A DNA stretch of 64,000 nucleotides from a virus: the IMG/VR virus record IMGVR_UViG_3300043811_000021, positions 32,001 through 96,000 of that record. The stretch is one strand, 5' to 3'. This document shows positions 1 through 64,000 of the stretch, piece after piece. A program made the position numbers and the translations under genes. Below the pieces are notes generated by a model. The model was not told the DNA's origin. It was given only the letters and a program-made list of their open reading frames with translations, and made no database searches. Numbering within the stretch: the stretch's first letter is position 1; each line of letters begins with the position of its first letter.

Positions 1-621
1 ATTCAAATTATCTGCACAGTACGAACGAATAAACTCTACATCAACCCCATTGTATTCCAAAAAATAAAATAATCTCCCTGGACGATTCTTCATGTGAATA
101 TCTACACGCCACTTATCATTACAGGTAAGAATATACAGTTTCTTTCCGCCATATATCCCATCAAGCAATGTGAGAATCTTCTCCTGGTCGTCTTTATCAA
201 ATACCTTTTCAAACTCATCAAACAGAACAATGCACGGCTGAGTTATCATGTTAAGCAGAGTATTAAACCCATCTCCGTTAAAAGGGGAATTGACGATTAT
301 TGTAGGTATTCCTTGATTAGTCCCTTCCTTGCTAATCATCTTTGCAAGCATAGTCTTTCCCGATCCCTTATCTCCGCAAAGCAAAACTCCTGTACCCCCC
401 GGACGCAGATTAAAGGTATTCAACACACGGATCGCATCTTTACCGTGATTCCCGTACACCTTACTTGGCAGAGAAAATTCATCCATCTGGTCAAGGTAAA
501 AGTTCCCGGATGAATCTACCTTGACTACATAATTCCCTGCCGGGAGTTTGTCGTGCATATCCATCGCGCTCTCAGAACTCACGCGGAACTGCGTTCCCTG
601 CTTCAAAAAGATACTATTCAT
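1..621 (-). CDS. AAA+ ATPase, 3' end runs off the window
   Basis: Manual translation from ATG at 621: MNSIFLKQG..., Walker A GDKGSGKT, Walker B IVLFDEFEK, then LTLLDG. Absent from the ORF track because it has no stop in the window. Confidence 0.85.
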   Translation of the reverse strand, partial: MNSIFLKQGTQFRVSSESAMDMHDKLPAGNYVVKVDSSGNFYLDQMDEFSLPSKVYGNHGKDAIRVLNTFNLRPGGTGVLLCGDKGSGKTMLAKMISKEGTNQGIPTIIVNSPFNGDGFNTLLNMITQPCIVLFDEFEKVFDKDDQEKILTLLDGIYGGKKLYILTCNDKWRVDIHMKNRPGRLFYFLEYNGVDVEFIRSYCADNLN

Positions 622-939
622 CCCTCTCCCTTTCACATCCATCCGTGAATTTTGACGTAATGCCATACTATCCAAATTAGAAGACAATCAACAGCTAGTA
701 AAATTAGTAATCCAATCACTGATTGTACACCAGAAAATTCCTCGCATTCCCCTTCTTTGTCGTGGAAAATTTTCCGTGGCATCTTACTCCCCTCGCGCCT
801 TATCTAAAGCCTTTATCGCCATTGTTGCTCGCATGTCTCCAGATTGTAGGGTTTCGTAGGCTGTACCCTGTAATCTCTTGTGAAATTCTGATTGTTGTTT
901 CCTTGGTCCATGATGCTTTGATCCTGGCATTTTCTCTCC

Positions 940-1221
940 TTACCAACTGTTATAAAACCTGATAATCTTCACATCTGGAGGCAGTATAGTTATATCTACC
1001 TCGTATCCTTCGCGCCCATCTTTTTGGTACTCAGAGACACACGGATGACCAAGAATCCCAACCTCAACTCCCAAGGGATCAGGTTCCACTCCATCGAAGA
1101 AATCTGTAATACTACTCGGAATCAACACTCCCGCCACTTGGCAAGCATAGTACGCTCGTTTCATCTTCTGCCACTTCTCATCCGGTGGCCTGAACCCTAC
1201 TACATGTGTTGACATACTCAT
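940..1221 (-). CDS. hypothetical phage protein
   Basis: 93-aa ORF with AAGGAG ribosome-binding site, in the leftward gene run. Confidence 0.6.
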   Translation of the reverse strand: MSMSTHVVGFRPPDEKWQKMKRAYYACQVAGVLIPSSITDFFDGVEPDPLGVEVGILGHPCVSEYQKDGREGYEVDITILPPDVKIIRFYNSW

Positions 1222-1425
1222 GGCTTAAGCTCCTTTTTTGTCTTCCCGATGTCTGCTAAGTATGCATACTCAACTAGAGTTGCGGCGATCAAGAAACTCG
1301 CGAGGCGCAGAGCATATACCCACCATCCAAAAGTTATAGGAATATCAAATGCAACCTCAAGAACAAGGTAAGCTCCTACATACAGAAAAACGCTCTTTGT
1401 TCGATTCCTGCGCATCATTACTCCC

Positions 1426-1785
1426 TCAAAGAATATTGTTGATCTTCGCGTACAAGTCTGCCCACGCCGCCGTTTTGCATTGGTTAAGATAATTTGACAT
1501 CGGGTTAGTAGAGTGTTCTGGCCACCGAGCGCCTCGGATAACTTCACTCAAAGCAAAATCTGAGAAATACTCTACCGTTTCTTCGCCTGAGGCCGGACGC
1601 CGCCCTTGAAGCCGTAGGACTTGTGTATACACTTCCAGCTTCGCTGCCTGCTCGTAAAGACTTCCAGACCACTCAAGCGCGTGAGCCGAGTTTTCGTCTA
1701 GTTTTTCCCGAAACTCTTTGATGTACTTTTCGGCATACTTCTTCCCTAGCTCGGCTTCACATTCCAGTTCTTCTAAAGTGATCAA
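1426..1785 (-). CDS. hypothetical protein
   Basis: 119-aa ORF packed into the leftward gene run. Confidence 0.55.
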   Translation of the reverse strand: MITLEELECEAELGKKYAEKYIKEFREKLDENSAHALEWSGSLYEQAAKLEVYTQVLRLQGRRPASGEETVEYFSDFALSEVIRGARWPEHSTNPMSNYLNQCKTAAWADLYAKINNIL

Positions 1786-1794
1786 GTGTCCCCC

Positions 1795-2166
1795 TCACCC
1801 TTCAATATTTTTGAACATCTCGACTTCCTGTAAAGCCAGTTTTCTGCCGATTTTGATTCCCCAATACAAGAATTCAAACTGCGGCTTAAACGCTTCCAAG
1901 TTGGCCAAGATTGCCTCTGAAATAGAGTCAGACGTACTATCCCCTTTTAGAGAATTACGCGCCATAAATTCCCCTACACTCTTCGCGCTCATAGCTGTCA
2001 TTAGGAAACCGCACAGGATACTTGCGTTAATTTTCTTATCTCTGACAATCTCCTCCACGATCTCCCGGAAGTCGCCCCCAACCGCTAAACCAAAGTTTTT
2101 GCGGGTGAATTCCTTGCTGGTCTCCATTTCCTCAACTAGCATCGCTCTGATTTTATTTCCCACCAT
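1795..2166 (-). CDS. hypothetical protein (start moved to MVGNKIRAM)
   Basis: GGAGGAGAGG ribosome-binding site upstream of ATG 2166, downstream of the promoter at 2197-2225. Confidence 0.6.
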   Translation of the reverse strand: MVGNKIRAMLVEEMETSKEFTRKNFGLAVGGDFREIVEEIVRDKKINASILCGFLMTAMSAKSVGEFMARNSLKGDSTSDSISEAILANLEAFKPQFEFLYWGIKIGRKLALQEVEMFKNIEG

Positions 2167-2196
2167 CTTTTCCTCTCCTCCGACTTCAATGAACTC

Positions 2197-2225
2197 ACCA
2201 TAAACCAATATCCTGCGCATGTCAA
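2197..2225 (-). promoter_or_regulatory. sigma70-type leftward promoter with the GCGCAGGATATT motif in its spacer
   Basis: TTGACA-17 nt-TATGGT on the minus strand. Confidence 0.65.
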
Positions 2226-2381
2226 GAATAAAAAGTGTGGAATTTGAATTATTTTTTCTCGTTGATTCTATTATATTTACGTATATATATTCCACTTGTT
2301 ATTTTTATGATAATAACACATCTAGCGGCCAAAAGTAGGCGCAGGATAATGAAAGTAAAGGGCTTAACCAAAATTTAGGGC

Positions 2382-2410
2382 TTGACAACATTTTTTCGGT
2401 TTGGTAGGGT
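2382..2410 (+). promoter_or_regulatory. sigma70-type rightward promoter of the replication operon
   Basis: TTGACA-17 nt-TAGGGT with a TG extension. Confidence 0.6.
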
Positions 2411-2577
2411 TGATTTGTCTAGCGACGGTTAGACACCTCCAGCCGGTGAAAAGTTCCAGGGGTCGTTCCAGCAGCGGCCCCTGAGCAACTTTAGGCTGAA
2501 GGGAATTCACCGGCAAACTTTTCTCTCCGCAATCATAATTTTTGCGCTGCGAGGAAATCCTTGCCCTTTGGGGCTTA

Positions 2578-3441
2578 ATGGCTAACGCTTGGTTTCGCTT
2601 GTACTCGGAATTTGCTCACGACCCTAAAGTGCAGACCATGCCGGTCGCTATGCAGAGGCATCTCATAATGCTGTTCTGTCTGCGCTGCGAGGGTAAGCCA
2701 CTCCGAAAATATTCTGACGAAGAGATCGCCTATTTTCTCCAAATCACACCACTAGAATTGCCTCCAGTGAAGTCGATTTTAGAAAAAAAGGGATTTATAG
2801 ATAATACATGGGAAATACTAAATTGGGATAAAAGACAATATGTTTCAGATTCATCGACAGACCGTGTTCGTCAATATCGAGAGCGGATGAAACAGGATGA
2901 AACGTTACTGAAACGTGGTGAAACGGAAAATGTAACGGTCCCAGAACAGATACAGAACAGAACAGATACAGAGCAGAAACAGAAAAAGCCTGCCGCAAAG
3001 GCAAAGCCTTTGCAGTTTATTTTGCCGGATTGGATAGACAAAAATGCTTGGGCTGGATTTGAGGAAATGCGGAAGAAAAAAAGAGCGCCGATGACCGACA
3101 GAGCGAGAGCCGGAATAGTGCAGGATTTAGAAAAACTTTGTCCTGTCGGGGATAACGGCGCAGCGATTTTAGATCAAAGCACAAAGAAATGCTGGTCTGG
3201 AGTATTTCCACTTTCAAGAGTTAATGGGGGATTTAATGCCAATTTACCTACAGGAAAGACAGATTCCAATATGGCAATTCTCGAAGAGCTTATCGCTGAG
3301 GACCAACATCGAAGCCGCGCTGCTGAAAATGGCTTCATGCAGGCAGGCGAAGACGAGCAAGATGGACCTCCAACTTTACTCGTCGATTCTGGAGCCGCTA
3401 GACATGAGAGCTTTTCAGGTGGCGATGGCTATGATTTCTGA
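2578..3441 (+). CDS. phage replication initiator (replisome organiser / lambda O-like)
   Basis: N-terminal WFRLYSEFAHDPKV, NWDKRQY..SSTDRVRQYRER and C-terminal LPDWID..AWAGFEEMRKKKRAPMTDRA motifs typical of phage initiators; internal iterons. Confidence 0.8.
   Translation: MANAWFRLYSEFAHDPKVQTMPVAMQRHLIMLFCLRCEGKPLRKYSDEEIAYFLQITPLELPPVKSILEKKGFIDNTWEILNWDKRQYVSDSSTDRVRQYRERMKQDETLLKRGETENVTVPEQIQNRTDTEQKQKKPAAKAKPLQFILPDWIDKNAWAGFEEMRKKKRAPMTDRARAGIVQDLEKLCPVGDNGAAILDQSTKKCWSGVFPLSRVNGGFNANLPTGKTDSNMAILEELIAEDQHRSRAAENGFMQAGEDEQDGPPTLLVDSGAARHESFSGGDGYDF
2888..2985 (+). repeat. candidate origin iterons inside the initiator gene
   Basis: TGAAAC at 2888, 2898, 2909 and 2919 (10-11 nt spacing), then a CAGA(A/T) run at 2942-2985. 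Confidence 0.6.
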
Positions 3442-3601
3442 ATCTGAGCGCCAAGAGGGAGAAACAGCCTTCCCGTCGTTAGGAACGATCCTGGCGGCAA
3501 TGGAAGAGGCTAGAGAGCGGTTCCCTGTGTTCTCGCAGGGGGCTACAGAAGTGAATACTACTCCGGTGTTTGCGGAGAATAAGCAGAAGAGGTTGGCATG
3601 A
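3224..3601 (+). CDS. putative helicase loader/inhibitor-like protein overlapping the initiator 3' end
   Basis: Position between initiator and helicase; FPSLGTIL resembles the FPxxAEI motif of G39P-like proteins; ATGA coupling to the next gene. Confidence 0.45.
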   Translation: MGDLMPIYLQERQIPIWQFSKSLSLRTNIEAALLKMASCRQAKTSKMDLQLYSSILEPLDMRAFQVAMAMISESERQEGETAFPSLGTILAAMEEARERFPVFSQGATEVNTTPVFAENKQKRLA

Positions 3602-4218
3602 GGATAGGAACTAAAAGCGTCTTATTCGGCGCACACTGCTTTTTTCTACATCCTTGGTTCGTTGCGCTGGGATGGTGGAAGCTCTACGGATTTCCGTTTG
3701 ACCCGCGCCTATGGGTTGCGTTCTTTGTTCACGATCTGGGCTACATCGGTAAACCGAACATGGACGGACCTGAAGGCGAGAGGCATGTGGAGTTTGGAGC
3801 GAAGATTATGTCACGGATTTTCGACCCTCTTGAAAACTACTACAACATATATCTTGAAGACGGAACGCCTATCGGAAAATGGGGACAGTTTTCACTTTAC
3901 CACTCCCGTTACTATGCCAAAGCGAACGGAGTACAACCATCACGTCTATGCTTCGCAGACAAACTCTCATTCCCGCTTACACCTCGCTGGTTATATCTTC
4001 CTGCGGTCACTGCTACTGGAGAGATAAATGAATATCTAAAGAACGCCCAGAAAGCCGATAGTGGACATTGGAAACCTACAGGGTATGACAAGAAACTCTG
4101 GCATAAACAACTTTGCGAGTACATGATCAAGTGGGTCAATGAGCATAAAGATGGAGCACAGGATACATGGACTGATGCGAAACGTCATGCAAAAACTGAC
4201 AGTGGAGTGTGGCAATGA
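3598..4218 (+). CDS. phage protein with HD-like motifs
   Basis: FFVHDLGY ... YHSRY ... FADKL. Confidence 0.55.
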   Translation: MRIGTKSVLFGAHCFFLHPWFVALGWWKLYGFPFDPRLWVAFFVHDLGYIGKPNMDGPEGERHVEFGAKIMSRIFDPLENYYNIYLEDGTPIGKWGQFSLYHSRYYAKANGVQPSRLCFADKLSFPLTPRWLYLPAVTATGEINEYLKNAQKADSGHWKPTGYDKKLWHKQLCEYMIKWVNEHKDGAQDTWTDAKRHAKTDSGVWQ

Positions 4219-5678
4219 GTTTTGACGATCTTGACGATTTCTTCGCATCCGACGAAGTTCCTGAGCCGCCGCCAGAGATTGCAGCGCCCGTACAAGAGCC
4301 GCCGAAGAAGAACGGATACAAGTCTACGCCTAATGCTGTATTTGATGCTGGATTACCGTCCAATGTAGATGCAGAAAAGACGGTACTTGGAGCCGCGCTG
4401 CTTGACAATGCTTGCATTAAAGAAATTCTTCAAGAACTTGAGCCGGATGATTTTTCTCTTGATTCGAATCGCAGAATATGCCATAGAATGGCTGACCTAT
4501 ATAACTCCGGCCACGCGGTCGATATCGTCACACTCGTAGCAGAATTGGAAAAGCATAAAGAACGTGATTCTGTCGGCGGAGTGGCTTACTTAGCCAGTCT
4601 CACCGAAGGATTACCACGCCGTCCAGTCATTGATGAATACCTTCGTATTCTCGTAGATAAAAGCATACTTCGTAAGATCATGCTCATCAACTCTGCGTCT
4701 ATCGCCAGAGCCGCAGACCAAAGTGAGACTGCCTTAGAGGTATTCGGCGCACTCGAATTACAGTTACAAGTAATCAAAGATAGAACTAAGGCTCTGCTAC
4801 GCCGGAGAAATCCAGAACCTTTCTTTGTTGGATACAGAACATTCGCCAGCACTCATCCTGATGAAATTGAGTGGACAGTGGAAGGAATAATTCAGAAAGA
4901 CGGCAATGGATTAATTCTTGGCGATTCAGGAACGTCAAAATCTTTGTTGATTTTTGATCTTGCATTACACCTTGTAGGCGGTGTACAGTGGTTCCATCAT
5001 AAAGTCCCAAGCAGGGTAAAAGTAGGACTTGTAGCGAGGGAAGATTCACCTGGGTTATCTCATAGCAGACTTACGAGAATGAGAGCAGGAGCCTCTGAGT
5101 CCTTAGCGACGTTTCTTGAATATGTTGATCTTGAAGACTGGTTATACGTCCACACACGCGCACAAAGAGAAACATGGAGTTTACAAAAAGAGGCAGATAT
5201 TCAGGAGATCATCGAAGCTACAAAAGAAAGAGGAATTCAGTTTTTATTCTTCGATGTTTTCAGAACTCTATGGGAAGGGAATGAAAACGACAATCAAGAG
5301 ACTGCGAGAGTCCTTGAATCTGCAAAACGAATCGGGAGAGAGGCTAACTGCCAAGTCTGCATCGTCCATCATCTTTCCAAAAGTGATCGTGGGACAATTT
5401 TCGATAGAGCGAGAGGCGGAGGAATCAACGGATGGAAAGAATGGGGTATAGGTCTAACGGTTGAGAATCCAGATGCAAGTCCTAAAGATCAGATCAGAAA
5501 GATGGTTTTTCATACTAAAGCATCTGTATCATCTGATCCTATTCACTACCGGATCGACGGATACGACTCTAAGCTATGCTTAGAAGAAGTCGATCCTCCA
5601 ACACAGCAATACAGTTACAAAAAAGGAAAGAAAAAAGAAGAACCAGTCCAGGACCATATTTCTTGGAACAAGGACTAG
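4209..5678 (+). CDS. replicative helicase: DnaB-like N-terminal domain fused to a RepA/AAA_25-type ATPase
   Basis: LPSNVDAEKTVLGAALLD...VDIVTL...GGVAYLASL (DnaB N-terminus); GDSGTSKS Walker A, FLFFDVF Walker B, IVHHLSK. Confidence 0.85.
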   Translation: MAMSFDDLDDFFASDEVPEPPPEIAAPVQEPPKKNGYKSTPNAVFDAGLPSNVDAEKTVLGAALLDNACIKEILQELEPDDFSLDSNRRICHRMADLYNSGHAVDIVTLVAELEKHKERDSVGGVAYLASLTEGLPRRPVIDEYLRILVDKSILRKIMLINSASIARAADQSETALEVFGALELQLQVIKDRTKALLRRRNPEPFFVGYRTFASTHPDEIEWTVEGIIQKDGNGLILGDSGTSKSLLIFDLALHLVGGVQWFHHKVPSRVKVGLVAREDSPGLSHSRLTRMRAGASESLATFLEYVDLEDWLYVHTRAQRETWSLQKEADIQEIIEATKERGIQFLFFDVFRTLWEGNENDNQETARVLESAKRIGREANCQVCIVHHLSKSDRGTIFDRARGGGINGWKEWGIGLTVENPDASPKDQIRKMVFHTKASVSSDPIHYRIDGYDSKLCLEEVDPPTQQYSYKKGKKKEEPVQDHISWNKD

Positions 5679-6082
5679 GAGCATCATGGCACAATCGGCG
5701 ACATGGGCACCAGAGAAAGAAACACTAACAGAATTCAATGCGCGGCTCGATAGAGAGGATATAGAGGCCATGACAGTGAAGTGTCCTCTCGAATCATGCG
5801 GCGCTGAGGTAGGCCAACCGTGCGTTACGGATTCTGGTATAAAGAGAATTCGACATGCACGGCGTATATGGGTAGCTAGGAGGGGAAATGACAATAAGAT
5901 GTGATGATGAGATAGAATGTCCTTATTGCGGTCACATGAACGAACCTGATCCGCCGCGCATCACTGATACTGCGATGGATTGCGAAAAGTGCGAGAAGCA
6001 CTTCAGATTCTACTCGGAGGCGACAATAACTTACTACAGCAGTAAGATTGATGGGGAAGAATAATGACTACTAGGAGGCGGA

Positions 6083-6865
6083 ATGGGTAAGACATCGATT
6101 TCGTGGACATCGACTATATTACCTAACGGAGATATATCTCCAGGATTTTCATTTAATCCGTGGTGGGGATGTACTGAAATCTCTTCTGGCTGCGACAACT
6201 GCTATGCGCGTGTCTTAGATGGTCGTTGGGGCGGTGAATCGCATTGGGGAAAGGGCGTACCTCGTAAAACCATGAGCGATAGCTACTGGAGACAGCCTTT
6301 GCGGTGGGATGCAATTGCTGCGAAGGATGGTATCAAGCATAAAGTCTTCTGTGCATCAATGGCAGATATAATGGACGATGAGGCTCCAGAAGGACAGCGT
6401 GATAGGTTATGGGAACTGATTCATAACACTCCTAACCTAATCTGGCTACTTCTTACCAAGCGTCCACAGAGATATGCTAAATATCTTCCGCTATTCAACT
6501 GCCCGAAAAATATATGGTTAGGTACAAGTGCGGAAGATCAATCCAACTATAATTTGCGCTGGCCATATCTTAAGTTCGCAGCAGAGGCTAGAGAACTAAT
6601 TAGTTTTATTAGTTACGAACCAGCATTAGGCCCTTTGGAATTAAGGCAAAAGGACGGCAGACCAAACTGGGTAATATGCGGGGCAGAAAGCGGGAATAAC
6701 CGTCGCGACATGGAACAAGACTGGGCGAATAATCTACGATTTGAGTGCGAGAACGACGGAGTTTCGTTTTGGATGAAACAGATGGGCGCTAGGACTCCAG
6801 AGGAAGGTAGTAAGTTAATTCCTGCTCACTTGCTTATACGTCAATTTCCGGGAGAGACTAAATGA
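6083..6865 (+). CDS. DUF5131 (phage Gp37/Gp68) family protein
   Basis: NPWWGCTEISSGCDNCYA, VFCASMAD, LLTKRP, SYEPALG, WVICGAESG, FWMKQMG. Confidence 0.9.
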   Translation: MGKTSISWTSTILPNGDISPGFSFNPWWGCTEISSGCDNCYARVLDGRWGGESHWGKGVPRKTMSDSYWRQPLRWDAIAAKDGIKHKVFCASMADIMDDEAPEGQRDRLWELIHNTPNLIWLLLTKRPQRYAKYLPLFNCPKNIWLGTSAEDQSNYNLRWPYLKFAAEARELISFISYEPALGPLELRQKDGRPNWVICGAESGNNRRDMEQDWANNLRFECENDGVSFWMKQMGARTPEEGSKLIPAHLLIRQFPGETK

Positions 6866-7293
6866 TTCTTTCAGGCGCAGATATAAATCAGTATATCAAG
6901 TACGGAGGTCTGTCTTTTTCTCCAGAGTTACGCGAAGATCAGTTTCAACAGAATGGAATAGACCTGATCCTTAACGAAGTTGAGTTAGTGCGTAAAGGAG
7001 TAGACATTTCTTTCTATCTCGGTAGTACGAGAGAGTACGTGCAGATGCCGAATGATCTTATGGGAGACGTAGCGTTAAGATCGACTATGGCTCGTGGGAT
7101 AATGCTCATGCCGAACACAAAGGTAGACGCAGGATTTCACGGAAACATTACTCTGGAAATATGGGCATGGAACGATGTAGAATTACCTATCGGGGAGAGA
7201 TTTGTACATTTTGTTCTTCATAAGTTAGCTAGTCCATCAGAACCATATTCCGGTAAGTACCAAGGGCAGACAGGGATTACTCATGCAAAATAG
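6862..7293 (+). CDS. dcd: dCTP deaminase / dUTPase superfamily protein
   Basis: MILS..., QQNGIDL, RSTMARG, VDAGFHGNITLE, YSGKYQGQTG. Confidence 0.85.
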   Translation: MILSGADINQYIKYGGLSFSPELREDQFQQNGIDLILNEVELVRKGVDISFYLGSTREYVQMPNDLMGDVALRSTMARGIMLMPNTKVDAGFHGNITLEIWAWNDVELPIGERFVHFVLHKLASPSEPYSGKYQGQTGITHAK

Positions 7294-7302
7294 GGAGGGA
7301 AA

Positions 7303-7932
7303 ATGTTCAAAGAAGAAACAGTAGTTATGTACGACAGTCCCGAAGCGGCGACACTGGTTGAGATGAAAGGGTGGAAATCTCGATTAGGTCACTTTTATCC
7401 AGGAGACAACCCAAGCAGTGAACACGGAGCTAGGTGGTCGGGGTGTACGCATCAAACATGCGTCTGCGGGAACATTTATGAACATGGAAGAGTGAGGTGT
7501 AATTCCTGTCAAGCAAAGATCGACTGCGAAAAATACTACGCTCTTCCTATTGCGAACTGGGATGGAATCACTCCTACTTGCGACGATGAGCGAGATAAAT
7601 ATTTCTGGACAAAAGAAGAGTTGATGGATGAGATGTATTGGCAACTCGAAGAAGCCAAGAAGCGCGGTGAAGAGCCAGAGATGCATGTTGTTATCGCCGA
7701 ACCTCATTACCTTCATCAACTCGATGGCTCCGAATGGTCTGATGATCTTCCTGATGAGGGAGACGGAGAACTGCCCGACGAAGTGGGAGCCGCAATAGAC
7801 GCTCTGAACGCCGTACTGAAAGAGCAAGGACCATCCTGCTGGTATCCAGGTAAAGAGCGTATTGACATGGATAAACTATGGAAGGAATTAAAGGAAGGAT
7901 TATCTAAGGAGTCAGATAACAATGCCAATTAA
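7303..7932 (+). CDS. hypothetical phage protein with CxC..CxxC
   Basis: 209-aa ORF with GGGAGG ribosome-binding site. Confidence 0.6.
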   Translation: MFKEETVVMYDSPEAATLVEMKGWKSRLGHFYPGDNPSSEHGARWSGCTHQTCVCGNIYEHGRVRCNSCQAKIDCEKYYALPIANWDGITPTCDDERDKYFWTKEELMDEMYWQLEEAKKRGEEPEMHVVIAEPHYLHQLDGSEWSDDLPDEGDGELPDEVGAAIDALNAVLKEQGPSCWYPGKERIDMDKLWKELKEGLSKESDNNAN

Positions 7933-8097
7933 ACGCAGAAAGAAGACTGGAGGACGAAAGGTAAATCCAATCCTTCAGGCGTACACTGAGAAATACAAAT
8001 TGACTCCTAAACAAAGAGAGTTAACTGCAAAGTGCCTTGTTCAGTTGGCTCTTTGCCAAAGCGAAGAAGCGAGAAGACTAATACTGGGGGTGGCGGC

Positions 8098-8595
8098 ATG
8101 AGTGCAATAGCAGTTAACGATCAAGGTGTTATGAAGAGGCCGAGAGCCAACGATGAATGTGTCCTTCGCAGAGCAGCAGAATTAGCCCTACCAGAAGTAA
8201 AAGTATGGCTTGGTAATGATGGCTCTCCTGATTCTGAAGTTATTGAAGATTTGATGGAAACATTAGGAGAGATAGACGGATTTGCAATCGCTGATAGATT
8301 GCAGCATAGAAAACATTGGGATTGTGACTCTAGACTCGTTGACATATTAAACGGTAATTTTGTCAGTGATGCGCAAGATGAACTTGAGAAACAATGGGTT
8401 AAATGTTTAGGGATCACATTAGATATTCCTGTCGGCGCTCAGGTAAAAATCAAGCGTCTTCCGAGAGGGCTAACCGATGTTACGGGAGAAGTGGTAAAGC
8501 ACTATCCTGAATCTGCTAAGTACGGAGTTCGGACTCCAGAGCAGCCGAAAACTTCAAACTGGATTCTTCTGCCAGAAGATATTGAGTCTATATGA
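8098..8595 (+). CDS. hypothetical protein
   Basis: ATG 8098 within track ORF 8032..8595; coupled to the next gene. Confidence 0.55.
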   Translation: MSAIAVNDQGVMKRPRANDECVLRRAAELALPEVKVWLGNDGSPDSEVIEDLMETLGEIDGFAIADRLQHRKHWDCDSRLVDILNGNFVSDAQDELEKQWVKCLGITLDIPVGAQVKIKRLPRGLTDVTGEVVKHYPESAKYGVRTPEQPKTSNWILLPEDIESI

Positions 8596-9014
8596 CAACA
8601 ACATATCACCTTTGTATCAGTCTGACGGGCGCTCTTAGAAGCTGGAGAGACAGCGATTATATTGGTTGCTGCACGGATGCTGACGGCAGGACAATGGAGC
8701 CTTGGGAAGTGAAGGCATATTTTCTTGCTTGTGTGTCTGAGGGTAAAAAAGTAATTCCGATGGACTCCAGTTGCGATAACTTTGACTTTCAGGAAGGATG
8801 CTTGGGACATGAGGAGGTAGTAAATGAGTAGGCGTATTGGAAATGTTACGGTTATAGAAGTTGAAGAAGATCGTCGCTGTGAATTATGTGGAGCAATAGA
8901 AGAATGTCGCCCGTATGGTCCAAAAGGTGAGCAAGTATGTTTCCAGTGTGGAATGAAGAATGAGAAAGCCGCTGAACGTCAATGCAATAAGCACCTTTTT
9001 GGAGAAGGTAATGC

Positions 9015-9416
9015 ATGATTAAACGTACTCCCATAAAACGCAAAACTCCCCTGCGCTCCAAGAAGCCTGAGCCGCGCACAGAAAGGATTCCTTTGACTAT
9101 ACTGAGACCCGGTGAAGTGAAGAAAGAAGTAGAAGTCGAACACATATTCCGCGACGGTAGAACAAAGATAAATCAGAACTGTAAAGAGGGTCGTGATCTT
9201 TACCAATCTCGCAAGAGAATAGCATGGGAGGCGCAAGGGAAACTATGTGCTATCTGCCATAAGACTCTAGCATTTAGTGATTCACAGGTGGACCATAAGG
9301 AACCCCGAGGCATGGGCGCAGGAAAGATCGATGATCGCCAAGAGAATATTCAGGCTGTACACCCCATTTGCAATAGTCGTAAGGGGTCTATAAGAGACTT
9401 TGAGGATGTAGACTAA
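9015..9416 (+). CDS. HNH endonuclease
   Basis: CAIC...VDHKEPRG...ENIQAVHPICNSRKG. Confidence 0.85.
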   Translation: MIKRTPIKRKTPLRSKKPEPRTERIPLTILRPGEVKKEVEVEHIFRDGRTKINQNCKEGRDLYQSRKRIAWEAQGKLCAICHKTLAFSDSQVDHKEPRGMGAGKIDDRQENIQAVHPICNSRKGSIRDFEDVD

Positions 9417-10463
9417 ATGGATTACCTTTCAATATGCTCTGGATTTGGCGGTGCTGAGTTAGCTTTTGAGCCGCTAGGATGGAATTGTGTGGCAGTTAGT
9501 GAGATAGAACCTGCTGCTTGTTCTGTTCTAAAGTCGCGCTGGCCAAATACGCTGAGCATTGGAGACTTTACAAGAATAGGAGCTACAGATGTCGGACCAA
9601 TCGACCTTTTGGTCGGAGGAACACCTTGCCAATCTTTCTCAATCGCAGGTCTCCGAGGAGGATTGGGCGACGACCGTGGCAACTTGGCGCTCGAATTTCT
9701 TAGACTTGCTGATCGCACACGGCCCAGATGGATACTCTGGGAAAACGTGCCCGGCGTATACTCTGCAACTTCCCACGTCGCTCCCGATCCATGTCCACCG
9801 GAAATCGACTTGGACAGTCCAGACGGACCCAAAGACGGGGAAGAAATCGTGGTTGAGGACGAATACGACGCAGACGAAGACCATGCGTTCTCATGCTTCT
9901 TGGCCGGACTTTCAGAACTCGGGTACGGATATGCCTACAGGACTCTTGACGCTAGATACTTTGGAGTCCCCCAAAGACGCCGTAGAGTTTTTGTTGTCGC
10001 ATATCTTGGAAACGGGAATCGTGCCAGAGCAGTATTATTTGAGCGCAACTGCTTGTCTTGGAATTCTCCGAAGAGCAAAGAAAAGGGGCAAAGCGTTGCC
10101 GGATGCCTTAAGGGTGGCTCTGGAAAACGTGGCTATCCAGACCCATCAGACGGAAACGGAGGAGGACTTGTTGATGTTACAGGAACCCTCGCTGGAGGAT
10201 CAGGAGAACGACTAGCTAACACTTTAGGAACTAGAAATAGCGATGGACGTAATGAACGAGGTGATGGAAGTGGCAATCAGATTGCCACTTGGCCAGCAGA
10301 AGTAACTCAAACTCTCGATTCTCACTATGGCGATAAACAAGGCTTAGAAGACCAACATATTCGGGGGGGGGCAACATTATTTGTCCCATGCAGTAACTTG
10401 CCATCAAGCGAAGGGCGGCGACCCAACGACGGACAATTATGTGGTGACAGGGGGTTTCTTTGA
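9417..10463 (+). CDS. C5-cytosine DNA methyltransferase, N-terminal part (motifs I-VIII)
   Basis: CSGFGG, GGTPCQSFSIAG, WENVPG, LDARYFGVPQRRRRVF; motifs IX-X are not in this frame. Confidence 0.9.
   Translation: MDYLSICSGFGGAELAFEPLGWNCVAVSEIEPAACSVLKSRWPNTLSIGDFTRIGATDVGPIDLLVGGTPCQSFSIAGLRGGLGDDRGNLALEFLRLADRTRPRWILWENVPGVYSATSHVAPDPCPPEIDLDSPDGPKDGEEIVVEDEYDADEDHAFSCFLAGLSELGYGYAYRTLDARYFGVPQRRRRVFVVAYLGNGNRARAVLFERNCLSWNSPKSKEKGQSVAGCLKGGSGKRGYPDPSDGNGGGLVDVTGTLAGGSGERLANTLGTRNSDGRNERGDGSGNQIATWPAEVTQTLDSHYGDKQGLEDQHIRGGATLFVPCSNLPSSEGRRPNDGQLCGDRGFL
9589..10215 (+). CDS. nested +1-frame ORF resembling the M.EcoHK31I beta-type polypeptide
   Basis: 208 stop-free codons inside the methyltransferase; LSHILE...YYLSATACLGILRRAKKRGKALP..L..AL motif. 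Confidence 0.6.
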   Translation: MSDQSTFWSEEHLANLSQSQVSEEDWATTVATWRSNFLDLLIAHGPDGYSGKTCPAYTLQLPTSLPIHVHRKSTWTVQTDPKTGKKSWLRTNTTQTKTMRSHASWPDFQNSGTDMPTGLLTLDTLESPKDAVEFLLSHILETGIVPEQYYLSATACLGILRRAKKRGKALPDALRVALENVAIQTHQTETEEDLLMLQEPSLEDQEND

Positions 10464-10959
10464 CAACCTTAAAGGTTTTCATAATACAGGAAAAGGATGG
10501 TGGAACGAAGGAGACATAGCAGGTACAGTAAGAACTCCAAAGGGAACCGATTCTATAAACCATACTGTTATTTCTTTTTCTAATGTCAGTGATGGTTCTA
10601 GCGCACGTAATGCTAGCGATATTTCCAATCCTCTCACTTGCAGACATGGTGATCCTGGGATGATAGCTTTCAGAACCAATCAAACATCTGCTAATGGACC
10701 GATTCACTCCGTGGATGTTACAGATAGTTTAGCGTCAGACCATCCTCCAGCAGCGGTACAAGGTATGCAAGTACGCAGACTAACCCCTGTAGAGTGCTCC
10801 AGATTGCAAGGTGTACCAGATGACCATTTAGACATACTTCACAACGGTAAACCTCTTGCAGATGGGAACAAATATAGGTTGCTAGGGAACGGGTTTGCTG
10901 TACCAGTCGTGGCATGGATTGGAAGGCGCATACAGATGGTGGAGGATATGACAAAGTGA
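10381..10959 (+). CDS. C5-cytosine DNA methyltransferase, C-terminal part (motifs IX-X)
   Basis: VRRLTPVECSRLQG and YRLLGNGFAVPVVAWIG; in +1 frame relative to 9417, just after a G9 tract. Confidence 0.85.
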   Translation: MSHAVTCHQAKGGDPTTDNYVVTGGFFDNLKGFHNTGKGWWNEGDIAGTVRTPKGTDSINHTVISFSNVSDGSSARNASDISNPLTCRHGDPGMIAFRTNQTSANGPIHSVDVTDSLASDHPPAAVQGMQVRRLTPVECSRLQGVPDDHLDILHNGKPLADGNKYRLLGNGFAVPVVAWIGRRIQMVEDMTK

Positions 10960-11674
10960 CCCCCGATCTATGCCCCACCTGTGGCCGTCCCTACCGTACT
11001 CCATCGCGTCAGGCGGGTAGAAGAATCTGTGCTTTGTGTGGGCATAAAATAGGGCGCTACGATAAGTGGGAATTTGGTCCTGATTCTCGCCCTCAGCACA
11101 AGAACTGCAAGCATCCCCGTGGTACACTAGATAGTAAAGAGGTTAAAGGATTATTTTGAAGAATACTAACTTTCAGCGATGGTCAGATGCAGAACTAGCT
11201 ACACTCAAAGAGTTGGCAGGTAAATATCCAGCTTCATACATAGGAGCACAGATCGGACGTGGAACCGAAGGCGCAAGGAAGATGATCCGTAAACTCGGTC
11301 TGACTCCGTACAAGGTTCCAATCACCAAACCAGTTTCTCATCTAAGGCCGAATAGGAAATCACCAGTTCAAAATATTACTCCTATCGCGAAACCGGAAAA
11401 GAAGAAGTTTGTAACCAAAGAAGTTTCAATGCTTGAGAAGTGCCCAGTACATCACTGCTGGGTATCAATTACAGACTGGGCAGGGCATGTAGAGAGATTG
11501 GGCGGGACTTGTAAGAGGCCAGCGGCATGACAATTTGCTTACACTACCATCCCAGTGATCCGCGCTACGAAAATTGCCTACTTTGCGCAAAGAATAAACT
11601 TCGGGAAATTTGGATGCGTCATTGGGATCATAAAAAAAATGGGAATTACATACTTGACTCCCTCGGAGGGGAAA

Positions 11675-12112
11675 ATGAAGTTGTTTGATCGCATTTTCAA
11701 AATCGAAGAAATCAACGGTGCCAATCGTTGCCCCACGTACCTCTATCGTTGGACACTGCTGAAGCTGTGGGCCGGGCGCGGCGTCTACCTCCATCATTTC
11801 ATCGGTGATGACTGGTCGCTCGACCTGCACGACCACCCAAAGCGATTCATCTCCATCGGGCTGTGGGGGAAATATCTGGAGACAACGCCAAGCGGCGCAA
11901 AGGTCTATCGTGCGCCGTGGATACGGACGTTCCCTGCCGATCACATCCACCGGCTGAGCATGATCGACGGCGGACACTGCTGGACGCTGGTGATCGTCCT
12001 GAAGGCCGTGCGCGATTGGGGATTCTGGCATGATGGGCTATTTATCCAATGGCGTAGGTACGTCAAGGGTGACAAGAAAGAACTCGCCGACAAGATGAAG
12101 GCGTGCCCATGA
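11675..12112 (+). CDS. cupin-like phage protein
   Basis: YLYRW...YLHHF..DD...LHDHP...HIHRL...WTLVI...WGFW; GGAGG ribosome-binding site; locally higher GC. Confidence 0.65.
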   Translation: MKLFDRIFKIEEINGANRCPTYLYRWTLLKLWAGRGVYLHHFIGDDWSLDLHDHPKRFISIGLWGKYLETTPSGAKVYRAPWIRTFPADHIHRLSMIDGGHCWTLVIVLKAVRDWGFWHDGLFIQWRRYVKGDKKELADKMKACP

Positions 12113-12557
12113 AAGGGAATCATGTATATAAGTCCCAAAAAAATAGGCTTACGCCTCTCCCGGAGCCTCCAGATGGCTTGTAACCTAGAGAAGTACCTAG
12201 AAGGTGAAGAACTCTCCTGCCGCCGTATAGCCCGCAGCGCCAACGATGGTACTCAGGCTCAAAAGGAATGGCTTAAGACGGCTGAGGTTCTTCTAGAGCG
12301 CCGTAGGGAGCATGTTCAGGTGTGTAAGAAGTGTGGAGGAGAAAAGTGAAAGCAGAATCCGAAGTAAAGATGGTCCATCCCGATGCTTACGTCTGCCGTG
12401 ATACCTTTGGAATGGTCGTAATGGCCGGTCCAGATGGCCCTAAACTAGGCGAAGGGAGATGCTATTACGAGGAAGAAGCATGGCTTGAGGCCGCTCAAAA
12501 TCTCCCTGATGAATAAATTAACTTGACTTTTACGCATCATCCTTACATACTGCTTGC

Positions 12558-12776
12558 ATGGCGGCAAGCATACAACTCGGTTCTCGCGTGTATCTAAGGC
12601 TATGCATAGCCGGTGATCCTGGTTGCGTGATCGGCTTTGACCGCAAAGGAAAGGCAGTTGTGGAGTGGTACGACCTTGATCTTGGTCACACTACAAGTCA
12701 TGATGTTGACAATCTAGTGGTCGATGAGGCGTTCTCAGTCCGTCAGCTAGACCTGTTTGAAGAACTAGCGGCCTAG
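12558..12776 (+). CDS. small hypothetical protein, probably leaderless
   Basis: TTGACT-17 nt-CATACT-6 nt-ATG. Confidence 0.55.
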   Translation: MAASIQLGSRVYLRLCIAGDPGCVIGFDRKGKAVVEWYDLDLGHTTSHDVDNLVVDEAFSVRQLDLFEELAA

Positions 12777-13276
12777 TTCGATCCTTTTGCACCCTTTGCC
12801 CACAAAAGCCACTTCATCAACGAAATAGATTGGCTTATACTCCTCTGCGGCCTTCCCGTCTGCGGTCATATAGCCGTTGTCTATGAGGTGCTGGTAGTTC
12901 TTGCGGTATGTCTCTAGTCTTTCTTTTGTCATGCTTGCAGAATACCACAAATACTTGCGTTTTTCTAGTTGACTTTTCTGTACGGAAGGCGCAGAATAAT
13001 AGACATGGAGAAAACAAATATGACGATCAAAGAATTTATTTTCAGTCCGTTTTACTATATACATGCCTGTGTAGAATATCTAAAGGCATCGAATCGCCTA
13101 TCTGCTGTAGAAAAACTGAGCGCAGAAGGAAAGATACCTTTCAGTAAACATAAGAAGGCATTTGATGAATACATGCCATACTACGAGGCAACGTGGAAAT
13201 ATTTTACGCCCACATTCTATCTCCTGTTTACGGTAATGGCAGGCGTGTTCATCGCAATAGCTATAAGGTAGATGAC

Positions 13277-13627
13277 ATGGATACCCTCTACGACATCCTC
13301 GGAATCGTACCTGCCTCCAGTCATAATGAAGTGGTGGAGGCGTACCAATCTGGAGTTCGAGCATTATTGGACGGCGGGGATTTCAAGTCTTCGATGTGGT
13401 GGTGGCCGAACCTCGAAAAGATTGATGAGATGACGCAAGCTATGAAGACTCTAGTTCACGGTGATCGCAGGCACGACTACAACCGCAAGCTAATGGCCCA
13501 AGGAATCATCTGCTCTCTCTGTGAAGGAAGAGGATGGAATCGAATGGACGGTTGTCTTACAGAGCGTACATGTATAGCCTGTGATGGGTCTGGTAAATCT
13601 CTATTGAGATATGCAGAGAAGGGATAA
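13277..13627 (+). CDS. mini DnaJ-like protein (degenerate J domain without HPD, plus zinc finger)
   Basis: TLYDILGI..AS..EV..AY; RRHDYN; CSLCEGRG and CIACDGSG. Confidence 0.65.
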   Translation: MDTLYDILGIVPASSHNEVVEAYQSGVRALLDGGDFKSSMWWWPNLEKIDEMTQAMKTLVHGDRRHDYNRKLMAQGIICSLCEGRGWNRMDGCLTERTCIACDGSGKSLLRYAEKG

Positions 13628-13628
13628 A

Positions 13629-15086
13629 ATGGGAAAGATTGAAAAACTCACGCTTGAGCAACAAATAGCGCATGATCAATGGTTTGAAGAATGTATGCGC
13701 ATCGGTACATGTACTGATCCTGCTGATCGAATAAAAGCGGAATCAGCTATCACGAAGATGTACCAGTTTATCGGCAAACCTCAACCTATATTTGTATGGT
13801 GCGATTCTCCTGCGACATGCATATTAGCGCGGTTCGTATTGCAGGAATGGTTGAAGACTAATAAAGACAATTCTTCCTTGGAGAGTTCCTTGAGGAGTTC
13901 CTTGAGGGGTTCCTTGGGGAATTCCTTGAGGAGTTCCTTGTGGAGTTCCTTGGAGAGTTCCTTGAGGAGTTCCTTGGAGAATTCCTTGGGGAGTTCCTTG
14001 AGGAGTTCCTTGTGGAGTTCCTTGGAGAGTTCCTTGGGGAGTTCCTTGGAGAGTTCCTTGGGGAGTTCCTTGTGGAGTTCCTTGAGGAGTTCCTTGGGGA
14101 GTTCCTTGGAGAGTTCCTTGGGGAGTTCCTTGTGGAGTTCCTTGGGGAGTTCCTTGGGGAGTTCCTTGAGGAGTTCCTTGGGGAATTCCTTGTGGAGTTC
14201 CTTGAGGAGTTCCTTGTGGAGTTCCTTGGGGAGTTCCTTGGGGAGTTCCTTGGGGAGTTCCTTGAGGAGTTCCTTGGGGAGTTCCTTGGAGAGTTCCTTG
14301 AGGAGTTCCTTGTGGGGTCAGCAAGAACAGTATTGGATTGGGTTTTATCGATTTATGGAACTCCACCTAAAGATCGCATACGATCCAGAAAAATCGGCTC
14401 ACCTTGGATGGTGGCAGGATATTGCAGAATCGGCTAATTGGTGGTTTCCGTATGAGGGATTCTGTTTTGTCAGTGAACGACCAATCAGATGCGCAATTGA
14501 CGAACAAAGGAGATTACATCACGATTCATTAGCTGCAATGGAATTCAAAGACGGATGGAAGATTTACTCTTATCATGGAACTACTGTTTCTGCACAACTG
14601 ATTGAGTATCCAGAAACTATCACTATCGACCAGATAAAGAACGAGGGCAATGCCGAAGTGCGGCGCTGTATGATTGAGAGGATGGGGTGGCAGAAATTTG
14701 TAGATTTGTCAGAACTGAAGGTCATCCACTCAGATACTCTTAAATCAAATTTCCCGTCACTATCTCCGTCTGCACTGGTTGACAATTCAGACCCAGCGGC
14801 GTTTCATTACGAAAGTGGAGAAGAGAAGGCAGAATTGCTTGAATCTTCTTTTCTGAAAGACTTCGAGGATCGTCCAATCCGCTTTGTTCGACTCACTTGC
14901 CCTAGTACGGGAAAGATTTATATTCAGCGTGTTGCGCACGATGAGACTAGGGCATATGAGGCTGTTGGAAGGGCGTTCGGAATGTCTGAGAAGGAGTATA
15001 AAAGCGGACGCTATTACCGGCAAGGAGATGTTTTGCTATGGGCGCTCGATCAGAATGATGAGAGAATCGTCCAGCAGCACAGCTAA
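13629..15086 (+). CDS. DUF6745-like protein with SSL(G/R/W/E) tetrapeptide repeats
   Basis: ADRIKAE..I..MY...WCDSP; WWFPYEGFCFVSERP; LHHD..AMEFKDGW..Y.YHG; NAEVRR; CPSTG. Confidence 0.75.
   Translation: MGKIEKLTLEQQIAHDQWFEECMRIGTCTDPADRIKAESAITKMYQFIGKPQPIFVWCDSPATCILARFVLQEWLKTNKDNSSLESSLRSSLRGSLGNSLRSSLWSSLESSLRSSLENSLGSSLRSSLWSSLESSLGSSLESSLGSSLWSSLRSSLGSSLESSLGSSLWSSLGSSLGSSLRSSLGNSLWSSLRSSLWSSLGSSLGSSLGSSLRSSLGSSLESSLRSSLWGQQEQYWIGFYRFMELHLKIAYDPEKSAHLGWWQDIAESANWWFPYEGFCFVSERPIRCAIDEQRRLHHDSLAAMEFKDGWKIYSYHGTTVSAQLIEYPETITIDQIKNEGNAEVRRCMIERMGWQKFVDLSELKVIHSDTLKSNFPSLSPSALVDNSDPAAFHYESGEEKAELLESSFLKDFEDRPIRFVRLTCPSTGKIYIQRVAHDETRAYEAVGRAFGMSEKEYKSGRYYRQGDVLLWALDQNDERIVQQHS
13872..14315 (+). 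repeat. 37 tandem 12-nt repeats, AGTTCCTTG(GAG/AGG/GGG/TGG)
   Basis: Counted directly; in frame within 13629..15086. Confidence 0.97.
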
Positions 15087-15148
15087 TTTTATCCTGCGCT
15101 GTCGCGACGGCGTATAACGTAAACCAGTAACCCAAAAAAGGAGTACAT

Positions 15149-15421
15149 ATGAACGTCGGAATTCCGAAGGATGCGGTAAGAATCAAGAATCGACCACTCG
15201 CTCTAGGAGAAGCAACAGGCCATCACCATTCACTTGTAGCTGAAGAAGAGGAGTGGATCGAAATGTACGAACTCAACGGAGAAACATTTGTGAAAGCCAA
15301 AAATACCGTTCCAGTACAACATCAGGAGCATAAACCCCACACCTGCCCTGCTGGTGTTGAGTTTGGCATCCGTATTGCAACTGAAGTTAATGACTGGGGA
15401 CGCGCTCCTGTGCGTGACTGA
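15149..15421 (+). CDS. small His-rich protein of the type found next to DUF6745 genes
   Basis: LALGEATGHHH ... HQEH; AAGGAG ribosome-binding site. Confidence 0.7.
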   Translation: MNVGIPKDAVRIKNRPLALGEATGHHHSLVAEEEEWIEMYELNGETFVKAKNTVPVQHQEHKPHTCPAGVEFGIRIATEVNDWGRAPVRD

Positions 15422-15479
15422 TTCACTTTTATTGGGTCCGTGACCTATTGGTTGCGGACCTAGTTTTTCTGGAGGAGAT

Positions 15480-15791
15480 ATGACAATCGAACAAGGGCTA
15501 AAGGAGTTCTTTGATAGCCTTCATATACGAGTTCCTGTTTCGCGAGAAGATCGCTTAGGAGTAGCTCTTATGTTCGGGTATGTAGACGTAAAGAATATGG
15601 TTTTCTTTAAGGAAACCTACGGTCTTCCTCTGGATATGATGCTCATGCAGATGCGCAAGAAATTCCCTAAAGTTAAGGTGGATTATAGTGGACTTGAGCA
15701 TGAACTGTTAATGATCGGAACTAATGAGGGTTCCGTCAAGTCACAACTAGAAGAGTTGCGCATCGCTGATCGGGAAATGGAAGACGCATGA
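15480..15791 (+). CDS. small protein with an alanyl-tRNA-synthetase-like motif
   Basis: FFKETYGLPLDMM...VDYSGLE resembles AlaRS FKLYDTYGFPLDLT...VDxxGFE. Confidence 0.45.
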   Translation: MTIEQGLKEFFDSLHIRVPVSREDRLGVALMFGYVDVKNMVFFKETYGLPLDMMLMQMRKKFPKVKVDYSGLEHELLMIGTNEGSVKSQLEELRIADREMEDA

Positions 15792-16176
15792 ATTCAAAGA
15801 AGGCATCTCTCTACTGCCGTCGCGGCCACAAGAAAGTAGGAAAGAACGTCATCTGGCGTAGGCGTATGAACCAGAAGACTAAGATAGTTCACGAAGTAAA
15901 AGAGTGCCGTAAGTGCAGGAACTTAGCTAATGCGGCTAGGAAAGAGGCTAGGAAAAGGAATGAAGAGATTATGAGAGGAACTAAGTAAATGCATGGTTGG
16001 GAAGAACTAGCAACTCCAGAGGAAAAAGTAATTCTTGATGGTCCGTGCAGCGGACCTGATGCGTCAGATTGGAGATGTTGGTACAACCCAGACACTGGGT
16101 ATATGGAATACTGTCCTGTCCATGAATCCGTGATAGCTGACATTTGTTTTCGTAAGAAGAATGGAGATATATAAAT

Positions 16177-16608
16177 ATGGCCGATCTTGGATATATAGAA
16201 GGGGAGATATGCAATCGCCACGGTTGCAATGGAATAATGGCGGAGCGCCCTATAGAAAACTGCTCTTGCCACATTTCTCCTCCATGTGGTTCATGCACAG
16301 AAGAGCGCGGGTACTGCACTAAATGCGGAGCCGATGTCCGAGACGAGCGAGAGCAATCAATCAATGATTACGTCTGCAATGTGGATTCAAGGTCGGGTAA
16401 GATATGGGAATATAAGCTTCGCGTTCTGGACAAGACAAAGATCGACTGGTATACGAAATCTCACACTCACTTTACTCAGATATGTGAAGGAGTTTACCCA
16501 GAAGGGACATCCTCCGAAGAAGTAAGAAAGTTGGTAGATGGTACATTTGGAGGAAGATTTGAATCTTTTGGAGGGGGAAAGTTCAAGTTTATAGCTTATA
16601 CCGACTAG
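16177..16608 (+). CDS. Cys-rich hypothetical phage protein
   Basis: CSCHISPPCGSC; GTFGGRF..FGGGKFKFIAYTD. Confidence 0.65.
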   Translation: MADLGYIEGEICNRHGCNGIMAERPIENCSCHISPPCGSCTEERGYCTKCGADVRDEREQSINDYVCNVDSRSGKIWEYKLRVLDKTKIDWYTKSHTHFTQICEGVYPEGTSSEEVRKLVDGTFGGRFESFGGGKFKFIAYTD

Positions 16609-16942
16609 ATAAATTAGAAATCCAGCGGCGCGTTTACCGGGAAGGTTAGGACGCGCCGCTTTAGGAGAGAGGGCCGCTGGGAGACGGCCACTATAGGCGC
16701 ATAGGAAAGGGGTCTATGCGCTAGGAGTATTAAATCCTATCTCCTGTATCCTGTCAAGGTCTTCTGTTTACTTTCATATTCTTCCACTGGCATTACATCT
16801 TCCGGTCTAAACCACCCCCGATATTCCCTGTCTTTATACCACCATGTACACAAAAGATCATAGTCTTCGTCTGGGAATTCCTTGTATTTTGATGGGTCTA
16901 CATTTTTGTCTTCCATATCTTCTCCGCAATTGCATTGTACCA

Positions 16943-17584
16943 TCACGGCTTTATCCAGTCTGAAATCCTCTTACGAAGGATTTTCCACACAGTAATGGAC
17001 TTGAACTCTTTCAGTTCCTTTTCCTGATCCTCAACGATCTTTTGGAATAGCGTCACTTCCCCGGCGAGAGATTTTTCCTTCCCTTCAGAAATCTTCAAAT
17101 CTCTCTTAAGTGCTGCTATTTCCTTTAGTGCTTGGTCTCTCTGTTCGCGTAGGACAGTTTCTGCACTCTGCTTCCCTCCAAGAATTGCTCTCTTCTCATC
17201 TCCAGTAAGAGCGATATGCTTACTGCTCACCTTTTGCTTTGGCCTAATGCCAAACTGTCTTTTCTGTCCTGGAGTTAGAGGGTATTTACCGAGCAACGCA
17301 CCGTCCTGTAGACCGCACTGGTCCTCGTAGGCGCGTCTCTGATTGCACATATGACATGCAGAGCACAAGTTCTCAGGATCGTCTGTTCCTCCTTTAACGC
17401 GAGGAATAATATGCTCAATGGTTGCTTGGTCTGCATCGGGTTCATTGCATAGTCTGGTAGAACATCCGCACCAGTGACACACTTTTCCTTCTGCGATCCA
17501 CAGCGCCTCACGTTTTCGAGGTGTAGGCGTATCAGACCATACCTTTGTCGGCATAGGAACTAGATTGTTGGAGTTTGTACTCAT
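16943..17584 (-). CDS. HNH endonuclease with coiled-coil tail
   Basis: CHWC...TIEHIIPR..GG....NLCSACHMCNQ; TATAAT 6 nt before the ATG. Confidence 0.85.
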   Translation of the reverse strand: MSTNSNNLVPMPTKVWSDTPTPRKREALWIAEGKVCHWCGCSTRLCNEPDADQATIEHIIPRVKGGTDDPENLCSACHMCNQRRAYEDQCGLQDGALLGKYPLTPGQKRQFGIRPKQKVSSKHIALTGDEKRAILGGKQSAETVLREQRDQALKEIAALKRDLKISEGKEKSLAGEVTLFQKIVEDQEKELKEFKSITVWKILRKRISDWIKP

Positions 17585-17626
17585 AGGGGAATTATATCAT
17601 GGAAGGCGCAGGATAATAGAAGAATA

Positions 17627-17701
17627 TGGAGCGAATGACCGGGCACGATCCGGTGACTTTTGGGTGGAAGCCAAATATGTTACCAACTACACCACATTCG
17701 C
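17627..17701 (-). tRNA. tRNA-Gly(UCC)
   Basis: Cloverleaf GCGAATG/CATTCGC-T-CCA; anticodon arm TTTGG-CTTCCAC-CCAAA; T-loop ATCGTGC. Confidence 0.9.
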
Positions 17702-17706
17702 TAAAC

Positions 17707-17781
17707 TGGTCCCGGTGATCCCTTACGAGGGGACGGCCTCCGTCTTATCAGGACGGCGTTCTTCATCTGAACTACACCGGG
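17707..17781 (-). tRNA. tRNA-Ile(GAU)
   Basis: CCGTC-CTGATAA-GACGG; CCA encoded; atypical T-loop CTCGTAA. Confidence 0.85.
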
Positions 17782-17787
17782 TTAAAA

Positions 17788-17861
17788 TGGAGCCTACGCG
17801 GAGAGTTTAACTCCGGTCTCTATCGTACCAGGATAGGGCACTGTCGCTATGCTACGTAGGC
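17788..17861 (-). tRNA. tRNA-Thr(GGU)
   Basis: GCCTACG/CGTAGGC-T-CCA; CTATC-CTGGTAC-GATAG. Confidence 0.85.
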
Positions 17862-18535
17862 ATTGAACATCCCAGAGTCACAGGTATTTCATCTGTGCGT
17901 TGTAACCTGCTTCCCCTACTTTCAATCTCACTCTGAAACAGAGAACGTTTTGTAATTAACCGCCATCCTCGCCTGTGAACGATAGTTCTTATTTTTTCTA
18001 TCCTCAATCCTAAGTGTTATAGCACTTTTCTTGGGCGGCATCTCTTCCCATGGTATGTAATAGCATTCCTTTGTTTCTGGACAATATACCGCTAATATAT
18101 CAAAATCACCATCAACATATTTCATTCTATGACTACCTTTGGAATTTGCCCAAGTTGATTCTATATCTATTTTCAAAGTACCGTCGCGCACCGAGCAATA
18201 TTTCACCTGAACAGTCCATAATTTATTTGAACGATATACTACAAGATCGAATGGAGCGTGTTCCGTTTGAGGTACACAGATTATGAAGCCTTGTTCGCAA
18301 AGATCAGCCTGAACTTTCAACACCGCTAGGTCACCCTTTTCTTTTGTGTGATGACTCTTCATTTATCTATTATAACACTAAAAGAAGCACTCCGAACTTG
18401 GTTGCTCAGGTTAACGCTTTTCCTGGCTGTTAGGCATTACGACCATTTGCAACTGGTAGCCTAAACACTCTCAACTCGCCTACCTGTATTTTCCTGTGGC
18501 CTACAGGTGTTTCGGTAGGTCTGTATCGAGCTAAC
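17862..18535 (-). ncRNA. unassigned structured RNA (~240 nt in two parts) with an endonuclease ORF in a loop
   Basis: TGCTTCTTTTA before the ORF pairs with TAGGGGAAGCA after it; further stems CCTAC/GTAGG, ACCTGT/ACAGGT, TTAGGC/GCCTAA, CAGG/CCTG, CACAG/CTGTG. Confidence 0.5.
17928..18362 (-). CDS. PD-(D/E)XK endonuclease, group I intron-associated (I-Ssp6803I-like) family
   Basis: TKEKGDLA...PFDLV...VQVKY...Y..GDFDILAVYCP...CYYIP. Confidence 0.85.
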   Translation of the reverse strand: MKSHHTKEKGDLAVLKVQADLCEQGFIICVPQTEHAPFDLVVYRSNKLWTVQVKYCSVRDGTLKIDIESTWANSKGSHRMKYVDGDFDILAVYCPETKECYYIPWEEMPPKKSAITLRIEDRKNKNYRSQARMAVNYKTFSVSE

Positions 18536-18536
18536 T

Positions 18537-18614
18537 TGGTGCGCCGTGAGAGGCTCGAACTCCCGACCTAGTGCTTGTAAGGCACCCGCTCTGAACCAAC
18601 TGAGCTAACAGCGC
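18537..18614 (-). tRNA. tRNA-Val(UAC)
   Basis: GGTGC-CTTACAA-GCACT; canonical D and T arms; CCA. Confidence 0.95.
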
Positions 18615-18619
18615 AAAAA

Positions 18620-18695
18620 TGGACGGTCTATCGGAAGTTGAATCCGAATTTCTACCTTCGGAGGGTAGCGCCCTTATCCGTTGGACCATAGACCG
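18620..18695 (-). tRNA. tRNA-Arg(CCG)
   Basis: CTACC-CTCCGAA-GGTAG; CCA. Confidence 0.9.
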
Positions 18696-18701
18696 AAAAT
18701 A

Positions 18702-18780
18702 TGGTGCCGCTGGCCAGAATCGAACTGGCGTCAATCCGTCTACTCGAAGCCCGCTTAGGAGGCGGGTGAGGTACAGCGGC
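18702..18780 (-). tRNA. D-arm-less tRNA-like gene, anticodon CCU (Arg)
   Basis: Acceptor GCCGCTG/CAGCGGC-A-CCA; only TACCTCA precedes the anticodon arm CCCGC-CTCCTAA-GCGGG; ~20-nt variable region; canonical T arm. Confidence 0.7.
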
Positions 18781-18784
18781 AAGA

Positions 18785-18861
18785 TGGTGCTGACGGCTGG
18801 GATCGAACCAGCGGCATCTTGCTTAGAAGGCAAGCACTCTATCCGTCTGAGTTACGTCAGC
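18785..18861 (-). tRNA. tRNA-Arg(UCU)
   Basis: CTTGC-CTTCTAA-GCAAG; CCA. Confidence 0.95.
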
Positions 18862-18865
18862 AATC

Positions 18866-18951
18866 TGGTGGAGCCGGTGGGACTTGAACCCACATTGGGT
18901 TTCCCCGCTCATTAAAAGTGAGGTCTCTGCATCCAATTCGAGTACGACTCC
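18866..18951 (-). tRNA. tRNA-Lys(UUU) with long variable arm
   Basis: CTCA-CTTTTAA-TGAG; extra arm GGG-GAAA-CCC; CCA. Confidence 0.85.
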
Positions 18952-18959
18952 ATTAAACT

Positions 18960-19036
18960 TGGTGAGCGCGGCTGGATTTGAACCAGCGTCAGCCTGCTTA
19001 AGAGGCAGGTATAATCAGCCGCTATACGACGCGCTC
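18960..19036 (-). tRNA. tRNA-Lys(CUU)
   Basis: CCTGC-CTCTTAA-GCAGG; CCA. Confidence 0.93.
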
Positions 19037-19037
19037 A

Positions 19038-19117
19038 TGGTAGACGTGACGGGTGTCGAACCCGCGTACTCCCGCTTATAAGGCAGGTGCTAAAACCAAT
19101 CCATCAGCTACACGTCT
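19038..19117 (-). tRNA. tRNA-Ile(UAU)
   Basis: CCTGC-CTTATAA-GCGGG; CCA. Confidence 0.88.
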
Positions 19118-19126
19118 GTAAAACTA

Positions 19127-19202
19127 TGGTGCCAGTGGCTCAACTCGAATGAGCTACCTCCGACTTATGAGATCGGCGCATATCCACTTCTGCTTCACTG
19201 GC
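19127..19202 (-). tRNA. tRNA-Met/Ile2(CAU)
   Basis: CCGAT-CTCATAA-GTCGG; CCA. Confidence 0.88.
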
Positions 19203-19207
19203 GAAAC

Positions 19208-19278
19208 TGGCAGGGGATAGGAGAATCGAACTCCTCACGGCGAGTTTTGGAGACTCGCCTAATCCCAGATCATCCCCT
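19208..19278 (-). tRNA. tRNA-Trp(CCA), short D arm; first gene of operon A
   Basis: AGGGGAT/ATCCCCT-G-CCA; CGAGT-CTCCAAA-ACTCG. Confidence 0.9.
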
Positions 19279-19290
19279 GTATATCCTGCG

Positions 19291-19305
19291 AATTTTCAAT
19301 GATCA
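19291..19305 (-). promoter_or_regulatory. boxA-like antitermination element
   Basis: TGATCATTGAAAATT immediately after terminator A; resembles rRNA-operon boxA. Confidence 0.45.
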
Positions 19306-19333
19306 AAAAGAAGCCCTTCCACTGAGGAAGGGC
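19305..19333 (-). terminator. attenuator terminator A
   Basis: GCCCTTCC-TCAGT-GGAAGGGC followed by TTCTTTTT, between leader ORF A and tRNA-Trp. Confidence 0.9.
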
Positions 19334-19359
19334 CGGTGCTACAACACTTGCACAGACCC

Positions 19360-19431
19360 CTAAGACACGATCCCCCATCCCATCCGCTTGATGGTTATGG
19401 TTCTGACGTGTTTGCTAGTGGTCTGCATCAT
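19360..19431 (-). CDS. leader peptide A, MMQTTSKHVRTITIKRMGWGIVS
   Basis: AAAGGA ribosome-binding site; TATAAT at 19467-19472; codons match operon A anticodons. Confidence 0.85.
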   Translation of the reverse strand: MMQTTSKHVRTITIKRMGWGIVS

Positions 19432-19526
19432 TTTTCCTTTGTCGAGGGGTTTCCCGCTCTAGCCCTATTATATCCCAGGCTGGGGTTTAGCTCTGCATAA
19501 TCCATCTACAGAGTACCGCAAGTCGA

Positions 19527-19856
19527 TTAGGAATGCAAGCCCAAAAATCGATAAGTCAACAATAAAGTTGTCAGATGGATCGCCTGATCGAACCCAATCA
19601 GCACAAAGAACCAGTGACGCTTCTCTTTCTTCCACAAATACGAAGTCCCCCTAGAGGTAATGTAATCGGTCGCGAAATGGAAGACAAACGTAATTATAGC
19701 GAACTTCCAGCCGAAAGCCAAGAATGGAAGAGAGTAAACAGAGACGTGAATTCCAAGCCATGTGTTTCTCGTTGACTTATTGAGAGCCATATTATCAGTT
19801 TGCAGAACAAAATCTGAGATGAAGTGAATCCAGATCAACGCTAAGATGTAGAGCAT
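19527..19856 (-). CDS. DUF3307-like membrane protein
   Basis: [14 protein letters not shown]...Y, HFATDY, GFDQAIH. Confidence 0.8.
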
Positions 19857-20603
19857 GATTTCTCCTAGTGGTCACGAAATATACTGCAATCAGAATAATC
19901 CGTCCCCTCTATCTTGCCTTTCTCAAATTGATTTCTTCCGTACTTTCTACAAAAGTGAGCCAGCTCTATCCACTCTTTATCTTCAAGTGAAGTAGAAGGA
20001 AGAGAGATTTTGATATTTTTTAATAATTCCTTAAATTTTTCGTCTTCTTTTTCGAGAAGTTCTCTTTTATGCTGGCCAATCTGGTCGTACATGGTAACAT
20101 TTCCAATCCAATTCTGTGCCTCCTCTGCACTGAATCCAAAAGATTCAACACAAGTTCTTTCTGCCTCTCTTTTCCATTCGTACATAATAATCCTCAATCG
20201 TTTATCGTCTTCCGTTTTTCCAGTCTTTTAACCAATGAATCAACAACAGACTCTAGGCTGTGTCGATCTCCAAAGTGACCTACTCCATCTACTACATCAG
20301 AACATATCTCTATTACCTCTTGTAGTCGCAGGCTTTCCAAATCTTTTCCTAATCGATCCCCTTTCATTATTATCTCTAGTCTTTCAAGAACGGAAGTTAA
20401 AACTTCCTGTCCTTTTATTACGGCTGTTAGAAAGTCATCTGCGAACACCATGTTCTCAATAAGAATAGTTCCATCGGAAAACCATTCTGCATTGTTCTTA
20501 ATCTTTATTCTGTAGCATCTCATCGTTGTCTCCTATGCATATTATAGCAAAAAAATAGGGGAGAACAATATTCCGCTCTCCCCGCTCACAAAATGGTTAA
20601 AGG

Positions 20604-20906
20604 TTAAACCGCCAGTGCTTCCAAAGCAGCCAGTTCCTTTTCCAGTTCGCTCTTCTTCTGGGCAGGAGTCTTGAGAGAGTCAATCCGTGCTGTCAGTTCA
20701 CGCTTACGTGCAGCGATCTTGTCAGAGTTACGAGATGTGATCTCCCGGCGAATTGCTTTCAGTTGCGAATCAATGAACTCAGGCTCTTCGATCTGTAATG
20801 CCTCGTATTCGGCACGGAGAGACTTTCCGAAGGCCAGTCCAGCAACCAACTCGTCAATGTCAGTTACGCGGTCAGTGTTGAATGTCTTGAATGTTTGAAG
20901 ATTCAT
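20604..20906 (-). CDS. small coiled-coil protein coupled to the TROVE/vWA gene
   Basis: ATGA overlap with 20903..22411. Confidence 0.65.
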   Translation of the reverse strand: MNLQTFKTFNTDRVTDIDELVAGLAFGKSLRAEYEALQIEEPEFIDSQLKAIRREITSRNSDKIAARKRELTARIDSLKTPAQKKSELEKELAALEALAV

Positions 20907-22411
20907 GCTGTTACCAGTTTACCTTTCTGTGCCCCCTTGAGCACTGAGTTGAGAGTTAAAAGCGGAGTGGCCAGGATTTCATCCACAAGTCCGTAGGTTT
21001 TCGTTCTCATAGTCTGCGCCAAATTTGGGATTGAGTAGTAATCCGTTCCGCCCCTTATGTCAAATGTCTGCATTTCCAGTCCAGCACTCTGCATCTTCGT
21101 TGTGAGGCTGTTAGGCTCACCTTCAACGTGGTACAGATATACTGGAACGTCACGGTCAGCGAACGCCACATATTTCTTGTAAACGTCCGTAAAGTACGGT
21201 GCGCTATGTTCCGCGCCGTCAGAAACAATTGCAATTCCATCAACCGAAATCTTCTCCTGAAGCATCCTGTTCAAACCGCAGCCGATGGATGTTCCACCGT
21301 TGGCTGTGATGTGCCTTGTTGCCTTTTGGATTGAGTCCAGAGGCAATCCTGTTACATCAATAGTCATCGGGTTAGTGTCAAAGAATACAAGGTAGACCTT
21401 TCCTCTGCAAATCTTAGCCAACGTAGCAGCAACGTGACGGGATGCCTCAATGGAACGAGACATACTACCCGACTTGTCTGCCAAAACGAGCCAATCGCCT
21501 TCTGGTCCTCCCATTGCCGCAATCTGCTTATCTTGTAGTCCCTGCAACTTCTCTTTCAGAACAGAGTCAGTCACAGACTCAGCAGCTTTGGTCGTCTTCA
21601 GCGTATTCTTCTTAGACGTTGCAGCCTTTGCTAATGCCTGATCAAATGCCCCGCGAAGTGCAGGATTCGTCTTCAGTCCCAACTTCTCCAACATCTTCAC
21701 GTTGGTAGTCAACTCAGTCGCAGACATTGCTCCAATCAACGCCAGAACCAAATCAGGTTCCTTCGCCTTTGCTCCCAATGCTCCCATCGCGATAAGGAAA
21801 GGAATCCGGTAACGCATGATCGATCCTGCCGCTTCCGTAGGAGTCATGTTCTTGAGGTTTGCTACTACCTCAAATACCGATCCCTTGGGAAGTGGTAATT
21901 TATTACCCTTTTCATCCTTACCGAAAAGAACCGCACGAACACGGTCTGCCTTTGTCTCAGGGCGAACATGGCCAAGAGCATACAACTCCCTCAGCGTCTT
22001 CCTATGCTGAATTGCCAGATGATCCCAGCCCTTATCCTGCTCCTTCTCATGCAGGTAATCGCCAATCAACCGGCGCAAAGGAAGCATCTTACCTGCTGGA
22101 CGAATCTCACGCGCAAAATGGAAAGCGCGAAGCAACTCACGCGGTCCAAGCAATGCTAAATGAGCATACGCATTATCCAATAACTCCGAGTCATTCTCAT
22201 ATGCCAAGCCGATAACTGGAAGAGCAACCTTGCTGTCCCTTATCTGCCCATGAGTTCTATCCCAGGAAATCAAATGCGCAAAGAATTCGCCTTCCTGTTT
22301 TACTGCCTGTTGTCCGATAGGAACGTATTCCTTCAGCGCACCGTGAGGACTTTTTGAAAGTTCACTCACAATTCTTTGTTTTGTCAATCCCTGTTCTGCC
22401 ATAGTATTCAT
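20903..22411 (-). CDS. TROVE-like + vWA (Ro60/Rsr-related) RNA-binding protein
   Basis: 502 aa; helical N-terminal region (FFAHL..W......RD..VALP), MIDAS motif LADKSGSM, GGTSIG, IVSDG; size and layout match Ro60. The TROVE call is inferred. Confidence 0.65.
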   Translation of the reverse strand: MNTMAEQGLTKQRIVSELSKSPHGALKEYVPIGQQAVKQEGEFFAHLISWDRTHGQIRDSKVALPVIGLAYENDSELLDNAYAHLALLGPRELLRAFHFAREIRPAGKMLPLRRLIGDYLHEKEQDKGWDHLAIQHRKTLRELYALGHVRPETKADRVRAVLFGKDEKGNKLPLPKGSVFEVVANLKNMTPTEAAGSIMRYRIPFLIAMGALGAKAKEPDLVLALIGAMSATELTTNVKMLEKLGLKTNPALRGAFDQALAKAATSKKNTLKTTKAAESVTDSVLKEKLQGLQDKQIAAMGGPEGDWLVLADKSGSMSRSIEASRHVAATLAKICRGKVYLVFFDTNPMTIDVTGLPLDSIQKATRHITANGGTSIGCGLNRMLQEKISVDGIAIVSDGAEHSAPYFTDVYKKYVAFADRDVPVYLYHVEGEPNSLTTKMQSAGLEMQTFDIRGGTDYYSIPNLAQTMRTKTYGLVDEILATPLLTLNSVLKGAQKGKLVTA

Positions 22412-22426
22412 CCTCCCGGAGATGTG

Positions 22427-22978
22427 TTATGGAAGTTTACGTTTTGCAAGGTAGTCAACAAAGAAGTTATAATCTAACTTCCGCTCCTTACACCAGTCAT
22501 GCGGGTCCATCGAACCTTTCCTCTTATTGCAATTTTTACAGGCAGAAAGGAAATTTGATGTGTCATTCGCCCCACCCGTTTCAAGTGGCTGGAAGTGATC
22601 GATTGACAGTGGAGATACACCCATTTTCACGCCGCAGTACATGCATTTGCATCCGTCAGCGACCCATACTTTCTGCTGCACCGCTCCAGAAATTTCATAG
22701 CGTACCTTGCGATGAAACGCTTTCGCTGGCATCACTAAAATCTCAGGATTATCTGTACGAGCTAAAAAGTCCGTCCACTCTTCGAGAGAAAGACGTTCAG
22801 TAGAGCATTCGCTAATATCTGGGCAATCTGGCAGCATGAGGATAGCCATTGCACCTTCTCCCCCCACTACCAACCCCTCAATTTTAAGGATATTACCCAA
22901 GTCGCCATAAACCGCTGGACGGTGGCGAAGCTCAAGCATATAAAAACGATCTCCGCTAGCCATATTATCCTCTCCCAA
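22427..22978 (-). CDS. HNH endonuclease domain protein
   Basis: CMYCG...SIDHFQP...GG.....NFLSACKNCNKRKG. Confidence 0.85.
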   Translation of the reverse strand: MGEDNMASGDRFYMLELRHRPAVYGDLGNILKIEGLVVGGEGAMAILMLPDCPDISECSTERLSLEEWTDFLARTDNPEILVMPAKAFHRKVRYEISGAVQQKVWVADGCKCMYCGVKMGVSPLSIDHFQPLETGGANDTSNFLSACKNCNKRKGSMDPHDWCKERKLDYNFFVDYLAKRKLP

Positions 22979-22992
22979 GGCACAAAAAATAC

Positions 22993-23158
22993 TGGCTTCG
23001 TGTCGAGTGTGGTTTTGATGTTTTCAAGCAGCCTTGCGGCCCTCGAAACCCCCGCCTCATCATCCCTGCCTCTCGGCAGAATCCCTGACTCAGACGATCA
23101 GGCGGGGGGTTGCAGGTTGCCCTGCAAAACTATCATGTATCCACTCTCAGTGAAGCCA
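22993..23158 (-). ncRNA. Y-RNA-like ncRNA, copy 1
   Basis: TGGCTTC-ACT-GAGAGTGG-ATACATG...CCACACTC-GACAC-GAAGCCA with internal hairpins. Confidence 0.7.
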
Positions 23159-23178
23159 ATCTTGTACTACTTAACTTA

Positions 23179-23295
23179 TGGAGCCGGGTCCAAGAATTGA
23201 ACTTGGATTGTCGATTTATGGAATCGATGCATGTATCCAGAGTTAGTAAGGTTGCCCTTGTGTCAACTTTGGCATTACCGTTTTGCTAACCCGGC
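23179..23295 (-). tRNA. tRNA-like gene (anticodon CAU) carrying a 43-nt motif insertion
   Basis: Removing 23229..23271 (bounded by an ATGC direct repeat) leaves a 74-nt cloverleaf: GCCGGGT/ACCCGGC-T-CCA, TCGAT-TCCATAA-ATCGA. Confidence 0.75.
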
Positions 23296-23308
23296 TCAAC
23301 TTGTACGG

Positions 23309-23773
23309 TCAACTATTCCTACCGCGAATCTTACGGCAATCAATACAGTAGTCCCTTAATCCGGTTTCCTTATTGCCGTCCTTGTGAAATCTTCCTTTTG
23401 GTATCCAATCCTGATGACGACTACACCAAGCCATTCCGTCAGGAGCTATTCCTATAGTTCGTATGGAATTGTACGTTGCCTTACCTAAATGACCGGCGGC
23501 AATGTTGCATCTTTTATGGGAAAATGCTATGTTCTCCAAATCCCAAAAGAGGTCGGCGCTTATTCCTTCCCAAGGTTTCTTGTGTTCTATAGAACACTCA
23601 GAAGATTTTTCAATCTTCTTCTTACAGCGATAACAAGTATCTGCTCCGCATCTTTTTACAAGATCAAACAAGATAAGTCTATAAAGTCTGCCATTCGCAG
23701 TACCAAAAGGCATATTTAGCGTCTCATCTTTTTTCCATGTAGAACTCTTCTTTTTTATTTCCATCATCTCCAT
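23309..23773 (-). CDS. HNH-type homing endonuclease
   Basis: CYRC...SIEHKKPW...LENIAFSHKRCN; C-terminal zinc module. The track's 5' extension overlaps ncRNA, so the start was moved. Confidence 0.75.
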   Translation of the reverse strand: MEMMEIKKKSSTWKKDETLNMPFGTANGRLYRLILFDLVKRCGADTCYRCKKKIEKSSECSIEHKKPWEGISADLFWDLENIAFSHKRCNIAAGHLGKATYNSIRTIGIAPDGMAWCSRHQDWIPKGRFHKDGNKETGLRDYCIDCRKIRGRNS

Positions 23774-23819
23774 ATAATACATGGAGGGAATAAATTTCAA
23801 CCCAATGCTGCTCTTTATC

Positions 23820-23862
23820 CATGTACCCAGGCAAAGTAACGTTTCCGTTGTGTCTTGTCCGG
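23820..23862 (-). ncRNA. Y-RNA-like motif, circularly permuted copy
   Basis: CCGGACAA-GACAC-AACG-GAAA-CGTT-ACT-TTGCCTGG-GTACATG. Confidence 0.65.
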
Positions 23863-23890
23863 TTCCGTTTTTTGCCCCCCACAACTTATT

Positions 23891-24014
23891 TGGTTAGTGT
23901 CTGTCAGCGAGTGTTGCTGGTTGAAAAAGTAGGGATCGAACCTACGACCTATTCATTTGAAGTGAATTGCTCTACCAGTGAGCTATTTTTCCGTGTACGC
24001 TGCCATGTTAACCA
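23891..24014 (-). ncRNA. Y-RNA-like ncRNA enclosing a complete tRNA fold
   Basis: TGGTTA-ACA-TGGCAGCG-TACACG...CGCTGACA-GACAC-TAACCA. Confidence 0.7.
23918..23992 (-). tRNA. tRNA-like domain with anticodon UCA (opal-reading)
   Basis: Canonical D arm GCTC/GAGC; ATTCA-CTTCAAA-TGAAT; T arm GTAGG-TTCGATC-CCTAC; ACCA end; G1-A72 mismatch; no Sec-type long arm. Confidence 0.75.
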
Positions 24015-24022
24015 AATCTTAA

Positions 24023-24084
24023 AGGGTTGGTATCGGACTGCGCTGTTCATGTTTACAAAGCATGTAAGCAGTCCCGTCAACCCT
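24023..24084 (-). ncRNA. Y-RNA-like ncRNA, minimal copy
   Basis: AGGGTTG-ACG-GGACTGC-TTACATG...GCAGTCC-GATAC-CAACCCT. Confidence 0.7.
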
Positions 24085-24091
24085 ATCTTAA

Positions 24092-24207
24092 TCCGCTTGT
24101 GTCTTTTGGCTAACCCTTGCGGGCACAAGGCCGTTTTCGAGGCGGCTTCTTTTTCTCCAAATGAAAATGCTGGACTACCAGCACATGTACGCCAAAACGT
24201 AAGCGGA
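24092..24207 (-). ncRNA. Y-RNA-like ncRNA copy
   Basis: TCCGCTT-ACG-TTTTGGC-GTACATG...GCCAAAA-GACAC-AAGCGGA. Confidence 0.7.
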
Positions 24208-24245
24208 ATCTTTCATCCCTAACATCAGGAAAACTCAAACTCAGT

Positions 24246-24362
24246 GATTAGGTAGCCTCACATCAGGTCGCTCACTTCCAGAATCCGGCACAGTTACAAA
24301 CGGGACGACACCCTCACCTAGCTACCATCTTTCCATGCCCTCATTGGTAAAGCTACCTAATC
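24246..24362 (-). ncRNA. unassigned structured RNA
   Basis: 11-bp closing stem GATTAGGTAGC/GCTACCTAATC; inner TACCA/TGGTA. Confidence 0.45.
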
Positions 24363-24455
24363 TCTGCATCAACAAAACCAACTCTACTACAATGTCCTGC
24401 GCATTGCAAGCACTTTCTAAAACTATTTTCTACTATTTTTATGCTTGCTAAATTA

Positions 24456-24534
24456 TGGTGGGGCTGGCAGGACTTGAACCTGCTGCCTCCGGTTTCGTAG
24501 ACCGGCGCTCTGAATCCAGATGAGCTACAACCCC
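24456..24534 (-). tRNA. tRNA-Arg(ACG)
   Basis: CCGGT-CTACGAA-ACCGG; CCA. Confidence 0.95.
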
Positions 24535-24546
24535 ACTTACAAAAAA

Positions 24547-24621
24547 TGGTCGGGGAGGGGAATCCTGACATCCCAACCTTTCCGCCCCAAACGGAAAGCT
24601 CTTCCTTTGAGCTACTCCCCG
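24547..24621 (-). tRNA. tRNA-Pro(UGG)
   Basis: CGGGGAG/CTCCCCG-A-CCA; TTCCG-TTTGGGG-CGGAA; atypical T arm. Confidence 0.88.
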
Positions 24622-25156
24622 ATAAACTTGGTTACTTCTCGTCCAATAAAACATAGTACTGATCAGGACCATGCTCTGCTGCTGAATTCAGAACATCCAC
24701 CAATTCATCCGCAGTAATGGCATAGTATTTTCTATTTCCATTCACCGGAAAAAACGGGAATAGCGCAGCCATTCGTCTTTCTGATTCAAGATACAGCTTT
24801 TCTGTTTGTACGAAAACCTGTGACATATTACCTCCGATAACACTCACAAATCTCTAACAACAAACTTCCACGGATCGCTCATTACCCAGCCAACAGCTTT
24901 TCCGTTCTCTAACTCATACCAACGATCAACTGGAGATTCAGGTCCAGGCCACGGCTTAGGCCAAGTAGGTCCATCCTCGCCAAAATTAGTATGCGTCCTT
25001 AGCACAGGAATTTTAAGTAAAGAATCTACTTCGTCATTCCTGCCCATTCCATTTTCCGTGTACCCGCATGGCAGAGCGTCAGATAAACTATCAGACCCAT
25101 CATATCCAAAAATCTTTATGAGTAGTTCTTCTTCCTCTGTCATTGCTTCTCCGATA

Positions 25157-25234
25157 TGGTGGACTCGGCCAGATTTGAACTGGCAACACGATGATTTTCA
25201 GTCACCTGCTCTACGCGATTGGAGCTACGAGTCC
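25157..25234 (-). tRNA. tRNA-Phe(GAA)
   Basis: GGTGA-CTGAAAA-TCATC; CCA. Confidence 0.93.
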
Positions 25235-25861
25235 GATTAACGATCTCCAGTCGTTTCTTTCTTTAGATGTCTTCCGACGATGACAATTTGCACATCGCAC
25301 AACACATTTTTCAATCTCTTCCAAAATCCTTTTCATCGAGCATGTTGAGCGTAGGAGCTTAGATATATTGCACTTTTTAACCCCTTTAATATGGTCAAAA
25401 TCCAAGACCATAATGTCCGATTCTCCGCAATCCACACAATGATGTTCCGCCAGATAAGAAACGATGAAAGCCCTTTGTTCCTGTCGTTTAATATCCCTGT
25501 TACGATAAAGGCGCTTCCGTTCTCTTTCCGAGTTATCCCTATAGTGCTGTGCCTTATAAGAACTTTCGCAAATCATGCACCATGCTTGTAGCCCATCTCT
25601 CCGTGCAGCATTTTCTCTAAAATCGCAGCGTGTTTTAACCGTGGTGCATTTGCTGCAATATTTCTCCTTTTCAGGATCGAACTTTGGAAGAAGACTTCTA
25701 CCGTCTTCCGCGATGCACTTCTTGGAGCAAAACCTACGTTTAGCATATTGAGTTTTCCAAAACTCTTTGCCACACCAAGCACATGAATAAGCAAATAGAC
25801 GCCTATTCTTGCCATGAAAAAATTCGATCCTACAATCAACCATGCAATAAGTGTAATACAA
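25211..25861 (-). CDS. HNH homing endonuclease whose 3' end runs into tRNA-Phe
   Basis: CVDCGESD...LDFDH....K...I....EIEKCVVRCANCHRRKT; upstream CxxC modules. Confidence 0.85.
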   Translation of the reverse strand: MYYTYCMVDCRIEFFHGKNRRLFAYSCAWCGKEFWKTQYAKRRFCSKKCIAEDGRSLLPKFDPEKEKYCSKCTTVKTRCDFRENAARRDGLQAWCMICESSYKAQHYRDNSERERKRLYRNRDIKRQEQRAFIVSYLAEHHCVDCGESDIMVLDFDHIKGVKKCNISKLLRSTCSMKRILEEIEKCVVRCANCHRRKTSKERNDWRSLIGLVAPIA

Positions 25862-25884
25862 ATGACTGAAAACATCAAAACTTT

Positions 25885-25960
25885 TGGTGGACCGGGAGGG
25901 GCTTGAGTCCTCGCGCAGACGCTTGCAGGGCGTCCCATCTCCATCTGAAAGTACCGGCCC
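25885..25960 (-). tRNA. tRNA-Ala(UGC)
   Basis: G3-U70 pair; GACGC-CCTGCAA-GCGTC (C33); CCA. Confidence 0.88.
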
Positions 25961-26005
25961 ATTTATTCAACTTCAAACTGTGCCGGGGAATTTCACCCCG
26001 GCGAT

Positions 26006-26093
26006 TGGGGAGATCGGCGGAACTCGAATCCGCGTTGAGGAATTACCCTCCCGGAGCCACAATCCGGTGCCTATCCATCTCGGCCACGACCTC
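26006..26093 (-). tRNA. tRNA-His(GUG) with long variable arm
   Basis: CCGGA-TTGTGGC-TCCGG; C73; extra arm GAGG-GTAATT-CCTC; position -1 is T rather than G. Confidence 0.85.
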
Positions 26094-26096
26094 ACT

Positions 26097-26170
26097 TGGA
26101 GCACTCAGTAGGAATCAAACCCACGTTTTGGCCATACAAAGGGCACGTTCTGTCACTGAACTATGAGTGC
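26097..26170 (-). tRNA. tRNA-Thr(UGU)
   Basis: GCACTCA/TGAGTGC-T-CCA; loop TTTGTAT. Confidence 0.82.
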
Positions 26171-26174
26171 AAAC

Positions 26175-26720
26175 TTACACAAACTGCAAACTCTTCTCAC
26201 CTTCGGAATCAGAGTACAAATACTTACTCCACGCTTCGACTTCCAATCCCATCGAACGAAGGATAATCCTTCCTGTGTGAACCGTGGCTGGGAGAGGCTT
26301 GCGAAGTAGTTTCATTCCAGCCTCTTCCGGCGTACGATCTGCCTTGCGGTGGTTATCTTTGCGGCAGCAAGTTACAAGGTTACTCCAGTCGTTCTTTCCT
26401 CCACGCGACTTAGGAATTACGTGGTCAAGTGTCAAAGAATCACCCTTGAATTCCTCTCCACAATAGCAGCACTTATGCCCATCGCGCAAGTAAATATTTT
26501 TCCTACTCACAACCTGCATCCGAACGGGAATATGTCTATACGTTCTCAACTTGATTACCGATGGTAAAGTTATGCCAGGATAAACTTCAATATCCGTTGG
26601 CATCTCTACCATAGCAGCACCCTTACAAAGTAACGTCAAAGCTCTACGGGCAGCAACTATTCTGATCGGCTCATACGATGCGTTTAATACCAACACCGGC
26701 TTTTTCATCAGGTTGCTCAT
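26175..26720 (-). CDS. HNH endonuclease of the type common in tRNA arrays
   Basis: VLVLNASYEP...LPSVIKL...RDGHKCCYCG...TLDHVIPKSRGG...W.NLVTCC. Confidence 0.92.
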   Translation of the reverse strand: MSNLMKKPVLVLNASYEPIRIVAARRALTLLCKGAAMVEMPTDIEVYPGITLPSVIKLRTYRHIPVRMQVVSRKNIYLRDGHKCCYCGEEFKGDSLTLDHVIPKSRGGKNDWSNLVTCCRKDNHRKADRTPEEAGMKLLRKPLPATVHTGRIILRSMGLEVEAWSKYLYSDSEGEKSLQFV

Positions 26721-26764
26721 ATTCCCTCAATCAATCTCCGCTAGTCTCTCTGAATAATCTTCTG

Positions 26765-26840
26765 TGGAGCCGGTGGAGGCAATCGAAGCCCCGACCTCAT
26801 CTGTACGAAAGATGCGCTCTTCCACCTGAGCTACACCGGC
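26765..26840 (-). tRNA. tRNA-Thr(CGU)
   Basis: CATCT-TTCGTAC-AGATG; CCA. Confidence 0.92.
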
Positions 26841-26935
26841 TTGTCTACGTCTTGCCACTACTATACTATGCACTTTCGTGAAGTCGTGGCTCACTAACAT
26901 CATTCTGTGGGTCATCGGCTTTCCTTTCTTTCAAT

Positions 26936-27010
26936 TGGAGCGGAGTACGGGGTATGATCCCGTGCGCAAAGTGTGGCACACTTCGATGCTTCCAATTACA
27001 TCAACTCCGC
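26936..27010 (-). tRNA. tRNA-Gly(GCC)
   Basis: GCGGAGT/ACTCCGC-T-CCA; loop GTGCCAC; T-loop ATCATAC. Confidence 0.88.
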
Positions 27011-27018
27011 AAATCTTT

Positions 27019-27093
27019 TGGTTCCAGCGCGAGGTTACGATCCCCGATCCTCGCCTTCAAAGGGCGGTATCCTACCAGTTAGATGACGCTGGA
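27019..27093 (-). tRNA. tRNA-Gln(UUG)
   Basis: U1-A72; CGCC-CTTTGAA-GGCG; T-loop ATCGTAA. Confidence 0.88.
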
Positions 27094-27102
27094 TCAAAAC
27101 CT

Positions 27103-27177
27103 TGGTTGCCCATCGAGGCGACGATCCCCGAACTACTGGTCCAGAGCCAGCCGTGATACCAATTTCACCAATGGGCA
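27103..27177 (-). tRNA. tRNA-Gln(CUG)
   Basis: U1-A72; GCTGG-CTCTGGA-CCAGT; T-loop ATCGTCG. Confidence 0.88.
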
Positions 27178-27190
27178 ACAACTAAACAGT

Positions 27191-27284
27191 GAGGGCGCGA
27201 CTCTTTCGCTCCGAACGTCTTACTCAAACCCCAAAGGGGTCACTGCGTTACTCGACAGGACTTACTAGACGGCCTGTGTCCCTC
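27191..27284 (-). ncRNA. unassigned ~95-nt structured RNA between tRNA-Asn and tRNA-Gln
   Basis: GAGGG/CCCTC closing stem; ACAGG/CCTGT; ACCC/GGGT hairpin; possible CGTCT/AGACG pseudoknot. Confidence 0.45.
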
Positions 27285-27293
27285 TCCAAACTT

Positions 27294-27384
27294 TGGCTCA
27301 CGGAGCAGGACTCGAACCTGCGATGGGAGATGAACTCCTCTGTATTAACAGTACAGCGCCTGCTACCAACTCGGCTATCCGTGA
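27294..27384 (-). tRNA. tRNA-Asn(GUU) with long variable arm; first gene of operon B
   Basis: U1-A72, G73; CTGTA-CTGTTAA-TACAG; extra arm GGAG-TTCAT-CTCC. Confidence 0.9.
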
Positions 27385-27401
27385 ACATCCCTAAACAGTT
27401 C

Positions 27402-27429
27402 GAGACCCAAACCTTTCGATCTGGGCCTC
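27402..27429 (-). terminator. attenuator hairpin B (weak U tract)
   Basis: GAGGCCCAGATC-GAAA-GGTTTGGGTCTC followed by GAACTGTTT. Confidence 0.6.
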
Positions 27430-27476
27430 TGCGTTTTACCATTTTTAGTTAGGTAAAAATCTCTCTGAGACCCCGA

Positions 27477-27542
27477 TTATGACCCCCCACCCTGCGGCGT
27501 TTGTGTCGCGGTTGGATTGGCGTTATGGAATCGTGTCTGCAT
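27477..27542 (-). CDS. leader peptide B, MQTRFHNANPTATQTPQGGGS (leaderless)
   Basis: ATG 6 nt after the -10 box; codons match operon B anticodons. Confidence 0.85.
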   Translation of the reverse strand: MQTRFHNANPTATQTPQGGGS

Positions 27543-27548
27543 GAATTC

Positions 27549-27577
27549 AATGTACCTCAGTCCTAAAAACTTGTCAA
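27549..27577 (-). promoter_or_regulatory. promoter of tRNA operon B
   Basis: TTGACA-17 nt-TACATT. Confidence 0.85.
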
Positions 27578-28025
27578 GAACTTTTTTAAGGTAATCCCGC
27601 CAACTGCGTTTCTTGCCTCTGGGCCGGTGGCCAGTTGTCTATTTTTCGCATTAGAGTCCGTATCGCTGCTTCCCGCTTCACGTCCACAATTCCTCTCCCC
27701 TGATCTTTCAGAGAATCAATCAATAAAGAAACCAGCTTTGCCTTTGCCTCAGCTAACGGATACTCTCGTTTAGAAACGTGAATCACTACTTCATGCTTTT
27801 GTGTGTCCTGCGCGAAACAGGTAATCGAGAAAAGAAGAATTGCGATAAGGAATGGTTTCATGCGTCATCATGGCATAGTTCATATAAAGACAATATAAGA
27901 AAAGAGAAGGGACATGCTCTTCAGCTTGCCCCTTCGAGCCTCAGCCTACGCAGCTGAGGGAATACGATTTTGGTTAAATCAATTGTAACGCAGTTCCGCA
28001 ATCTGTGCAGAATTTATTTGCAGCC

Positions 28026-28481
28026 TTATTCACTTTTCCGCAAGTCACACACTCCGGTTTCCTGTCCACCGTTCCCGCCGCCCAGCTTGCTCCAATTGCA
28101 ATCCTTGAGGGCTAGGCGAATACGATGCAGCATGAACCATGCCGTCTTCTGTGTGACCTCAATCGCCCGCATGATCTCGTAGGAACTAACGCCGTTCTTG
28201 CAATTCACTACCAGCCAAACGGCGGTCAGCCATTTATCGAGCGGCACAGGAGAATCCTCGAACACACTCTGAGTCTTCACACTGAATTGCTTGTGGCACT
28301 CTTTCGCCATGCACTTCCATATCCGGCGAGAGGACAGATAGGAAACTCTCTTGCTCTCACAGTGCGGGCAGGTGACACCGTTAGGCCAGCGCATCGACGC
28401 AACGAAATCGACACACACGTTCGGGTCTTGGAAATACCGCGTTGCGGCAAGTAAGCTCTTGGGTAGTCTTTCTTTACTCAT
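28026..28481 (-). pseudogene. IS1595-family transposase, truncated before the DDE domain
   Basis: RWPNGVTCPHC...WKC...C.KQFSVKT.SVFEDS.VPLDKWL...KNGVSSYE...VTQKTAWFMLHRIR; ends before the expected ExDET motif. Confidence 0.88.
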
Positions 28482-29350
28482 TCTTCACCTCACAGAATCA
28501 AAGAAAACGTTGCGGCTGTCTCCGTAGAGGTGTATTATTTCTACAGAGAGAAGCCCTTATGACTCCCCGCGCAACCATGCGCAGGGAGCCTGAAAGGCCA
28601 TAGACTCCGGTGTTAGAGCACCATTGCCTGTGGGTACTACCGTGTGAAAGTACATTTTGCTTCTCCTCGGTCCTTAAATTAGCTTGCTAGGCTGTGGACC
28701 GAATCCGTTGTACCGAAGCCCCGGCCTTAAGCTGGGGTTTCGTTTTTATCCTCCCTTTTATTGGCAATGTAGCGATGCGGATCACGGCCCCGGCCTTGGT
28801 GCGTCCGCGTGATCCGTCCAGCCTGCATGAGAGCGATGAGCGACCACCCTACTGCGTTCATAGCGGCATCAGGTTTTTCTGGGAGACGAACCAGTGCACC
28901 GAGTTGAATTGCCGAAAGGACACTCCGCGAGGTCCACTCGGTTTCCGGCGAAGAATTCACCAATTGCAGAACGACAGACTCCATTTCACTCAGTTCGCCC
29001 CGGACAGTTTTTGCTTGGACAGTGACTAGATTTCCATCTTTGCCAACAAAGACAAAATCGTATCCGGGATAACGCTGCTTGAGGCGTGTCAGATCATCGC
29101 TATCCCTGCGGATTTCCCGCTCAGCGGCTTCGATTGGATTTATGGGAGCTGCGTTCATTCCTTAATCGTAAACATGGATTCATGGAATGTCAAGCCTTAC
29201 GGTGGAAAGTTTTCATGGAAATCATGGATTATCCTGCGCTTTCCTACGCAACGGCATAGTCCTAAATCACGCCGCTACGAGGGTTGTATCCGCTCGGCTG
29301 TAAACCGAAGTCAACAGATTTTATTTGTATGGTGCGTCAACGATATTTAT
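28026..29350. mobile_element. IS1595-like remnant with passenger ORF 28727..29158
   Basis: Truncated transposase, higher GC, and abrupt truncation of the neighbouring HNH gene near 29347; boundaries approximate. Confidence 0.55.
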
Positions 29351-30009
29351 GCCGATTTAACCTCTTTCAGATGAGCAACCTCTATGTATCGCGAATATCT
29401 ACATACCGCACAGAATTTCGGTCGTCCGCTTTTATCATATATCGTTTCAGCATCTCTACGAATAGATGAACGCGCTGACTGCCAATTAGACCGCCTCGCG
29501 AATAGTTCATCCTTCGTTAATTGTCCGATACTGATTGGTCGCTTCACTCTCTCTGCGCACGATGGGCAGTATTTATGAGATTTATAATCTTCCGTCCTGT
29601 AAAATACGTCCCCACATATTTTGCAGTGGCATCCAGTTCTTAGTTTTTTGCCGACAAATACAGAAGAGCACTTTCGGTCACAGAAGTTTCTTTTATTTAT
29701 CTGAGAGATTTTCTCCCTCGGCTTGAGAATTAGAATCCTTCCACACTCCTTGCATATTTTTGGGTTAGAGTAATAGAGATCAATTGCTTCTTGTCTAGCT
29801 AAAATATTTCCATTTGGTATGTAGTTTGGGTGCTCTTTTTTATATCTCTCTTTATCTCTTTCAGTCAGATATTCCCTGTGATCTTCTCGATACTTCTTCT
29901 GGTATGCGCGGCGGCATTCCATGCATCTTTCTGTCGATATTGGGATTTCATGAAGGCGCTTTTGGCAAAACTTCGTTAATCCTGAAAACATTTCTTGACC
30001 ATGCTTCAT
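29347..30009 (-). pseudogene. HNH homing endonuclease truncated inside the nuclease motif
   Basis: Several CxxC modules; ends CAVCRY...EVAHLKEVKSA* without the N/CxxH half of the motif. Confidence 0.7.
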
Positions 30010-30145
30010 ATTCTCTCCTCAGATTGGCGTGGCAGTAGCCTACGCTGATTAAATTCAGTGTTTTCATACCTATTCCTCTTTTTTTTGGTTTTCCTGCTGC
30101 TTAACGTGTTGCAGGAGCCACGGAATAATTTAGTGTAGCACGGAA

Positions 30146-30490
30146 CTACGGAAACCGAGCAATACCAGGAACTTGATCGAATCCAGTCACTCCTTCTCGC
30201 TTCAAAAGCCTCCAACCTCCATCACCTATCCGCATCACTTCTCCACTGTCTATTTCCTCAATCGGATTCGTAACCTTTCTCCAATTCTCGCAAGTGCATT
30301 TGAATTGCATTGAAACAGGAAGAGGACATGGCTCTCCTAGATGCGATTCTTCATTATCACCACAACATCTACGCATATTACATGGAGGGATACATCCACC
30401 AACTAAAACAGCGCCCTGTTTGACAAGACGCTGCGCTTCGGCTCCAGAACGGGCCATTCCAGTTTCCGTTAGTGCCTTAGATAATTTCAT
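30146..30490 (-). CDS. stand-alone S4 RNA-binding domain protein (TyrRS C-terminal-like) with Cys-rich insert
   Basis: L.KALTETGMARSGAEAQRLVKQGAVLVGG...KVTNP......GEVMRIG. Confidence 0.8.
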   Translation of the reverse strand: MKLSKALTETGMARSGAEAQRLVKQGAVLVGGCIPPCNMRRCCGDNEESHLGEPCPLPVSMQFKCTCENWRKVTNPIEEIDSGEVMRIGDGGWRLLKREGVTGFDQVPGIARFP

Positions 30491-30507
30491 TTCCTCTCCC
30501 TAAAGTA

Positions 30508-30594
30508 TGGTGCAGGCGGTGTGAATCGAACACACTATGCCCCGGAGGACGCTTGATTTACAGTCAAGGAGGCTACCATTAGCCCAACGCCTGC
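30508..30594 (-). tRNA. tRNA-Tyr(GUA)
   Basis: CTTGA-CTGTAAA-TCAAG; long arm; CCA. Confidence 0.93.
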
Positions 30595-30600
30595 ACATCA

Positions 30601-30687
30601 TGGAGGAGAGGACGCGAGTCGAACGCGCAGTACCTTTCAGTACGTCTGATTTCAAATCAGGTCGGCTTGCCCATGCCGAACCTCTCC
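30601..30687 (-). tRNA. tRNA-Ser(UGA)
   Basis: CTGA-TTTGAAA-TCAG; long arm; CCA. Confidence 0.92.
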
Positions 30688-30692
30688 AAATT

Positions 30693-30780
30693 TGGCGGTA
30701 GCAGGATGAGTTGAACATCCAATAGCTTTCACTATGTCTCGCTTCGAACGAGGTGGGCTTGCCACATGCCCAATGCTACC
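30693..30780 (-). tRNA. tRNA-Ser(CGA)
   Basis: CTCG-TTCGAAG-CGAG; long arm; G73-CCA. Confidence 0.92.
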
Positions 30781-30784
30781 AAAA

Positions 30785-30870
30785 TGGCGGAAAGTTAGGT
30801 ACTCGAAACCTACACCTCGCGGTGCTCACCGATTTCCAATCGGGTCCCATCCCTGACGGGTTAACTTTCC
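30785..30870 (-). tRNA. tRNA-Ser(GGA)
   Basis: CCGA-TTGGAAA-TCGG; long arm; G73-CCA. Confidence 0.92.
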
Positions 30871-30874
30871 AAAC

Positions 30875-30960
30875 TGGCGGAGCGTACTGAAGTCGAATCA
30901 GTTCAGGCTTTCACCTGTACGGTTTAGCAAACCGCTGCATTTCCGTCCTGCCCACGCTCC
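30875..30960 (-). tRNA. tRNA-Ser(GCU)
   Basis: GCGGT-TTGCTAA-ACCGT; long arm; G73-CCA. Confidence 0.93.
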
Positions 30961-30961
30961 G

Positions 30962-31039
30962 TGGTCCTCGCACCCGGACTCGAACCGGGAATATGACACG
31001 CTTTTTGAGAGCGCCGCTCTTCCATTTCGCCATGCGAGG
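30962..31039 (-). tRNA. tRNA-Leu(CAA), reduced variable arm
   Basis: GCGCT-CTCAAAA-AGCGT; A73-CCA. Confidence 0.88.
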
Positions 31040-31052
31040 TACTTCTAAACTA

Positions 31053-31135
31053 TGGTGCCCGCAGAGGGACTCGAACCCCCACCCCGAAAGACCTGTTCCT
31101 AAGACAGGCGCGGCTGCCAATTACGCCATGCGGGC
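31053..31135 (-). tRNA. tRNA-Leu(UAG)
   Basis: CCTGT-CTTAGGA-ACAGG; CCA. Confidence 0.95.
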
Positions 31136-31147
31136 ACATCTTAAACT

Positions 31148-31222
31148 TGGAGTACCGGGAGAGAGTCGAACTCTCCAAAACTTGCTTTGCAGGCAAGACC
31201 TTAGCCGATTAGGTTCCGGTAC
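31148..31222 (-). tRNA. tRNA-Cys(GCA)
   Basis: CTTGC-CTGCAAA-GCAAG; U73-CCA. Confidence 0.9.
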
Positions 31223-31223
31223 A

Positions 31224-31306
31224 TGGTGCGGGATAAGGGACTCGAACCCTTACGATTTCTCCACGGATTTTAAGTCCGTTATGGCTCCCAGTTTCATCAA
31301 TCCCGC
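31224..31306 (-). tRNA. tRNA-Leu(UAA); first gene of operon C
   Basis: ACGGA-CTTAAAA-TCCGT; CCA. Confidence 0.95.
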
Positions 31307-31337
31307 AAAACTAAAAAGCCCCCATTTCTGGAGGCTT
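31307..31337 (-). terminator. attenuator terminator C
   Basis: AAGCCTCCA-GAAA-TGGGGGCTT followed by TTTAGTTTT, directly before tRNA-Leu. Confidence 0.88.
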
Positions 31338-31362
31338 CTGGTAAAAATCCTGAACTTGGACT

Positions 31363-31434
31363 CTATCCCATAGCCTCTCTCGCACTCAGACTGAGTGAAT
31401 ACGATGATAAAGATAGGGAGCACAAGTTGTTCAT
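31363..31434 (-). CDS. leader peptide C, MNNLCSLSLSSYSLSLSAREAMG
   Basis: Codons 4-17 are only Leu/Ser/Cys/Tyr, matching operon C; ATG 6 nt after the -10 box (GAGGA could also act as a ribosome-binding site). Confidence 0.88.
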   Translation of the reverse strand: MNNLCSLSLSSYSLSLSAREAMG

Positions 31435-31440
31435 GTATTG

Positions 31441-31469
31441 ATCCTCTCATAGATTCAGGATGTTGTCAA
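31441..31469 (-). promoter_or_regulatory. promoter of tRNA operon C
   Basis: TTGACA-17 nt-GAGGAT with a TG extension. Confidence 0.65.
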
Positions 31470-33425
31470 GACTTCTTTTTTGTTATTTTCGTTATCCGCA
31501 CATTCTTTAGTTTTGAACGGACAATTCTCGCCAGACGTGCGATCTCCTTGAGTTTTTCTCCCTTCCATATTTCTTCGTCCGCCAAAAGAACTCTTCCGTG
31601 CTTATCTGTAGATAATTTTAATATCGCAGATGTGATGTCAGGTATTGAGTCTTTCTTTGTGTACTTCTTCTTCAGGATTATCGCCATATATCTCCTCAAT
31701 CCGGGTACTTAACTTTGTCTGGATTTTCCTTTTGCCAGTCCGAAAATTGCGCAGCAAAATGAGCCACTTCATCTGCCTGTTCATCTAAACTCGATGCAAG
31801 ATTTATGGCCTCTTCCTCAGTCAGGTTCTTGTCGCGTTCTACCCATTCTGACAATTGCTGCAATAGAACAGCGTATTGTCTCACAGCCTGTACTGAAAGG
31901 CGATCCTGAGCGCGAATGAAAAAGTACGGCTCCCCTTTATGTAGCCTTAGTAGTGGGTTTTCGTTTGCATATTTACCTGTCTTTGGCATTTACTCTCCTG
32001 CTTTCTGCGATAAATTTATCGAGTTTTTCAGATTCTGGCTTGAGAAACTCTTCTTCAATACGATTCGCTTCTCGTTTGAAAGCATCTGCCAATTCGGTTT
32101 TGTTTCCAATCCAGTATTGGGCAGATTTTTGCTTAATAATATGCACAACGCCTCGGTAGGTCTCTACCTTCGCTGCTACAGATGTCCACTCCATTTGGTA
32201 GTCAAAATAATCTTGAGTAATATCCTCATTGTCAACTTTTTCCATTCCTTGCCTCCATCATTTGATCTGCTATTCTATATGCCCTTTGCGCTATCTTTTC
32301 ATATTCGTCTTTCGTCATAGGCTCCCCTAATTTGATAGAAAGGTTGACTTGACCACTTATAATAGAACCCAGAGCAGCCATAGCGAACTCATCCCGCAGT
32401 CTCTTCTTTACCTCTTCTGTCATAGAAAAAATCTGCTGAGGTGAATCCGAAAAATCGGGAGGATTGATGTTAGTTCCCTCAAATACTAACGGCGGGTTGG
32501 AGTACATCTTCAGGTATTCATTTGCTTCAGCCAATTGAGCGGCTATCTCGGTCAGCATGGAGCATTGCAAAGACAGCATCCCCATCTCTTGCGATCCAAT
32601 TGATTCAGTATCATGAGCATCATTCTGGCACAGCTCATTTGCTTTGCGAATATCATCTGGTTTCATATCTAATCCCACCACCCTCTCCAGTGTTTGCGCA
32701 TGATAGTAAACAACAACTCCTCATCCTGTTTCGCCAGTTTTCCTGCTTCCGTGCCAGAATACTTATAGCGCGGGAACCCTTTGTCAGTGTTTTTGAAATA
32801 TTCGTTCTTAATCAACCTTCTCAGAAGGTGAGAGCATACCCTCATCCTACGCGCACTCTTTTCGCTCCCGATATGATGACCGTACTTCTCGAATCCTTCC
32901 GCCATTCGAGAAATTTTATATTCCATGATCTCCGCGAGAAATGACCAATCAAAATCCGCATCTCTCCAGATCACGGGTGCCCATCGGATCATATTCCTCG
33001 GTACGTACCAAAACAAATCCTCAACGATGGACTTGACATTCCTAAAGAACGTCTTAGGCATCCATCTATACGGAACACTGTAGAATTTACTCATTATTAT
33101 CCACCAAATACCACACCCTATTCATCCGAGCATGGTTCGTTACCCTTGCTGACTTTTTCCAATCCCCAAAGAATACGAATTCTTTGCCTCTGAACAAACT
33201 ACCCGCTGCGTTTCCTAACAATTCAGGATTAAGATTTCTCTTCTCCATCTCAGCAAACACATCGTCTGCCGTTACGCTTCCCTTTCGTTCGGCTATCTCA
33301 ATTGCTATTTTCCTAGCGTCCGCAATCATTTTCCTGCGACAGAAAGCATCCTCTGCCTGAGACATTCCTGATTCCTTCAGGCGCTCACCTTCTGGTAAAT
33401 CGAATCTAAGTTCGCACTGTGTCAT

Positions 33426-34025
33426 CTACTCTGCCTCCCACTCCATAAACTTCGGATTATCATGCGCGAAGTTCGCCATAAACTCGCCAAGATGGTAGAT
33501 TCCTGGGTGATCTGTCTCTGTGGGATTTTCGCTGTTCCACCAAGTATCTCCTCCATGCAAACATGCCCCAGCGTGAAATATCTCATGCATTAGATTGACG
33601 CGAAACTGTTGATGGTCATAGTTACGAATGTAAGAAATTGTTCTGTTCTCGCAGTACGTCTCCCCTTGTTTACCAGAAAATCCCTTTCCCGGTTTGAATT
33701 TCTTTGCATCATCGTAAATGTCAACCAATACAATCGACCATAATTGCCCATTTATAGTTACAGTTCTTGGGACTCCATCTTCATTTCTATCTCCTACGGT
33801 TTCAAATAACTGCTTAGATGTGTCTGATTGCTTCGGATTGATGGTAAAATCAGCCCATGTAGGCGCAGTAGTTAGTTTGTATGTGCGATACGAATAGTAA
33901 GCGCCTACCGAAAAAGAAAGTAGGAAACCGCCGATAAAAGTGAAGAATACGACAGATGCGATCATATCTGTGCGCTTTCTTTTCTTATAATCCAAAACTT
34001 TCTGCGAAAAACTAGCCCTCTTCAT
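33426..34025 (-). CDS. membrane-anchored protein with an HExxH metallopeptidase-like motif
   Basis: N-terminal hydrophobic helix; LMHEIFHA. Confidence 0.55.
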   Translation of the reverse strand: MKRASFSQKVLDYKKRKRTDMIASVVFFTFIGGFLLSFSVGAYYSYRTYKLTTAPTWADFTINPKQSDTSKQLFETVGDRNEDGVPRTVTINGQLWSIVLVDIYDDAKKFKPGKGFSGKQGETYCENRTISYIRNYDHQQFRVNLMHEIFHAGACLHGGDTWWNSENPTETDHPGIYHLGEFMANFAHDNPKFMEWEAE

Positions 34026-34294
34026 TCCCTTTTTCCCTCACAGTCAACTCCGCAAACTTGTCTATATCCACCACGCTCACAGCTTGTGCATCTACCAATT
34101 CACGGGGGACCATGAAATCCACAGGTCCGTAATCCCCTCGAATCCTGCAAATATCCGTCGCCTCTTCTTCAGAGTACTTTCCAGCTTTCTCAAGAAATGT
34201 GGAGTAACCATTGCGATTTTCAGCCCAAAATAGTATCACTCCCTGCGGCCACAATGCCTCATGTGACTTGGTTAAAATGTAGTATTCCTGTGGT

Positions 34295-34798
34295 TTAGGA
34301 CTTTGCACTATGACGCTCCTTTGCTCTCTCAATCAGAAAGTAATAAGCCACTTTGTTCCACTCTGCATCTCGCACGGCATTATGCTCTCCCTTTCCTTGC
34401 ACAGGGAGTTTAGGATTACCTATCGAAAGAGCTAGTTGTTTCAGGTCCAAGCAATACATAGGGAATCCATCAGGTAGATCGATCATTCTTCCAAAAATCT
34501 GACAGAAAACAACCCAGTCGTAATCTGAATAATATCCCCAGAATTCTGGCTTACCATAAAGTACAGGATTACAGAATTCCTTGATCGCTTCCGCAATTTC
34601 AACAAGAGAGCAGCGCACTTCTGTCCCTAATTGAGTAAGAACATTTTCCTTCACCCAATCGTTCGCGTCGTCCTGGTTAAATTCTGAACTGACAGCATAT
34701 ATACTCCTGCCATCTTCCGCTACGATGCCGATGCTGATCAGTTCGATAGGATTATGAGGCCCAGATTCGATGAACTCTGTATCCATGAAGTAGCGCAT
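34295..34798 (-). CDS. DEDDh 3'-5' exoribonuclease (Rv2179c/DUF5051-like)
   Basis: YFMDTEFIE...LISIGIVAEDGR...WGYYSDYDWV...HNAVRDAEW. Confidence 0.9.
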   Translation of the reverse strand: MRYFMDTEFIESGPHNPIELISIGIVAEDGRSIYAVSSEFNQDDANDWVKENVLTQLGTEVRCSLVEIAEAIKEFCNPVLYGKPEFWGYYSDYDWVVFCQIFGRMIDLPDGFPMYCLDLKQLALSIGNPKLPVQGKGEHNAVRDAEWNKVAYYFLIERAKERHSAKS

Positions 34799-35508
34799 AT
34801 CTCTCCCTATAGTCCTAAAGTTTTCCCCGCGTAAGGCTCAAACCTCTCTGCCTTCTTGCGCTTTGCACGGTAGATCAGAATCCTAACTCCTACCATTATT
34901 AGGTAAATGAATAACACTATCCCAGTGAAGAATACCGCCGTAGATACGTCGTTCATTGTGTTTGTCATCAACACACCTCAGTTCTTGCTGTTGGGAGCAG
35001 TTGCTTAAAGAACGCCTCGACTCCTGGCTTCCGATTCCACTCTTCCAGAAATTTACCCAATAGCCATGAACGGCATTTCGGACAAAGTTCAAAACTAAGG
35101 TATTCTGTCGCGTTATTTCCTGATGCGTCCGTACATCCTCCGATTACTACAGAGAATGAGTCCGGGAAATGATCGTTGTACTCAATCCCGCACTTGTCGC
35201 AGGTCTTTACCTCTACTTGTTGTCTCATTTCTTCCCTCTCTCTAGCTTCCGCGCTTCCAATTCAGTTCTAGTGTGTTTTTCCAATACATCCGCAACGAAC
35301 GATGACCCAACAGGAGAGCCTAGCCATTGAATAATCGTTGCAGCAACTTCCGCTTCGCGCTGGGTCACTTGTGTATGAGTAAAACAATCCTGCCCGTAAA
35401 GTAGGTATCCAAGAGTGCGCGGAGCCTGCTCTTCCCATGCTTCCGCGAAGGCTTTCTCAAGCGGGTTGCTGGCGAGTCTGTGACGGCTTAATCCTTCATG
35501 CCTTATAG

Positions 35509-35784
35509 TCATTTAGACTCCTTTGTTGCCTTCAACGCCCAAATTTTTTCCACTGGTATCTCCACAAACGCAGCAATCTTTAATGCTGAATCAAGGCTAG
35601 GGGTGCATCCATGCTCAATCTGGCAAAGAGTGGCATTGCTTACCTTTATTTCTCTTTCCACCTGCCGCAAAGTAATCCCTTTGCTCTCTCTCATCCCCTT
35701 AAGGTCGATAAGCAATCGTGTTTTGCTAGGTTTTTTTGTAGCCGCCAGTACTCGCTTGGAAGGCTTCATATCTGCAAATCTCAT
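35509..35784 (-). CDS. XRE/Cro-like helix-turn-helix regulator (leaderless)
   Basis: RESKGITLRQVE....VSNATLCQIEHG..PSL..ALKIA; TTGACA-17 nt-TAGCGT-6 nt-ATG. Confidence 0.88.
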   Translation of the reverse strand: MRFADMKPSKRVLAATKKPSKTRLLIDLKGMRESKGITLRQVEREIKVSNATLCQIEHGCTPSLDSALKIAAFVEIPVEKIWALKATKESK

Positions 35785-35790
35785 GGAGCC

Positions 35791-35871
35791 ACGCTATCAA
35801 ATACAAGTATGCTTGTCAAGTTTTATTTTGCTTTGTTTTTTACTTGACAATACAGATCGAATTATTATAGC
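35791..35871. promoter_or_regulatory. divergent promoter region at the strand switch
   Basis: Back-to-back TTGACA boxes at 35814-35819 (-) and 35844-35849 (+) around a T-rich spacer. Confidence 0.6.
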
Positions 35872-36220
35872 GTGTCAGCAGTGGGGAGAACGATGGAAAT
35901 TTGGTATGAAGCACATCTCACTTCTGGGATCATAGAAAAAGTTGAGGTTGAGAAGTTTACCGCCAATAACGTGTGGGTAAAGCGCGGCTACCAATACGTG
36001 AAACAGTGCAAGCGAGAAGATGCGTATACCAAATTCTGCCCAACTTTTGAAGAGGCATGGGAAGTATGTTTTCGTTATCTAAGTAAAAAGCAGGTAGATG
36101 CTCTCGAAGAACTCACTGAAACCCAAAAGAGATTGACTATCCTCGGCCTGCACTATAAAACAGATACATTACCCGAACCTCCAAAGTACGATACTCTGTT
36201 TGTCTTTACAGATGAAATGA

Positions 36221-37486
36221 TTGAAGGATAAAATGACAGAACGTAAAAACCTGTTAATTATCTCCGATGCCGTCGCAGCCTCAACAGGTCTTGCAAGGGT
36301 AGCCCGCGATCTAGCTGTCAGAATCAACACAAATCTGAGTGATGTTTACCGCATAGCAACAGCAGGGTTTGGCTCCGCTGGTTCGTCCAAGTTCCCGTGG
36401 CATCAGTACTTTTTAGAAGGCGTTTCCGACTGGGTTATCCCAACAATCCGTGAGATTATAGAAGATTTCGCAGGGGATGAAAAGTGTATTGTCCTTTTCA
36501 TCTGGGATGCTTCCCGCCTTGGCTGGTTTTCCCAACCTGACCGCATCGGCTCTGAGTCCTTAGCAAAGTTCCCCGGCCTAAAAGAATGGCTTCGTACTGC
36601 CAATATAGAAAGATGGACATATTCTCCAATCGATGCTTCTGGTCCTAACGACAGATTATCTTTTCCTCTAGGCTTAACTCTTGCGGGGTTTGACCGTATA
36701 TTAGCCTATGGAGATTTTGGAGAAGGAGTAATACGCAGGACTTTGGGAGAAGACGAATCTAATAAAAGGCATTTGACATGGCTCCCCCACGGCATCGATA
36801 CGTCAGTTTTTTATCCGCGTGACAGGTCAGCGTCTAGGCTATTTTTTCTTGAAAATACCAAAGCACAAACGATTCTCTCCATGTTTGGCGTTCCGGGTGT
36901 TGTTACTTCTCCTCTAGAAGAGGATGAGGTTTTGATCGGCGCAGTTGCTACAAATCAGCAGAGAAAGGACTGGACCTTAGCGATTGAAACCTGCGCAATT
37001 TTATCTCGCGATAGGAAGATCAGACTATGGATTCACACAGATTCTCTTGAGAGAGCGTGGAGTCTACCAAATCTCCTTATCGATTACGGTCTCATCGACA
37101 GAACGGTTATTTCATTAGGTCAGATTACAGACGAGAACCTAGCGATGGCTTACTCTGCGTGTGACATTACTTTAGGACCGGGAGCGGAAGGTTTCGGATT
37201 TCCTCTCGCAGAATCTTTGGCTTGTGGTACTCCGCTGGTAACAGGCTCTTACGCAGGGGCGAATGATTTTGTTCCGAAATGGTATCTAGTCGATCCTATT
37301 GGCTTTAGATATGAAGGGTCTTATTCTTGCAAACGTCCTGTGTATAATGCAAATGATTGGGCAAACAGAGCGGACTCATTGCTGTCTCGTCCTTGGCTTC
37401 GATCTGAGACTTCCTTACCTGATAGGATTGATTGGAATGTAAACTGGATTGCATGGGAGAAGTATCTTCGGGAGGCTGCTAAATGA
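36221..37486 (+). CDS. GT-B (GT4-like) glycosyltransferase
   Basis: ISD....TGLARV, PHGIDT..FYP, NQQRK, YSACD...EGFGFPLAESLACGTP. Confidence 0.9.
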   Translation: MKDKMTERKNLLIISDAVAASTGLARVARDLAVRINTNLSDVYRIATAGFGSAGSSKFPWHQYFLEGVSDWVIPTIREIIEDFAGDEKCIVLFIWDASRLGWFSQPDRIGSESLAKFPGLKEWLRTANIERWTYSPIDASGPNDRLSFPLGLTLAGFDRILAYGDFGEGVIRRTLGEDESNKRHLTWLPHGIDTSVFYPRDRSASRLFFLENTKAQTILSMFGVPGVVTSPLEEDEVLIGAVATNQQRKDWTLAIETCAILSRDRKIRLWIHTDSLERAWSLPNLLIDYGLIDRTVISLGQITDENLAMAYSACDITLGPGAEGFGFPLAESLACGTPLVTGSYAGANDFVPKWYLVDPIGFRYEGSYSCKRPVYNANDWANRADSLLSRPWLRSETSLPDRIDWNVNWIAWEKYLREAAK

Positions 37487-37565
37487 GCAAAGAGTTCTGG
37501 GAGATCATGTGTTTTGCCTGCTGGGGTGGGTTGTTGATCTATATAATTCTCGATAGGAGAGGTAG

Positions 37566-37901
37566 ATGATGCTAAGACTCCCTTATCCGCAAGTAATCCG
37601 TAAGCGCCCACGCAGATTCCATAGATTCCAGCCTATCATTTCGTTAATGAATGAGTACAACGATTGCGGTGTCTGCGATGAATGCATGGCGAACTTCGTA
37701 GCTCAAGTGGAGTACGAGCGTCCGGGTCATACATGGACTGTAATTGAAGGAAAATTGGTTTATATGGAGGATTTGGTCGCTACCTCTATGCTGGGCAGAC
37801 CACTAACCCCTAATGAGCAGGTTGTGCATAAAGATTCAAATCCAAGTAACAATAATCGCGCTAATCTTGAAATAGTCAAAATCAATAGTGATGCTATATG
37901 A
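37566..37901 (+). CDS. degenerate HNH_3-type endonuclease
   Basis: LGRPL...EQVVHKD.NPSNNNRANLE. Confidence 0.6.
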   Translation: MMLRLPYPQVIRKRPRRFHRFQPIISLMNEYNDCGVCDECMANFVAQVEYERPGHTWTVIEGKLVYMEDLVATSMLGRPLTPNEQVVHKDSNPSNNNRANLEIVKINSDAI

Positions 37902-38581
37902 AAGATGTAATCGTGATTTCAGCGATAACTGAACGTCGTCACATGATCGATGAATACGAAGATCAACTTGAGGCGTCTGGAATTGAATTCCATTTAGAGC
38001 CAATATCTCTAGAGAATGGAATCGTATCAATTACAGCCAGATGGAAGTTTGAACATATCGCCAAAATGTGTGAAAAGTTCTCTGAATACCAAAAAATCAT
38101 TTTCACAGATGCATGGGATGTTTTATTTTTCGGGACAAAAGAGGATTTATTGCGAAATATACCTGCTGGACCCCTAGTAAGCGCGGAGAGAAACCTTTGG
38201 CCAGAAGAGAATCTGGATTTCAGGCGTACACTCCGTAGCCCGTGGCGGTACTGCAATGCTGGAATGATGTGCGGTTCCCCTAGTGATTTCTTTGAATGGA
38301 CAGATCATGAACTTTCTATGCCAAATCTCGATTTAATGGAGCAAGCATATCTGAATCGCAAGATTGCAAGTGGCTCCTATGGGTTTAATCTCGATATTTA
38401 CACGTCACTTTTCTATACTGTCTCCTGCGATAGAGAGGATGGATCACTGCGCCTAAAGAACGGAAAACTGTGGAATTCCAAGTTCGATACATATCCTCAG
38501 TTCTTCCACTTTTCAGGGAAATGCTCCTCTGTCCCTTTTCGCGCTATGCTTAGAGGGATGGTTGACTCTCTTGTAGTGTGA
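37898..38581 (+). CDS. PLOD/LH3-like GT-A glycosyltransferase domain
   Basis: IIFTDAWDVLF, SAERNLWP, YCNAG..CG, EQ, P.FFHFSG. Confidence 0.75.
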   Translation: MKDVIVISAITERRHMIDEYEDQLEASGIEFHLEPISLENGIVSITARWKFEHIAKMCEKFSEYQKIIFTDAWDVLFFGTKEDLLRNIPAGPLVSAERNLWPEENLDFRRTLRSPWRYCNAGMMCGSPSDFFEWTDHELSMPNLDLMEQAYLNRKIASGSYGFNLDIYTSLFYTVSCDREDGSLRLKNGKLWNSKFDTYPQFFHFSGKCSSVPFRAMLRGMVDSLVV

Positions 38582-38606
38582 TGTAAAATGAGAATAAGGA
38601 GAAATA

Positions 38607-38909
38607 ATGGCTTTTCAGTATAACAACATTTCAGTAGACGATGCTCACATTAACGTGGACCTAACAGCGGACGGAACAAGTTCTTCTGTTTCGGTTCAAA
38701 TACCGACCGCTCTTCTCCACTTCCTTCAGATTGACGGGATTGGGTTTCCTTCTATAGTCGGTGCTCCGCCTACGTTTTCTTCAGAGATAGACTTCACTTC
38801 AATAACATTCAACTTCGACACCGGAGTTTTATCATTTTCTCTTAGCTCTGCTCCATCCTCTGGACAGCTTTGCGCACTAAGCCTAGTCTACGGGTACACG
38901 GCGAACTAG
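38607..38909 (+). CDS. small Ser/Thr-rich, beta-type protein
   Basis: AAGGAG ribosome-binding site; composition resembles the virion modules at 52-54 kb. Confidence 0.5.
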   Translation: MAFQYNNISVDDAHINVDLTADGTSSSVSVQIPTALLHFLQIDGIGFPSIVGAPPTFSSEIDFTSITFNFDTGVLSFSLSSAPSSGQLCALSLVYGYTAN

Positions 38910-38933
38910 ATCAAAGCAATCGGAGAGTTAACA

Positions 38934-39473
38934 ATGAACATTGAACGAGCAATCTCAACATGCGGGTGGATGTCAGAGGACGAATTATCCTACCTTGCGA
39001 GATGTGCAAGTAAGAGCGGTTCCATCGTTGAAATAGGAAGCTGGAAGGGTAGAAGCACTCTCGCTCTTGCTTGCAATACTCCGGGTATTGTCTACGCGGT
39101 AGACACATGGAAAGGAACAGAGCAGCAAGGAGATGAACTTAGTCTGCACGAAGAAGGATGGCTTCTTGAAGAGTTCAAACGAAATACGACAAACATTGAC
39201 AACATAGTTATATGCGAAGGGCCATCTGCGGAGATAGCAAAGCAAATGAGAGGTCACACTTTCGACATGATCTTTATCGACGGATACCACACATATGAGG
39301 GTGTGAAAGATGACATCCTTTCGTGGACTCCTATGCTGAAAACTGGTGGTATTCTATGCGGTCATGATTATATACCCCCATATTGGGACGGTCTTCTTAG
39401 GGCGGTCCATGAATTAGTACCTAATTTCCGCGTTGTAAAAGGGACCACTATCTGGACTACAGAAGAGGTATAA
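38934..39473 (+). CDS. class I SAM methyltransferase (Methyltransf_24-like)
   Basis: VEIGSWKGRST, AVDTW, DMIFIDGYHTYEGV..D...W...LK.GG...GHDY. Confidence 0.9.
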   Translation: MNIERAISTCGWMSEDELSYLARCASKSGSIVEIGSWKGRSTLALACNTPGIVYAVDTWKGTEQQGDELSLHEEGWLLEEFKRNTTNIDNIVICEGPSAEIAKQMRGHTFDMIFIDGYHTYEGVKDDILSWTPMLKTGGILCGHDYIPPYWDGLLRAVHELVPNFRVVKGTTIWTTEEV

Positions 39474-39474
39474 A

Positions 39475-40926
39475 TTGAGAGTATGTTTAATCTCGCCGCC
39501 TTCTCCTTTTGAATTAGACGAAAGAGTTTTCTGTGCCCTCGGAATACTTAAAATAGCCTCTGTTCTCGAAAGAGAAGGCCACCAAGTAGATCATATCGAT
39601 CTGTCTGGAGTAGAGAATTTTGAGGAGGCAGTTCGCGACTATTCAGGAGATGCGAAGGTTTTTGGAATAACGTCTACTACTCCGCAATTTCCGTCTGCTG
39701 TCCGAGTTACTAACGTTCTTCGAGAAGTTCCAGGAAGAAAAGTTATACTTGGAGGTCCGCATCCAACCTTGCTGCACTCAGCTTATAAAAGAGAGAAACA
39801 TAGAGCAGATGAACCGTTTCTTAGAATGCTTAAGCAGTTCGATGTGGTGGTAGCCGGTGACGGAGAAGATGCGATATTTTCCGCTATATCTCCATTCTCT
39901 CGTGGAGTAATTGATGCTGACGATCCTAAATCTCCTATGTGGCAAACATCGCAAAAGTTCACTGATTCTCCTTGGCCAGCACGTCATCTAGTAGACTTGG
40001 ATACTTACCATTACTCAATTGATGGCGCAAGGGCACTTCATTTAATTTCACAACTTGGCTGTCCAATGGCATGTTTCTTCTGTGCAGGGAGAAACTCATC
40101 CATGCTGCGTAGGATACGTAATAGACCTCCAGAGAATGTTATATCTGAGATTCTATATCTTCATAAGACATATGGGTATACTGGTTTCAACTTCTTTGAC
40201 GATGAATTGAATATCAACAAAAGCATGGTCGATCTTATGCGCAAGCTAAGACAGGAGTCTGACCGCCTTGGGGTTGAATGGAAATTACGAGGATTCGTAA
40301 AAGCTGAGCTATTTACCGAGGAGCAGGCTAAGGTTATGTATGATGCTGGATTTCGCTGGATTCTCACAGGTTTTGAGTCTGGATCGGAACGTATCCTCGT
40401 TAATATCCACAAAAATGCGACACGCGCAGACAATACTCGCTGTATGGAACTCGCACATTCTCACGGATTGAAAGTAAAAGCCCTTATGTCTATCGGACAT
40501 GCAGGGGAAAGCTACGATACTATAAATGAAACATACGAATGGCTTCTGGAAACTAAGCCCGATGAGTTAGACGTGACAGTTATCACTCCATACCCCGGAA
40601 GCCCTTATTGGGATGATGCTGAAGAAGTCGGCAGTGGAGTATGGAAGTTTGTTTCTGCTAAGACTGGCGATGCCCTATACATGAACAACGTAGATTTCAC
40701 GGAGACTGCCGACTACTATAAAGGCATTCCTGGAGAATATGTGAGCCATGTATGGACAGACCACATATCCGCAGAAGAGTTAGTGGTGCAGAGAGATTGG
40801 CTTGAGAAAGAGTCAAAGTCTAAACTCGGTATCAAGATGATTTCTCCTGTTCCGGCAATGCACTTTGAGCATTCTATGGGGATGTCGCCACAGATTCTTA
40901 GAAGTTCAATAACTGAGGGGGTATAG
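39475..40926 (+). CDS. B12-binding radical SAM enzyme
   Basis: LGILKIASVL, ILGGPHPT, GDGE, CPMACFFC (CxxxCxxC), FFDDE, GFESGSERIL, TPYPGSP. Confidence 0.92.
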   Translation: MRVCLISPPSPFELDERVFCALGILKIASVLEREGHQVDHIDLSGVENFEEAVRDYSGDAKVFGITSTTPQFPSAVRVTNVLREVPGRKVILGGPHPTLLHSAYKREKHRADEPFLRMLKQFDVVVAGDGEDAIFSAISPFSRGVIDADDPKSPMWQTSQKFTDSPWPARHLVDLDTYHYSIDGARALHLISQLGCPMACFFCAGRNSSMLRRIRNRPPENVISEILYLHKTYGYTGFNFFDDELNINKSMVDLMRKLRQESDRLGVEWKLRGFVKAELFTEEQAKVMYDAGFRWILTGFESGSERILVNIHKNATRADNTRCMELAHSHGLKVKALMSIGHAGESYDTINETYEWLLETKPDELDVTVITPYPGSPYWDDAEEVGSGVWKFVSAKTGDALYMNNVDFTETADYYKGIPGEYVSHVWTDHISAEELVVQRDWLEKESKSKLGIKMISPVPAMHFEHSMGMSPQILRSSITEGV

Positions 40927-41567
40927 TGTTCGATTCATTTGAAGTAGGGATACCGTTTGTCAACCGGGAAGATTTACTTAAAAACGCAGTCAGCAGCATC
41001 CAATCGATATGGGATAACACGGTAATCATCGATAACTCAGATGAAGGATTGAATCCTGATGACTGGATGGTAAAAATACTCAGACCTCCAGTTCCTCTTA
41101 GCGCGAGTCAGTCATTCAACTGGCTGAGAAAAAGGGCGATTAATTCAGGAAATTATGCGTGGGGATTCCTTCATAACGATGCGGTTGCTGGAGATGAGAC
41201 CGCAGATAAATTTGTTGATCTTCTTGAACAGCTAAAGAACGAGAATAGAAACTGGGGTGTAGCCTTCTCTCACTATGACACTTTTGCCTTTTACTCGACA
41301 GCAATGGAAATCGCTACAGGTCCGTGGGACGTAGCTCTCCCGCAATATTTCACCGACAATGACAAGTACCGCCGTTCCACCTTAGCTGGATTTGAAGTAA
41401 TTGAAAGTGGACTTCACGTAGATCATGTCGGTAGCCAAACTATCAACAGCGACCCTGTGTGGAAGTTAAAAAATTCAGTAACATTTCCACTGTATGGATC
41501 GTATTATGCTTCCAAGTGGGGCGGAAGTCCGGGAAACGAAACGTATCTTACTCCTTTTAATAGATGA
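40926..41567 (+). CDS. GT2-like glycosyltransferase
   Basis: IPFVNR.DLL, IIDNS, LHNDA, YFTDND, HVGSQTI. Confidence 0.75.
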   Translation: MFDSFEVGIPFVNREDLLKNAVSSIQSIWDNTVIIDNSDEGLNPDDWMVKILRPPVPLSASQSFNWLRKRAINSGNYAWGFLHNDAVAGDETADKFVDLLEQLKNENRNWGVAFSHYDTFAFYSTAMEIATGPWDVALPQYFTDNDKYRRSTLAGFEVIESGLHVDHVGSQTINSDPVWKLKNSVTFPLYGSYYASKWGGSPGNETYLTPFNR

Positions 41568-44500
41568 TGTTCTTTCATACTGCCGAACAAATCGCTCTAT
41601 GGGCTGCTGAGAAAGCCTCGCGTGAGGGATCGTACCGGATTCCAGAGGAGAAGCTGTTTGTCATGCTCGAACTGGTACGACAGAACTATTATCACGTCAT
41701 TTCGCCGGAAATAGAAGATGCTTGCAGAAAAACCGCTGGGATTTAATTCTTGCATTGAGGCGCAGGATAATGTAAGATTGTTGAATTGGAGGACAGATGA
41801 AGCATATCTGGGACGCAATCATCGCAAGGATAGTCTACTGGATTATTCCTAAGCCAAAGGAAGTTCTAAAACCAGGAATCTGCACATGCACTCATGCCCG
41901 CCATGCGCACGTTAACGGGAAAGGGAGATGTGTCGCAGAGTTTCCTCCAAAAGGAAGTCGGCCTAAGTGTTACTGCGCTTGCCAAATATTTATCCTAGAC
42001 GACGATGATGACGATGGTGGTGGGTTGCCTGATACACCTAGTCCTGAACTGCTTGAAAGCTGGTTTGCGAAATGAATTACCCAAACCAGCTTTACGTCGC
42101 CTTTGATGTTTGTGGGAACCCTTTTGCTGTGTCTCCATCTAAGGAAGATTTCTACTATCACGACCCAGAACGGATTAAGGATTATTTCAGTGAAGCAGTT
42201 ACTGGAGTTTTGGCTGATGGAAAAGTGAACTTAATGATCGAAGTTAATGATCTAAACTCAGAAAACGACAAACTTCGTGGTCTACTAGCCAAAGGCCAAG
42301 GTGATTGCGTCTACTGTGGTCTACCAGCAGAAGATATTGCAAGGTGTGCTCATGGTTTTCCGGGATGCGCTAGGATGGATGACATTGTGAATGCGCATGA
42401 GACAGCCAAGGACCAAGAGATTTTCGAGTTAAAGGGAATTATTTCAGGATTGCAGGATATTGACTCTGGAAGAGTGAAGTCATTCGATGACATTCAGAAA
42501 GGTCTACAAGATGGATGATGCTCCTGAAAATATACTTGGTATCTCTCAAAAAGAAAATCAGCGCCGTCAGAATTATCAACGCGCAGAGGCGTTCCTACGA
42601 TGGAAATTTGGTAACAACTACTACCATATAGAAGACTCCATTCGAGGCTCAGGCGAAGATTGGCCTTCACTATTTGTTGAATTTGTAGAGCGGGTAGAGG
42701 CTGATCTATTGTCTAGGATGCAGTATATTGAGCAAGCGCATTGGGACACGGTAATGATGAAGAAAATGATGGATGGGGTGACGTTGAGTGTGGATGATTT
42801 TTCTATCGGGAAGGAGATTAAATAATGAAGGCCAAAGACCTTATCAAATTATTACAAGACGAAGACCCTACAGGCGAAATCGAGTGCTGTATAGCAAACT
42901 CTGACATCCTATCTGTCCACACGGAACCAGCGTACTTGGATGGTAGACTCCAAATACTTGAGAGAGACCATTCACTTGATCCTTACTACAACATCATCGG
43001 GGCTAAAAGAACATGCAGAGGAAATAAGATCGTAATAACTCCATACTCAATTGACGATTATATAACCAACGACCCTGAGATCGCCAAGATAGATTACTCC
43101 GAAGTTGGGAGTGAGTCTTCTGCGCAGAACTACCGAGAAGCCGACGAAAGAATCCGACAAACTATGATCGCCATTCAGCTAGACGTTACCATAAAAGGAT
43201 TTTTTGAATGGGCATCTGGAATCTTAACCTCACTAAAACCAGACTCTAAACCAAATGAATTCAAGGGTTACTGCTCTGAGTTTTTTGTTAAAAATAGGAC
43301 TCTTCTTGAGGCGTATCCAGAATTACCTACAAGACAAGAAAAACATGGAGATCAAACTTATACAGTACATGCAAGTGTAAGAGAACGAGAGATTGCTCAC
43401 TGGAATAACGTAATAGAGTTCTCTCAGAGAACATGGGAGCCGACAATGAGGATTAAAAATGAGTTCAATACGGAGGTTGTAGAATGAGCGAATCTATCCA
43501 TATTACATCGATCACTCCACCAGAGCAAGGATGGACTATTGCGATGCACTGCCCAATCTGTAAGGAGACGGTGTTTATGTTGTCTCCCTATGCTGCAAAA
43601 CCACAGGATGGTGATTACTGGAAGATGCAAATGTGTGCAGACGATGTTAATGGATTTAAGCATAACATAGAACTTGGAATGAATGGTTCTTATGCTCCAA
43701 TGAACTTAGAGACAAGAAAACCATCATTCATGGTTCTTGATCCTATGTGCCCTCCGAGGTTCCCAAGCGTCTATGAGTATATGTTTTCACTGCCAATCGA
43801 AGAAGCAAAGAGACGGTATCCAGATACGCCGATAGAGGAGAAGAAGTAGATGCTGTACCTATGGGAAGATGGCTCAGTACATCGCGTTCCCCCTCCAACG
43901 GAAGAAGATAAGGCTCTATTCAGTTTACTATTTGCGCACCGCAAATTATTTGCAGGAGTTCCCAATGATCGATCTGAAACTGATAAACGATCTTCTGAGC
44001 AGAATCTCCTACAAGCCGGGATGGAATATCTTGATCGAAGAGGAAAGGGTTTTCTATAACGGTGACAATAATATAATTGTAAAGTGCATCTACGAAGGTT
44101 ACGAATCTAAAAACGCAGGATTTGAGCCACTATCCTTTGAAAGTGAGCGCGTATCTGAAACCAGAATGAGGATCAACCGCTCTCTTGGAAAGAGCTACAG
44201 ACAAGCAGATAAGTTCTGCTATTACAAAAGGTTTTCAAAGTACCAACTTGAAAACATGCCGCCTGAGCAGATCATCAAATACATCATAGGCGGTACAATC
44301 AAGGAAGCAGAGATGTACGAATTTGATAGGTGGTTTAAGTTTGACGGTGTACCAGTGTTTGAGTAGGAAAAGGAGTATATATGAGTTATTATGTACTCGG
44401 TCCAGTAAAAGTACAATGCGCGTATTGCGAGGGACATAAAGATGGTTCATTACCGGCTGAGCATTACCATACTATCCAGTTTGAATACGATGAAACTTGT

Positions 44501-44960
44501 GAATTCTTTTCTCTTGTTGTAGATGGAAAACTTCTGTTCAATGTCGATAGAACGGATATGAAGCCAATTGAAGACGAAATGAGGAGATTGTTATGAAAGC
44601 GAGAAAAGTTCTTTCGTGGTATCCAAATATTAAGAAATATCCTTTTTTGTCACAGCCAGTGCGGTTCCCTAGAAAGATGAAAAAGTTTTTTAATATTTTT
44701 CGCAATGGAGACTACTTTGATATATCAGAGGGAGAGGCTCAACAAATTATGGGGAGTTCTTATCACGCTGGGAGATATAGGCTGACAATTTTAGAGGATA
44801 AATATGACATTTCCATTCGGTGATGTAAAAGGAGAATATCGATGACAGAGAAGAAGACGTGTAAAAAATCAATGGTTCCGTCGGAAGGAAGATTTGAGTT
44901 TCATGGAACGAGGTTGTGGGATTCAATAGCGAAATGCTATTGGGTAAAGGAATACAGTAA

Positions 44961-45890
44961 TTAACCTATCTGACCTACCGGAACAAATCCATACTTCCCA
45001 CTAGGATTGTTACCGCTATGGCAAGGGACTCGGAACGAGCATGGATAAGGAAAATCACAGGTGCTTAGTTGCTGATCTGGTAGTATCTTAGTCGAGTAGA
45101 TCAAATCCAATTTCTTAGCCGCTAAATCCACTATCCTCTGTCTTGCTTTCTCTTCGGGAACCGGAACCTCAACCGAAAAACAAACGTCTTGTAAAACTCC
45201 ATCCTCGAACATCGCTTCCAGCCATTCCTTCGTTGAAATTTCGTCATAATCCTCGCGGAAAATCGTTGTCCAGCTAGATTTAAATCCTGTTTCTTTGTCT
45301 GTTTTCTTCCTAAATCTGAGTTTTTTGTTTACTGGGTGTCGTAGTCCTCTGCTCCAATATCCATGTCGTCTTCCGTCCCTATTCGGACCAAGAACAATAA
45401 CAGCCTCTTGCATTGGAAGTCCGTAAACGCATACCTCCCCTAAACTAGACCAGCTACGAGCCTCTGCATAGTGCCTGTCATCGTTCCATGAGGTTGCTAG
45501 TACGACACGCCTTAGAGACGTTCCTGAAGGCGCTAGGAAAGCCCCGCTGCTCCATATCTCACCGTTAGGTAGTTCGATAGGATCAGGCAGTGTCCAAGGC
45601 TTGTCTGTGGGCTTTCTAATCGCGCAGGATACTATATCTGAAATGGCCGCATGATGAACGCACTGATCGTAAACATTATGCTGATCTGAGACTACTTCTC
45701 TACGAGAGGCTATACCGATTATTTCTTCTCCTGCCGCCTCTCCGTAGTCTTGGCGGTCAGTGGTGAGTCCTGCTTTTAATCCCGCCTGTAAAAGATCGTG
45801 AAAATCTATCTTGGCCCGTTCCCAGTCACGTGACCATATCCCGGCCCGGTTGCATGGTTCGTATGCTTTCAATAATTGTGGGCTATTCAT
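44961..45890 (-). CDS. hypothetical protein, possibly a degenerate Cas4/PD-(D/E)XK-like nuclease
   Basis: N-terminal Cys plus C-terminal C....C.F...C cluster; weak. Confidence 0.35.
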   Translation of the reverse strand: MNSPQLLKAYEPCNRAGIWSRDWERAKIDFHDLLQAGLKAGLTTDRQDYGEAAGEEIIGIASRREVVSDQHNVYDQCVHHAAISDIVSCAIRKPTDKPWTLPDPIELPNGEIWSSGAFLAPSGTSLRRVVLATSWNDDRHYAEARSWSSLGEVCVYGLPMQEAVIVLGPNRDGRRHGYWSRGLRHPVNKKLRFRKKTDKETGFKSSWTTIFREDYDEISTKEWLEAMFEDGVLQDVCFSVEVPVPEEKARQRIVDLAAKKLDLIYSTKILPDQQLSTCDFPYPCSFRVPCHSGNNPSGKYGFVPVGQIG

Positions 45891-46384
45891 CCTCGTCTTC
45901 TACTTCTTCATCGTCCTCAGCACATGCCGCGCAAATCTCTTCAACTAACTCTCTAGAGTTTCTCTCGACTACAAACCCCTCAAGTGCCGATTGCCCAGTA
46001 AGCCAAAGAGAGCATTTCCCATCGTCTATCTTCTTTACGCGAACAACAGATTCAGCAACTATGAAATCCTCGTCTCCTATGTCTACAAAAGTCATTTAGT
46101 TATCCTTTTATCTTTCTCCTTTTGAAGGTATTTCATTCTGTTAATTATTTGTTCAAGTGTTTCTATTTCAATATCAGCTACATTTTCTGGAGTAAACGTC
46201 ACATTCCCTCCGAAAAACATTGGAGAATCTGATAGGCATATTTCTCCGAACGTGAACTGCTCTCCATCATCCGAATCTATTGAGAAGCATCTCTCGAATG
46301 TATTCTGTGATACTGGAGAAACGTGAGATTCAAAATAAACTAAGGAATCATCAATTTTTTTAGGTGATTCTCCTCTACATAATT

Positions 46385-47113
46385 TCATCTCGTTATCCCC
46401 GATGGCTTAAACTTCCTCTGCAATGCTTCAGCCTGTGCTCGTAACTGCTGAGGAGTTAACTTCTGTCTTGGTCTAGGCTCCCATGCCTCTAAAGGCGGTT
46501 CTATTGGCCGCACAGTCCTATTCAGAATAGTATCCTCTGGTCTAGTTGGCATCATAATTGTTAACGGCGCAGAATTCAAATCATTGATCCACGGTTGCAG
46601 CCTTTGTCTCTGCGATGGATCGGCAACCCATGTCTGGATAATCGTCGCCGCTTGTTCCTGCGGCAGTTGCCAGAGTTTTAGACCTTTCTTCCTCTTTTCA
46701 TCTACGTTTGAAATGTTGTATGGGTCTTTTGGATTGTCGGGAGGGATCGCTTTGTTTACCTTACCCGCAAGATTATTCAAAAGAAGATGTGTTATTTCGT
46801 GGCTTGAAGTCTGCTTCGGCCCTTGCGCAAACCGCTTAGGATCGTTGATCTCAATAACGTGCGGTTCATGCTCTCCTACCGTTGCGATGGCGTTGTTATG
46901 CGGTCTCGCAGGTGAATACTCTACTCCTATTTCCCTTTGTACGCGGGTTAGTTCTGGAGGAATTATAACTTCTGGTCCTTCGGTGGTTTCTGGATAAGGA
47001 ATAGATTCTCTGTGCGTCTTAATAGCCGCAGCAATGTGATCGTCTTCCATCGTGGATGGGAAAGCTATCACTTTCTCTTTCACCTTTACGAGTTTTTGTT
47101 TTGGATCGGGCAT
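46385..47113 (-). CDS. protein with HExxH motif at the end of the virion operon
   Basis: SHEITHLL. Confidence 0.5.
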   Translation of the reverse strand: MPDPKQKLVKVKEKVIAFPSTMEDDHIAAAIKTHRESIPYPETTEGPEVIIPPELTRVQREIGVEYSPARPHNNAIATVGEHEPHVIEINDPKRFAQGPKQTSSHEITHLLLNNLAGKVNKAIPPDNPKDPYNISNVDEKRKKGLKLWQLPQEQAATIIQTWVADPSQRQRLQPWINDLNSAPLTIMMPTRPEDTILNRTVRPIEPPLEAWEPRPRQKLTPQQLRAQAEALQRKFKPSGITR

Positions 47114-47117
47114 AGGT

Positions 47118-49982
47118 CTAAACAGGCACTATCTTTCCAGTTGCTTCATCGTAGACGTGAGTATGTATTGGCCTCGACTGGCTAGACGTATCCATTGGCG
47201 CTAATCCTGCATTAGCGAAACTAGATTGCAGTTCCTCAGCTTGTTTCATTAGTTGCTGTGGATTCGGTTTAGCACTCGATTGTGGTCCAGTCGAATCATC
47301 AGGCTTGAATGGCTCTGGTTTCGTACCGTATATTTTTTCGTATAGTTCGTCTGCCTTTTTCTTCAATTCCTCTGGACTTGGCTTGTTTGCTCCTGTAAAT
47401 CCAGCGGCTCCCCCTACGATACGAGTTGCAGTCTTTACCGCTGGCTTATTCAAAAACCTTGTGAGCGCAGGGGATACAGATACGCCTTTACTCTTTGCCG
47501 CATCAGCCAGTTTTTGCATATCCTCAGTAAAGAGGGCTTTTTGTTCTGCGGGAAGTTTGTTGAATTCTTCTACAACTTGAGGAGTAACCTTGGTAATCCA
47601 TTCTCTTACTCCTGGCTTCTCAAGTATAGATGCAATCATTTGAGTACCGCCAAGAACAAGTCCTCCAGCGGCGAATCCGTCTATAATTGCGGATGGAAGA
47701 AACCCTCCACTCCCCTTAAACGCCTCTAGACCAGCAAATGCTAATCCACTAAGAGTTGCATAGAGGGCGCGTCGTAATCCTGTTTTCTTTAGTTCGTTTC
47801 TAACCTCGTCAATGTTCTTATCTATCGTCTGCGAATAATCAATAGGAGGATTCTTGTCCTTTAACGCATCCTCTGTCCATAGGGTCTTTCCCTGTGGATC
47901 GTTTTCTCTCGGCGCATTAGGATTATCTCTTTCTTGTGGCTTACCCGTAAAAGGTTCAGGGTCTGGTTTTAGACGATAAGCATCTATCGGATGATCCAAA
48001 CTAGGAGGGGGAATCGGCTGTTTCAGAGATTTTCGGAGTTGGTCCTCTGTATCAAGGTGCTTCTTTACTTTCTCCCTCTGTGCTTTAACTTTTTCATAGT
48101 CTTCGGCAAGCGTAGGATCGTGTTTATTTGCAGCGTCTACTTGTTTCTGTTCTTGCTTCTCCTTAAACTGTTCAGGATTAGCTCTCTGTTCCATTTCTTC
48201 GTCATTGCTAAGTGGCTTATTCTTCTCTATACCAAATGCTTCTTTGTACTCGCGTGTTGCTTGACGAGCATCATCTAAATCAGAAGACAGTCCATTATCT
48301 GCTGCAATCTTAGATTCAGCATTGTATAAAGTTTTTTGCAATTGCTGCATTTCGCCTAACAAAGGTCCATCATGTCCATATCTTCCATTTCTTATATTTC
48401 TTGCGATAATAGATTGAGCGCGATGGATTTTGTCGAATGGTATGTCAACTCCAGATTTTGGGTCTAGGTCTATCGGGTCTGGAGTTAACCCCTCTGCCGC
48501 TACAGCCCTATCCACATTTGCTTTACCAAAATCATCCATGCTATCGTAGGCAGCTTGCGGTTCTTTGTGCCCCATTGCCTTAAGGATTTCATTCCTCTTT
48601 TGCACATACGGAGACCCTTGCTCGGCATCAGAAGGATCGGGGATAAGTTGATTTATCTCTCTCTGAACCTCTGGAGAAACTTTTCTTATTTTCTCTAGAG
48701 GCTGTTCTATGAATCCACCATCTATGGTTTTCGCATCCAATGCCTGATGAACAGGTTGCCACTTTGCATCAGCAGAGGCTTTTACCTTAGCTTTAGTAGC
48801 GTCATTTTTTGCGTAATAGTCTTCGGTCTGCTGCTTTAATTTCGCTTCCTCTGCACGGCGCAATTCTAATGCATGTTCAGCAGCGTCTCTTTCTCTCTGT
48901 ATTTTTTCTGAGTCCAGCTTGTGTTTTTCTCTCACAGTATCATTATGTTCGTTTACCTTCTTAACTTCCGCATCGTGTGCATCGGAACGCTTACCTAGCT
49001 CCTTTAGAGTAGATTCCTTATGTTCAATAGCTTTACCGAGAGCATCCTTTCCTACTTCTTTTATCGTCTCTGGACTTGTATTTGTCACTGTGTTTACTAA
49101 TTTGCGAGGCGCTCCCTTAACCGCGTTGAAAGTACCTACAGGATCAGAGACTGCCTTTACCGCACCTTCCGTAGCTTTTCCAGCAGCAACCATTCCTAAT
49201 GCTGTTCCAGCCAAATCTGATACCGCATAACTAGGGTTCTTATCAGAAAGCTCTTTTAGATGCATAACATAGTTAGGGACCATAGAAGCAGGCATCATTT
49301 GAACTAGACTAGCCATTCCCTTAACCGCTGTTCTAGTGTCGTGAGAAAGTAAATCTTTAGATGCTCCAACAACTTGAGGTATCATGTCAGCAGTACCGAA
49401 TAATGTATTTGCGAATGATCCGCCTGCATTTAGAACTGTGTCTACTGAATTTGCGCCAAAGTTCCACGCTGCCTCTCCTATATTTTTTGTATTAAGATGA
49501 GAAGTTGGACGATTCGCCCCAGTAGGCACAGCGGCCTTCGCAAACGCCTCTCTTGCCTTGCTCCATAGTCCCGGAGTCGCTTCCACCTCTTCTGGTATAG
49601 GAGTCTGCTTTACTACCTTACCGCCCTTAAATAATCTACCTTCCAAAAGTCCTAGCGGGTCTGCTCCTTTTTCTGCATCAGCGGCAGGTTGAAGTGTTGC
49701 AAAACGATCCTTAGCGTAATCTTCGCGCCCTTTTGCGTTTGGAATAGTGATCTTATTTGAGAACTTATAACCTGCTTTTCCAGCCTCGTCTACGCGACTG
49801 AACGGAACAGGAATCTGCTTTCCATTCGCGTCCTCCATCGCGTACAGTCCTTCATTCTCCTTACCTTTTAGCTTGGTAGTGAAGTCAGGAGTGGAAGGGG
49901 CAGACGAATCTGGCGAGTCTAAGACATATCCCTGTGGAAGAGACGATGCTGCGTCAATTGTGTATCCCTTTGGAACTGCCAT
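47118..49982 (-). CDS. large internal virion / DNA-ejection protein
   Basis: 954 aa, helical and Ala/Lys-rich, N-terminal PKGYTID/PQGYVLD repeats; third of three genes of increasing size after the tail genes. Confidence 0.6.
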   Translation of the reverse strand: MAVPKGYTIDAASSLPQGYVLDSPDSSAPSTPDFTTKLKGKENEGLYAMEDANGKQIPVPFSRVDEAGKAGYKFSNKITIPNAKGREDYAKDRFATLQPAADAEKGADPLGLLEGRLFKGGKVVKQTPIPEEVEATPGLWSKAREAFAKAAVPTGANRPTSHLNTKNIGEAAWNFGANSVDTVLNAGGSFANTLFGTADMIPQVVGASKDLLSHDTRTAVKGMASLVQMMPASMVPNYVMHLKELSDKNPSYAVSDLAGTALGMVAAGKATEGAVKAVSDPVGTFNAVKGAPRKLVNTVTNTSPETIKEVGKDALGKAIEHKESTLKELGKRSDAHDAEVKKVNEHNDTVREKHKLDSEKIQRERDAAEHALELRRAEEAKLKQQTEDYYAKNDATKAKVKASADAKWQPVHQALDAKTIDGGFIEQPLEKIRKVSPEVQREINQLIPDPSDAEQGSPYVQKRNEILKAMGHKEPQAAYDSMDDFGKANVDRAVAAEGLTPDPIDLDPKSGVDIPFDKIHRAQSIIARNIRNGRYGHDGPLLGEMQQLQKTLYNAESKIAADNGLSSDLDDARQATREYKEAFGIEKNKPLSNDEEMEQRANPEQFKEKQEQKQVDAANKHDPTLAEDYEKVKAQREKVKKHLDTEDQLRKSLKQPIPPPSLDHPIDAYRLKPDPEPFTGKPQERDNPNAPRENDPQGKTLWTEDALKDKNPPIDYSQTIDKNIDEVRNELKKTGLRRALYATLSGLAFAGLEAFKGSGGFLPSAIIDGFAAGGLVLGGTQMIASILEKPGVREWITKVTPQVVEEFNKLPAEQKALFTEDMQKLADAAKSKGVSVSPALTRFLNKPAVKTATRIVGGAAGFTGANKPSPEELKKKADELYEKIYGTKPEPFKPDDSTGPQSSAKPNPQQLMKQAEELQSSFANAGLAPMDTSSQSRPIHTHVYDEATGKIVPV

Positions 49983-51622
49983 TAGATTGGATTCCCCGTC
50001 TGAAGATCAAACCATTTTGCGGTAGGAGATTTAGGATCGTCATTCGTACCGATCTTGTGCTTTGTTTGTGGATTGGTAGCCGTTGTCTTGTATTTTGTTC
50101 CACCGCCAGCAGGTGTCTGTCCTCCTGTACCACTATTCTGGTTCTTGAGGAAATTGACCTCATCCTGCTTCGACTTCATGTTCTGGTGCGCACCATCTAC
50201 TAACTGTCTCACAACATCAGCAGGCAAAGCTCCTGTGGACGGATTGTTAGCCCATTGCTCAAGTGTATTTCCCCATCCAGATTTGATTACATAATCCAAA
50301 GCCTGTGTAGTGAATCTTCCGGCGCTCATCTTTTCCAATGAAACCGCAAGGCGTTTCTGATTGATAGCATCGTTTGGCTTTAACGCTACTTGATCTGCAA
50401 GGCTAGAGAGTGCTACAGCTTCTCCTAGCTCTCCAGTTGCCTTGTTCAGAGCAGGATTTGCTTTCGTAAAGTCCAAAGCAGGCCCAATAGGAGATTTGGT
50501 TCCTTTTGGAGGCGAAGATATATGCGAATTTAACTTCTCAGCAGCCTTCTTTAATTCCGCAGGAGTTTTCGGCGGTGGTGTTGTACTAGACGCAGTTCCT
50601 GATGATGGCGCTGAACTTGGCGCTGTTGGAGAAGGCGGAGTCGCAGGAGAACCTTTTTCTCCCGGAAAACTCTTATGGCTCGTTGTTGTCTTAGTATAAA
50701 CGTGAGCTTGATTGTTCTGGTCAAAAACTAGATTTCCAGATGAGCTTGTCGTGTCTGGGGTGCTCTCTTGTTTATATTTTTCAATCGCCTGATCTGCTTC
50801 TTCTGGAGATAGTTGATCTAAATCTCTACCTCCGTAATGGGCACGAGTCCATTCCGCTTGAGCAGCTTTACTCTTCACCGAATCTGCCTTGAATTGCATG
50901 ATAGTTCCCTTGTATCCCTCAGCTTTAGCTGCGTTATATTCCGCAAGCTCTTCGCTTCCTACAGTCGGATTGGAATACGGGATAGACCCCGGAATAAAAG
51001 AATCTGGATCGTTAATGTCGGCAGCGTATATAGTCCCATCTGGAGCCTTATAGACCTTGTTATTTTGTTTCTGGTAAATCTTAAAAATAGCCTCCCTAGC
51101 CCGCTCCTTGTTATCTTCCGACATACCAGACTTATTAATCGCAGCGAGTTGCGCGTTTACTTGTGCATTATATTTATTAGACGCATCCTGCTCTGGTGAA
51201 ATCGGAGCCGCCGCAATTAACCCCTCTGCCGCCTTCATGTCTTGCGCATTGCCTTGGGCTTGCTTGAACCTTTGCTTTTGAATCCTATCTTGAGGCTTCG
51301 TAATACCCAAAGCATCTGTTATCAAATGCCCATGAGATGCGATAAAACCTGGACTTTTTTCTGGATGGTATAGTTCTCTTACTCCGTGAAGAGTATTCTG
51401 CATCTCGTTTACAGCATCATTGTATTCTTGGCTTCCCTTTTCGAGCGTAGGAATCTTCTTTTGGAGATTATCCAATTGGGTTGCGTACATCTGAGCTTTG
51501 TTTTGGCGCTCTTCATTGGACGCAGCTAATTTTTCAGCTATTACACCTTCAGTATAGCTATTAGCCATTCCATTATCCTCCAAAGAAAGGTGATCCGCCT
51601 GATAATCCAGAAGCCCCGCCAC
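49982..51622 (-). CDS. internal virion / DNA-ejection protein
   Basis: ~529-546 aa, Q/A-rich with Pro/Ser linkers; synteny. Confidence 0.55.
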   Translation of the reverse strand: MAGLLDYQADHLSLEDNGMANSYTEGVIAEKLAASNEERQNKAQMYATQLDNLQKKIPTLEKGSQEYNDAVNEMQNTLHGVRELYHPEKSPGFIASHGHLITDALGITKPQDRIQKQRFKQAQGNAQDMKAAEGLIAAAPISPEQDASNKYNAQVNAQLAAINKSGMSEDNKERAREAIFKIYQKQNNKVYKAPDGTIYAADINDPDSFIPGSIPYSNPTVGSEELAEYNAAKAEGYKGTIMQFKADSVKSKAAQAEWTRAHYGGRDLDQLSPEEADQAIEKYKQESTPDTTSSSGNLVFDQNNQAHVYTKTTTSHKSFPGEKGSPATPPSPTAPSSAPSSGTASSTTPPPKTPAELKKAAEKLNSHISSPPKGTKSPIGPALDFTKANPALNKATGELGEAVALSSLADQVALKPNDAINQKRLAVSLEKMSAGRFTTQALDYVIKSGWGNTLEQWANNPSTGALPADVVRQLVDGAHQNMKSKQDEVNFLKNQNSGTGGQTPAGGGTKYKTTATNPQTKHKIGTNDDPKSPTAKWFDLQTGNPI

Positions 51623-52196
51623 TCATAAATGCTTGACCAGCACTCTGCCCAGGTAAACCTCCAGAAGCCAATCCACTCAAACCACCAGTTGCAAATGATT
51701 CTCCTGCCTGAACCGCCCCTGTGATGCCTTTCCCTAAAATCGAATTAGCCCAGTTCGCCATGCGCTCCTGAGATAATTGCGCATTTTGTCCATAGGCAGA
51801 CAAACCCGTTCCTAAAAGGCTCGATCCAATGCTTCCAAGATTACTAGCGGAAGAATTGGTCAAACTTCCTATTAGGCTTGTAATATCACTATGGACTTTA
51901 TCGTTAGTCGCTGCATTGCTGGCCGCAGTTCCACCTGAACGAGTTCCGAAGATTGAGTTGGCCTTGGTTTGCTCCTGAGCCGATTTTTTCGCAGCCCCTA
52001 TCTCTGGCGACAAAGCCTGAGAAACCTTACTCGAATCTCCAGACAAAATGCTGTTCCAGAACTTACTCGCGTTGCCAATGTCAGATTGCCCTTGACCTGT
52101 AGCCCAGCCAGCAATCTGACCCGTGGCACCGATGTCTGTATTCAAATTTTCGTTTTGGCCGCCAAAGAGGGACGAGAAGAAGCCCATGTCATTCAT
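51573..52196 (-). CDS. small Gly/Ser/Ala-rich ejection (pilot) protein
   Basis: MGFFSSLFGG..., RSGGT motif; composition and position like P22 gp7-type proteins. Confidence 0.6.
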   Translation of the reverse strand: MNDMGFFSSLFGGQNENLNTDIGATGQIAGWATGQGQSDIGNASKFWNSILSGDSSKVSQALSPEIGAAKKSAQEQTKANSIFGTRSGGTAASNAATNDKVHSDITSLIGSLTNSSASNLGSIGSSLLGTGLSAYGQNAQLSQERMANWANSILGKGITGAVQAGESFATGGLSGLASGGLPGQSAGQAFMSGGASGLSGGSPFFGG

Positions 52197-52300
52197 TCCT
52201 AACGACTTATTAAGTCATATTGAAATAAATAGGACGCGCTCCCGGACGGCCTATCAATTCCCTCATTGTAGCGGCAAAGCCAGTAGAAAGCAATTACTTT

Positions 52301-52924
52301 CTAACCTTTTCGGTACCATGAAGTCCCATTCCATATAAACTCTCTAGCTGTAGTCGCTGCGATCACGTCACTCGTTCCATCGGCGACATGGCTTGTGGCT
52401 ACCGCAGCGAACGTCACCGAGAAAGCTGATGTATTGAGCACCATCTGCACTTGCCCTGCAGTGGTCCCGGAGGTCAAAATAACCCCTGTTACAGCCGCCG
52501 TTGGCGTTACTGTAGTAACAGGTCCAGCAATCGCAATTGTACCTCCTGTAGCCAATGCAGCCGATCCTGTAACAGTTTCCGCAAACCCCTTTTGCATGGT
52601 CTGCAACACAGTAAAAGAGTTTGCCGTTCCTATTCCAGCATAGTCAGTCCCTGCTACTGCAATGGTTGGTACGCCTGTCGAGGTCGTGTTTTTAAGAATC
52701 CCTGTCGCTAAACCAGAAAGCAATGTCCCATTTAACCCTTTAGCGGTCATGGCGAGGCTTCCCGCCGTGTTCGTCACGTCTCCAGTATGCGCTGGCTCAG
52801 ATGCAGCAGGAAGTATGCCTCTCGCCTGTGTAGACAAATTAATTGTCGTAGCCGAGGCCATCATCAACAAACAGGCTATTAAACATAACGAAATACTTAT
52901 CGGTTTAGTACCTATAATTCGCAA
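52301..52924 (-). CDS. virion fibre/decoration protein
   Basis: Thr/Ala-rich; shares TGDVT...LSGL.TG.LKNTT.TGVPTIAVAGTDY with the next ORF. Confidence 0.6.
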   Translation of the reverse strand: MRIIGTKPISISLCLIACLLMMASATTINLSTQARGILPAASEPAHTGDVTNTAGSLAMTAKGLNGTLLSGLATGILKNTTSTGVPTIAVAGTDYAGIGTANSFTVLQTMQKGFAETVTGSAALATGGTIAIAGPVTTVTPTAAVTGVILTSGTTAGQVQMVLNTSAFSVTFAAVATSHVADGTSDVIAATTAREFIWNGTSWYRKG

Positions 52925-53618
52925 GTAGTTTGTCCCCCGTCAATGGTGCAGTTAGCATTGTGATTGTTGCTGTTGAGATTGTATAGTCGTTACCAGCCCC
53001 TGCCTGTTGCAAAACTCCATTCAAGTAGAGACTTAAAGACGTATTTACAGGAGTATGCGCTAAGGTAAAAGTAGTCAACACTCCATTCGGAGTTCCGCTT
53101 GGAACTTCATTGTCTGAGAAATTTGGAGAACTGCCCGTAGAACTAATTACTCCAGCAGAAATTGTAATCGTTGTTCCATCTGGCTTTACTACTCCAAAGG
53201 CCGATGTAGTCGCCTGAGATAAAGCCGCTGACGATCCACTCGGAGTAAGATAATCCGTTCCGGCAACTGCGATTGTAGGCACTCCCGTAGTCGTCGTGTT
53301 TTTCAATAACCCTGTTGAAAGTCCAGATAGAGCTACTCCGTTGATCTGCTTTACCGTGGTCGCAACGGTCCCGGCGCTCGTAGTCACATCTCCTGTCAGA
53401 GCAGGCATCTGTGTAGACCCAAGGCTCCCTGAGAGATTCGTGAACGATGGTTGTGTCAAAACGGGAGCGCCAGCAGTTGTAATGCTGCTTATCCATTGGT
53501 TAGAAGCGCCTACCGTTGACTGAATTCCGCCAATCGTAGAAGCTGTTGGGGCTGGGAGATTACCGGAAGGTAACGTACCCTGTGACTGTGTGGCGAGATC
53601 GATCTTTGTTGATGCCAT
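52905..53618 (-). CDS. virion fibre/decoration protein
   Basis: Shared modules; C-terminal E.PSGT.NG...TFTLAH.P...L.LYLNG..Q..G.DYT. Confidence 0.65.
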   Translation of the reverse strand: MASTKIDLATQSQGTLPSGNLPAPTASTIGGIQSTVGASNQWISSITTAGAPVLTQPSFTNLSGSLGSTQMPALTGDVTTSAGTVATTVKQINGVALSGLSTGLLKNTTTTGVPTIAVAGTDYLTPSGSSAALSQATTSAFGVVKPDGTTITISAGVISSTGSSPNFSDNEVPSGTPNGVLTTFTLAHTPVNTSLSLYLNGVLQQAGAGNDYTISTATITMLTAPLTGDKLLANYRY

Positions 53619-53634
53619 TTATCCTCCTTACAAC

Positions 53635-54603
53635 TTAGTACCTGTACCAAGCCCGTAAAGGCCCCATTGAGGGGGCGGTAGCGAACGTAATTGTGCTCCC
53701 GGATAATGTATAGTCTAACCCAACCCCCTGTGCCTGTGTCAATCCTGAAAGATTTAACTGCAAACTCAAAGCAGGATTAGGAGAATGGGCGAGAGTAAAC
53801 GTAACATTCGATCCGTTTATCGTCCCCCCTGGAGTCTCGCTGTCTGCAAAATTCGGGACCACTCCCCCAGCTGTGCTGATTACGCCAGCGGAAACAGTTA
53901 TAGTCGTATTATCAGGCTCAACTATTCCAAAAGTGGTAGAAGTTGCTAGTGGTAACTGCGCAGGAGTTGCAATACCTGAAATATCTGTAAATGCAGGCTG
54001 AGTCTGGGTAAAAGCTCCCGTCGTACTATTATATGAATTTATCCATTCATGTAGTATCGCTGGAGTATTCTTAGGCTCCGCAGACATAGGCTCTACGAAG
54101 TAATTTGTCCCATCATAGGAAACTGTTACAGCGTTATTCCCCGGAAGAGTAAATGATGCGTTTCCGTTTATTGTTCCGCTAGTTGGAGTTAGTGTAGCTG
54201 TTCCAGTTCCTATATTTAGAAATGAAGTAAAGAACGGAAGTGTTATCCCAGAACCATCTCCTAAACCAGATAGAGTAACTGCAATCGGAGAAGCATCGCT
54301 TAAGATAATAAATGATCCATTATCTGATGGCTGTGTGGAATATGTTGTAACTCCTGTCTGGTTATTTACAAATCCTATCGTATTAGATGTTTGAATTATC
54401 GTTTCACTGACTGTCGAGTTATTTATTGTCTCATTCGTAGTTGCGATAGATGATGTATTCGCGTCTATCTGTGACTTTAAGATAGGTATCGCATTTTGTG
54501 CATCGAATATGGCGTTCCATAGGTTCTTAATCACATACTGATGCTGAGGCGGCATATCGGAAATATGCGGCTCGAATGGAAAACGATTTTGCGTTGTACT
54601 CAT
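53635..54603 (-). CDS. tail fibre-like protein
   Basis: Same C-terminal TFTLAH.P...G.DYT module; WINS...G..TQ..P.FT module shared with 52905..53618. Confidence 0.65.
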   Translation of the reverse strand: MSTTQNRFPFEPHISDMPPQHQYVIKNLWNAIFDAQNAIPILKSQIDANTSSIATTNETINNSTVSETIIQTSNTIGFVNNQTGVTTYSTQPSDNGSFIILSDASPIAVTLSGLGDGSGITLPFFTSFLNIGTGTATLTPTSGTINGNASFTLPGNNAVTVSYDGTNYFVEPMSAEPKNTPAILHEWINSYNSTTGAFTQTQPAFTDISGIATPAQLPLATSTTFGIVEPDNTTITVSAGVISTAGGVVPNFADSETPGGTINGSNVTFTLAHSPNPALSLQLNLSGLTQAQGVGLDYTLSGSTITFATAPSMGPLRAWYRY

Positions 54604-54727
54604 TTCTTTTTAGCCGCCCATTTTGTACAGGACGTACATAGACCGTTACTCGGAACTTGAGTCTGCACTACTCCGCATCGTGTGCATCTTTTGCTCGTTA
54701 TTTTTCCCGGATTACCTGGATTGCTTA

Positions 54728-57700
54728 TCATCCTTCCCCTCCCGTGCTACCAAAAATAGGAACTGGGACATAATCCCCAACCGAACCCCACGCTCTTTGG
54801 TAGGCGATGCAGCCTTGGAAGTTGAGAACAAATGGAACAGAACTAGAAAATTGGAACCATGCCAATTTATACTTATTCGGCCCTGGCCTAAAGAAATACT
54901 TCGTCAACTGCCCAGATGTAGATGGAAGTGTGATCGTGGGAGGGCCATAACTGTTATTCCCTTCATCAGCAGGATACATGTTTAGTGTAACCGTAGAAGT
55001 TGACGAGTATTCCACTACCATCTGTCCAGTATGACAATATCCTTTATCTCCTATGGCCGCGCTCATTACTGTTCCGGTTATAGTTTCTGGCCCGGAACTA
55101 GACAATTGTCTTACAGTTCCATCGCTGCATCCTACTAAAACTCCTTGCTGGCTTTGCCCTTCATTCGCAGCATGTATAGTCGCTCCTGGAGTATATAAAT
55201 CCCAAATCCAAGCATGATTATTCATGTCAAAGACGAGCGTGTGAGGGTTTCCATCTCCTAACCCTATGTAGTCATAATATAGGAACTGATTAACTATCGA
55301 AAATCTTTGGGATTGAGGTTGTGAGTCATCTGGGGGATAGATAGTTATCCCCTCGCGTGTCACAGGCTGTGGAACGCTTGTCCCAGAATCAGATGATTCA
55401 TGCGGGAAGATAGGATACAAAGAATCATCGGTAATAGACTGCGAAGCAGAGCCGTAAGAAGATACGTGAATTCCGTCACTAACTCTGAAAAATATTAACC
55501 CTCCACCAGAAACACACACGCACCGAGGCATGTATAGACCTCTAGTGATAGAGCTTTCCTGTAGAGTCCACTGTGATCCAGTAGTACCTTCCGCCGTTGC
55601 CGTAGAGTTTGAAAAGTTAGGGAGTATGAGCCATCCACGCTTGATTGAGAACAGCACTCCTAGCCCCCCAGCGATTGCCCCGTTCACGAGAGGCTCTCCT
55701 GGGTCTGTAACATCTTGAGCGTTTGTATCAGGAGCCGAGTCCAAGTTTGATCCTTGACACCAGTACAGTGTCCCCGGCCTTAGCGGGTCTCCTACTGCAT
55801 ACGCATAGTTAATGTTGTCTGTTGGCCCCCACATGTACGGTAGAGGTTGAGCAGCTAGGATAGGCTCTGGGATTTCATACGCTACATTCGTTGCGTTCGG
55901 AACTCCCGGAATAGTTACACTTGTACCTGAAGTTGGCCGCGCAATAAACACATAAGCCAATGACGTAGGGGAGCCAATTAAGATAGTTGTTCCTGCAAGC
56001 CATCTTATATTAAATCCAGTAGACGATCCGCCTATCGCTCCTCCAGAAACCCAAGTAATTACTCCTCCAGATATGCTGCATATTCCTTTCTGAGGAAGAT
56101 CAATAGAGGGGAAAGGCTCAAAGTTATCAAACTGAAGTAGTTGATCCCCTAGCTCGGTATCAAGAAGTGAATCAGAGATGGGAGTATTCGTTCCCGGTAC
56201 GGTTCCAAGATCGTCGTTCGGACCCGTAGCTACATAGGTAAAGTTTGTTGTAGTCGAGTCCAGACGGTAGTAGTCAACAACATCCACTTGAGGGTCTGGA
56301 GACCACAGAGATGTTACCGTATTAGCCGTTACAGGCACAGCTTCAGCCGTAGACTCTGGAGAGGGATTAGAAACCGCTCCTGTAGCCGAGCTTCTATAGA
56401 CATACCTGTACTGAACATCCTGTCTCACGTTCGCTGGCAATGGAGGAATTATCGTCGCACTCCCACCTGCCGTCGCAGAGCCATCCAGAAGCAATATACG
56501 TCCTGAGTGATACCAGTAGTCGTAATCAATTTCAATGGGATATATTCCAGCCGCAGGAACGTTCACTACAACTGTTGTCTGAGCATAGTTACCTCCACTA
56601 CCATTGTTGTAGTTTTGTCTGGGTAGAAGTGGATATCCTCCTACTACCGTAATCGTCTGTCCAAATCCAGATATAGAAGAAGTTCCTGGTTCTCCGCTTC
56701 CCGATGTTGAAACAGAGACTAAAGTGACTCCTCCACCAATTCCCCAAATGCAATCATCGTGATTGGTCAGAACAAAAGTATAATGACCTCCAGAGGGAAA
56801 ATAAAGATTACCTTGCAAACAAAAGTTGAAGTTAGCAAACTGAGTATTATTTGTATTCTGAGGCGCAGGTACCGTAATTGGCGCAGCAAACACAGCATTG
56901 CTTCCAGATGCCACACTCTCTGGAGTTAAAACCGTCCACTCCATAGGAAGAGATGGTGATCCAACACCCGGCAATCCAGGAAGTCCAGCAGAAAAAGTAG
57001 CATCGAAAATAAAAGAGTTTCCTGTTGTCGTTCCTACCGCATTTGAGATACTCCTTGTCGGTCCTGATCCACTAGGATCATCAGGATTCTTCCAGATATA
57101 CCCGGAAACTGGTCCAGATTGCGGACTATCTCCCCAGTAGTAGAGGTTCATGGTCCCTAAAGTCGCCACATAAGAAGGAAGAGCGTTGGTAGTTACAGAA
57201 CCTTCAAAGGTAATCAGGCCAGAGTTTGGAGGCGATCCCTGAGTGAATGTATTACCCACTGAGTTCAAACCAACCTGAAAAGCTACAGCCCCGAAAGGAA
57301 CAGTGATATTCGCGCTCGAACTAAACGCCAATCCAACATCTACGATATTAGAAACAAATAACGGAGCTACACCGGCAGGGATAACATTTCCAGAAGCATC
57401 TGTGAAAGCCCCTACAACATAAGAAGCTGTAGTAGGAGTACCGCCACTCCCTGCGATCTGGATAAACTGTCCCGGATAGCCGGGAGAACCCGCTCCTACT
57501 CGCGTCGATGACTGCGCAGTTAATGTAGGGTTAGTCGTACCGTTTACCACAACAGTACCATCATTAGCCAAAGCAGTAATCGTTATAAATGTCGCATTCT
57601 GGCAGTTAATTACGAACGGAGCCGTACCGTCGATGGGCGGGATGACGTTCGGAAAACCTTCGGTCTCTCCGTAGTTAAATCCAGAGTTTGCACTATTGTA

Positions 57701-58327
57701 GTTCGTCCACGGGATCGCGGTTGCAAGTAGGCTACCAACTCCGCCAAAAGATATAGATGAATTAGATGTGGAGACTACTGGGGCTAACTGGGGTTCCTTC
57801 AGTCCCATTTTCCAGCACACCGCGCTAGGCGTTGGAGTCCCTGTATAACCTTCGTTATACGAAACCTTCATCATCCCATTAGAAACAAAGTTAACCGGAT
57901 TGCCACTGATTAAATATTGGGTTGCTAACGTAACATTTCCTTGAGGAGCAGAATCGGCAATATATCCCCAAACCTGGACAGAAGCATTTGGCCGAAAAGG
58001 TACTATAGATACTGGATTCCCACTCGTCCCAGTCGCAACGTTCTTTACTCCTATGGTCGAATTCCAAAGGGATATTACTGTGGATGAGCCATTTATTATA
58101 GAGAAACCGGAAGGAAGAGCAGACGGATTTGTCGAGTCGTTCAATCTGCGAATCGTGTGGACCGATGCTCCTAGAGTGTAAAGTGCTCCCGTAAGCAGAT
58201 TGCGAAACGTCACGCCTCCCTTGAAATATGCGCGGACGTTGACGCTAATCGAGCACATGCCTGCTCTCAGGCGATTTATCGGGTCTACAAGCGAGAAGCC
58301 TTTGAAGTCAAATGGTCCGAGAGCCAT
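54728..58327 (-). CDS. tail nozzle/stabilisation-like protein (1199 aa) with inserted beta domains including a PA14-like segment
   Basis: Size, synteny and beta-rich sequence; QGNLYFP.GG.YTF.LTNHDD...GIYPIEIDY resembles PA14. Confidence 0.55.
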   Translation of the reverse strand: MALGPFDFKGFSLVDPINRLRAGMCSISVNVRAYFKGGVTFRNLLTGALYTLGASVHTIRRLNDSTNPSALPSGFSIINGSSTVISLWNSTIGVKNVATGTSGNPVSIVPFRPNASVQVWGYIADSAPQGNVTLATQYLISGNPVNFVSNGMMKVSYNEGYTGTPTPSAVCWKMGLKEPQLAPVVSTSNSSISFGGVGSLLATAIPWTNYNSANSGFNYGETEGFPNVIPPIDGTAPFVINCQNATFITITALANDGTVVVNGTTNPTLTAQSSTRVGAGSPGYPGQFIQIAGSGGTPTTASYVVGAFTDASGNVIPAGVAPLFVSNIVDVGLAFSSSANITVPFGAVAFQVGLNSVGNTFTQGSPPNSGLITFEGSVTTNALPSYVATLGTMNLYYWGDSPQSGPVSGYIWKNPDDPSGSGPTRSISNAVGTTTGNSFIFDATFSAGLPGLPGVGSPSLPMEWTVLTPESVASGSNAVFAAPITVPAPQNTNNTQFANFNFCLQGNLYFPSGGHYTFVLTNHDDCIWGIGGGVTLVSVSTSGSGEPGTSSISGFGQTITVVGGYPLLPRQNYNNGSGGNYAQTTVVVNVPAAGIYPIEIDYDYWYHSGRILLLDGSATAGGSATIIPPLPANVRQDVQYRYVYRSSATGAVSNPSPESTAEAVPVTANTVTSLWSPDPQVDVVDYYRLDSTTTNFTYVATGPNDDLGTVPGTNTPISDSLLDTELGDQLLQFDNFEPFPSIDLPQKGICSISGGVITWVSGGAIGGSSTGFNIRWLAGTTILIGSPTSLAYVFIARPTSGTSVTIPGVPNATNVAYEIPEPILAAQPLPYMWGPTDNINYAYAVGDPLRPGTLYWCQGSNLDSAPDTNAQDVTDPGEPLVNGAIAGGLGVLFSIKRGWLILPNFSNSTATAEGTTGSQWTLQESSITRGLYMPRCVCVSGGGLIFFRVSDGIHVSSYGSASQSITDDSLYPIFPHESSDSGTSVPQPVTREGITIYPPDDSQPQSQRFSIVNQFLYYDYIGLGDGNPHTLVFDMNNHAWIWDLYTPGATIHAANEGQSQQGVLVGCSDGTVRQLSSSGPETITGTVMSAAIGDKGYCHTGQMVVEYSSTSTVTLNMYPADEGNNSYGPPTITLPSTSGQLTKYFFRPGPNKYKLAWFQFSSSVPFVLNFQGCIAYQRAWGSVGDYVPVPIFGSTGGEG

Positions 58328-58447
58328 AATTCACCATTCCACTCCCCAACTCTCCCGGAAGTTGAGAAATATCTGTCTTTATTCTATAATGGAAGTGTCG
58401 AGGTTGCACCCCCGGCTATTTCTAACCACACAGGAGGAGAGTCCTGC

Positions 58448-59407
58448 ATGACACCCCCATCCCGTAAATCATATCACGAAGACTATCTCCCATCCGAAAA
58501 AGTCTGCTCAAAATGCGGAGACCGCAAGCCGTTAGATGATTTCGCTAGAGATGAGCGGATTCCAAGTGGCCGTTCATCTTGGTGCAAAAAATGCACTAGC
58601 CTATATCAGAAAGGATTAAGAGATAGAAAAGCAGAGGCACGTAAAACTATGGTGCTACCAGAATCTAAAATATGTTCATACGAAAATTGTGCTCACAGTG
58701 GGTTGATGCAACCACTGTCTATTTTCCACAAGTGCAGCAGTAACGATGACGGACACAATAATGTCTGCAAAACATGCATCAGCGTTAAGCAAAAATTATC
58801 CTCTGAAAGAACCAAAGATAAGAGAAAGGAAAATTCTCGAAAATGGTATCAAAAGAATAAGGAGGTTTCAAAAGCAAAGAGTAATCAGTGGCGCAATGAT
58901 CATCCAGAGCAGGCCAAAAAAACAAAACAAATCTATTACGCTTCTCATAAAGAGGAAATCAAAGAAAGTAAGAGGGCAGCAATCAACAAGAAGCCTGAAT
59001 ATTATAACCACATGAAGAATGCTTATAGGCGCAAGCATTGGGAACAAAAAATAGTTGGCGAGTGTAGAAGACGTGCAAAGAAAAAGGGTGTACCGTTTGA
59101 CATGAAAGAATCTGATTTACATGATCCTCGTACTGGAAAATTACCAGAGTTTTGTCCAATATTCAAACAAATAAGAATTGACTACAATGCTGGGCCTGAC
59201 AGGAGATGCTGGCCAAGTGTAGATCGTATCGTCCCAGAACTAGGATACGTATCTGGAAACGTGTGGGTTATCTCCTTCGGAGCAAACACATGGAAATCAA
59301 ATGGAAGTAACTCAGAAGAACGCGCTCGAATAATTGAGATCATGAAAGGTCGAAAGAAAAAGAAAGAGCCTAACACCCAGCAGCAATCTCTATTTGATGA
59401 TCTGTGA
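58448..59407 (+). CDS. putative homing endonuclease, antisense within the virion region
   Basis: Two CxxC modules; CPIF...PSVDRIVPELGYVSGNVWVIS..AN..KS. Confidence 0.75.
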   Translation: MTPPSRKSYHEDYLPSEKVCSKCGDRKPLDDFARDERIPSGRSSWCKKCTSLYQKGLRDRKAEARKTMVLPESKICSYENCAHSGLMQPLSIFHKCSSNDDGHNNVCKTCISVKQKLSSERTKDKRKENSRKWYQKNKEVSKAKSNQWRNDHPEQAKKTKQIYYASHKEEIKESKRAAINKKPEYYNHMKNAYRRKHWEQKIVGECRRRAKKKGVPFDMKESDLHDPRTGKLPEFCPIFKQIRIDYNAGPDRRCWPSVDRIVPELGYVSGNVWVISFGANTWKSNGSNSEERARIIEIMKGRKKKKEPNTQQQSLFDDL

Positions 59408-59977
59408 GTGAAAGGCTCCCGGTTCCTTGCGAGGATGGTTCTAGTTTACAACAGATTTACTCTTTAGGTGAATCCCCAGTCACAGCGCGAATCGCCGCAA
59501 AGAAATCATTTTTCCCAGTGTCTGCTTGCTTTTCTCTCTTCTTGAGAATGAACGTAGGAAACTCACATTCTACGAAGTATTGTGAGCATCCTACAGTTTC
59601 GCATCGAATGAAAGTTTCTTTATGGTTTTCCAGCCAAGTCATTCTTTTCCCGCAACCAGTACACACTGGAGTCATTCCAAGACGCGCCGTTATCTGCTTC
59701 TCACTCATTTCCCTCTCCTGTAGTCTGTTTTCTGTATTTCTCTTGAGCGTCAGAAAGTAGAAGTTCAATAGTCATTATCTTGTCTTCTATCATAGATTTC
59801 ATTTTAGGAAATGGCATCTCTTCTCTTGCCCATGCCATAATCATATCCCATATTTGGCCGTTATTCTTAACCAACGCTGGCCATATGGCATGGCACACAG
59901 GATCGCGCTTTATCAACCCTCTCCCCAATTTCCTTGGCATTACAACCCTCTCCCTTAACTAACAATATTAGGCTGAG

Positions 59978-60283
59978 TTACCTTTTCCAGATATACGACT
60001 TCACAAGTCCGCTAGTTGGGCTGTCTGCGATGTAATAGCAAACGGATGGCTTCGGACGATATGGTTCTCTGCTTGTTGGAGTCCCTCTCATCATCTCAGT
60101 TTGTTTTTCCTTCAGTGGTTGTGCCTCTGTAACAATATCAAGAAGAGATTTGTCAATCATTCCCGGAACTTGCACGAATTTGTATTGCGGTTCTGATTTA
60201 CATATATCTGCCAACATTTTCGGTGCAACTACCGCTGCCGCAGCTCCGATGCCAAGAAACTTGAAAAATCCTCTACGATTCAT
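59978..60283 (-). CDS. protein with twin-arginine-like N-terminus
   Basis: MNRRGFFKFLGIGAAAAVVAPKMLAD; GGAGAGAGG ribosome-binding site. Confidence 0.6.
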   Translation of the reverse strand: MNRRGFFKFLGIGAAAAVVAPKMLADICKSEPQYKFVQVPGMIDKSLLDIVTEAQPLKEKQTEMMRGTPTSREPYRPKPSVCYYIADSPTSGLVKSYIWKR

Positions 60284-61152
60284 CCTCTCTCCTTTTGACG
60301 CTTGCACTAATCCTACGCTCCTGATCACATCCCGGACAACCTGCTCCGGGGACGCATAGATGATCTTCGCCAACCGGACCAAGCATGAGGCACCCCATCA
60401 ATAATTCTTCCCCTGTTATGGGGTCGTATTCGATTGTCTCTGTCATCATTTATCCCTCTATGTCTCGTCCAAATACCTTCTTTAGTTCTTCTCTTGTGGC
60501 TTTCTTTTTTAGAACTCTTTCCTGACTATAAATAATTGAGTCCTGTCTCCGCAGCAGCCTTCCGATAGGAGTACAGTCGTGTATTTCCTTTATCCCTTTA
60601 CTCTTCCTATCGCGCAGAACTTCTTCGAGTAGACTCTTCTCATTCATAAATTCACGAATATAGAAGAGATAGTTTCTCGTTTCCTGTACTGCGTACTCCC
60701 AATCTAAAATTTCGTCGTTTTTTTGACTCAATTTTACAAAGGTATGGCAAGAGCAATTATCTCCTGGACGGCCATATAAAACGCCAGCGTATTTTATCTC
60801 CCACTCTCCATTCTCAAAATCTTTATGCCTGATTCTTACCGCTCCATCTTCATACCTAACATCATCCCACCAGTCTTGCAAAAACTCTTTACACTTTTCT
60901 ATTCTTTGCAGTACATCAGTATCGCTCATCCCTTATCCCCCCCCTCTTACTACTTTACTTCAAATCTAACAATCCCGTGATCACGAAGACGATCTATGAC
61001 CCCATCTGGTATAGATATTGAAAGTCGTTTTAGAAGGTCTACTACAGCGGGAATGTCTTTGTATGTACCACGCGTCCAGCTTCCATCTGGGCACTGTGGA
61101 TGTATACCGCTTACAGACCACTTAGAACATCCAACATTATTTATTTCAACTA

Positions 61153-62673
61153 TCAACCCTTGTCTCCCTTCTTATTGAACCTATTCATCTCGCGTTCCTG
61201 AACTTGTCCTCTCTGAATAAGAATATCAGAAAACGCCCCCATAGAACGAATCCTGGAGTTCTCCGCCGCACATGCCTGTATCGCTTCCTTCTCAAGTTCC
61301 AATGCCTGTTTCCACTCTCCACCGCCCATCTTAAAACAAGCCCTGCTCTGTGCGAGAAAAAGTACAGTATCCCAATCGCTCCTAGAAACCTGTAGATACG
61401 TGTTTGTGCTATCGAGAATAGGGGCGTTTCCTAAAACCGTACAACCTGTTCCTGAATTTACAGGAGAAGCAATCCAATCCATCCCGCCCGCAACTATAAC
61501 TGGACCGAAGCTCGTCGGATTTGAATCCCAATTTGGGTCAAATCTATCTAAATCGACAATCGAGTCGATACTCACCGCCTGCCCGTTTACTTTTCCCAAC
61601 TCAATCCACGGACTCTTCAACATCAACTGTAGTCCATCTTGGTATCTACGCATTGCATATTCAGCGCGTTCTCTGTCAGTCGATTCCGCTTCCTGTCCAA
61701 GTAAATCAGCTAACGCCCCCCATTCCAAAACCCACGCGAAGTCATTAGGAATCCCCAACAGCGTAGGAGTAGGCGGGCTAAACGGCGCTCCCGATTGTAA
61801 GACGACTGCCTCATAAGTACCCGGCTGATTCGGTGGAATGTCTACATCCCACGACAAAGGCGGTTCTGATGATAATGAAAACGTTTGTGGAGTACCAGAA
61901 TTCAACTGGTAAAGCGGAGCCTCATAGAACTCCTGAGCTATGGTGTCATCTCGATATAACGTATTCGGCTGAGTGAACTGAATAGTCCCTGATACTCCTC
62001 CAGTTGTAGGAATAGAAATTGTGACTGTTCCCGATCCGATACCCGTCACCGTAGCCCAGTAACTAACATTTAGCGATAAAACCTGCTGTCCTATCGCTAC
62101 CCCTTGAGTCGATGTCACTGTGATGGTATTCGATCCATTCAAAGCATTACCCGTAGTCGTAGCTACTACAGGCATGTAACGCACACGCTCAACATCTATT
62201 ATGTCTGGTATCGTGGACGAGTTAGGCAAGTATGTGCGAGTGGTGTTCGGCGTGAGTGGAATAGAAGTTAAAAGATTTTGATTCAGATTACCTACCTGAA
62301 TCATCTCATCCCTGCGGCGTTGCAGTGCTTGACTCAGTACAGAAATATTGAACTGATTGGTCCCTGTCCACGTCCCCCCAGACGCAGGTTCTAATAGCAT
62401 GTATTCTAGTTCTGTGTAGCAGTAAGCATCTGTAAGAGTCCTCTGGCGAGGACTACCTGAGAGCGATCCTATACTGTTCCAAAGGCTAGTTGAATTAAAC
62501 TGGAAGTCCTGCCTCCATACATTACAGAGGACATTATACTGCCTAAGTGATTGACTAATATATATTTGTAATTCAGCAGCAGACCAAAAGTTATTATTCG
62601 GATCGTTAAGTCTCTGCGCAAGTTGCTGCACAGCCGTCGTCACGGTGAGCCATGTGTAATTTCCTGCGGCCAT
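61153..62673 (-). CDS. head-tail adaptor / tail tubular-like protein
   Basis: LAQRLNDP...FWSAAEL..YI, IP.DF..VL.WGALADLL repeated layout, upstream of the nozzle-like gene. Confidence 0.55.
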   Translation of the reverse strand: MAAGNYTWLTVTTAVQQLAQRLNDPNNNFWSAAELQIYISQSLRQYNVLCNVWRQDFQFNSTSLWNSIGSLSGSPRQRTLTDAYCYTELEYMLLEPASGGTWTGTNQFNISVLSQALQRRRDEMIQVGNLNQNLLTSIPLTPNTTRTYLPNSSTIPDIIDVERVRYMPVVATTTGNALNGSNTITVTSTQGVAIGQQVLSLNVSYWATVTGIGSGTVTISIPTTGGVSGTIQFTQPNTLYRDDTIAQEFYEAPLYQLNSGTPQTFSLSSEPPLSWDVDIPPNQPGTYEAVVLQSGAPFSPPTPTLLGIPNDFAWVLEWGALADLLGQEAESTDRERAEYAMRRYQDGLQLMLKSPWIELGKVNGQAVSIDSIVDLDRFDPNWDSNPTSFGPVIVAGGMDWIASPVNSGTGCTVLGNAPILDSTNTYLQVSRSDWDTVLFLAQSRACFKMGGGEWKQALELEKEAIQACAAENSRIRSMGAFSDILIQRGQVQEREMNRFNKKGDKG

Positions 62674-62841
62674 GCGCCTATTGTACTACTTTTTGGCCGC
62701 AATCTTCTTGTGAGACTTTTTCTTTGTGTGGTGTTTCTTGCTCTTCTTCTTTCCTTTTCCTTTACCTGCGATCTTGTGCTTCTTCTTTGGTGATTTCTTT
62801 ACGTCTTCTTGCTCAGATGAGTCCACTTCGTTGTACATTTG

Positions 62842-63429
62842 TTATGCCTCCCTGTTGTGGTATTCGATTACAAGTTCTTGAAATATAGAGAACGTTTCTC
62901 TGGCAATTCTCTTTACCTCTTCATCGCTCGTGTCGATTCGTATCCATTCTTTGGCAGTAATTGTTTGCCCCGGCTCAACAGAATCAGCCTGAACGGGAGA
63001 CCACGCAGCAACATATTTAAGTTCGTTTGTATGCTTATTACGAATTGCTTGTCTCACAAATGCAACGTAATTTATATCTGAAAGATCAGTGTGTGTGTGA
63101 AAATACATTGGACCCCATGTATTTTCACACGTTGATCCAATTCTCCCCATTACTTTACATGGATCACCATAATGCCATCCTTTTTTATCTGCACCGTCTT
63201 CTACTTCCTGCGGGAATTCTTTTTTAACTTCGTTAAAAATATCACATATACGAAGTTTTCCGTGTCTCATGCGAATTATTGCATAAATCTGTTCTGGTGT
63301 ATATCCGTATTCCTCTAATTCTATCCGTTCATTCAGATTTTCTTTGGCGGAATCTGCCAAAATCTTCGGCGCTACCACCGCCGTTGCCGCTACCATTCCC
63401 GCTGTCTTCCCAAAATCTCGTCTGTTCAT
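62842..63429 (-). CDS. protein with twin-arginine-like N-terminus
   Basis: MNRRDFGKTAGMVAATAVVAPKILAD. Confidence 0.6.
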   Translation of the reverse strand: MNRRDFGKTAGMVAATAVVAPKILADSAKENLNERIELEEYGYTPEQIYAIIRMRHGKLRICDIFNEVKKEFPQEVEDGADKKGWHYGDPCKVMGRIGSTCENTWGPMYFHTHTDLSDINYVAFVRQAIRNKHTNELKYVAAWSPVQADSVEPGQTITAKEWIRIDTSDEEVKRIARETFSIFQELVIEYHNREA

Positions 63430-63941
63430 TTTCCCTCCTTCTTTTCATCAAGTACAGATAAAATCTCATCTGCCCATTTACTGTAGGCAGGAGTATGTGT
63501 AACGCTCAAAGTTTGCCCGTATTGCTTATGGTAAGCAGGAATAAAAGTCCTTAACTTGTCAATCAATATTCCCCTTCGCGGGTCTTCAGTTTCTTTCTCT
63601 AAAAACATTCTACGCTGCCATTCAGATGCGATGTATTTAATATTTTCACATGTATCGTTCGGAGTGGGGTTTATATCCATCGAGTTATACAACTGCATAG
63701 CTTCACGTTTCGTCGGAACTATTGGGTTCTCAGTGAGATAGCGTATAGCCTCAGTGGCCGCGATCTCTGCAATTACAAAATGTCCTCCTGGTGGCGGAGG
63801 TATAGAATCTTGCGTGGCTCTTGCTGATTGTACTGCGTAGAATACGGCATCCAGCATTTGTTTCGGTAGTTTAATTGCTACATCTTTCATTATTTTCCCT
63901 CTCCTTATTTTCCTGCTACACGCTTTCGCGTGGTTTTTCAT
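63426..63941 (-). CDS. hypothetical protein
   Basis: ORF coupled (ATGA) to 62842..63429. Confidence 0.5.
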   Translation of the reverse strand: MKNHAKACSRKIRRGKIMKDVAIKLPKQMLDAVFYAVQSARATQDSIPPPPGGHFVIAEIAATEAIRYLTENPIVPTKREAMQLYNSMDINPTPNDTCENIKYIASEWQRRMFLEKETEDPRRGILIDKLRTFIPAYHKQYGQTLSVTHTPAYSKWADEILSVLDEKKEGK

Positions 63942-64000
63942 CGAATACCTAAAGCTTTTTCTTCTTCATGCCTCTTACGGTTTTCTTCTATCCTTTTTTC

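What the first reader, a model, noticed from the sequence alone, without database searches (positions are those of the whole stretch)
31307..31469. Attenuator C: a 14-codon block of only Leu/Ser/Cys/Tyr ahead of a Leu-Cys-Ser-Tyr operon
Codons 4-17 are TTG TGC TCC CTA TCT TTA TCA TCG TAT TCA CTC AGT CTG AGT: five different Leu codons, five different Ser codons, one Cys and one Tyr. The operon holds Leu(UAA, UAG, CAA), Cys(GCA), Ser(GCU, GGA, CGA, UGA) and Tyr(GUA). Sampling synonymous codons in this way points to sensing of tRNA isoacceptors rather than amino acids (inference). GAGGCU in codons 20-21 pairs with AGCCUC in the terminator 5' arm and lies just downstream of the sensor block.
Basis: partly seen in the sequence, partly recalled or inferred. 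Interest (0 to 1): 0.9.

Follow-up and report, generated by a model that had tools for sequence, protein, structure and literature searches.

The report
Codon-matched attenuator before phage tRNAs
A soil phage puts a tiny test gene, written almost only in leucine, serine, cysteine and tyrosine codons, and a switchable transcription stop in front of its leucine, cysteine, serine and tyrosine tRNA genes, so it probably makes these tRNAs mainly when ribosomes read those codons slowly.

Summary
On the minus strand lie, in order, a promoter-like site, a 23-codon ORF (31434..31363), an intrinsic terminator (31339..31307) and nine tRNA genes: three Leu, one Cys, four Ser and one Tyr. ORF codons 4-17 encode only Leu, Ser, Cys and Tyr. 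That is the longest such run in all six frames of the 134-kb phage genome. Every one of the nine tRNAs has a cognate codon in the ORF.

I found the same layout in seven other phages, including the cultured Tunturiibacter phage Tunturi_5. The peptide order drifts, but three things persist:
- the Leu/Ser/Tyr(/Cys) codon block;
- the terminator;
- a segment just after the block that pairs with the terminator's 5' arm.

Cys codons are missing from the block only in the two phages whose tRNA block lacks tRNA-Cys.

Best reading (about 0.7): trp/ilv-style ribosome-mediated attenuation, applied here to tRNA genes. There are no expression data, and equilibrium folding alone does not show a switch in this window.

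Six literature searches found no paper on such control. This scan has reported the same kind of element before, on this genome (A, B) and on other DNA.

The parts
31464..31469 (-). -35-like hexamer TTGACA; it overlaps the stop codon of the upstream 77-aa ORF
   Evidence: TTGACA or TTGACG sits at the same relative place before leader C in 5 of 8 phages and before leader B in 5 of 5 examined.
31441..31446 (-). -10-like hexamer GAGGAT, preceded by TGA (extended -10-like). Only 6 nt separate it from the ATG, so the mRNA is probably leaderless.
   Evidence: 17-nt spacer, then 6 nt to the ATG. This is weak by consensus (3 of 6 matches), and the promoter scan did not list it. The transcription start is inferred, not mapped.
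31363..31434 (-). Leader ORF, 23 codons plus stop: MNNLCSLSLSSYSLSLSAREAMG
   Evidence: Homologous short ORFs of 21-32 aa occur in seven other phages.
31384..31425 (-). Sensor block: codons 4-17, only Leu, Ser, Cys and Tyr
   Evidence: longest such run in the genome; 9 of 9 downstream tRNAs have a cognate codon in the leader.
31378..31407 (-). Hairpin within and after the 3' half of the sensor block (palindrome CACTCAG/CTGAGTG); candidate pause or protector hairpin
   Evidence: Folds. A hairpin at this place is also predicted in the relatives. Its role is inferred.
31331..31377 (-). Antiterminator domain: GAGGCT (31377..31372, codons 20-21) pairs with AGCCTC (31336..31331) and encloses two inner helices
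   Evidence: -21.5 kcal/mol with a ribosome placed at codon 10; lost with a ribosome at the stop codon; the best partner of the terminator 5' arm lies at codons 19-22, P=0.10 against shuffles.
31307..31339 (-). Intrinsic terminator: 11-pair stem (31339..31314), 4-nt loop and T-rich tail that ends at the first tRNA
   Evidence: (hairpin -15.8 kcal/mol; 23 nt between the stop codon and the stem; 7 nt from the stem to the tRNA).
30508..31306 (-). Regulated cargo, nine tRNA genes: Leu(taa), Cys(gca), Leu(tag), Leu(caa), Ser(gct), Ser(gga), Ser(cga), Ser(tga), Tyr(gta)
   Evidence: ARAGORN; Rfam tRNA-type matches.

Best explanation
This is a ribosome-mediated (leader-peptide) transcription attenuator that gates a phage tRNA operon. 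Transcription starts at, or a few bases before, the ATG of a 23-codon ORF. A ribosome then reads 14 consecutive Leu, Ser, Cys and Tyr codons, which together call on all nine tRNAs encoded downstream.

- Fast decoding: the ribosome reaches the end of the ORF and covers GAGGCT (codons 20-21). The terminator hairpin forms and transcription stops 0-7 nt before the first tRNA.
- Slow decoding: if any of these codons is read slowly because its charged tRNA (host plus phage) is scarce, the ribosome stalls upstream. GAGGCT pairs with AGCCTC in the terminator's 5' arm, the terminator cannot form, and RNA polymerase reads into the tRNA genes.

The result is negative feedback: these tRNAs are made on demand.

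Shown here: the sequence parts, their conservation, and their covariation with the cargo. Inferred: translation of the ORF, the leaderless start, the kinetic switch and the direction of control.
For: (1) Anatomy: promoter-like site, ORF, alternative pairing, terminator and tRNAs in that order.

(2) Specificity: 13 of the leader's 22 internal codons are decodable by block C under strict wobble rules, against 2 by block B and 3 by block A. Leaders B and A prefer their own blocks (12 of 20 and 15 of 22). The same diagonal is highest or tied in all five genomes (G001 leader A ties, 10 against 10), and it also holds in Tunturi_5 (14/4/7, 2/22/6, 4/11/17).

(3) Coverage: 66 of 68 block-C tRNAs across eight phages have a cognate codon in their own leader.

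(4) Conservation without sequence conservation: the tRNA genes of G000 and G001 are not alignable by blastn and the leader peptides differ, yet the codon block, the terminator and the ORF-to-terminator spacing of 18-28 nt persist.

(5) Covariation with cargo: a Cys codon is in the sensor block of the 6 phages that have tRNA-Cys and absent in the 2 that lack it, G001 and L080. L080, whose block continues into Asp and Glu tRNAs, has GAT, GAA and GAG in its leader.

(6) Antiterminator: the best partner of the terminator's 5' arm lies at codons 16-24, just after the sensor block, in 8 of 8 phages and with different sequences. Per-sequence P against shuffles was 0.10, 0.12, <0.001, 0.002, 0.095, 0.054, 0.21 and 0.087. 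Fisher's method over seven of them, leaving out L050 as too close to G000, gives 8e-6.

(7) With a ribosome placed at codon 10 the antiterminator is in the minimum-energy fold of the pre-terminator transcript in all five genomes tested. With a ribosome at the stop codon it is lost in four of the five; in L051 only its outer helix remains.
Against: - There are no expression data: no RNA run holds this DNA.
- Equilibrium folding of the full leader keeps the terminator favoured even with a stalled ribosome in G000 (probability at least 0.73), L050 (at least 0.80) and G001 (at least 0.64). Only L051 and L052 drop sharply, to 0.01 and 0.13. The switch would therefore have to be kinetic.
- In this window the closing helix of the antiterminator has only 6 pairs (P=0.10). 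It also forms in the ribosome-free partial transcript, so the default state is unclear.
- The -10 hexamer matches the consensus at 3 of 6 positions and the promoter scan did not list it. There is no Shine-Dalgarno at a consistent distance across relatives.
- The match is imperfect. L051 has CTA but no Leu(tag). Tunturi_5 has Leu(cag) but no CTG, and has TCA and CTA without a matching phage tRNA found. In L052, Met, Asp and Glu tRNAs follow the block, and its leader has no Asp or Glu codon. In one further phage, L063, this tRNA block has no leader of its own.
Confidence: 0.7

Rival explanations
1. Same attenuator hardware, but it reports general translation capacity or amino-acid starvation rather than the supply of the particular tRNAs. 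Any slowing of ribosomes (toxins, starvation, host shut-off) opens all three tRNA operons, and the codon match is only a by-product of the amino-acid match.
For: Given the peptide, random synonymous codons already cover all block-C isoacceptors in 26-51% of trials per genome, and the number of distinct Leu plus Ser codons is only weakly unusual (P 0.05-0.23). The Anabaena tRNA array is induced by general translational stress (PMC8421152, abstract read).
Against: A general sensor would not need three leaders with disjoint amino-acid sets that each follow their own cargo. In leaders A and B, codons of families split between blocks (Thr, Arg, Gly) match the own-block isoacceptor 53 times, the other block's 18 times and neither 6 times. 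The Cys codon follows tRNA-Cys in 8 of 8 phages.
Confidence: 0.14
2. The ORF is not translated. The region is just the 5' leader of a tRNA precursor, with a leaky constitutive terminator or processing hairpin, and the codon block is a composition effect.
For: The ORF is tiny, has no consistent Shine-Dalgarno and has a weak -10. The terminator stays thermodynamically dominant in the models for this window.
Against: An open frame of 21-32 codons with an in-frame Leu/Ser/Tyr(/Cys) block is kept in 8 phages whose nucleotide sequences have diverged. The run is unique in six frames of the genome. Two other leaders in the same genome match two other tRNA sets. The stop-to-terminator distance is kept at 18-28 nt.
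Confidence: 0.08
3. The ORF encodes a functional small peptide (for example a hydrophobic membrane peptide), and its place before the tRNAs is incidental.
For: The peptide is Leu/Ser-rich and could be amphipathic. This was not tested.
Against: Residue order is not conserved: identity is 0.26-0.65 in most pairs despite the low-complexity composition. Between G000 and its closest relative L050 the same codons appear in a different order. The sibling leaders have unrelated compositions that follow their own tRNAs.
Confidence: 0.03
4. A ribosome-free, T-box-like RNA in which tRNA anticodons pair directly with the row of codons.
For: A row of codons cognate to the downstream tRNAs could in principle act as specifiers.
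Against: The permissive Rfam scan of 16000..33000 listed no T-box or any other cis-regulatory leader family. A conserved start codon, stop codon and frame are not needed for such a mechanism, yet they are kept.
Confidence: 0.02

Closest known systems
Multivalent leader-peptide attenuators of enterobacterial amino-acid operons (ilvGMEDA leader for Ile/Val/Leu, thr leader for Thr/Ile; also trp, his, leu, phe leaders). Named from my own knowledge.
   Same: A short ORF rich in regulatory codons, an intrinsic terminator before the regulated genes, an antiterminator that uses the terminator's 5' arm and is masked when the ribosome reaches the end of the ORF, and a terminator more stable than the antiterminator, so control is kinetic.
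   Different: The regulated genes are tRNAs, not biosynthetic enzymes, so the sensed molecule and the product are the same kind of molecule. The block samples 4-6 Leu and 2-6 Ser codons rather than repeating one or two codons. The ORF probably starts at the 5' end of the transcript (leaderless). There is no Rfam leader-family match. The element sits in a phage.
Inducible long tRNA array (trn operon) of Anabaena sp. PCC 7120 (PMC8421152, abstract and a term search of the text; PMC10272220, abstract from a search listing only)
   Same: A supernumerary, horizontally spread tRNA array that is silent by default and switched on when translation is impaired.
   Different: PMC8421152 has no occurrence of 'attenuat', 'leader' or 'terminator'. 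The abstract of PMC10272220 attributes repression to the protein TrcR. No codon-matched ORF is described there.
T-box riboswitches
   Same: Transcription attenuation that reads tRNA status codon-specifically through a terminator/antiterminator choice.
   Different: T-boxes bind tRNA directly without a ribosome, have a conserved T-box sequence and control aminoacyl-tRNA synthetase and amino-acid genes. No T-box match here.
Stalling-peptide attenuators of antibiotic-resistance genes (for example mef(E)/mel in PMC4335068 and msrD in 10.1101/2021.11.29.470318; abstracts in search listings only)
   Same: A leader ORF whose ribosome stalling opens a downstream terminator.
   Different: There the stall is caused by a drug acting on the ribosome and a specific nascent peptide. 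Here the likely cause is the supply of cognate tRNA.
Sibling attenuators A and B of this genome, and similar elements this scan reported on other phages (e1-6154685, e1-6154676, e1-371813, e1-5714076 and others)
   Same: Same architecture and the same codon-to-cargo logic.
   Different: Different amino-acid sets. These are unchecked AI notes, not published work.

Membership tests
Ribosome-mediated (leader-peptide) transcription attenuator | Short ORF upstream of the regulated genes, enriched in the regulatory codons | tested here: met
   23-codon ORF with 14 consecutive Leu/Ser/Cys/Tyr codons. Kept in 8 phages.
Ribosome-mediated (leader-peptide) transcription attenuator | Intrinsic terminator between the ORF and the regulated genes | tested here: met
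   11-pair hairpin plus T tract at 31339..31307, ending at the first tRNA. Present in all 8 phages with different stem sequences. Predicted, not assayed.
Ribosome-mediated (leader-peptide) transcription attenuator | Mutually exclusive antiterminator that uses the terminator's 5' arm and lies where a ribosome finishing the ORF masks it | tested here: met
   GAGGCT/AGCCTC pairing. The partner lies at codons 16-24 in 8 of 8 phages; combined P 8e-6. In this window GAGGCT lies 7-12 nt before the stop codon, within a ribosome footprint.
Ribosome-mediated (leader-peptide) transcription attenuator | Termination shown to depend on translation of the leader and on supply of the cognate charged tRNA | not testable with these tools
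   No RNA data. Equilibrium models are inconclusive for this window.
Ribosome-mediated (leader-peptide) transcription attenuator | Regulated genes make or transport the sensed amino acid (the classical cargo) | tested here: not met
   The cargo is nine tRNA genes. This is what makes it a variant rather than an ordinary member.
Rfam leader families (Leu, Thr, His, Trp and other curated leaders) | Match to the family covariance model | tested here: not met
   The permissive scan of 16000..33000 at E up to 1 listed no leader family. The only non-tRNA-type match in the element is a chance-level ctRNA_p42d hit on the terminator hairpin (22.9 bits against a 50-bit threshold).
T-box riboswitch | Match to the T-box model (specifier loop plus conserved T-box sequence) | tested here: not met
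   No T-box match.
Repressor-controlled long tRNA array (Anabaena trn/TrcR type) | A TrcR-like repressor and its operator at the array promoter | not tested
   I read only the abstract of PMC10272220 and did not search for a repressor or operator.

The most novel reading that the evidence does not exclude
The three codon-matched leaders form a tRNA-pool homeostat that works at the level of single isoacceptors. Each leader is a row of test codons, one or more per tRNA in its operon. Loss of any one tRNA species, through a poor match between host tRNA pool and phage codon usage or through host anticodon nucleases and other tRNA-cutting defences, would reopen only the operon that can replace it. 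The leaderless start would give every transcript one pioneer ribosome that performs the test. This would be a new logic of gene control, with the decoding machinery measuring and resupplying its own adaptors. It would also explain how tRNA-rich phages avoid making 30 to 40 tRNAs when the host already provides them.
Probability: 0.35. Interest if true: 0.9.

Novelty: new variant of a known kind. Interest (0 to 1): 0.8.

Why it matters
Why phages carry large tRNA sets, and how they control them, is an old open question. The usual answers (codon-usage compensation, escape from tRNA-cutting defences) say nothing about regulation.

A leader-peptide attenuator whose test codons are the codons read by the tRNAs behind it would be direct supply-and-demand control of tRNA synthesis. 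It would extend a textbook mechanism from amino-acid enzymes to the adaptors themselves.

In six full-text searches I found no paper that describes this. The element is also present in a cultured phage-host pair: Tunturi_5 on Tunturiibacter psychrotolerans X4BP1 (PMC11924767). The idea can therefore be tested at the bench now.

Such elements could also serve as compact, codon-specific sensors of tRNA availability.

Tried and rejected
Searches for relatives that led nowhere:
- The 97-aa protein upstream of the leader had no relative in viral contigs: 72 pattern matches, none confirmed.
- RNase H (34295-34798) gave 46 loci, but only L019 and L028 had tRNA arrays. Of the records behind 32 of those loci, 6 had any tRNA match at E up to 1e-6 and none had an array.
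- The S4-domain protein gave one locus, with scattered tRNAs.
- blastn of block C against the loci then held found nothing below E 1e-3. A short-word search found only chance-level matches of 13-19 nt.
- A 15-nt leader motif scanned over viral contigs matched 40 stretches. Only one (L151, the contig of L051) had a tRNA array.
- blastn of 28000-35900 against GenBank phages gave only matches covering 1% of the query, such as tRNA-Leu and an RNase H piece.

Analyses dropped:
- The MAFFT alignment of five leaders (A1) did not line up the helices. I therefore ran no alignment-based covariation count (count of structure pairs and fold_alignment were not used) and compared helices sequence by sequence.
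- A dedicated leader for the Asp and Glu tRNAs of L050, L051, L052 and G001 was looked for and not found.

Expression: no RNA holder was listed for 29000-34000. Two DNA runs were listed; one may be the source sample and the other holds a small share.

Readings rejected: chance; a T-box or a known Rfam leader; a functional micropeptide; an untranslated leader (see the rival explanations).

Supplementary files of PMC11924767 and PMC8421152 were not seen. They may hold tRNA tables or transcript maps that bear on the Tunturi_5 and Anabaena statements.

Full report
WHAT IS THERE

The window is bases 32001-96000 of a 134,145-bp IMG/VR virus record, estimated complete and 46% G+C. All 26 tRNA genes that ARAGORN finds in the genome lie in the window on the minus strand. 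Rfam adds three more.

At the finding's coordinates the minus strand reads in this order:
- TTGACA (31469..31464), a 17-nt spacer, GAGGAT (31446..31441), then 6 nt;
- an ATG (31434) that opens a 23-aa ORF, MNNLCSLSLSSYSLSLSAREAMG;
- 23 nt after its stop codon, an 11-pair hairpin (31339..31314) with a T-rich tail;
- 7 nt later, the first of nine closely spaced tRNA genes (31306..30508): Leu(taa), Cys(gca), Leu(tag), Leu(caa), Ser(gct), Ser(gga), Ser(cga), Ser(tga), Tyr(gta).

IS IT MORE THAN CHANCE?

The 14-codon run of Leu/Ser/Cys/Tyr is the longest in all six frames of the whole genome. The next longest is 9, and about 0.001 runs of 14 or more are expected from the six-frame frequency of these codons, 0.258.

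Among 28,228 windows of 22 codons drawn from 103 ORFs of at least 150 aa, 0.5% had 13 or more codons decodable by the nine tRNAs and 0.04% touched all nine.

Under strict wobble rules, 13 of the leader's 22 internal codons are decodable by its own block, 2 by the tRNAs of block B and 3 by those of block A. Each of the nine tRNAs has at least one cognate codon in the leader.

The two other tRNA blocks of the genome have their own short ORF and terminator, and these prefer their own cargo: 12 of 20 codons for leader B and 15 of 22 for leader A.

RELATIVES

No close relative exists among GenBank phages at the DNA level. Two protein anchors found relatives: RNase H and an HNH endonuclease gene that sits inside tRNA block B.

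They led to seven further distinct phages in which the 5' edge of the Leu/Ser/Tyr block is present with a leader:
- L050 (the same sequence again as L056);
- L051 (again as L151);
- L052;
- G001, whose block runs across the terminal repeat of the record (L049 plus L019; again as L062);
- L080;
- L090;
- the cultured Tunturiibacter phage Tunturi_5, PP885688.1 (L176).

Three more loci (L057, L058, L060) are cut inside the block and cannot be judged. One phage, L063, has the block directly behind other tRNAs and without a leader of its own.

All eight leaders are ORFs of 21-32 aa with a Leu/Ser/Tyr(/Cys) block. The longest uninterrupted runs are 14, 14, 7, 10, 13, 11, 4 and 15 codons, and Leu+Ser+Cys+Tyr make up 10-16 of 20-31 internal codons. 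All eight have a terminator hairpin whose tail ends 2-9 nt before the first tRNA. The stop codon lies 18-28 nt before that hairpin.

The tRNA genes of G000 and G001 are too diverged for blastn. The leader peptides share 0.26-0.65 of residues in most pairs despite their low complexity. Between G000 and its closest relative L050, the same codons appear in a different order.

What is conserved is therefore the codon content, the frame and the RNA architecture, not the peptide.

COVARIATION WITH THE CARGO

I read the anticodons of three tRNAs that ARAGORN missed (one in L052, two in L050) by eye from Rfam-supported tRNA matches. With them, 66 of 68 block tRNAs in the eight phages have a cognate codon in their own leader. 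The two misses are Met(cat) in G001, apart from the start codon, and Leu(cag) in Tunturi_5.

A Cys codon lies in the sensor block of the six phages that carry tRNA-Cys in the block. It is absent from the block in the two that do not, G001 and L080. L080 has one TGC, but in the tail that forms the antiterminator strand. How many independent gains or losses this represents is unknown.

L080's block runs on into Asp and Glu tRNAs, and its leader holds GAT, GAA and GAG.

Results against a perfect match:
- L051 has CTA but Leu(gag) and Leu(cag) instead of Leu(tag).
- Tunturi_5 has TCA and CTA without a matching phage tRNA found.
- L052 has Met, Asp and Glu tRNAs behind the block, with no dedicated leader found for them and no Asp or Glu codon in its leader C.

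ISOACCEPTORS OR AMINO ACIDS?

I kept each peptide and redrew synonymous codons from the phage's own usage or uniformly. Full coverage of the block's tRNAs arose in 26-51% of trials per genome. The observed number of distinct Leu plus Ser codons had P 0.05-0.23 with phage usage.

So for leader C the codon-level claim is consistent but not separable from amino-acid-level matching. With five Leu and seven Ser positions, near-full sampling is expected anyway.

The better evidence comes from leaders A and B, where Thr, Arg and Gly isoacceptors are split between blocks. Their codons match the own-block isoacceptor 53 times, the other block's 18 times and neither 6 times. This is after setting aside the 16 leader-C cells (15 'other block', 1 'neither'), because block C has no isoacceptor of these families. 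The five genomes are related and so not independent.

One detail points the same way: all 10 Tyr codons in the eight C leaders are TAT, the wobble codon for the GUA anticodon.

STRUCTURE AND MECHANISM

GAGGCT (codons 20-21) pairs with AGCCTC in the terminator's 5' arm and closes a domain with two inner helices (-21.7 kcal/mol, z -2.1).

In all eight phages the best partner of the terminator's 5' arm lies at codons 16-24, directly after the sensor block, and its sequence differs between phages as the terminator arm changes. Per-sequence P against mononucleotide shuffles was 0.10, 0.12, <0.001, 0.002, 0.095, 0.054, 0.21 and 0.087. Fisher's method over seven, omitting L050, gives 8e-6.

I then folded the transcript up to the terminator loop:
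- With a ribosome footprint at codon 10, the antiterminator forms in all five genomes tested (-21 to -31 kcal/mol).
- With the footprint at the stop codon, it is lost in four of the five. In L051, whose ORF runs further, only the outer helix remains in the model, spanning the ribosome.

In this window a stall at codons 4-15 leaves GAGGCT free (taking a footprint of about 12 nt beyond the A-site codon). Those twelve codons already include a cognate codon for all nine tRNAs.

Full-length equilibrium models speak against a simple thermodynamic switch. The terminator keeps a probability of at least 0.73 in G000, 0.80 in L050 and 0.64 in G001 whatever the ribosome position. Only L051 and L052 fall, to 0.01 and 0.13. 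As I recall for the trp attenuator, a terminator more stable than its antiterminator is normal, and the choice is made kinetically during transcription. That cannot be computed here.

A hairpin in the 3' half of the sensor block (31407..31378) is predicted here and, at the same place, in the relatives' folds. It may act as a pause or protector element, which is inference.

The ATG lies 5-10 nt after the -10-like hexamer in the five phages with a recognisable TTGACA/G promoter, which suggests a leaderless mRNA. The -10 is weak, and the consensus scan did not list this promoter.

COMPARISON WITH WHAT IS KNOWN

The element works like the multivalent leader-peptide attenuators of enterobacterial amino-acid operons. 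It is not a member of any Rfam leader family or of the T-box family. Its cargo is tRNA genes.

Six full-text searches found no description of a leader-peptide attenuator before tRNA genes.
- The nearest item is the Anabaena trn array, induced under translational stress. PMC8421152 (abstract read) has no occurrence of 'attenuat', 'leader' or 'terminator' in a term search. The abstract of PMC10272220, seen in a search listing, names a repressor, TrcR.
- A survey of premature terminators (PMC2965389, passages read) does not mention tRNA genes as attenuated targets.
- The paper on Tunturi phages (PMC11924767, passages read) reports 43 tRNA genes in Tunturi 5 and has no occurrence of 'attenuat' or 'leader'.

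Subscription journals and supplementary files were not searchable.

Earlier notes of this scan report the same kind of element for blocks A and B of this genome and on several other phages. These are unchecked AI notes. I used them only as pointers and rebuilt the evidence for C independently.

VERDICT

- The attenuator reading is well supported by comparative evidence (about 0.7).
- The isoacceptor-level claim is plausible but only weakly supported for this leader.
- Conditional termination remains to be shown.
- It is a new variant of a known kind of control, and it can now be tested in a cultured phage.

Noticed in passing
L176 (PP885688.1 228148-252663): 3009-3167, 11075-11240, 23426-23640: The cultured jumbo phage Tunturi_5 has all three codon-matched leaders. 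Leader C is unannotated. The probable leader A is annotated as hypothetical protein gp308 (49 aa); it is rich in Asp codons, and in this phage tRNA-Asp sits in block A.
   Followed up: partly
window 18866-18951 (-): ARAGORN at default settings calls this 86-nt gene tRNA-Stop(tta), but at a lower threshold calls it Lys(ttt). Relatives have Lys(ttt) at the same slot after Lys(ctt). Rfam gives only a weak tmRNA-type match (28.6 bits). A suppressor tRNA is therefore doubtful.
   Followed up: partly
window 23922-23992 (-); L051 11140-11213: An ordinary-length tRNA (65 bits on the tRNA model) with anticodon TCA, labelled SeC by ARAGORN, lies at the end of block B here and in L051. It is a possible opal-reading tRNA.
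   Followed up: no
window 26175-26720, 23309-23884, 22427-22978, 16943-17584, 29347-30009 (-): HNH endonuclease genes are scattered inside and between the tRNA blocks. The one inside block B is kept at the same place (between Thr(cgt) and the next Thr tRNA) in G001, L050-L052 and Tunturi_5.
   Followed up: partly
window 30146-30490 (-): A 114-aa ORF with an N-terminal S4 RNA-binding domain starts 18 nt after tRNA-Tyr and may be co-transcribed with block C. The one relative found (L048) also lies among tRNA genes.
   Followed up: no
window 30508-31306 (-): Block C gathers all the long-variable-arm (class II) tRNAs of the phage (Leu, Ser, Tyr; 78-88 nt) plus Cys. The same grouping holds in the relatives. 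The class assignment rests on gene length and general knowledge.
   Followed up: no
L028 12136-12300: A more distant phage with one 25-tRNA array has, before its first tRNA, a 27-codon ORF of mixed composition (MDRKALSCWYTSLGNIAEAQPHLRPGA) followed by a terminator-like hairpin. It may be a single general leader for a mixed array.
   Followed up: no
eight C leaders (window 31363-31434; L050; L051; L052; L049; L080; L090; L176): All 10 Tyr codons are TAT and none is TAC, although the phage tRNA has anticodon GTA, for which TAT is the wobble codon.
   Followed up: no
L063 5483-6030: In this metagenome contig the Cys/Leu/Ser/Tyr block follows Thr(ggt), Ile(gat) and Gly(tcc) by about 70 nt, without its own leader. 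A tRNA-like gene with anticodon ACA heads the row.
   Followed up: no
L050 12567-12681: Rfam gives a sub-threshold YrlA (Y RNA-like) match (41 bits against 69) between tRNA blocks B and A of the closest relative.
   Followed up: no
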